From Octopus bimaculoides (lineage: Eukaryota): a stretch of 64,000 nucleotides of DNA. The stretch lies in the NCBI RefSeq assembly GCF_001194135.2, contig NC_068982.1, positions 48,210,538-48,274,537 on the forward strand, written 5' to 3'. The translations under genes were made by a program, and so were the position numbers. The notes under the pieces are model-generated. The model was not told where the DNA came from. It saw only the letters and a program-made list of their open reading frames with translations, and did not search any database. Shown piece by piece: positions 1 through 64,000 of the stretch (position 1 is its first letter; every line of letters starts with the position of its first letter).

Positions 1-33
<33 letters not shown>

Positions 34-2289
34 AACTTGATGGTTGTTGTTATTATATGTCCGGTTCCTTTTTGTCCATTTCGAGAATATTATTATTACG
101 TTAATGTTAATTATAAAAATAAAAAATTAGAATTTTCTGTTTGTAATTCCCTATAATTTATAGATTATCAGTTCTACATCTGGGTAAGAAGTAAAAGTTA
201 AGAATTTTATTATTTTGACATCGAGGCATGGTTGCTATAACCTTAGATAATTTATTCACACACGAATTTATGTATGCATGCCTGTGTGTGTGTGAGTGTG
301 TGAGAGAGATAGAGAGAGATTGTGTTCATTAATATCTTTCTGTCATCATTATCACGTATCCCTTAGTGTGCTAATTCATGAGTATGCATATATATATATA
401 TATATAAGTAAAGTAAATAAATGTACATATGTGTGTGTATGTGTTAATACTTGCACCCATTGACTCAATGTAATTTTTTTTTATCTGGCTGACATGTGTT
501 AGGTGCACAACAACACAAGTATTTTAATGACACTGTATACACAACATGCACACATACAAGTATTTACAAGTAAATATATGCATACATCTATTATGTATGT
601 GTGCATGTATGCATCAGTATAATTGATCCTCTTCTCTAAAGAGATAGCATAAAACGAAATATTGTTGACATGCATCTTGGAATTTGTACTGAATTGCTTT
701 CTTTCTCATTTAAAATTGTAATAGTTCTTTGGGGCTTGTATTTTGTATTTATAATATTTACACTATCTTTATACAAATCAACATCTACTACTCAGATTAA
801 ATACTTTGGAAAATCTTCAGCATGAGATTTCTAGTATTCAGTTCTATATTACTAATGAATTTACTGTCTACAACACAAATGTTAACAATTCAGCCCAACT
901 ACTACTGACTACCTACATATCAGTCTGGTGGAATGAAACATTAGATCCACTTGGAATAGGTTGACTAGAAACAAATGGTTGTGATCACAATAGCAGCTGT
1001 CTCTAGGAAGGAGTGTCAATTGTTTTAATGATATTAGAAAATATATGAAGAGGCCAAAAGATACCTTCTATGAAAGACAATGCTTTATGCATTTTTTTTT
1101 TTTTTTTGTGGGCAGAGTAATAAGTAACAGAACTCATGCTGGACATGTTTAAAAGACAAACTACAGCAAATCATCAATCAGCTCTGTGGATGGAAATTAG
1201 GTCTAATTAAGCAATAGGCAACATGGTGTTAGAACAGAAAAGCAGATAATATAACTGACAAATGACATATGCAATGAAAAGTGTGAAAGATAGGAAGAAT
1301 AAAACTTGTTGATAGGTTACAACGTATAGATGATATGGTGGAAAGGGAAAATGGTAAAGTACCTCAAGCCAATGATTCATGCTTTGAAGATAGCTAATAG
1401 TTTAAAAAATCAGATTAAAGTGGGAGGAGCAAGAGTAGCAGTTATATGGTGCAGTTGAGGTTTATGTTGGGACATGCAAATTAAAAGTAGAAATTCTGGT
1501 AAAGAAAGTTCTTGGCAATGACAAAAAAAAAAAAAAAACCCCGACTAGTTTGCATTTGCTAACTTAGAAAGCTGTTTGATCAGGTCTTTTAATTTCTCAT
1601 CTGGTTAGAAAAGAAAGCGTGAATGAGATTGCTAACTTTGTTTTAAGTGAACTGTTCAAGATGTGTGAGTGTGACAAAAATGTAAGATTAAACATTAAGC
1701 TCATGGAAACACTGATATTCAGTTAGGCTTTATCTTTAATCTTTTATTCATTTGAGTCATTGAAGCTACTAAAATAAATTCAAGACTGGATCAATAATAG
1801 GATTCTTTACATCATCATTTTTTAAGTCAACTTTTCCATATTTGCATATACCCTGGGCAATACATGAAACTGTATTTGATGACGAGGATCCAGCTTGGAA
1901 GGTTCAGGGGTTTTAGGGAGCATGGAATTACTCCTAAGTCACAATTACTCTCAGGCCCTATCTGCCAAGAGCTCCAGTAACCATTCAAATAGTAGAAGAT
2001 CCTATGACTTGGAGACAGACTAGCCCCTAGACATGTATCACACAGGTCCCCTAGTGTGTGGACATGCTCTGAACCAATCCCTGTATATAAGGGTTAAATA
2101 GCCTGTCAAATGTGAGTTTGGAAGAGTTAAAGACTAGCAGAAACCAATAGAAAACCACTGCTGTATCTTTCCAAGAAAAATCAGGAATCTTCAGATTTTG
2201 GTATAACAGTTTGTTAGTTATAGTTGCTGACGCCTGTAAAACTGACATGGCACATGAAGAGAGACAGACAGACAGACAGATGGGATGGA

Positions 2290-2755
2290 TGGAGCAGAGT
2301 ATCTTGCTACTTGTCTTTTGTCTTTGTCTTTATGCAGTTTAGTCTTTTGTGATCAGGTGATGCTACTTCTTCAAATGTCTTCTTCTTCGACATTTACGTT
2401 CCAATTTGATTGCTTGGCATTTCTTTACTTCTGTCATCCTTCACACATCTGTACCTGTGCAGTCTTCTCTGATGCACACTGCATGTGATTTCTAAGATAT
2501 TCTTGTCAATCATAGTTCATTTGTGCTCCGTCTTTCATGAAGACTTACAACATTACATATCCATTACAACATACTTGCTTCACTTCTTTCCAGCTTTCAC
2601 GTGCACTCCACCTTCAGTGCCCACGGTTTGCTGTTATGCATCATCACATTTCATAGACAAGCATCACACAATCTCTCCTTCACATGAAGGAAGACTGCAC
2701 TTATTGCCACCAGGTGTAATAAATCACTGAGCTTTTTCCATCCCAATCTTACTCA
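2290..2755 (-). mobile_element. Decayed RTE-clade LINE ORF fragment (post-RT region)
   Basis: Minus translation with stops: RLGWKKLSDLLHLV..VKERLCDACL*NVMMHNSKPWALKVECT*KLERSEASML*WICNV; compare RTE-type RIGWKKF..KGRLYDACV..MLHGSETW..LERNEASMLRWMCNV. Confidence 0.8.
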
Positions 2756-2759
2756 CAAG

Positions 2760-2925
2760 TGTAGGTGTGGCTGTATGGTAAGAAGCTTACTTCTCAATCA
2801 CATGGTTCCCAGGTTCAAAGTGCCACTGTATGGCACTTTGGGCAAGTGTCTTCCACTATAGCCTTAGGTTGATCAAAGCCTTGTGAGTGGATTTGGTAGA
2901 CAAAAATTGAAAGAAGCCCATTATG

Positions 2926-2980
<55 letters not shown>

Positions 2981-3149
2981 NNNNNNNNNNNNNNNNNNNN
3001 NNNNNNNNNNNNNNNNNNNNNNNNNNNNNNNNNNNNNNNNNNNNNNNNNNNNNNNNNNNNNNNNNNNNNNNNNNNNNNNNNNNNNNNNNNNNNNNNNNNN
3101 NNNNNNNNNNNNNNNNNNNNNNNNNNNNNNNNNNNNNNNNNNNNNNNNN

Positions 3150-3180
<31 letters not shown>

Positions 3181-3412
3181 TTGTGTGTGTGTGTGTCTTT
3201 GTGTCTGTGTTTGTTTCCCTATTACCACTTGAAAAGTGGTGTTGGTGTGTTTATATCCCTGTAACTTAGTGGCTCAACAAAAGAAGCCGATGGAATAAGT
3301 ACTTGGCTTAAAAAATAAGTCCTGGGGTCAATTTGTTTGGCTAAAACTCCTCAAGGCAGCGCTCCAGCATGGCCACAGTCAAATGATTGAAACAAGTAAA
3401 AGAACAAAAGGA
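2760..3412 (+). mobile_element. SINE family A (central microsatellite contains N gap)
   Basis: Colinear with 59190-59660. Confidence 0.8.
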
Positions 3413-3707
3413 AGAACTGAGGCTGCTATGTTCTTGAAACACATTAGCCTTGCCTAGGTAGCATAAGCTATCATCTAATAGGAACCCTTCCAAGTATTTG
3501 ACAGAATCGATTTTTTGTATTTTAATATTTAAATTTTATTGTTATAGAATCAACTAGTGAGACCCATAAATATTTCTTGGAATTAATGGTAAACCTATTG
3601 GGTTATTTCTGAAAGCCTTATCCCAAAATCCTGAAAGTGTAGCTTGTGTTGTGTCTAAAGGAAAAATAGACACTCATCTACTAATCATTGAAAGGTGAAA
3701 AAAAATA

Positions 3708-4620
3708 GGGTTAATGCAGTTTTGCACCTCTCCTTGAAAAATGCCTTTTTGCAAAAAAATTTTTCCGGATTCCTACGTTTTGAATATCTGAGATTACGAA
3801 TATGCAAAGAAAAAAAAAAAAATTATTTCACCCCGCTTCCCCCAATTAAAATTTTTGATTTTGTTTTCCTTTAAAGAGATCATAGCTAACTGACGAACAT
3901 ATGCAAATAGAAATTAAATACAGACAAAAAGAATTAGCGTTTTACTTGTTTGCCTTAAATAATCCTAAATAATTTAATGTGAATTAAACATACACCATTT
4001 TATGAGCAACAAACATTCATGTTTAATAATTAATAAGGGGCTCAAATTTCACCCCTTGCCCAATTTTAAATTTTGAACTTTTTCATCCATTCATTTATCA
4101 CTGTCTATCTATTTATCCCTGTCCGTTTATTCATAAAATACATTTGTCAACTAAATGCGGCGGTCCTATAGAAGATGATGTTACTGTTGATTTTAACCCC
4201 AGGAAGACATTCATATCTATCTCTTTATGCACATAGCTACATGCTTATTGAATTTAAAATTTTGAAAACATGGTTTTCAAAACATGGTAGCATTAGGAAG
4301 GGCATCCAGCTGTAGAAACTCTGCCAAATCAGATTNNNNNNNNNNNNNNNNNNNNNNNNNNNNNNNNNNNNNNNNNNNNNNNNNNNNNNNNNNNNNNNNN
4401 NNNNNNNNNNNNNNNNNNNNNNNNNNNNNNNNNNNNNNNNNNNNNNNNNNNNNNNNNNNNNNNNNNNNNNNNNNNNNNNNNNNNNNNNNNNNNNNNNNNN
4501 NNNNNNNNNNNNNNNNNNNTGCATATTCGTAATCTCGGACATCTAAAACATAGAAAACAGAAAAAAATTTTTTCAAAAAAAATGCATTTTTCAAGGAGAG
4601 GTGTGAAACTGCATTAGCCC
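3708..4620. mobile_element. Non-autonomous DNA element with roughly 100-bp imperfect TIRs (GGG..CCC ends), containing an RTE-UTR fragment and an N gap
   Basis: gggttaatgcagttttgcacctctccttgaaaaatgc..gagattacgaatatgca versus tgcatattcgtaatctc..gcatttttcaaggagaggtgtgaaactgcattagccc. No clear TSD. Confidence 0.65.
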
Positions 4621-4983
4621 TGAAAATTAGAATACGATGATTACTTAATGCACAATTTTATAGACTTAAAACACAGTACTCTTCCTCTTTGCCATACTCA
4701 CTCCTTTTTCTTTCACTCTTCGCCTTCCCTTCAACTAATCACATGAATGAATTGCAGACAGGCTAAGTAATGGAGGAACAAAACTTAATCCAAAAAAAAA
4801 AATTACACATTTCACTCACCACTACCTCTCCCTCCCACAACCCATCCCTCCTCTCTCCCCCCTTTGACTAATTAGGTGGAAGTGTTAGACAGGCTAAGTA
4901 ACAGAGGAACAAGCAGAATTATTATAAGATTGAAAAGTGAATAGAAACAAGAATTTTGACATCAAAAAGCTTGATGATCACGA

Positions 4984-5210
4984 TTAACCCATTAGTGTTT
5001 AAACCAGCCATATCTGGCCCAAATATTCTACTTGTTTTGCATTCAAACCAGGCAGATCTGGTTTCTCACACCTATACTATAATGCCATTTTAAAAATAAG
5101 CAATGACATCATCAAAATCTTGAATCTATAAGATAATGCATGATTCATTCAAAACGGTGTGAATGAATTACCATCACATTTGACATAATATTTGAAGGCT
5201 AGAGGGTTAA
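4984..5210. mobile_element. TTAA-flanked MITE (piggyBac-like CCC..GGG ends)
   Basis: ttaa|cccattag ... ctagaggg|ttaa. Same body as 12763, 44533 and 52396. Confidence 0.75.
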
Positions 5211-5335
5211 AGTGATGATCAGCCTTGATCATGTGTCCAATAGTGATCCAGTAAATAGCCATAGTCATTCTTTTAAATGAGTGTAAGCAGAAAATAAAGA
5301 CATATTTAGTGAATAAAAACAATAGTTATACAAAA

Positions 5336-5600
5336 TACAGGGTGTCCCAGAATTCATTATTTATTTCAATGAAGTCGGGCAAATTTCAAAAAAGCTGATA
5401 GGATTTTATATTTATTACTTAATTATGGTACTGAAGCAAATAGATTTATAAATCTTATGTCAAAACTTTATTGAAAATTTTCAGCATGTGCTCCATCTGT
5501 TTCCCTGCAAATTTCAAATCTATCCTTCGTGTTGTGTAACACATTTTGAAGCATTTCAGGAGTTATCTCCTACACTACTAACTGAATGCATTCTCTAAAG
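5336..5600 (-). mobile_element. Tc1/mariner 3' end fragment with TIR
   Basis: TA|CAGGGTGTCCC terminus. Minus translation EITPEMLQNVLHNTKDRFEICRETDGAHAENFQ* resembles a Tc1/maT transposase C-terminus. Confidence 0.65.
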
Positions 5601-6312
5601 TTCAACTAAACTATTGCTTCACCCAGGGGATGGATGTAGAGAAAATGATTGCAGCTAAATTAGATGAGCAAGATCTAACAAGAATGGAAATAAAATTCTA
5701 AAAATACTAGAGTTATAAACAAAATTAAAAATGTATACACTTTTAATACATATTAAACATGATAAACATAAATAAAAGAGAGTTTTAAAAAAAATTTGTC
5801 TAATTTCACTGAAATAATTCATTCTGGTACAACTTGTGTATGGTATAAGTCTGACATGAAGCCAAATATTTAGCTGCATAAAATAAACACTAATTACTAA
5901 TATTGATAATACTACTAACAGTAGGTACTTACCAAGGACAATAGATCTCAAACTATTCTGATACATACTGGAAATGTTACATATCTCTAGTTACTTAGAT
6001 ATGCAGTGTTTGGAACTAGTAACTATTTAACTATTCAGTGACCTAGGTTTGAGGGGAATGGAAGAATTTGGAGATGGAAATTTTGCATTGAAAAATAGAA
6101 AACAAAAGAGTCTTTCCCGCAATACACATTAAATACAGATTATATAATGGTTGGTTAAGAAATTTAATGTGTAGCCATAGAATATGACAGAGGTGTTGCA
6201 GTAGATCTGCAGCAATTAGAAATGAATGAAATGACGTTATTATGGTCCATTGGTCAAGCAGTATGAAGTTGGGAAGGAAAATATTAAATGCCAATGTTTC
6301 AAAACAGTGATA

Positions 6313-7715
6313 TATCATCATCATTATCATTTAATGCCCATTGTCCGTGCTGGCATGGGTTAGATGGTTTGACCAGAGCTGGCAAACTGCACCAGGCTCC
6401 AGTCTGATTTGGCATGGTTTCTATGGCTGGATGCTCTTCCTAATGCTAACCACTTTACAGAGTGTGCTGGGTGCCTTTATGTGGCACTGTACAGGTGTTT
6501 TTACATGGCACCACAAGGGTGCTTTTATGTGGAACCACACAGACACTTTTACATGGCACTGCCACGAGTGCTTTTCACCACAAGAGAGACTGATCTTAAC
6601 AATTCCAAAGTGGAGTATGGATTTTCTTGAGTACAGCAAGGCACTGGGCATCTCGGTCCTTTGTCATCTCACCTGAAAGGTTCAGCATCCTGAAGTCATT
6701 CCTCAGTACTTCATCCCATGTCTTCTTGGGTCTCCACTTGTTCCATCTACTTTGAAAGATCAGCACTTTTTTATGGAGTTGTCAGCATTGATTCACATCA
6801 CGTGACCAAACCAGTGAAGTCTTCTCTCTTGCACACAGCAACTAATTCCTCTTATGCCTAACTTCTCTCTCAAAACACTAGCACTCTGTCAAACATGTAC
6901 TCTTACATTACACATCCAGCAGAACATACTAGCCTCATTTCATTCTAACCTTTGCATGTCCTCTGCATTCAGAGCCCGACTCTCACTACCATGTAAAATT
7001 GCTGTCCGTATACCTGCATCATACAATCTTCCTTTTCCTTGGAGAGAGAAACTTTTCGTGGCCATCCTATTCTTATTTTAGCTATCACACTCTCTGTGCA
7101 TCCTTCCTCACTACTAATTTGGTCCCCTAAGTAACAGAAGTTATCTACTACCTCTAATGAGCCACTAGGGCATTTGAGAGAATCAATTTCTTGAGTCTCT
7201 AAAGTTTTATGGGTCCTCGGCATCTTCCACATATGAAAACTATCTTCTCTGATAACGTTCCAATAAATCCACTGCACCTCTTGTGTGTCAATAGCTTACT
7301 CTGGGTACACTGTATGGAGTTCCTTTCTACATCTTTCCTACAAAACGAACAGGATTATCTACTTGAGAGTGGAGTAGGGTCCTGTCAGTTTTCTTGCTTA
7401 TTAGGACCTTAATATTTGCTAAGTAAACCTTAAGGCCTTTAGATTCCAGGTTTTGCTTCCATGCTTAGAATTTTTCTTCTAGCTCTGATATGGAAGCTGT
7501 TATAAGGGCAAGATCATCAACATATATTAATTCCCAGGGGCTTCCAGTCTTGAATCCCTGTTATGGCTTGGAAAACAATGATGAAAAGGAAGGGACTAAG
7601 GACTGAGCCGTGATGAACCCCTACCTGTACATCAAATTCTCCACTGTCCTCGTGGTTTACTCTCACCTTACTGTCAGTGTCTTTGTACATGGCTTGATAT
7701 ATATCATACACATTA
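6313..7715 (-). mobile_element. 5'-truncated RTE-clade LINE (RT remnant, 3' UTR and (GAT)n tail)
   Basis: ORF 7517-7711 has FDVQVGVHHGSVLSPFLFIIV (RT motif GxHQGSxLSP). ORF 6969-7277 has LEVVDNFCYLGDQIS..AKIRIGW. The 3' UTR is shared with 17309-18117 and ends in (ATG)n at about 6313-6330. Confidence 0.88.
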
Positions 7716-8334
7716 GCTAATGAATGCAGGATAGATAGCTAAGTTACATAATGCAAATGGGTGAAGTATTCTGGGTAAAAAAAGCTGTAGACAGAAGGTA
7801 CAGATAGAGTGGAGAAGAGTAACATAAAATCAGGAAGGATTATTAAGAAAATCATACTGAAGAATGGTGGGATTCTTTGGTACAAGGGCAAGTTTAAAGA
7901 TACATGAAAAGACATTGTATTGTAGGCTAGACAAACACATGTCACTTTAGAAAAGGCAGGCTTTAAACAATGATGAGGATGAAGACTATATATATATAAT
8001 ATGGAAATTTTATAAAGTTGATCAGATTCTATTTAAATAACTGTAGTTTCATCTTAATAACTTTGAAATATGAACTTAGTCATTCTTATTCTGATTCTTT
8101 TCCACTTGGATTTTTTCATAAGACCCTGCTTGCAGTATCAAGCTCTTTGTATCCATTCTTTGCACTCCAGTACCATAATTTCATATCCATATATATGAGT
8201 GAATATATGTACGTACACACACACACACACATACGTGTATATTTAAACAATCAGACACATGCATAAACATACAGACTAAACACAAAATCAAAAATCTAAC
8301 ACATGTAGATACAGTTGAACGAATGAATTATTCA

Positions 8335-8340
8335 TTTATT
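8335..8340 (-). promoter_or_regulatory. Candidate polyadenylation signal (AATAAA) for the PTP transcript
   Basis: First minus-strand AATAAA I found after the stop (about 1.06 kb of 3' UTR). It is followed on the minus strand by a GT/T-rich tract (gtgttagatttttgattttgtgttt). AT-rich background makes a chance hit likely. Confidence 0.35.
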
Positions 8341-9205
8341 TGCATGTGATATTATTCTTTGATAAATTATTTCACAGACAAATTGAATGACAGACTAAAT
8401 GTTATTTATATATTTTAGAATACAACATTAATTACATAAAATCATCGTCAAATACAAGTTAATTATCCATCCATACATATACATTCATATAAATAGACAC
8501 ACACACTCACACATATGCTCGTAAAAATATATATACCAAAGTATTCATATATTTATACATGCTCATACATATAGATAATATACATACATTCATATATATA
8601 TATATACATATATATATATAATGTGAAATCATTTATAAATATACACTTATAAACAAGTTCACACATGCATATACACATACACACATATTGCCAGTGTATA
8701 TAAAACAAATTTATGAATTGTTAATTCGTTGGAAGCAGTGACATAAGTTATTCAATTTATCATTAAATGATTTTGTTTTTGATAAAATATTTTGATAATT
8801 TTTGCCCTGCTCAAGTCTTGTCATTTCTTCATGCCAGCAGTTTTCAGCTGTTTCTTTAACAAGCAGTTTTCATTTCTGCGACATTGCATTATATGTATAC
8901 AAACATTTCTATACACACTTACACATAGATACATATGCACATAGCCACACAAACTGTATTCAGTATACATGTATATGTGTGTCCGAATGTGCATGCATAT
9001 ATGTGTCTGAGTATGTACATAAGCATAATATACAATACATTTATATATCTCCATGTATATTCAATGTATGTATGGTCTTACACACACACACAGAGGAAAT
9101 GCTTACATATCATATATGCACACATGTGTGTATAATATATATATATATAATTCTATACAGATATGAATATGTATAAATAATTATATACACATTTCTGTAT
9201 GTATG

Positions 9206-9244
<39 letters not shown>

Positions 9245-9401
9245 CTTATATTATAGAATGTTTATGTTATGTTTTCCATGTGTGTGCTTGTATGTACATG
9301 TTTCCAATTAGCAGCAGTGGATGTAAAATGCAAGGATCAACTTGGTAAGTTAGTTCCATTGCCAAAGAACTTTGGTAACTTTAGCTGAAGTTATCACTCT
9401 G

Positions 9402-9491
9402 CTAAGTATAAGTGACGGCATTTCCCGTGGTTCTTGAGGATGTCGACGATATAGAGGGACTCATCACCATGGTAGCGTATTCCAACAGTGC
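9402..9491 (-). CDS. PTP terminal coding exon D: ALLEYATMVMSPSISSTSSRTTGNAVTYT*
   Basis: Strong acceptor tttttttctctcttccttctag|GCA, phase 0. 29 codons + TAG (9404-9402). Gives QYALIYK|ALLEY, the canonical end of a PTP domain, then a Ser/Thr-rich tail. Confidence 0.9.
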   Translation of the reverse strand, partial: ALLEYATMVMSPSISSTSSRTTGNAVTYT

Positions 9492-9543
9492 CTAGAAGGA
9501 AGAGAGAAAAAAATGTAAGAATTTTAATACTTTAGCAAACTAT

Positions 9544-9580
<37 letters not shown>

Positions 9581-9858
9581 CATATATATNNNNNNNNNNN
9601 NNNNNNNNNNNNNNNNNNNNNNNNNNNNNNNNNNNNNNNNNNNNNNNNNNNNNNNNNNNNNNNNNNNNNNNNNNNNNNNNNNNNNNNNNNNNNNNNNNNN
9701 NNNTTGTATGTGTGGTTTTCTCCTTAAAAATAAAACATCTGCATACATAAAACTGATAGCTAGAATATGGAAATGTGCTTCAAGAGGTCACAGCTTGGGT
9801 TGTAATTTCTTCTACATATTGCATATATATATGTAAGTGTGTGTGTGTGTGTGTGTAT

Positions 9859-9901
<43 letters not shown>

Positions 9902-9903
9902 TA

Positions 9904-10127
9904 TACAAGAGGAGGTGCTGAAAATTTCCTGGCTTTGGGTAAAAGGAAATACAGGAGGATCAGTTAATTATGATTTTATTCCACATCCCTCTCATATCCA
10001 GACACTTATTGCAGTGGTCCTTCACTTCACTTTTTCTAAGCCCTGTGAAAGAACTCAGAAGGTTGGGTCTATAACTAGGCCTTTTGTGATACCCGTAAGG
10101 CCAGGAACTTTTCAGCACCTCCTTGTA
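9904..10127. mobile_element. Mariner-type MITE with TA TSD
   Basis: TIRs TA|caagaggaggtgctgaaaatttcctggc ... gccaggaacttttcagcacctccttg|TA. Confidence 0.82.
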
Positions 10128-10685
10128 TATATTGAATATGTGTGTGTGTGTGTATGAACATGATTAAATATTATTTGATTCAAGGTCTCAGGTGAAAGGT
10201 GTTCTGGACATGTCTTGATCTGTTGTGTACAGTTGATAAAAAAAAAAAAGAAAAACAAGCCTGACTTAAATATTCTTGATAGAAACTTAACAAAAAGGTA
10301 AAAATATGGAGACAAATACTGAGATGTAAATTTTAAGCACTGTGAAATGACAATAGCCCAGTGGTTAGAACAACAGGTCTAGTTAGTAAAAATATAGATT
10401 CCCAATTTAATCTCTGGCCAATCCTGTGATGCATATCATTTGAAGATAATTGAAGAAAGATTTCAGATTAAATATCATGTAATCAACATGTCCAACATGT
10501 CCAAGAAAATACAGAGAAAAACATCAATATTAACTGATTGCAAAAAATACGACACAATTGTTGTTAATGCATTCTATTGTTAGGGATTTCAGTGTTTATG
10601 TGTGTGTGTCTATATGCATTAAAAAAAAAACTTGTACATGCACACGTGTGTGTGTGAATATATATATGTATACAGGCATATGTAT

Positions 10686-11054
10686 CTTTTATCATTTACT
10701 TGTATCAGTCATTAGACTGTGGTCATGCTGGGGCACTGCCTTGAATTTTTAGTCGAATGAATTGACCGCAGTTCTTTTTTGTTTTTGAAGCCTGGTACTT
10801 ATTCTATCATTCTCTTTTGCTGAACTGCAAAGTTATGGGGATGCAAACACACCAACACCGGTTGTCAAGCGGTGGTGGTGGAAAAAATAGATACAAAGAC
10901 ACACACATATACATACATGATGGGCTTCTTTCAATTTCCGTCTACAAAATCCACTCACAAGGCTTTGATTGCCTAAGGTGCCACATACTGAGACTGAACC
11001 CCGAATCATGTGGCTGGGAAGCAAATTTCTTACCACACAGCCATGCCTGCACCT
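10686..11054 (-). mobile_element. SINE family A
   Basis: Reverse complement of 59190 copy. Confidence 0.78.
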
Positions 11055-11519
11055 ATGTATGTGTAAATGTGTGCGTGTGTATTTGCACCGCTCTTTAAAG
11101 TAGAAATCCGCATCTGCAACCCCCATCATTGCTAAAACTAAATAGTGGATCAATAAATTAAATAAAATAGAATCATAGGTAGATAGATGCTGGAAAATTA
11201 ATGGAGACAGCCATACGCTTTATACATTTATTCTATAACAACAAACTTCACTATTCTTTCCTAAAATCAATATTTCATTTATTCATTCTTAACCTCATGC
11301 TTTTGTGTTTATTCTACTTCATTTGTGCTAAGAGCATTACCTTTTTGACTACTCTGGATTTAATACCTCAACATATCTTTGTAGAACTTGTTTGTCCAGT
11401 GTTTCTTTGCTTTTTAATGTCTGTTTTGTTTCTCATCTTTCCTCTTCAATTATATGCATTATTATGATCTTCTCTGATGTTGTTACAAGATGTAAATTGC
11501 AAATAAAATGTATTATTGT

Positions 11520-11815
11520 AGGAGACCTAGACCTCTGGAGATATGCTGTGATTGAGAAGACCCAGCAAATAAAGTGAAATTGCAGCCATAGCTGATGCCA
11601 GTGTTGCATGTCCAGCCCATTTAAAAGTACCCTTGATGCGTTGGGCAATATGATATGCTTGAGAAGACCTGCTGAGTCAAGCAAAGCCAAAATCGTAGCT
11701 GTGGCCAGTGCCCCCTGACTGGCTCCCATTCTGGTGGCATGTAAAATGCACCATCTGAATGTGGTCGATGCCAGGTCTGCCTGACTGGCTCCCATGCATG
11801 ATAAAATAAGTACCA
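11520..11815 (+). mobile_element. RTE 3'-end/UTR fragment
   Basis: gatatgctgtgattgagaagacc..ggtggcatgtaaaatgcacc motifs as in 17309-18117, opposite strand. Confidence 0.65.
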
Positions 11816-12762
11816 GGCTTAAAAGAAAAAAAACTACCATTTTTAAATAAATGATGGGTGACAATGTTTATTTGAGGAAAACAAAAATGAAAACTCTGTA
11901 AAGCTAGCTGAAATATTTAGAGATAAATCCAAGAATACAATTCAGACAATTATTTTATTTCAATCTGTCTTTAACATCATTCAGAAAAAAAATTATATAA
12001 AAATTAAATTTGTATTTTTATTGTCTTTCTTAATAACCCATCACTGCCAGACCCCATTTTTTCCCTTTTCTTGTGATACTGAGGTCAAAAGAAAGAGTTA
12101 TATCCTCACTATCTGATTATAGTGTGATGCTCAGAGAAACAGACTAAGAAGCAACTGTATTTCTTTTATCGTATTTTTCTCAGCTTTAATCACCACTAAT
12201 CTTCCTTGCCTTTCTTTGCTTTGCTTTGCATCTCATTTAGACTCTCTCTCTCTCTCTCTCTCTTACTTTTCTCTACTTCCTACTATATTTAATTTTACAA
12301 TTTTCCTTCCTTGTATCAAATCTCATTCAACTCAAGATTTTAACCTGTTTCTTTTACCCGCTACCACTTTTTAAAGTCTTGCTTTATCATTTTTCTTATC
12401 TTTTCATCTTGTCCATTTATCAAAATGACTACTTTTAACATTAAAAAAAAAATATTTAATTTTTGCTTAATTTCCTTATTTTAATGGTTTCCAATTCTAC
12501 TTCTCTTTATGAAGTCTTTATTGTTTTTTAACTTTACATCATCACTCGACCCATATTAAGTATCAGTTAAATCTCAAACAATTACAAACTATTTAAAAAA
12601 AAAAAGTAACCGATACATTAGATCACTGGTTCTCAGCCATTTTCTGACCATGGACTTATTTTACCCAGGATGGAGGCGGTTCTCATAGCCATTTGATGTC
12701 TAAAAACTCCTATTATATTTTTATGATTAAATATTATTGGGAAATTGCATAAAAAAACATGT

Positions 12763-12991
12763 TTAACCCATTATCATTCAAGCTGGCCACATCTGACCAA
12801 AACATTCTACCTGCTTTATATTCAAACTAACCAAACCTGGCTTCTCACAACAACCCTACAATATCATTCTAAATATTAACTATTAGCTCATCAAAATCTC
12901 AAGGCTATGAGATAATGCATGATTTATTCAAAAACAATGTGAATGAATAAGCATTACTTTTGACAGAATAATCTGAATGCTAAAGGGTTAA
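12763..12991. mobile_element. TTAA-flanked MITE
   Basis: ttaa|cccattatcattc ... gaatgctaaaggg|ttaa. Confidence 0.78.
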
Positions 12992-39798: not shown

Positions 39799-39900
39799 AA
39801 TGAAATTTCCTATCATTCAGGTTATGGATAAATGAATCTTTAACAGTGGAATGAAATTTCCTATCATTCAGGTTATGGATAAATGAATCTTTAACAGTGG
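39799..39900. repeat. Perfect 2 x 51-bp tandem duplication
   Basis: aatgaaatttcctatcattcaggttatggataaatgaatctttaacagtgg twice. Confidence 0.95.
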
Positions 39901-40049
39901 ACATTTATGTATAATTTGCACTAAAACAGGAACACTGTTCTTGAAACACTTTCAGTATAAAAAAAAGTGAGGAAGCTGGACAAAAATTCTGTTTGAAAGA
40001 ACAGCTGTATGATAATCATAATAATTACTAGATTAGCTGAAGGTGGCAA

Positions 40050-40260
40050 GTGGCAGGCAGAATCATTAACATGCCAAGCAGAATGCTTTGAGGCATTTCG
40101 TCCATCTTTATATTCGGAGTTCAAATATTACCAAAGTTGGTTTTACCTTTCATTCTTTCGAAGGTCCATAAAATAAGTTCCAATTGAGTACTGGAGTCGA
40201 TGTAATCAAATATCCCCTCCCCTCAAAATTGCTGGCCTTGTGTCAAAATGAGAAACCAAT
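40050..40260 (+). mobile_element. SINE family B
   Basis: Diverged full copy. Confidence 0.7.
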
Positions 40261-40389
40261 AATTTCTAGATTACTCAGTTCCTTGTCACTGAGGAAATGA
40301 CAAAGGACCGGGAGTTGTGATGATTTGCTGTACTTGAGAGGATGTGTCGTGCTTAATAAAACCACTGTTATCCATACATACAGGCTTAT

Positions 40390-40620
40390 ACTTTACATAT
40401 GTTGGTGCCATATAAAATGCACTCGTGCCAGTGGCATGTGAAAAGCACCCAGCACCTTCTGTAAGGTGGCTGGCATTAGGAAGGGCATCCAGTTATAGAA
40501 ACCATGCCACAGCAGACAATTGGAAACTAAACAGTTCCCAGCTTCATGTCAAACTGTCCAACCCATGCCAGCATGGAAAATTGATGTTAAATGATGATCA
40601 TGATGGTAATGATGATGACT
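40390..40620 (+). mobile_element. RTE 3'-UTR-derived repeat just downstream of PTP exon C
   Basis: ggcattaggaagggcatccag..catggaaaattgatgttaaatgatgat. Confidence 0.72.
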
Positions 40621-40681
40621 TACCAAATATCTTAGCAGCAAGATTTTCCAACCTGCGACAGTTAAGCTAAATGTGTCTTAC

Positions 40682-40841
40682 CTTATATATCAATGCATAC
40701 TGTTGTTTGGTTTGCACAGCCCTTGGTCTTTCAAGTCTCATGGAGTAGACAAAATTAAGAACATCCACGGTTTGTGTTTTATCAAACATCTTCATGCCGG
40801 CATCAATAGCTATCAAAGTTCCCGTACGTCCAGTACCTGAA
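40682..40841 (-). CDS. PTP coding exon C (P-loop and Q-loop): (S)SGTGRTGTLIAIDAGMKMFDKTQTVDVLNFVYSMRLERPRAVQTKQQYALIYK
   Basis: 160 nt = 1 + 53 codons. Acceptor tttctgttttccag|TTCAGG, donor AAG|gtaaga. Completes HCSSGTGRTG (CX5R) and carries R..R...VQT..QY..IY. Confidence 0.96.
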
Positions 40842-41325
40842 CTGGAAAACAGAAAGCAAAACTAATATTCTTTTGAGCATTTTTTTTTTTTTTTGTTTTT
40901 CAGATACAAATTTTCATTAATGTTTTCATGCAAATGAGTATGAGATAGAATTGCATTTTTGTTGGAGTCATTATTTAATACTTTACAGGTGAATACCCTT
41001 CCTACTGTTAAGCACTCAAAAATGATGGAGAAGTAGAACTTGTATTCTTTATCAGATAGGAAAACTAGAGCAAGCAGAATTATGTTCTATGTTCACAACA
41101 CAACAGCAAATAAGATTTGAACTCATAACCATGTAGTCCTTAGTGTAGCACGTTAAACTCACAGCTACTATACCTTTTAGACAATATGATATAAGCTTAT
41201 AAAAAGAAGAAAAACTGAGATCATGGATTCCTTAGAAGAATTGAACTGGCATAGTTTGATTCAAATTTTTCCCAAGCCATAAAAATTCTCCACATATTTA
41301 TAACTAATTTTATCTTTTATCTATT

Positions 41326-41708
41326 ACTTATTTCAGTCATTTGACTATGGCCATGCTGGAGTACTGCCTCGAAAGATTTTAGTCAAACTAATCAACCCCG
41401 GGATTTATTTTTTAAAGCCTAGTACTTATTCTGTCGGCCTATTTTGCTGAACCTCTAGGTTATGGGGACATAAACACACCAAAACTAGTTGTCAAGTGGT
41501 GGTGGGAGACAAACACAGACATAAAGACATATATACACACACACACACATATATATATATATGACAAGCTTCTTTTAGTTTCCATCTATGAAATCCACCC
41601 ACAAGGCTTTGGTTGGTCTGCAGCTAGAGTGGAAGACACTTGCTCAAGGTGCCATGCAGTGAAACTGAACCCTGAACTATGTGGTTGGGAAGCAAACTTA
41701 GTACCACA
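41326..41708 (-). mobile_element. SINE family A
   Basis: Full-length reverse copy. Confidence 0.78.
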
Positions 41709-42214
41709 CAGCCAAACCTGTGCCTGTGTACTAATCTGTATTGCTTTTGTTTTTTCAATAGAATATATAAGCATCATTTCTGAGAAGAAAGCCTCCACAT
41801 TTGCTGTTCACTTTGCATCTAACTTTACACATCACACATTATGCAGGTCTCCTCCAAAAGCTATTACACTCCATCAAATTTGCCATCAAATACAAGTCAC
41901 AAATGAAAGAATCACTAATTACTTCAAACTGACCAGACCACAATCCCAAACAAATTTGTTTTATATTAAGTCTCAAACAATGCATGCTAGATCTAACCCC
42001 TTAATGCTTCAATCTCTGTCTTTACAAAGAAATATTCCAATCTTTGCACACATGCTTCAGTGTATTCAATCTTCTGTCTGCACCAAGGACACAGAATTGA
42101 GTTCTCTCTCTCTGCTTCTCTTTGGAGCCTTAGAACTCATAAGGTGGGTTACCTGGTTTCCCTGCAGTATATATAAGTAAACAAGATCATAACACTACCT
42201 CTACTGAACAGGAT

Positions 42215-42410
42215 ACCAGTCTACTGCAGAGTTAACTCCCCAACTATCTATTTTATTAGAACTCATTTAAAGCTGAGAGAACTGAAGCAAAACATGAAAT
42301 GAAGTGTTCTGCTCAAGAACATAATGCAACGCCCAATGCCAGAGTCAAAACCATGATATTATGATCCTCAGTGCAACACTCTAACTACTAGGGCATGCAC
42401 CTTCACACAA
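42215..42410 (-). mobile_element. SINE family E, 5' part
   Basis: gaagtgttctgctcaagaacataatg..gcatgcaccttc. Confidence 0.62.
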
Positions 42411-42489
42411 AATCGAGTTGCCACCAGTTAATTTCCAACATACTCAGCAAAGCTACTTTATAGACAGTTACCAGGATTCTGTGCTCTTT

Positions 42490-42878
42490 AGAGGTAATAT
42501 TTATCTTCCCACTTACAAGTAGATGTTCTGTTAGAACAAACTATACTGCAGTAGATACCATGAGAGAAACTCTCATATTGGCTTTTGGTGCAAAATGCAC
42601 TATTGTTTACATCACTAGCAGGGAGATAAATCCCTGCCACCTCCAACACAGAGACCATCAGGTCTTAGCCATCGTTGAAGATCAAGCACTTAGCATTGAC
42701 AAAGTCAAGGAAGGTCGAAATCACATGAGGTGGCAAGGATTTATCTCCCTACTGGTAATATATACAAGCATGTAATATGCACCAAAAACCTATTTGAGAG
42801 TTTTTCTTATGGTATCTACTGCAGTATAGTTTGTTCTAATGGAACATCTACATTTAAGTGAGGATAAATATTACCTCT
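42490..42878. mobile_element. MITE-like fold-back, about 150-bp arms and 84-bp spacer
   Basis: agaggtaatatttatc..tccctgccacctc versus gaggtggcaagga..gataaatattacctct. Confidence 0.75.
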
Positions 42879-44532
42879 TGGTGTTAATAGTGCTAATTGC
42901 TAATATACATTTCTGTTACTATCATTATGATTTTGCATTATAGTTATTGCAGTTCCAGATATCAACACTTTAATGTTGTCTGTCACCAGATTCTGGGATG
43001 AACACTAAGCTGGTGTTGAAGCCTAATCAAACAGATCTGTGATAAAATGCTTTTAAGCTATGATGATCTAGTGCTATAGGAATAGAACTACTTTATCTAA
43101 TAGGTGCTTATTTATTAACCTTTCAACTTTAAAATTAAATATCATGGTTATTCCAATAATAATATTAAATATCTACCAAAAATTAGAAATGATATGTTCT
43201 GCAAAGTCATATTGCCTCAATAAACTTGTCATGTCTCACAAAAGAAGAAAAAGGAACAAAACATGACATCCTTCAACAAAAGATAGATTGGTATATAAAA
43301 CTGTATTCTGCAGTTAAGGGCAATCAAATTTTGATTGGATATATTTGATTTCAATAGTAAGCAGGTTAAAATAGTAGGGTATGACTTGAGAGAGATGTTC
43401 CTGATATTTCTAGCAAGCCATGTAATTAAACAGAAACTCTCTTGTTGCATGGAACAGGTTACTCAATGACAAATTTCTCTGAATTGCTCTTGTGAGCTAT
43501 CTGTCAACTCTCAACTTTCTGACTATCTATGGTTGTAGAATCTTTGTTTAGTCAAGATATGCAAAGTAAATTTTATTTGTCCTTGACAATGAACCTTTCT
43601 CAATCAGTGAACAAGAGAGTCTTTACTTTGTTGCTCTTCCTGCTAGAAGTGGAAACCAGATATCCCTTAACTTGTATCCTGTTGTTTTAAAAAGGGAAGA
43701 TACATTGGATAATGTCCCAAATATACATGAACCAGGTCTGTTGGATCAGGGCTAAGCGAGGGTTAAACACTAACAAGTCAAACTACATTTCATTAATCCT
43801 AAACTTGTTTTGTACTGGACTTTGCTATGACATTCTCTACCATGTTCATGACGCCTCATTCTCTAGTGCATATCCATTACAGACATAACAATTAAGATAA
43901 CACTTTCCTGTAAGAAAATTACTTTCTTATATGTATTGTAATTTGTCACCACAGTGTTTTTATTGAAACTGTCAGTTCATCCTTCCATTTCCTTTCTCTA
44001 TGACTGACATTCTTACTTATGATAGTAGTGGCACAACTATCTCTCTCTCTCTCTTTTGCTCTCCTTAATAGTTTAGTCTCTTTCTTTTTTTCTTTTATAC
44101 ATGTATTCATACCTAAGGAGTCATGACTTCTAGTTTGTCTAATGCATTATCCTAAGTGGAAACTCTTCATTATCAGGACATGTTTGATCAACTGAATTCA
44201 ATTTTATTACACAATACAAAGTACTTATCGCTTCCATTATTTATTTGAATCTTGGTTTCCAAGATAATTTCTATGTAAGCAACACCAAGAAAATTCTCTT
44301 CACATCTTCATCATATTTACCATTTATATTTAAGCAATAAGTTAACAGAATCCTTTCCTATTAAACCTGTGATTCAATTCTTTTGTGTGAGGATGAATCT
44401 AACTTTAAACCAAACCTGGCAGAATACCAAACTACTTGAGAATTTCCAAGCATTATGAAAAAGCAAAATAATGATAGATTATAAGTGTTGCTCTTGCCCC
44501 CACCCCATGCTTGTTGAATCTATATTTCTGTG

Positions 44533-44960
44533 TTAACCCTTCAGTACTTAAACTGGCCATATCCAGCCCAAATATTCTACCTGTTTTACATTCAAACTAG
44601 CCTCTCACACCTAACCTGTACTAACATTCTAAAAACAAACAATCACATCAGCAAAACCTCCAAGCTACAAGAAAAAACCATGATTAATTCAAAGCAATTT
44701 GAATAAAAAAAAAAGCATTATATTTAACAAATTAATGTGAGTACTAAAGGGTTAAACTAGCCATATCTGGCTCAAATATTCTGTTTTATGTTCAAACTGG
44801 CTAGATTTGGCCTCTCACACCTATCCTACAATGTCATTCTAAAAATAGACAATCACATCGTTGAAATCTCAAAGCTACAAGATAATGCATGATTAATTCA
44901 ACACAATGTGAATAAATAAATGTTAGTGTCGACAATGTAATCTGAATGCTGAAGGGTTAA
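44533..44960. mobile_element. TTAA-flanked MITE tandem dimer
   Basis: One left end, two bodies, two right ends (gggttaa ending at 44755 and 44960). Confidence 0.78.
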
Positions 44961-45295
44961 ATGCATGATTTTAGACCAGTCTATTCTATGAATAATAAAA
45001 CAACTCAAAACAACTTTCAACAACTTCTGTGTTAGTTTCGAAAGTGATCTGGGAATCATTAATTTTCTCTAATTGATGAAATTTTCACCTTTCTTTTCTT
45101 TTATGATTATACATTTATCATTGTGGAAAATACAGGAACTGGCTAGAATTTGAGCTGTTTATTGAAAACCAACATCTCTTTTGAAATCATTCGATTTCTA
45201 CAGAAAACGATTTTTATTTATTTATTTATTTTTATTCATTTTTGTTTTTTTGTTTCTGATTCTGTTATTGAATACGACAACAAGTTGATGCTCAC

Positions 45296-45441
45296 CTGCA
45301 GTGTACAACTAGAGGGGCTAATTTGTTCTCGTTGTTAAGTCTGACATCAAGGATAAATTTTAAAAATGAAATAGGCTCTGGAAACCCTTGTGCTGGCCAT
45401 GAGGTATACCAATAGTGTTTCAATTTACGGACTAGATTGTT
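45296..45441 (-). CDS. PTP coding exon B (WPD-loop exon, reading WPA): NNLVRKLKHYWYTSWPAQGFPEPISFLKFILDVRLNNENKLAPLVVHC(S)
   Basis: 146 nt = 48 codons + AG. Acceptor ttttttattttacag|AAC, donor TGCAG|gtgagc. Ends in PLVVHC with the phase-2 split inside the HCS serine typical of PTP genes. KHYWYTSWP matches, from memory, the KIM-family PTPs PTPRR/PTPN5/PTPN7. Confidence 0.96.
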
Positions 45442-45767
45442 CTGTAAAATAAAAAAGAAAAAAACAGAAAATATTTACAATGATGCTCCTTTTATGGTTT
45501 TACAAAGATATTTCTTGAACGTTAGCAGAAATAGAGAGGTTTAATACAAACTTGTACATTTGACAATGTCATTGGATATCCCATAATCTCTTACCTCGTA
45601 AATTCTATTCAAAATATTTACATAACAATTGTTGTTATTGGTATATTTGAACTAGTGTCCTCATTTAGGTTGTTATAGCTACAATGTTTCAAAACTGAAC
45701 TCTGTACTAAATCCACAGCAGTTAGATTATTCTTATTTCATTGATCATACCAGGGATTTGTAATACT

Positions 45768-45962
45768 GATTTCAAATTTTGGCACAAGGCCAGTAGTTTC
45801 AAGGATGGTGGTAAGTCAATTACATTGACCCTAGTGCATAGCTGGTACTTATTTTATTGACACTGAAAGGATGAAAGGCAAAGTCAACTTTGGCAGAATT
45901 TGAACTCAGAATGTGGAGATGGATGAAATGTTGCTCGCTGCATTTTGCCAGCTTGCTGCATT
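45768..45962 (-). mobile_element. SINE family B with a 16-bp target-site duplication
   Basis: agggatttgtaatact (45752-45767) and aggaatttgtaacact (45963-45978), 14/16 identical. Confidence 0.8.
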
Positions 45963-46067
45963 AGGAATTTGTAACACTACTTATTCTCCTATTTGTGGTG
46001 CCATCTTCTTGAACCAGTGAATATATGACTATCATGTAATGTCAAGACAAAAACAAAAACACAAAAT

Positions 46068-46112
<45 letters not shown>

Positions 46113-46174
46113 CACACACGTATTTGATTTAATGAATAGGAATGGCTCTTAACATTTTTTTTTCCACTTCAATA

Positions 46175-46810
46175 ATTGAATGTATATAAATCTTTAAGTG
46201 TTTACTAAGGGCTTCTTTTAGTTTCCATTTACTCACAAGCCTTTGGCTAGTCTGGGGCAATTGAAAAAGACACTTACTTAAGGTGCCACACAATGGATCT
46301 GAACCCACAACCATGTGGTTGGGAAGCAAGCTTCTTAATGCACATAGCTGCATCCAAACCTCAAAGTCATAGTGTTGTTTTCTTTTCTTTTACTTGTTTT
46401 TGTCATTAGACTGTGGCCATACTGGGGCACTGCCTTGGAGAATTTTTAGTTGAATGAATTAACACCCTAATGCTTATATTTTTTTAAAGCCTGATATTAT
46501 ACTCTATCGGTGTCTTTTGCTGAACTGCTAAGTTAAAGGGACATAACCATATCAACACCAGCTGCCAAGTGGTGGTGGGCAAGCACAAACAGAAATACAC
46601 ACAGGCATATATCTATCTACACTCACACACACACACACACATTACGATGAGCTTCTTTCAGTTTCTGTCTACCAATCCACTTACGAGGCTTTGGTCAACC
46701 TGTGGTGTAGTAGAAGACACCACTTGCTCATGGTGCCATGCAGTGGGACTGAACCCAGATCCATGTGGATGGAAAGCAAACTTTTTACCACACAGTCATG
46801 CCCGCACCTG
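46175..46810 (-). mobile_element. Two adjacent SINE family A copies (5' half plus full length)
   Basis: About 46175-46350 and 46380-46810. Confidence 0.75.
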
Positions 46811-47339
46811 TTAAAAGAAATTTAGAAGGAACCAGAAATCTATTTTGCTTTGCTTAGAATTTAATTGAATGTATTCTGATTGTAGCAGGTGAAAACGTTT
46901 CCATTGGTTCAAAAAGATAATTTTGAACATAGTTTCATTTAAACTAATGGAGACTTTTGTTACAGAGGTTTATTGCGCACATTCCATTTTGTACTCATTG
47001 TTTCAATACATGTTCTTTATACTAACAATGTAATTCAAAGATACCTCAAAGTCACTCGATTCAAACAGACATGCCTCATTGCAACTAGAATTGGAATGAT
47101 GGCCCTTTTGAACATGTTTAAAGCTTAATTAAACTGAAGTTTTGCTGTCTTACCAAACAGCAAGTAATTTATGTTGAGTTTGTATTGAATGACAATGCAG
47201 TGAATGCACTTTGCTTCAAGTTGACTGATTACACATTTGTTAGCTAACAGTCGTTAGCTTATCTTAATGTATTGCAAAGGTAGCAAAGAATGCATAGTGA
47301 GAATATTAGCTGATGATATTCTTCATTTACTTCTTTTAC

Positions 47340-47530
47340 TTTTCCTTTTTATTTGTTAGTCATTGGATTGTGGCCATGCTGGGGCACTACCTTGATGGGT
47401 TTCAGCCAAACAAATCAATCCCAGTACTTAAGTCTGGTACTTATTCTATCGATCTCTTTTACCGAACCAATAATTTACAGGGATGTAAATAAACCAACAC
47501 TGATTGTCAAGCAGTGATGAGGGACAAACA
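47340..47530 (-). mobile_element. SINE family A, 3' half
   Basis: gtcattggattgtggccatgctggggcac..acactgattgtcaagcag. Confidence 0.7.
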
Positions 47531-47714
47531 GAAATATCACACACACTAGCTCAACGAGCTAGGTTTCTGTGACAAATCTGTGAAACTTTAAGCTACATGG
47601 AAGCAAATCAAACTGTTTTAAATAATATATGTAATTCATACTACGAGTGTTGAGTACCCTTCATTTGTCCACTCACTCATATATATATATATATATATAT
47701 GTATATACTGCCAC

Positions 47715-47964
47715 GCCAGTGATATGCTGTACTTGAGAAGACCTGTCAAGCCAAATAAAATTGTAGTTGTGGCTGATACCTGTATCATCTGACTAGCATG
47801 TAAAAAGCACCCGCTACACTCTTGGAGTGTTTGGCATTAGGAAGGGCAACTAGCTGTAGAAACCATGCCAAATCAAACTGGAACCTTGTGCAGCTCCCAA
47901 GCTTACCAGTTTTCAGTCAAACCGTCCATCCAATGCCAGCATGGAAAACGGGCGTATAATGATG

Positions 47965-48010
<46 letters not shown>

Positions 48011-48370
48011 CTGTGAAGAGAACCTGTGGGAGAGGCAAACTCAGAAAAACGTAGGATGAGGTGGTGAAATATGATCTTTAGATGTTGAGCTGCATGGAGG
48101 TGATGACAAGTGACCGGCAGTTTGCTGTGCTTGAGAAGGCACATCAAGCCAAGTGAAATCATTGTTGTAACCAGTGCCAGTGACATGTAAAAAGCACTCA
48201 TGCTGGTGATATGTAAAAGACACCCAATACACTCAGTGGAGCAATTAGCATCAGGAAGGGCATCCAGCCATAGAAATCAAGCCAAAACAGACTGGACCCT
48301 GGTGCAACTATCCGGCTTACCAGCTCTGTCAGCATGGAAGACACACTAACTGATGATGATGATGATGATA
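47715..48370 (+). mobile_element. Two successive RTE 3'-end fragments (about 47715-47965 and 48075-48370) separated by (TG)n
   Basis: Both carry gctgt.cttgagaag, ggaagggca and a (GAT)n tail. Confidence 0.7.
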
Positions 48371-48387
48371 TATATACATATATATAT

Positions 48388-48600
48388 GAGGGTGCATGGC
48401 TTAGTGGTTAGGGTGTTGCACTCACAGTCTGGTGATCATCATTTCAATTCTAAGAGCTGCATTGTGTTCTTGAGCAAAACTCTTCATCCCATGTTGCTCT
48501 GTAATCACTTCGACACCTGATGCATGGTATACTGTCCCCCTGTTTGGGCAGCATCAATTTGATGGAGGGAGTGAGATAATGGTACAGTATAAACATTTGA
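48388..48600 (+). mobile_element. SINE family E head with a different 3' part
   Basis: gagggtgcatggcttagtggttagggtg..tgtgttcttgagcaaaac. Confidence 0.65.
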
Positions 48601-48676
48601 TCACTATAAAGAAATTATTTGTGCAGGTCAATTGGCAAAAGCTGAACACTCACTCACCGTCTTCAACAGGGAGAGT

Positions 48677-48741
<65 letters not shown>

Positions 48742-48894
48742 CAGGCTTCTACACAATTTCCATCTGCCAAATTTACTCGTATGGCATTGGTTGACCTGGG
48801 GCTTTAGCAGAAGACACTTGGTCAAATGGTTGGGAAGTAAATTTCTTAACCCCACACCAATACATGTGACCAATGTGGATATAGAGACTGGTTT

Positions 48895-49095
48895 CAAATT
48901 CTGGCACAAGGCCAGCTATTCCAGGGAATGGAATAAGTGAATTACATCGACCTCAGGTGCTCAACTGGTACTTATTTTATCAACTCGTAAAGATGAAAAG
49001 CAAAGTTAACTTCAAATGAATTTGAACTCAGACAGTAAAGACAGACGAATTACCTGTAAGCATTTTGCCCAGCATGCTAACAATTCTACCAGCTG
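48895..49095 (-). mobile_element. SINE family B
   Basis: Reverse copy. Confidence 0.72.
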
Positions 49096-49097
49096 TT

Positions 49098-49455
49098 TTG
49101 ACAACTGGTGTTAATATGTTTATGTCCCTTTAACTTAGCAGTTCAGCAAAAGACACCGATAGAGTAAATATCAGGCTTAAAAAAATATAAGCATTGGGGT
49201 GTTAATTCATTCAACTAAAAATTCTCCAAGGCAGTGCCCCAGTATGGCCACAGTCTAATGATAGAAACAAGTAAAAGAAAAGAAAACAACACTATGGCTT
49301 TGAGATGTGGATGCAGCTATGTGCATTAAGAAGCTTGCTTCCCAACCACATGGTTGTGGGTTCAGACCCACTGTGTGGCACCTTAAGCAAGTATCTTTTT
49401 CAATTGCCCCAGACTAACCAAAGGCTTGTGAGCAAATGGAAACTAAAAGAAGCCC
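49098..49455 (+). mobile_element. SINE family A 3' half plus 5' half (inverted duplicate of the 46139-46568 region)
   Basis: See the inverted duplication finding. Confidence 0.75.
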
Positions 49456-49909
49456 ATAGTAAACACTTAAAGATTTATATACATTCAATTATTGAAGTAG
49501 AAAAAATGTTAAGAAAAGCCATTCCATAGTGTAGATATAGATATTAAAAATATTTTATCTCAGTTAATAGTCAAAATTATAATCTTATTTTCTACCATAC
49601 TTTTACAAATCTGAGAGCATGAGATTGTTTTTGACTCAATCATGCTCAGAAACATATATTCCTGTAACATAAAACTGCTCCAGATGGCATGTGGCTAATG
49701 CTTATCTATAATAACATTATTTGAAATTGGTGGAGTTAGAGAAGCTCTGCCTTAATTGAAGATTATTGATTTAAAAATCTGAAAAAAATAGTACATATTT
49801 CCAACAACAAGTGTTTGAAATATTAGTTACAGCTGAGGAGTACAAGAACATCTGTTTCTGTCACAGTTTACATTACACAAATGGTAAATCCATCAGATCT
49901 CATACATCC

Positions 49910-49925
49910 ATTATATATATATGTA

Positions 49926-49973
<48 letters not shown>

Positions 49974-49989
49974 NNNNNNNNNNTACATA

Positions 49990-50023
<34 letters not shown>

Positions 50024-50805
50024 CACACACACATACATACATATGTATACATACACATATATATATGTATACATACATATATATGTACATATATACATAT
50101 ATATATATGTATATGTATGTACACATATATATATGTATATGTATGTACATATATATATATGTATATGTATGTACATATATATATANNNNNNNNNNNNNNN
50201 NNNNNNNNNNNNNNNNNNNNNNNNNNNNNNNNNNNNNNNNNNNNNNNNNNNNNNNNNNNNNNNNNNNNNNNNNNNNNNNNNNNNNNNNNNNNNNNNNNNN
50301 NNNNNNNNNNNNNNNNNNNNNNNNNNNNNNNNNNNNNNNNNNNNNNNNNNNNNNNNNNNNNNNNNNNNNNNNNNNNNNNNNNNNNNNNNNNNNNNNNNNN
50401 NNNNNNNNNNNNNNNNNNNNNNNNNNNNNNNNNNNNNNNNNNNNNNNNNNNNNNNNNNNNNNNNNNNNNNNNNNNNNNNNNNNNNNNNNNNNNNNNNNNN
50501 NNNNNNNNNNNNNNNNNNNNNNNNNNNNNNNNNNNNNNNNNNNNNNNNNNNNNNNNNNNNNNNNNNNNNNNNNNNNNNNNNNNNNNNNNNNNNNNNNNNN
50601 NNNNNNNNNNNNNNNNNNNNNNNNNNNNNNNNNNNNNNNNNNNNNNNNNNNNNNNNNNNNNNNNNNNNNNNNNNNNNNNNNNNNNNNNNNNNNNNNNNNN
50701 NNNNNNNNNNNNNNNNNNNNNNNNNNNNNNNNNNNNNNNNNNNNNNNNNNNNNNNNNNNNNNNNNNNNNNNNNNNNNNNNNNNNNNNNNNNNNNNNNNNN
50801 NNNNN
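49910..50805. repeat. (TG)n plus compound (TA/CA/TATG)n microsatellite running into the largest N gap (50186-50805)
   Basis: Seen directly. Other gaps at about 2981, 4336, 9590, 19806, 23981, 28915, 32959, 35730 and 54411. Confidence 0.9.
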
Positions 50806-51368
50806 CACACATACAATTTCACTAAAATTTTTCTCCTATCATGCCTACATTAATCTTGTGATTTTTCTGTGGTTTAGAAGTATTTTGACTTTTATTTTTA
50901 GTGAAGCAGGTGCTTATGTAGTACCCTAGTATATTTAAATATATTTATTTATATATTTTATATATAAATTATTAATTTGTCAATACGGTTGTGTGCTTTA
51001 GACCACCAACAACATTATTTTTAGAAATAATATTGTTCTTATATTTATTTACAAATAATTTTACGCAATTCATTTGTTTCAATGGTGGTTGACCACTCAA
51101 ATGAATTTACAGGCATGGTAGTGGTGAATCTTAGTAGCCATCCCAGCAGATTTGACTGGGGAGATTCAGGCGCTTTTGATGCTAGATTCAAAATCATGAT
51201 ATCAAATTAGCCAGCATTACTTTTGCATCCTTGGCGGAGGTAGAACACTATTCTTGTTCACCAAACATTTTTTCCTATCATGCCTGCATTAATTTTGTGG
51301 TCTTCTGTGGTTTAGAAGTATATATTCTGTGGTTTAGAAGTCTGGATGTCTATTTATTTATAGGTCAT

Positions 51369-51400
<32 letters not shown>

Positions 51401-52395
51401 GTACATATATATGACCTATAAATAAATACTACACGTAGAAATTAAATTTGGAATTGTTCAGACTGCTCACATTGGTGACAAATATATACACAGTGACATA
51501 ACAATGGGGAATGCAAAACTCCACTACCAACATTATATTATATTACAATTACTTCAGTGAAGGAAATTAAAAAAATATTAAAACTGGAAAGAAAAAAAAA
51601 AACAAAAAAAAATTGACCTGGAAATTTTGAAGAATCAAGATAATTCTACATGAAATAGCCAAATATTGTCCGAATACGAACTCCATATTTCACTATAATA
51701 GTACATTGTTAAATAAAAAAATAATCATAATTGTAATAAAATATTATAATGATAATATATATATGCACACATATATATTTACACACACATATAGGTACAT
51801 GTATATATACACACACACATATATACCCATACATATCTACATGCATACATATATGGAGGTGTACACTCAAACATATGCATACATGTACATGTAAACTCAG
51901 AGTATGTAATACTCCTACACCCATTAAACAATATACATAGAAGTATGTGTATATAGAAGTATCGACATCCAGACATAAATATGTATATAAACAAGAACAT
52001 ATACATATACACACATGTGCATACATGCTCATCCAAATGCACATAGTTATCATGGTTACAGGCATGCAAATGTGTATGTGTGCATGTATATGTAATGTCT
52101 CTGTGTGTGTGTACACACATACATGTGTGTGTGTGTTGAATTATTGAAACCTTTAGTATTATATTACATTTAATTATCTGTAGTAATATCAGTAGTAATT
52201 ACAGCAGTTGTTCCATAAGCGATAGTAGTAGTAGTTGTTAATAACAGATAGAGTAAATAAAGTTGAAATATTGTTATTGCTGTATAAAGAAATGTGAGGT
52301 TAAAATTTTCTGTCAGAATTTAGTAAATTGAATCAGTATTCTAAGATCGGAATTTCAGACTTCTGTGAAGCATCAGAATTGCAGTAAACCATTAA

Positions 52396-52623
52396 TTAAC
52401 CCTTTAGCATTTAAACTGGCCATATTCGGCCAAAATTTTCCATCTGTTTTATGTTCAAACTGACCAGATCCAGTCTCTGACACCCACTTTACAATGTTAT
52501 TCTAAAAATAAACAGTCACATCATTGAAATCTCAAAGCTACATGATAATGTATGATTAATTCAAACAAATGTGAATAATTAAACCTTATATTTCACAGAG
52601 TAATCTGAATGTGAAACGGTTAA
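52396..52623. mobile_element. TTAA-flanked MITE
   Basis: ttaa|ccctttagcatttaaactggcc ... tctgaatgtgaaacgg|ttaa. Confidence 0.78.
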
Positions 52624-54039
52624 TACATTAGCTCTGCATTTGCGCTCAAATTTTCCATGAAGGTTTTATTCCCAAAGGTGAAATGTATAAAATAAAGAAA
52701 TCTGTATTGCAGAGATAGCTGGGAGTTACATATACAGTAAATCTATTTGATGTGAGTTGCTCTTTATTTCGTAATCGGAATTTGAAATGCAGTTAGTTTG
52801 TCTTCATATGAGGTCTTTTGTTTCAAGAATTTAGGATTAGAATCCTAGTTCCATCATTAAAGGAAAGGTTTTGTAGCTATATTAGTAGTTCATGCAGCTA
52901 AGTAACATTTTTAAGTTCAACAGTATCAAGTCATAAAAAAAAGTGCTACTCAACTGATTTTTATGAAATTACTTATTAACATACTCCAAACTCTGACTCA
53001 CAGATGTACTATTTCCTCTCTGCCTTTTATACTCTTTACTGATAATGCAGTGTTCTTTGGTCCTCAGAGCTGAACAGTCTCATGCTACCTCCATTCAGGT
53101 ACTCCTATACATTTGTCTTTTTATTTTTCACTCATTGCTGATATCATGGCGCCTCTCTTCCCATACTAATTACTATATCCAGTTCCTTCTTCTTGGAACT
53201 CGACCCTATTAAATTCTGTCTCTGCCCATCTGTCTTAGGAACAACTCAGAAGTAATTAACTGCATCGAAATCAAAACTATCCAGATTTTAGTCTGGAACT
53301 GCCTGCAAAAGCCATGAGTATAGCCCCCCCATTCTTCCAGACAAAAATAAAACTATAAAAAATGTAATAATGAAAAGCATATTCTAAAAGCAACTTAGTT
53401 ATGTCATGCTAGCTACTTTCTCACTTCTAGTCACTTGTGTTTTTACTCCATAAGCTAATAAAATAAATACTTGGTGTTTACTTCGATGGATGGACAACTC
53501 CTACTCACCCCTACTAAACTATTCCTCTCAGTCAAGATAAATAATTATTATAACTGTTGCATAGAGCTAATTATAGCCTTTCTGCATTCCATCACATTTT
53601 GATCTTATCTTATCAACCCTGAAAGATGAAAGGCACAGTTGACCTAGCATGTTAACAATTCTGCCAGCTTGCTGCCTTCATATAAGTTATAATAATGAAG
53701 TCAAACCAAATAGTTATATTTTGACATCATTTAATATGTGTTTCATGTCTGTGTAATATATAAGAAATGCATCTGAAAGGTCTTACATAATAGATGTATT
53801 TTCTGTTATATGTTACACAGATCTGAGACATGTATTAAATGAGTTCAAAATATCACTATCTGGTTTGAATTCATTGTTACAACTAATATGACTCGATGCC
53901 AGTACAAACAAATCAGCCCAGACTCCACTTATGAGGATACTCTTACAAAGATTTGGAGAAGTTTGGTATATTTAACTTGAGTCAAAAATTCTGGTACCAT
54001 GCACTGCTTAGTGTGGCACAAAACATATCTATATATCTC

Positions 54040-54395
54040 TTTCACTCTTTTATTTGTTTCAGTCATTTGACTGTAGCCATGCTGGAGCATTGCCTTAGAG
54101 GGTTTTAGTCGAAGAAATCAATCCCAGGGCTTATACTTTGTAAGCCTAGTACTTATTCTATTGATCTCTTTTGCTGAACTGCTAGATTAGGGGACATAAA
54201 CACACTGATATCAGTTTGTCAAGTGGTAGTGTGGAAGAGACTTGCCCAAGGTGCCTGCGGTGGGACTGAGCCCAGACCCATGTGGTTGGGAAGCAAGTGG
54301 GAAGACTAACACAGACACACACACATAAATACATACATACATATATGTAGGCTCGAAACGTAAAAGACTTTCTCACTGAGCCATGCGCCTTCACA
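54040..54395 (-). mobile_element. SINE family A, internally rearranged
   Basis: Head segment (54235-54300) is placed before the cacacacac middle segment. Confidence 0.68.
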
Positions 54396-54764
54396 TATGT
54401 ATGTATATATNNNNNNNNNNNNNNNNNNNNNNNNNNNNNNNNNNNNNNNNNNNNNNNNNNNNNNNNNNNNNNNNNNNNNNNNNNNNNNNNNNNNNNNNNN
54501 NNNNNNNNNNNNNNNNNNNNNNNNNNNNNNNNNNNNNNNNNNNNNNNNNNNNNNNNNNNNNNNNNNNNNNNNNNNNNNNNNNNNNNNNNNNNNNNNNNNN
54601 NNNNNNNATATATATATATATATATATATAATGGTATTTTTATATAAGCTTAAAGCTTATGGCTATCACCATACAATGACTAAGGAAAATAGTCTAATAA
54701 AGGGACGTAGAAACCCTTGACAGAAAAAGAAGTCTTTCCTATCCACATCATGATCATCATCATC

Positions 54765-54900
54765 ACCATCATGATCATCATGATCATCATTTAAAGTCTG
54801 CTTTTCATGCTAGCATGGTTTAACTGGAACTGGTAAACCAGAGAGCTGCATCAGGTTCCAGTCTGATTTGGCATAGTTTCTACAGCTGGATGACCTTCCC
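54765..54900 (-). mobile_element. RTE 3'-UTR-derived fragment
   Basis: catcatttaaagtctgcttttcatgctagc..ctacagctggatgaccttccc. Confidence 0.65.
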
Positions 54901-55419
54901 ACTAGCATAGCTAGCGTGTGTCCCACTTGGGGTTATCCTTCTATTTGTCGCCCCCAGACCCCACAAAAAACACATATTGTCTACAGCAAACCCCCAAAGT
55001 GGTGCCCCCTTAACCCTTTTGTTACTGGATTTATTTTGAGCTGTTCTGTATTTCTTTCAATTACTTAAAATATTAAATATAACAAATAATTTAGTAAAAT
55101 CACTTCGTTATCATTAAGCTAGTGTTAGGTACATAAATAGTGATCGGAACATAAAATGACTAAGGTTTGGTGGAAGATTTTAATTTAAAACTTATGAAAA
55201 CAAAACATTTGTAGCCAGAGCCAGTTTCAGCCGGGTTGGTAACGAAAGGGTTAAAAGTGCTGTCGAGGGTGGACTTCCCCCCACCAACCTCCCACACTTC
55301 TAGCTACACTAGTGGCCCTCCCTAACACCATCTACTCCAAGAGTGTAACAGGTGCTTTTTACATAACACCGGTAATGACTGCAATTTCATAAGTGTTGTT
55401 TACATGATACTGGTAACAC

Positions 55420-55732
55420 CTTGTAGAATTTTAGTTGAACTAATTGACCCAGTGCTTATTTTCTTTTTAAGCCTGGTATTTCTGCTGAGTTCTGGGGATG
55501 TAAACACCAACACTGGTTGTCAAGCAGTGGTGGAGGACAAACACAAACACACACACACACGTATATGCAAGTCTTCTTTCAGTTTCTGTCGATCAAATCC
55601 ATTCATAAGACTTTGATCAACCCGAGGCTATATAGCAGAAGACACTTGCCCAAGGTGCCACACGGTGGGACTGAACCTGGAACTGAAAGGTTGGGAAGCA
55701 AACTTCTTACCACACAGCCACACCTGCACCTA
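55420..55732 (-). mobile_element. SINE family A starting about 24 bp downstream of the exon A donor
   Basis: cttaccacacagccacacctgcacc is the head in reverse. Confidence 0.78.
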
Positions 55733-55755
55733 TAACAAAAACATAACATACTTAC

Positions 55756-55893
55756 TTCCATGTCTTTAAGTTCTAAGTTAGATACAATATATTCTGGTTT
55801 AAAATCTTTTTTCCTAAGAATGACTTGGTGGTCACCGTACAGTCTAACGCTGGAGACATCTTCTGCATCTGGACAATACGGGGTTCCTTTGGG
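55756..55893 (-). CDS. Classical protein tyrosine phosphatase, coding exon A (most 5' exon found): PKGTPYCPDAEDVSSVRLYGDHQVILRKKDFKPEYIVSNLELKDME
   Basis: 138 nt = 46 codons. Minus-strand acceptor ttttttttataattctag|CCC, donor GAA|gtaagt, phase 0/0. Sits where the KCxxYWP...YG.I.V...Y.IR.L.L exon lies in classical PTPs and joins exon B in frame (DME|NNLVRKLKHYWY). Confidence 0.9.
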
Positions 55894-56059
55894 CTAGAAT
55901 TATAAAAAAAGTAGAAATAAAGATATTGATTAAACTCTTGTTTATGAAGCGTTTTTAAGAGAGGAAGCTAAAATAAATTCAAATGAAACAGGTTAAGTTT
56001 GTTTTTATGCAACAAAAGTCTTTGAAAATAATTACAATTACAAGTCTCTTAACCCCTTA

Positions 56060-56852
56060 GGGTTCGTTGGAGAGTGCTGCAGCCATGCAGAGTCTCTAGG
56101 TCAAGGAAGTCTGGTGGAGCCGATCCCTCTCCAGGCTAAACTCATTTCTACAACTGAGTGGACTGGAGCAACATTAAACGAAGTGTTTTGCACAAGAACA
56201 ACAGCAGATCACCTGGTCCAGGGATTGAAATCACAATCTTACAATCGTGAATCTAACACCCTAACCACTTGGTGATGCACCTCCACTAATGGTACTCATT
56301 TATACAGCCAAATGGACTAGAACAACGTGAAATGAAGAGTTTTGCTGAAGAACACTATGCATTGCCTGGTCCGGGAATCAAAACCGCAATCTTATGATTG
56401 TGAGTTCAACACCCTAACCACTAAGCCATGTGCCTCCACTTGAAAATAAAAAGCTCAGTTTAAGTATATATTATTCTGCTCTGTTTGGTGCCTATGAAAT
56501 TTAATACTCTACTATATATTCTGGCACTCTGTCGGTTAGGACAATGAGAGTTCCAGTTAATCCAGTCAATGGAACAGCCAGCTCACAAAATTAATGTGCA
56601 AGTGGCTGAGCACTCGACTGACATGTATATCCTTAACGTAGTCCTCAGAGAGATTCAGCATGACAGAGAGTGTGACAAAGTTAGTCCTTTGAAATACAGG
56701 TACTACTCATTTTTCATTTTTGCCAGCTGAGTGGACTGAAGCAATGTGAAATAAAGTGTCTTGTTTAAGGACACAATGCATTGCCAAGAATTGAACTCAC
56801 AATCTTACAATCATGAGCTGAACACCCTAACCACTAAGCAACACACCTTCAC
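56060..56852 (-). mobile_element. Cluster of SINE family E: two head copies in tandem (about 56133-56440) plus a full copy (56525-56852)
   Basis: Three occurrences of accctaaccact(aag)..c(a/g)cctcca or caccttca. Confidence 0.75.
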
Positions 56853-57437
56853 ATGAAATGTAATACTCTTCTTCTAAACTATGTAATGATTTGCAGTGCC
56901 ATAAGGTGGTTGCTGTCACAGAGCATGCTACTATCTCGAGTCTACTACTCTGTCGATATTATTTAAGTTATGTCTATTCATAATATAATTTCAACCTTAT
57001 TTAGTCTGGTTTTGAGTGTGTATTGCTAAATTAGAAAACATGATCAGATTATATTAGGATATAAAAAGAACTGAATTATTACAATGAAAATTTACCAACT
57101 TTATTGGAAGGTGTGTAGTGCTTACCTAAAACACTCAGAATCTATGCTCCTGATGATTTCTAACCTAAATCACAAGGCCAAACAGTTTGAGTGAAGTTAT
57201 AGTTGATTATATCAAACCTATCCTATCAAGTATTTAACCAATCCTATTGATCCTGCAAAGACGACTAGTGTCCTCATTTAGGTTGTTATAGTTACATTGT
57301 TTCAAAACTGAACACTTTAAGAAATCCACAGAAACAGATTAGTTTTATTTTTATTGTCCGTCCCAGGGATTTGTTTTATCATTTATTCTCCTATTTGTGA
57401 TGCCATCCTCATGCTCTCAGTTGAGAACATAAATGTA

Positions 57438-57658
57438 TACGAGAAGGTGCCAAAAAGTTCCTGGCTTTCAGGATATTGCGAAAGGCTTGGTTGGAGGCCC
57501 AACTTTCTGAGTTCTTTTACAGGGCTTAGAAAAACTGAAGGACTGTTGCAATAAGTGTGTGAATCTGAAAGGGGAATATGTTAAATAAAGTTGTAAGTAA
57601 CTGATCCTCCTGTATTTTCTTTTACGCAAAGCCAGAAACTTCTCAGCACCTTTTTGTA
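57438..57658. mobile_element. Mariner-type MITE, same family, opposite orientation to 9904
   Basis: TA|cgagaaggtgccaaaaagttcctggcttt ... aaagccagaaacttctcagcacctttttg|TA. Confidence 0.8.
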
Positions 57659-57914
57659 TGTAAATTGCATACCTCGGTGTACTTTATCAGGTACTTTACC
57701 AATTTTGTCACTCTACGGTCCCTTTTGTTTATATTGAACAACAAGACTGTTTTTTCTATTCACAAATGATTGTGTTTGAATTGCATCAGTAGTGCTTTAA
57801 GTATTCATTACCTTAAACAATTACTGGTAGTCTACTCCAAAATATTTATCAAAAACAACATACAAGTATACATATCTACATAGTGATGTACTTTTCTCAT
57901 TTATAAAGCTACTC

Positions 57915-58270
57915 TTTTTAACTTTTACTTGTTTCAGTCATAAGGTTGCAGCCATGCTAGGGCACCACCTTGAAGGATCTTTAGTCAAATGAATCAACCC
58001 AGTACTTAATTTTTTCTGCTAAGCCTGGTATTCATTCTATCAAATTCTTTTGCTGAACTGCTAAGTTATAAGGACATATTCACACCAACACTGGTTGTCA
58101 AGCAGTAGTGGAAGATGAACACAGACACTAAGACACACACATGCACACACAAATATATACGAGGGGCTTCTTTCAGTTTCCATCTACCAGATCTACTCAC
58201 AAGGCTTTGGTTGGCCTGAGGCTACACTAGAAAACACTTGCCCAAGGTGCCATGCAGTGGGACTGAACCC
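57915..58270 (-). mobile_element. SINE family A
   Basis: Reverse copy lacking the extreme 5' end. Confidence 0.75.
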
Positions 58271-59189
58271 AAAAATTATCTGGGTTATACCACATTCAAA
58301 TTAAAATTAATTTCTTGGTTTTATAGTATTTATCTAGCAATGAAATATTGTTAAAATGAACTAATGTGGGGCCATATTACAGGTTTGTAAAAATCAGCCT
58401 GCTGATGAAGCAGGTTTGCACTGACTATGCTGCATTGATAAGGTTTTATATGGTTGGAACATGTCCATTGCTGTCATTGTCTCCATTAACAAAGAGTAGA
58501 TTTTATCTAGATAAAGATTTAATTTTTCAAAATTAATTTTCAAATTCTCGAAATTATTTCCATATTTTTTCCTTGTAACATGAATGATTGCTGCTAGGTT
58601 TTTGGTTTCTTTCCTAATCAAAAAAGAAATCCCTATTAATTAAAGAAAATTTGTGTACCGCATTTGCTACACCAACGTCCATTTGATTTATCCATGCCAA
58701 TATTTTATTTGAGTTACTTCTCTTAAGTCAATTTTGTTTAATATTTTGCTAATTACTGCTGGCCTATAAACTTAGTAATCCTTCCTCTATATGTAAAAAC
58801 TCCTGTCAGCTGATCAAGAAGTTCATGCTATGCTGTACTACAAGGCCTAATAAGACAATATATATTTGTTTCGATTCAATCAGAGCTGACTAAGGGTTAA
58901 ATGATAGCAACAATATTGTTAAAAACATTCAATTATACAAATCTGAGAGAAAAAATATAAAGAAAAACACCCAACAAAAGATCATATTGAACAAATAATT
59001 AAAAAATAATCTGAGATTATTTGTTTTGAAACTGTAGGTATATTAACTGCTATTTTTCCATATAGTTTGAATGAGAAAATTAATTTCTCAACTAGGTCTT
59101 AAAACATTGTTTTAGATATTGGTTTCAACAAAAGGGTGAAGAATAAGTGATAGAATTGTATGACATGTATAACAAGATTTTTTACTGTT

Positions 59190-59354
59190 GGTGCAGGAGT
59201 GGCTGTGTGGTAAGTAGATTGCTTACCAACCACATGGTTCTGGGTTCAGTCCCACTGCATGGCACTTTGGGCAAGTGTCTTCTACTATAGCCTCAGGCCA
59301 ACCAAAGCCTTGTGAGTGGATTCGGTAGACAGAAACTGAAAGAAGCCTGTCATA

Positions 59355-59403
<49 letters not shown>

Positions 59404-59660
59404 ACATATATATACACACATATATATATATATATATATATGTATATATGTTTGTGCGTCTGTGTTTGTCCCCACACCATCGCTTGACAACCGATGCTGG
59501 TGTGTTTACGTCCCCCGTAACAAAGCGGTTCGGCAAAAAGAGACTGATAGAATAAGTACTAGGCTTACAAAGAATAAGTCCTGGGGTCAAATTTCTCGAC
59601 TAAAGGCGGTGCTCCAGCATGGCCGCAGTCAAATGACTGAAACAAGTAAGAGTAAAGAGT
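59190..59660 (+). mobile_element. SINE family A (tRNA-derived head, CORE-like segment, central (TA)/(TG) microsatellite), best-preserved copy
   Basis: A-box-like tggctgtgtggt, B-box-like ggttcagtccc, then ggcactttgggcaagtgtc, central microsatellite, and a tail aagtaagagtaaagag. Around 18 copies or fragments in the window. Confidence 0.85.
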
Positions 59661-60154
59661 ATGTAAAGAACAAAGATGTGAAACTATTTATGTTTATTTG
59701 TTCATGGTTTAATGTTTGGTTTTCCATGTAAATAAAGGTTGGGTGGAGACTTGTTTGAAACAGGATTTTGCTTTCCCCATCACCAACCCTTACCTGTTTT
59801 TTAAGTAGGAGATTTTCCTATTCCATGCGTCATCAAAAGTGCCAAGTGGCCAAACATAATGTCAAGAAGGTATGTGAATATCACATCACTATTTTACTCA
59901 GGCAGCGACAAGTAAAGCCATGAGATATCACCATTCATACACATTCACTTGCACAACCACACATGCACACATGCACATACAATAGGTTTCTTAGATAAGT
60001 ATATCCATAAGGCATTATTCAGCCTAGGGCTATAATAGAAGATACTTGTCAAAGGTATTGCATAGTAGGACAGAATCCAAAGCCACATATATACATATGT
60101 TATGTGTGACTGCATGTCTGTATATAATTGGATTACACGATAATAGTTACAATA

Positions 60155-60360
60155 TTTGGCACAAGGCTAGCAAATTTGGGGAGAAGCTAAGTCAGTTAAA
60201 TCAGCCCCAGTGCTCAAATGGTACTTGATTTATCGACCTCTGAAAGAATGAAAGGCAAAGTCGACCACGACAGAATTTGAACTCAGAAGATATAGACAGA
60301 TGAAATGCCGCTAAGCATTTTATCCAGTGTGCTAATGATTCCACCAGCTTGCCGCCTTTG
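60155..60360 (-). mobile_element. SINE family B
   Basis: Reverse copy. Confidence 0.75.
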
Positions 60361-61453
60361 GATTATCTGATAATATAGGCATGTTGTACAAGCTTGTCTG
60401 ACTACTATCTTATCAGAGGCATGAAACTTATAATAACTTACATTTAAATAGTATATTCATATCTATATATATATATATAATGCAAACTTACAGAAAACAA
60501 AAGATGAAGACAGATGAGGGAACAACAAGCAAGTGTATTAGTTTGATGCTTGGGAAGAATGGAAGAGTCTTTGACATTTTGAGCCTACACTTTTCAACAG
60601 ACAGGGTTGAGAGGGCAAAAATGGAGAGAGAAAAAATGTGTAGGGATTAATCGTTCAACAGGATAAAATGACCAGAAGAAAGAAGCTGAGTGAAAGGGAA
60701 ATAATAACAGTGACCAAGCTGAACAAGCATGATACATATATATATATATACATATATATATATGTAATCTATTCCTCTTAATTACATAGCCTTGATGAGT
60801 GAAATTGCTATGCAATTAGCCAAATTCACATGGGAGGCGATAAATTACAAGTTTCAACATATTGTTGGGAGTAACATATTATGGCTATGTTACATAAGCA
60901 TGAATTATGATAAAAGAATTTTTTTTACTGATAGGACATTTTATCTATGTAATTTGCTTATACTTCATTTAGTTAAGGTTCTTTCTTCCTTTTTATTTTG
61001 TTTTTCTTTGATATCTCTCAGCATGATCCCCTATGATGTTTTCCAGTTCTCCAGATTCATGGAATTCTGCAATAATAACATTCACACATTCTGACATAAT
61101 CGATGATAACAATTAGGGTTATGCAGGTTAAGAAAAAAAATTTAATCGGGTTAATCATAGGCTAATGTATTTGATAATGGAAACAACAAAATGATGGCCA
61201 TTCATTGCTTGATTCAAAACTAACCTTTAAAACCTTCTATACAAAATGAAGGAAGATTTATTTAACAATTTTATTGCACAATAAAATATACGCAATATAT
61301 ATACTACAATATTCCGTATGGTAAATGGATAGTAATTATATATTGAATATATTTAACTCATTTGACATTTTAGCTCATCATGAAAGTGAAAGTTACTAGT
61401 TTTTCTTTATATATCAAATAATTGGAATCAGCCATGTGTGTGTATGTATGTAT

Positions 61454-61488
<35 letters not shown>

Positions 61489-61959
61489 AGTCCACAGATG
61501 AGATCCAAAGATTTTCAGTACAGAAGACACTTATTAGTGCTCAAAAAGATTCAAACCTAGACTCTGAAGTCTTTACAGGGATTTACAGGAGATCAACATG
61601 GTAAAGAGTGGCTATAAGAGGGATCAAGTTGAGCAGATATACAACTGTTGGACTTATAACACCTTTCTTCTACCCCTCTAATTTTCTCTGTCATTTGTAT
61701 TCTGTGTAAGTTGGATCTATTAATATAAATATCTCAATATATGTTAAATCTCTGAACGAGGTACTTCACTTTATCTCAATATATTTCTACTTAAATATTC
61801 ATTGTCTGAAAGTCTCCATCTTTTGCTTTTTCTTGTTTTACATGTAAACATAAATACATAGTTTGTGTTTCATGCCCAAACTGTTATATTATATTTAATA
61901 TATCTAATTTGTTTATCCATATAATTGGCATATAATATATATATATCAGAAAGAATGAA

Positions 61960-62125
61960 GGTCCTTTGAAAGTCATAGGCTTAGAAGGCAGGTTTCCTAG
62001 ATTTTGTTGCATAAATATTCCTCCACTGGATGGGATGCTGGTCTGTTAGAGGATTACTCATTTTTGCCATCTGAGCAGACTGGAGTGACATGAAATGAAG
62101 TGTTTTGCTCAAGAACACTATGCTT
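61960..62125 (-). mobile_element. SINE family E fragment
   Basis: gactggagtgacatgaaatgaagtgttttgctcaagaacac. Confidence 0.6.
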
Positions 62126-62429
62126 CTCCTGCATACACAAATACATCTACGATGAGCTAAAAAGGCAAAGGTTTATGATTCTAGCTAACAAACAACTAAT
62201 GTTAAAGAGTTAAATTTATTCAATATTTCATTACTATCCATTTATCATACTGATTATTGTTGTATATGTATCATATTTTATTGTGCAATAAAACTCTTCA
62301 ATAAATCTTCCTTCGTTTTGTATAGAATGTTTTAAAAGGGTTTGTATGTTTGGAAGTTGGGAGGAATGTTTGTGTCTCCTTGTCTTGACATTGTATCATA
62401 GCTGCAAAACGTGTATTACAATCACAAAT

Positions 62430-62750
62430 GGTACTGTTTATATCCAGTTTCTTCTGAGGTGATGGTTGGCAACTGGATGGGCATTGGCTGTAGAAAATCT
62501 GCCGTGAACAATTCAGCCTGATGCATGCAAGTATGGAAAAAGTGTACATTAAAACTATGAAGATGATGCTGATGGGTGACAGCACCAGCGATGGTGCCAT
62601 GCAAAAAGCACACATAACTCTTTGTGAAGTAATTAATGATAGGAAGAGAATCCAGCATAGAGCAGCTCTTTAGCTTGTCAGTTTATGTTGAACTGCCAAA
62701 CTCATGCTAGCATGGAAAAAGGGAGATGTTAAATCATGATGATGATATAT
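62430..62750. mobile_element. Back-to-back RTE 3'-UTR fragments in opposite orientations
   Basis: Minus-strand tail near 62560 and plus-strand catgctagcatggaaaa..gatgatgat near 62700-62745. Confidence 0.55.
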
Positions 62751-63051
62751 ACATTTATATATATATCAATGTCGCACATATATGATTGTGATGCATGTGC
62801 CTGGTGTACCTTATCAGACAGGTAGTCATGATGGGTATGCTGGGCTTCGATGGCATGCATTTCTCACATTCAATAATAATGATTCATTGTAAAATAGGCA
62901 CCAGGCCTGAAAAATAATAATAACAACATAATTATTGTATAAAGTATTTCTTCTACATTTGTTCTTCTTGAGGAAGAGTTTAGTTAACTCTTATGAGGAA
63001 GCACTCCAGATGTAGAACATAAATAGCTTGATGCTATTCTAAGAAAAAGCT

Positions 63052-63165
63052 TTAACCCTTTAGCGTTCAAATTACTTAGTCATATGCAATGCTTGTTTAT
63101 TCACATGTTTTGAATTAATCATGCATTAACTTGTAGCTTCAAGATTTTGATGATGTGAATATTTA
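63052..63165. mobile_element. TTAA MITE, partial, reverse orientation
   Basis: ttaaccctttagcgttcaaattac..ttgaattaatcatgcatta..gtagc is the reverse complement of the right half of the family. Confidence 0.62.
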
Positions 63166-63680
63166 TGTTTAGAAGTGCATTGTGGGATCTGGACAGTTTG
63201 AACATAAATATTTGGGTCCCATTTGGCTGTTTTAAGTACAAAGGAATAGGAAGTTGCAACTGAAGCTGCAAAGACAGCATGTATTGAACATAAGAGAATG
63301 ACACAATATTTCAATTGAAAATATTGAAATCCTGATGTTGTGATCTGCAGTGAGTCAACATATACATAAAGCTATTGTTGAGGCACAAGAAGTTTCAAGA
63401 ATTCTGGGAATGCAAGTACAACAACAAATGAATATATATTGAGTTTGCTTAAATGTGAAGGCTAAAATAAATTTAACAACCAAGTATTCTTATAATCACG
63501 TGAGAAAATAAAAAAACATATTTGAGAAACAAGTTGATAAAATATTATGTCACTATGTTATGAATATTTTATTAGATTCTTGTCAGACATGGTAAATCTA
63601 GAATGAAATATTGTAGCTGTCATCTTCTCACCACCTGCCATGACATCTAGACAGAAAACAATATAAATTAAAGAGATTAC

Positions 63681-63714
<34 letters not shown>

Positions 63715-63715
<1 letters not shown>

Positions 63716-63930
63716 CTTTTCTTTTCTACTCTAGGCACAAGGCCTGAAATGTTTGGGCAGGGGGGGGCCAGTCGATTAGATCGACCCCAGTACGTAACTG
63801 GTACTTAATTTATCGACTCTGAAAGGATGAAAGGCAAAGTTGACCTTGGCGGAATTTGAACTCAGAACGTAAAGATGGACGAAATACCGCTAAGCATTTC
63901 ACCCGGCATGCTAACGTTTCTGCCAACAAT
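63715..63930 (-). mobile_element. SINE family B, well preserved, with (AAT)n tail at about 63680-63715
   Basis: gtacttaatttatcgactctgaaaggatgaaaggcaaagttgaccttggcggaatttgaactcagaacg. Confidence 0.82.
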
Positions 63931-64000
63931 AATAAGGCAAGCTGGCAAAAATGTTTACATGCCGGATGAAATGCTACTCAACATGAAGAAAATTCTAACT

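What the first reader, a model, noticed from the sequence alone, without database searches (positions are those of the whole stretch)
45296..45441. Natural substrate-trap PTP: general-acid WPD loop reads WPA while the catalytic Cys and Arg are intact
Seen: the exon encodes HYWYTSW-P-A-Q-G-F-P (Ala codon GCA at 45393-45391), and the spliced P-loop is HCSSGTGRTG with both Q-loop Gln (VQTKQQ). Established: the WPD Asp (PTP1B D181) is the general acid, and D181A is the standard substrate-trapping mutant, which binds pTyr substrates with greatly reduced turnover. WPA occurs naturally in the pseudophosphatase IA-2/PTPRN, but IA-2 has an HCSDG P-loop, whereas this protein has HCSSG and a KHYWYTSWP motif like the KIM-family MAPK phosphatases PTPRR/PTPN5/PTPN7. 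GCA differs from GAT/GAC at two positions, so a single base-call error is unlikely, and A-to-I editing cannot restore Asp. Inference: this is a pTyr-binding pseudophosphatase, possibly anchoring or shielding phospho-MAPK or another substrate. Clean splice sites and 177 stop-free codons across 46 kb argue against a pseudogene.
Basis: partly seen in the sequence, partly recalled or inferred. Interest (0 to 1): 0.8.

Follow-up and report, generated by a model that had tools for sequence, protein, structure and literature searches.

The report
Acid-less receptor tyrosine phosphatase of cephalopods
The window holds the last four exons of a real, strongly conserved cephalopod receptor tyrosine-phosphatase gene. 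Like its whole invertebrate family, it has lost the catalytic acid and the standard active-site alanine, so it most likely signals by binding partners rather than by removing phosphate.

Summary
Minus-strand exon 45441-45296 encodes KHYWYTSWP-A-QGFP, with the Ala codon GCA at 45393-45391. It splices to HCSSGTGRTG and VQTKQQY.

Four exons with clean splice sites give 177 codons plus a stop. These match residues 908-1084 of a 1084-aa Argonauta hians protein (173 of 177 residues identical). That protein has a mucin-like ectodomain, one transmembrane helix and a single C-terminal PTP domain, so this is not a D2 domain.

It is not a pseudogene. dN/dS against a cuttlefish/squid-type transcript is 0.04, and the Ala codon differs synonymously (GCA versus GCC).

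It is not IA-2. There is no IA-2 ectodomain, the P-loop is not HCSDG, and IA-2 grouping gets 0% bootstrap.

It belongs to an uncharacterised bilaterian family (molluscs, arthropods, a hemichordate) that groups beside the KIM-type phosphatases PTPRR/STEP. Across 88 members the general-acid position is among the most variable sites (A, E, V, S, T, D and others), while Cys, Arg and the flanking W, P and G are invariant.

In HD-PTP that change alone abolishes activity.

The likely function is a catalytically impaired docking or scaffold phosphatase. A tight "substrate trap" is unproven. Interest is moderate.

The parts
55756..55893 (-). Coding exon (138 nt, phase 0): PKGTPYCPDAEDVSSVRLYGDHQVILRKKDFKPEYIVSNLELKDME. 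It is the first exon of this gene inside the window. It carries a degenerate form of PTP motif KCxxYWP, here KGTPYCP.
   Evidence: tblastn with relatives and with P0031. Sequence and splice sites. Decapodiform cDNA L004 3413-3550 aligns here.
45296..45441 (-). Coding exon (146 nt) holding the WPD-loop region KHYWYTSWPAQGFP and the start of the P-loop, VVHC plus the first two bases of the Cys+2 Ser codon. This is the exon named in the finding.
   Evidence: cDNA L004 3550-3697 aligns. P0031 residues 953-1001 align.
45391..45393 (-). GCA, the Ala codon at the general-acid position (equivalent to PTP1B D181).
   Evidence: Direct reading. The decapodiform orthologue has GCC at the same codon.
45298..45300 (-). 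TGC, the catalytic Cys codon (equivalent to PTP1B C215).
   Evidence: Direct reading. The position is invariant in 88 family members.
40682..40841 (-). Coding exon (160 nt): (S)SGTGRTGTLIAIDAGMKMFDKTQTVDVLNFVYSMRLERPRAVQTKQQYALIYK. It holds the rest of the P-loop (Arg codon CGT at 40828-40826) and the Q-loop (Gln codons at 40714-40712 and 40702-40700). The Cys+2 Ser codon is split AG|T across the intron.
   Evidence: cDNA L004 3692-3858 aligns. P0031 998-1055 aligns.
9402..9491 (-). Terminal coding exon: ALLEYATMVMSPSISSTSSRTTGNAVTYT plus stop TAG (9404-9402). The protein ends 29 residues after the PTP domain, so no second domain follows.
   Evidence: Acceptor scan and sequence. It matches P0031 1056-1084 and the C-terminus of P0033.
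45442..55755 (-). Intron of 10.3 kb. It contains N-gaps and SINE-like repeats.
40842..45295 (-). Intron of 4.45 kb that splits the P-loop. This intron is absent in the insect relatives L001-L003.
9492..40681 (-). Intron of 31.2 kb before the terminal exon. It contains transposon fragments and gaps.

Best explanation
What it is (shown). The window carries the 3' end (last four coding exons, residues 908-1084) of the coleoid cephalopod orthologue of an old, uncharacterised bilaterian receptor-type protein tyrosine phosphatase. The full protein has a signal peptide, a long Ser/Thr-rich mucin-like ectodomain, a small ferredoxin-like membrane-proximal domain, one transmembrane helix, a disordered juxtamembrane segment and a single C-terminal classical PTP domain. 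The family is distinct from IA-2. It groups beside the KIM-type (R7) phosphatases PTPRR and STEP. Insects also have the canonical PTP-ER, so this is a separate lineage rather than simply 'the' R7 orthologue.

How it probably works (inferred). The PTP domain folds normally and keeps the nucleophile Cys, the P-loop Arg, the KNRY/DYINA phosphotyrosine-recognition residues, both Q-loop Gln and the WPD-loop hinge residues (W, P, G, P). It has lost the general acid (Ala in cephalopods, almost any residue elsewhere). It has also lost the canonical Cys+2 Ala (Ser in cephalopods, Pro in most relatives).

By analogy with D181A in PTP1B and Ser1394 in HD-PTP, ordinary phosphotyrosine turnover should be very low. 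Strong purifying selection then points to a non-catalytic or weakly catalytic role. The likeliest role is membrane-anchored docking of partners through the juxtamembrane KIM-like motif: [RK][RK]x[ST]..S[LM] in cephalopods, RRCxPVSLDAYSLD in arthropods. An active-site pocket that still recognises phosphorylated ligands may contribute. This resembles catalytically dead PTP-SL, which still retains ERK2 outside the nucleus.

Whether the pocket binds pTyr tightly (a true 'trap') is open.
For: Gene model and orthology:
- Exons, splice sites and the 177-codon ORF.
- 98% identity to Argonauta hians GAB1610532.1 residues 908-1084.
- Only one Y_phosphatase domain and no IA-2 domain in the full-length orthologues.

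Functional constraint:
- dN/dS is 0.038 over 177 codons against decapodiform transcript L004 (dN 0.094, dS saturated).
- The Ala codon is GCA versus GCC.
- The cDNA is contiguous across the junctions.
- WPA, HCSSG and KGTPYCP are identical in all 16 cephalopod sequences that cover the region.

Family breadth: molluscs, crustaceans, insects, myriapod, chelicerates and Saccoglossus.

Active-site statistics:
- General-acid position in 109 sequences: A39 E17 V16 S10 T7 D6 and others. Cys+2: P85 S18 A3 T3.
- In 88 non-redundant sequences the acid position has 3.07 bits of entropy, more variable than 94% of positions. H-C-S-x-G-T-G-R and the flanking W, P and G are invariant or nearly so.

Affinity to R7:
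- The family profile scores PTPRR (272), PTPN5 (270) and PTPN7 (269) above every other single-domain PDB chain. IA-2 is not in the top 60.
- NJ bootstrap: family 100%, family plus PTPRR/STEP 98%, family plus IA-2 0%.
- The 9-mer KHYWYTSWP is shared with PTPRR.

Structure: the AF2 model has a canonical PTP fold for residues 50-336, with the juxtamembrane segment and tail disordered. Foldseek top hits are classical PTP domains, including PTPRR at TMt 0.88.

Literature:
- Ser at Cys+2 inactivates HD-PTP and S1394A restores activity (PMC2661844).
- The KIM contains an RRGS PKA site, and ERK2 retention by PTP-SL needs neither catalysis nor the PTP domain (PMC2168101).
- The HePTP KIM sequence is given in PMC3782045.
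- Juxtamembrane motifs are listed.
Against: - No enzymology or binding data exist for any family member that I could find.
- Invariance of the nucleophile Cys, the Arg and (mostly) both Gln is more than pure phospho-ligand binding would need. It could mean that some chemistry persists.
- The Cys+2 Ser or Pro might weaken phosphate binding, which argues against the 'trap' part.
- The KIM likeness rests on a short motif in a disordered region. It is weaker in molluscs than in arthropods.
- R7 affinity rests on an NJ tree with limited sampling (no PTP-ER, few non-receptor PTPs) and on a margin of only 5-8 bits in the PDB profile ranking.
- The N-terminal 907 residues, including the motif, lie outside the window. 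They are inferred from the Argonauta hians orthologue.
Confidence: 0.6

Rival explanations
1. True natural substrate trap. The domain binds phosphotyrosine substrates such as the phospho-MAPK activation loop with high affinity and negligible turnover. It thereby shields or anchors them, as an engineered D181A mutant does.
For: The general acid is absent, while Cys, Arg, KNRY, DYINA, the Q-loop and the WPD-loop hinge are conserved. The family shows R7/KIM-like affinity and a KIM-like motif. It is under strong purifying selection.
Against: Cys+2 is Ser (Pro in 85 of 109 relatives). In HD-PTP, Ser here abolishes activity and is modelled as unfavourable for bound pTyr (PMC2661844). Pro has no backbone NH, so it cannot donate the P-loop hydrogen bond to phosphate (established chemistry). 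The acid position and its neighbour are hypervariable, which suggests that this face of the closed loop is not under selection for ligand contact. No binding data exist.
Confidence: 0.2
2. The domain is still an enzyme, but with non-canonical chemistry or substrate. It could hydrolyse substrates whose leaving group needs no general acid. It could act on phosphoinositides, as IA-2beta and PTPRQ are reported to do. The Cys could also serve as a redox sensor.
For: H-C-S-x-G-T-G-R is invariant, and the Q-loop Gln are kept in 74 of 88 and 86 of 87 sequences across more than 500 My. That is more than a pure binding module requires. Glu or Asp is still present at the acid position in 23 of 109 members, and some bivalves and Saccoglossus have Asp one residue later. 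The review PMC10815196 notes weak inositol-phospholipid activity for IA-2beta.
Against: The acid position varies freely even between close relatives, so no alternative acid is fixed. Pro or Ser at Cys+2 is expected to damage phosphate binding. No candidate substrate is known.
Confidence: 0.17
3. It is the cephalopod IA-2 (PTPRN) orthologue, or the inactive D2 domain of a tandem receptor PTP.
For: WPA also occurs in IA-2. I first noticed an IA-2-like 'MLTxLxENGVEKC' stretch in relatives. The membrane-proximal ectodomain model has weak similarity to the IA-2 and phogrin ectodomain folds (TM 0.34-0.52, E 0.16-0.37).
Against: Full-length orthologues have a single PTP domain and no Receptor_IA-2 or RESP18 domain. 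The P-loop is HCSSG or HCSPG, not HCSDG. IA-2 is absent from the top 60 PDB hits in three searches. Bootstrap support for the family with IA-2 is 0%. The protein ends 29 residues after the domain, and nothing PTP-like lies upstream in the orthologue.
Confidence: 0.02
4. It is a pseudogene, an assembly error or a base-calling error.
For: The window has 11 N-gaps. The motif KCxxYWP is degenerate (KGTPYCP).
Against: The 177-codon ORF is intact with canonical splice sites. dN/dS is 0.038. The same WPA, HCSSG and KGTPYCP occur in Argonauta hians and in 15 decapodiform sequences, including full-length transcripts. The Ala codon differs synonymously between lineages.
Confidence: 0.01

Closest known systems
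R7 / KIM-type tyrosine phosphatases (PTPRR/PTP-SL, PTPN5/STEP, PTPN7/HePTP; Drosophila PTP-ER)
   Same: Both have a single PTP domain at the extreme C-terminus and a type I receptor form with a glycosylated ectodomain (PTPRR). The H-x-W-[YF]-T-x-W-P signature is shared, with KHYWYTSWP identical to PTPRR. These are the best profile matches among single-domain PDB chains, and the family groups with PTPRR and STEP in the NJ tree. Both have a basic-hydrophobic juxtamembrane motif with an RRx[ST]-type site resembling the KIM.
   Different: R7 enzymes have WPD[HQ]KTP and HCSAGIGRTG and are active MAPK tyrosine phosphatases. This protein has WPA and HCSSG. The ectodomain here is a very long mucin-like region plus a ferredoxin-like domain. 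The motif is not a canonical 16-residue KIM. Insects carry PTP-ER as well, so this is a separate lineage that appears to be missing from vertebrates.
IA-2 / PTPRN (R8)
   Same: Both are receptor-type with a single C-terminal PTP domain. Both have Ala at the general-acid position (WPA) and a non-Ala residue at Cys+2. IA-2 is regarded as a pseudophosphatase.
   Different: IA-2 has HCSDG, a changed Q-loop (VRSKDQF), and RESP18 and Receptor_IA-2 ectodomains. There is no phylogenetic affinity (0% bootstrap), and IA-2 scores lower than more than 60 other PDB PTP chains. IA-2beta reads WYD, not WPA.
HD-PTP / PTPN23
   Same: Both have the HCSSG P-loop (Ser at Cys+2) together with a non-Asp general-acid position. 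HD-PTP is experimentally inactive, and S-to-A restores its activity.
   Different: HD-PTP is cytosolic, with Bro1, V and His domains, and reads WPE. It is unrelated in architecture and phylogeny.
Engineered substrate-trapping mutants (PTP1B D181A)
   Same: Both have Ala in place of the general acid, with Cys and Arg retained.
   Different: The engineered trap keeps the canonical HCSAG P-loop. This natural protein does not, so tight pTyr binding cannot be assumed.
PTPRU D1 and RPTP D2 pseudophosphatase domains
   Same: All are classical PTP folds that keep the Cys but lack full catalytic machinery and act non-catalytically.
   Different: Those are parts of tandem-domain receptors. Here the sole PTP domain of the protein is the impaired one.

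Membership tests
Classical (Cys-based, class I) protein tyrosine phosphatase domain | Pfam Y_phosphatase (PF00102) match and the PTP fold | tested here: met
   PF00102 scores 237 bits over residues 826-1059 of orthologue P0031. The AF2 model matches PTP domains in Foldseek at E about 1e-26 and TMt 0.83-0.89.
Classical (Cys-based, class I) protein tyrosine phosphatase domain | Signature HCxxGxxR(S/T)G with nucleophile Cys and Arg | tested here: met
   HCSSGTGRTG, spliced across exons 2 and 3.
Catalytically competent classical PTP | General-acid Asp in WPD | tested here: not met
   WPA, with GCA at 45393-45391. Asp is present in only 6 of 109 family members.
Catalytically competent classical PTP | Ala at Cys+2 (VHCSAG) | tested here: not met
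   Ser in cephalopods and Pro in 85 of 109 relatives. The functional importance of this residue is shown in PMC2661844.
Catalytically competent classical PTP | Measured phosphatase activity | not testable with these tools
   Needs recombinant protein assays.
R7 / KIM-type PTPs | Single PTP domain at the C-terminus, with a receptor or membrane-associated form | tested here: met
   P0031 and P0033 have one transmembrane helix and one PTP domain. The protein ends 29 residues after the domain.
R7 / KIM-type PTPs | 16-residue kinase interaction motif (LQERRGSNVxLxLD) N-terminal to the PTP domain | tested here: inconclusive
   Only KIM-like motifs are present: SRKISLGSLDSIAL in cephalopods and RRCTPVSLDAYSLD in arthropods, both in a disordered segment. 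No binding test was possible.
R7 / KIM-type PTPs | Phylogenetic grouping with PTPRR, PTPN5 and PTPN7 | tested here: inconclusive
   NJ bootstrap is 98% with PTPRR and STEP, but outgroup sampling is limited and PTP-ER is missing. The PDB profile ranking puts R7 first by only 5-8 bits.
R7 / KIM-type PTPs | WPD[HQ]KTP loop and HCSAGIGRTG | tested here: not met
   WPAQGFP and HCSSGTGRTG here, against PTPRR and STEP.
IA-2 / PTPRN (R8) | HCSDGAGRTG P-loop | tested here: not met
   HCSSGTGRTG here, against 2I1Y and 2QEP.
IA-2 / PTPRN (R8) | Receptor_IA-2 or RESP18 ectodomain | tested here: not met
   No such Pfam hit in P0031, P0033, P0034, P0036 or P0038. The ectodomain fold resemblance to 2QT7 and 4HTI is not significant.
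IA-2 / PTPRN (R8) | Phylogenetic grouping with IA-2 and IA-2beta | tested here: not met
   0 of 300 bootstraps. IA-2 is not among the best 60 PDB matches.
D2 domain of a tandem receptor PTP | A membrane-proximal D1 PTP domain upstream in the same protein | tested here: not met
   There is a single PF00102 hit in the 1084-aa and 1110-aa orthologues. The transmembrane helix lies about 120 residues before the domain.
Processed or decayed pseudogene | Frame disruptions, relaxed dN/dS, no transcripts | tested here: not met
   The ORF is intact, dN/dS is 0.038, and relatives have full-length transcript contigs.

The most novel reading that the evidence does not exclude
The gene represents a bilaterian-wide, vertebrate-lost sister family of the KIM phosphatases: transmembrane mucin-PTP fusions. 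In this family the nucleophile Cys, the Arg and the Q-loop have stayed invariant for more than 500 My, while the general-acid position drifts freely and the P-loop carries Pro or Ser. That pattern would mean the domain performs a conserved, acid-independent chemistry, or thiol/redox sensing, on an unknown ligand. It would not be a dead scaffold or a simple pTyr trap.
Probability: 0.15. Interest if true: 0.7.

Novelty: new member of a known kind. Interest (0 to 1): 0.4.

Why it matters
Pseudophosphatases are recognised signalling regulators. The well-studied classical-PTP examples (IA-2, HD-PTP, PTPRU, D2 domains) are vertebrate-centred.

This finding points to a whole uncharacterised receptor family in molluscs, arthropods and a hemichordate. 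Automatic annotation labels its members 'mucin', 'MSB2-like', 'PTPN7-like' or 'PTP zeta/delta-like'. The family pairs a mucin-type ectodomain with an R7-like PTP domain that has lost both the general acid and the P-loop Ala, yet is under strong constraint.

If it docks MAP kinases, it would be a membrane-tethered, non-catalytic counterpart of PTPRR/PTP-ER. It would also give a tractable natural experiment on what a PTP active site is kept for once turnover is gone. For cephalopod biology specifically it is an ordinary conserved gene, not a lineage-specific innovation.

Tried and rejected
1. The first word-indexed protein search with the 102-aa peptide gave only 9 fragmentary hits on gene-called eukaryotic contigs. 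It missed the full-length orthologues. The index seems to favour short proteins.
2. PTP1B and PTPRA tblastn found only two exons. The upstream exon needed the insect relatives as queries.
3. I searched 55894-64000 for further upstream PTP exons by motif and with P0031. None is present, so the rest of the gene lies beyond the window.
4. I considered an IA-2 hypothesis, prompted by WPA and a 'LxENGVEKC' resemblance. Pfam, PDB ranking and the tree rejected it.
5. P0164 looked IA-2-like (HCSDGAGRTG), but it is the D2 of a tandem receptor PTP.
6. The D2 hypothesis was rejected.
7. The Foldseek search of the ectodomain model gave no significant hit. It shows only a weak ferredoxin, SEA or MAD-like resemblance.
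8. Foldseek of the PTP model does not discriminate between subtypes.
9. Literature searches for Ptp36E, which from memory may be the Drosophila member, and for the P-loop strings found nothing informative. I could not establish which D. melanogaster gene is the orthologue. NCBI calls the D. tropicalis member 'PTPN7-like'.
11. tRNA and Rfam scans of the window were empty.
Full report
**Observation**

On the minus strand, an exon bounded by ttttacag| and |gtgagc (45441-45296) translates in one frame to NNLVRKLKHYWYTSWPAQGFPEPISFLKFILDVRLNNENKLAPLVVHC. The Ala codon is GCA at 45393-45391, the 17th codon of the exon. The last two bases, AG, join the T at 40841 of the next exon (40841-40682). This gives Ser and then SGTGRTG...RPRAVQTKQQYALIYK. 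The spliced P-loop is therefore HCSSGTGRTG, and both Q-loop glutamines are present.

One upstream exon (55893-55756) encodes PKGTPYCP...LELKDME. A terminal exon (9491-9402) encodes ALLEYATMVMSPSISSTSSRTTGNAVTYT plus a stop. Together the four exons give 534 nt, that is 177 codons plus TAG, over 46.5 kb. All acceptors have polypyrimidine tracts and AG, and all donors are GTRAG. Every factual statement in the finding checks out.

**Is it a real gene?**

An exhaustive HMMER search of 1.84 billion representative proteins found P0031. This is a 1084-aa protein of Argonauta hians (GAB1610532.1), annotated 'signaling mucin MSB2-like'. It is 98% identical to the window over the 148 residues searched, at its residues 908-1055. 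The terminal exon matches its last 29 residues, and the whole 177 residues differ at 4 positions. The window therefore comes from an argonaut or a very close relative and holds only the last four coding exons. Nothing else of the gene lies between 55894 and 64000.

A second representative, P0033 (1110 aa), belongs to a cluster that includes a Sepia pharaonis entry. It is carried on many 3-6 kb Logan contigs. One of these, L004 (5878 nt, SRR31864754), holds the uninterrupted 1110-codon ORF with flanks on both sides, so it is an assembled transcript. Its cDNA aligns to the first three window exons contiguously at exactly the predicted junctions. The protein continues without a break into the terminal exon.

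Over the 177 shared codons dN is 0.094. dS is saturated at 2.46, so the ratio of 0.038 is approximate. The Ala codon is GCA in the window and GCC in the decapodiform, a synonymous difference. All 16 cephalopod sequences that cover the region read WYTSWPA[QH]GFP, HCSSGTGRTG, KGTPYCP and VQTKQQY. Pseudogene, sequencing error and lineage-private mutation are excluded.

**Architecture**

Pfam finds one Y_phosphatase domain near the C-terminus of the full-length orthologues. It finds nothing else: no second PTP domain, no Receptor_IA-2, no RESP18.

The sequences show a signal peptide, hundreds of Ser/Thr/Pro-rich residues, and a conserved block of about 120 residues with two invariant Cys. One hydrophobic helix follows, then a juxtamembrane segment of about 120 residues, and then the PTP domain.

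AlphaFold2 models the conserved ectodomain block confidently (pLDDT 88.7) as a beta-alpha-beta repeat, ferredoxin-like domain. Foldseek finds no significant PDB neighbour. It gives only weak resemblance to membrane-adjacent domains: PCDH15 MAD12, and the phogrin and IA-2 mature ectodomains at TM 0.34-0.52. I treat this as inconclusive.

The cytoplasmic model has a canonical PTP fold for residues 50-336, with the juxtamembrane segment and the tail disordered. The protein is a single-domain receptor PTP, not a D2 domain.

**Family**

The same architecture and signature, H-x-W-[YF]-x-x-W-P-x-x-G-x-P ... HCS[PSAT]GTGRTG ... VQTKEQY, with the protein ending 64-77 residues after the P-loop, recurs in:
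- bivalves (Pecten, Potamilus, Mytilus, Mactra);
- gastropods (Patella, Lymnaea);
- crustaceans (Homarus, Procambarus, Portunus);
- insects (Cephus, Ischnura, Menopon, Lycorma, Psylliodes, Gryllus, Apis, Drosophila tropicalis);
- a collembolan, a millipede, Limulus, spiders and a sea spider;
- the hemichordate Saccoglossus.

Source names are arbitrary: 'mucin-17-like', 'serine-rich adhesin', 'PTPN7-like', 'RPTP zeta', 'RPTP delta-like'. The metagenome-derived fragments found first resemble the hymenopteran members, and they lack the intron that splits the P-loop in cephalopods.

**State of the active site across the family**

In 109 sequences the general-acid position reads A39, E17, V16, S10, T7, D6, H3, P3, I3, N2, K, M, Y. 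Cys+2 reads P85, S18, A3, T3. TQGP is TQAP in 94. The Trp of KCxxYWP survives in only 13.

In 88 non-redundant domains the acid position has 3.07 bits of entropy, more variable than 94% of aligned positions. Meanwhile:
- the flanking W, P and G, and H-C-S-x-G-T-G-R, are invariant or nearly so;
- KNRY, YINA and the second Q-loop Gln are nearly invariant;
- the first Q-loop Gln is kept in 74 of 88.

Most of the observed residues (A, V, E, N, H, Y) are single-nucleotide neighbours of Asp codons. This fits an ancestral Asp released from constraint, which is my inference. The cephalopod WPA is thus one state of a family-wide loss, not a cephalopod invention.

**Which known subtype?**

*IA-2.* I retrieved the IA-2 and IA-2beta domain sequences from PDB (2I1Y, 2QEP). 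IA-2 reads SWPAEG, HCSDGAGRTG and VRSKDQF. IA-2beta reads SWYDRG. IA-2 never appears among the best 60 PDB matches to the window peptide, to a relative's full domain, to the cephalopod cytoplasmic region or to the family profile.

*R7.* The family profile scores the three R7 (KIM-type) enzymes highest among single-domain chains: PTPRR 272.5, PTPN5 270.4 and PTPN7 269.1 bits. PTPN9 (264.9), PTPRK (264.0) and PTPRE D1 (263.1) follow. The margin is small.

*Tree.* I built a neighbour-joining tree on 282 trimmed columns with 36 domains. It included 20 family members, PTPRR, STEP, IA-2, IA-2beta, PTP1B, and the D1 and D2 domains of several tandem RPTPs. Results from 300 bootstraps:
- family monophyly, 100%;
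- family plus PTPRR/STEP, 98%;
- family plus IA-2, 0%.

Sampling is limited: it has no PTP-ER and few non-receptor PTPs. I therefore call the R7 affinity probable, not established.

*Shared signature.* PTPRR reads VKHYWYTSWPDHKTP (also P0055). It shares the 9-mer KHYWYTSWP with the window. The Trp four residues before WP is invariant in the family and is found in PTPRR and STEP. Apart from one unclassified two-domain hit (P0037), the non-family domains listed have Phe, Tyr or Leu there.

*Separate lineage.* The mosquito PTP-ER orthologue has WPDHRSP and HCSAGIGRTG (PMC4138107). Insects therefore have both a canonical R7-type enzyme and this family. The family is a separate, probably sister, lineage that I did not find in vertebrates.

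**Juxtamembrane motif**

The KIM of HePTP is RLQERRGSNVALMLDV (PMC3782045). Its RRGS is a PKA site that switches MAPK binding off (PMC2168101).

Arthropod members carry a conserved Y-G-[RQ]-R-C-x-P-V-S-L-D-A-Y-S-L-D-S-V directly after the membrane. This matches RRx[ST]xVSL of the KIM. Molluscs keep S-[LIM]-[DN]-S-[IV]-A-L preceded by a basic Rxx[ST] or RKxS site. In Argonauta this reads SRKISLGSLDSIALG. The segment is predicted to be disordered, as expected for a docking motif. The resemblance is suggestive only, and it lies outside the window.

**Mechanism**

It is established knowledge that the WPD Asp protonates the tyrosyl leaving group, and that D181A in PTP1B lowers turnover by orders of magnitude while retaining substrate binding. 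That is the basis of substrate trapping.

In HD-PTP the same HCSSG sequence is responsible for inactivity. S1394A restores activity, whereas restoring the acid (E to D) alone does not. The Ser is modelled as unfavourable for bound phosphotyrosine (PMC2661844). Most family members have Pro there. Pro cannot donate the backbone NH that this P-loop position normally offers to phosphate (inference from chemistry).

The domain therefore carries two independent catalytic lesions, so very low pTyr turnover is likely. Tight pTyr binding is not assured.

The PTP domain is nevertheless under strong purifying selection. PTP-SL retains ERK2 outside the nucleus without needing catalysis or even its PTP domain (PMC2168101). 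I therefore favour a membrane-anchored docking or scaffold role through the juxtamembrane motif, possibly helped by a pocket that still recognises phospho-ligands.

The invariance of Cys, Arg and Gln leaves room for residual or non-canonical chemistry, or for redox sensing. I keep that as a rival.

**Novelty and verdict**

The gene is in public databases, but only under misleading automatic names. I found no paper describing the family or its acid-less active site. Searches for the P-loop strings, Ptp36E and pseudophosphatase reviews returned nothing informative. The literature library is incomplete, and I could not identify the D. melanogaster orthologue.

Mechanistically this is another classical-PTP pseudoenzyme or low-activity enzyme of the kind represented by IA-2, HD-PTP, PTPRU and D2 domains.

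The finding is real, correctly read and biologically meaningful. It is a family trait rather than a cephalopod oddity, and the 'substrate trap' label goes beyond the evidence. Interest is moderate.

Noticed in passing
window 58101-58400 and at least 13 further places (e.g. 59238-59363, 31284-31417, 41499-41672, 46619-46757, 18159-18300, 55541-55677): A SINE-like repeat of about 130-170 bp occurs at least 14 times in both orientations at 72-89% identity. It translates in part to ...SQGFGWPEA..EDTCP.CHAVGLNPE.CGW. One copy sits in the intron just downstream of exon 55893-55756.
   Followed up: partly
window 18144-17845 (-): A stop-free 100-aa segment reads ...RRLRWYGHVARMDEDS...GRGRPKKTWDEVVKDDLRKLGL...DRVLWK. 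From memory this resembles the C-terminal tail of LINE-type retrotransposon ORF2 proteins common in invertebrate genomes. It lies inside the 31-kb intron.
   Followed up: no
window 38797-39126 (+): A stop-free 110-aa segment (...ISECLSVNLRTMQRIWKELEESNGN...) resembles the helix-turn-helix N-terminus of a DNA transposase. It is probably a transposon fragment in the intron.
   Followed up: no
window 2981-54607 (11 runs of N, 1947 bases); microsatellites around 49.8-50.9 kb, 28.2-28.7 kb and 51.7-52.2 kb: Assembly gaps and long (CA)n or (TATG)-type simple repeats produce spurious long ORFs. There are no tRNA genes and no Rfam family at gathering score anywhere in the window.
   Followed up: yes
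window 45296-45297 / 40841: The Cys+2 Ser codon of the P-loop is split AG|T by a 4.45-kb intron. In the insect relatives (L001-L003) the WPD loop, P-loop and Q-loop lie in one exon, so this intron position differs between phyla.
   Followed up: partly
window 55872-55892 (KGTPYCP): PTP motif KCxxYWP is degenerate in coleoids: the Cys is Gly and the Trp is Cys. In the family as a whole the Trp is replaced by L, I, F or C in most members, while bivalves, gastropods and Saccoglossus keep YWP.
   Followed up: partly
orthologue P0031 (Argonauta hians GAB1610532.1), residues about 575-705; alignment A2: A conserved membrane-proximal ectodomain of about 120 residues has two invariant Cys. It is modelled confidently (pLDDT 88.7) as a ferredoxin-like fold but has no significant PDB neighbour. 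The public name 'signaling mucin MSB2-like' hides the fact that the protein is a receptor tyrosine phosphatase.
   Followed up: partly
arthropod family members (e.g. P0038, P0061, P0079, P0111): Their C-termini end in L-[ED]-S-[FMLI], which looks like a class III PDZ-binding motif. Cephalopods end in ...NAVTYT(W) and bivalves in ...H-x-M-L.
   Followed up: no
PDB 2QEP (IA-2beta): IA-2beta reads SWYDRG, not WPA, at the WPD position. Of the two human R8 proteins, only IA-2 carries WPA.
   Followed up: yes
P0055: A database protein fuses a PTPRR-like partial domain to a second classical PTP domain. This is probably a gene-model merge of two adjacent genes.
   Followed up: no
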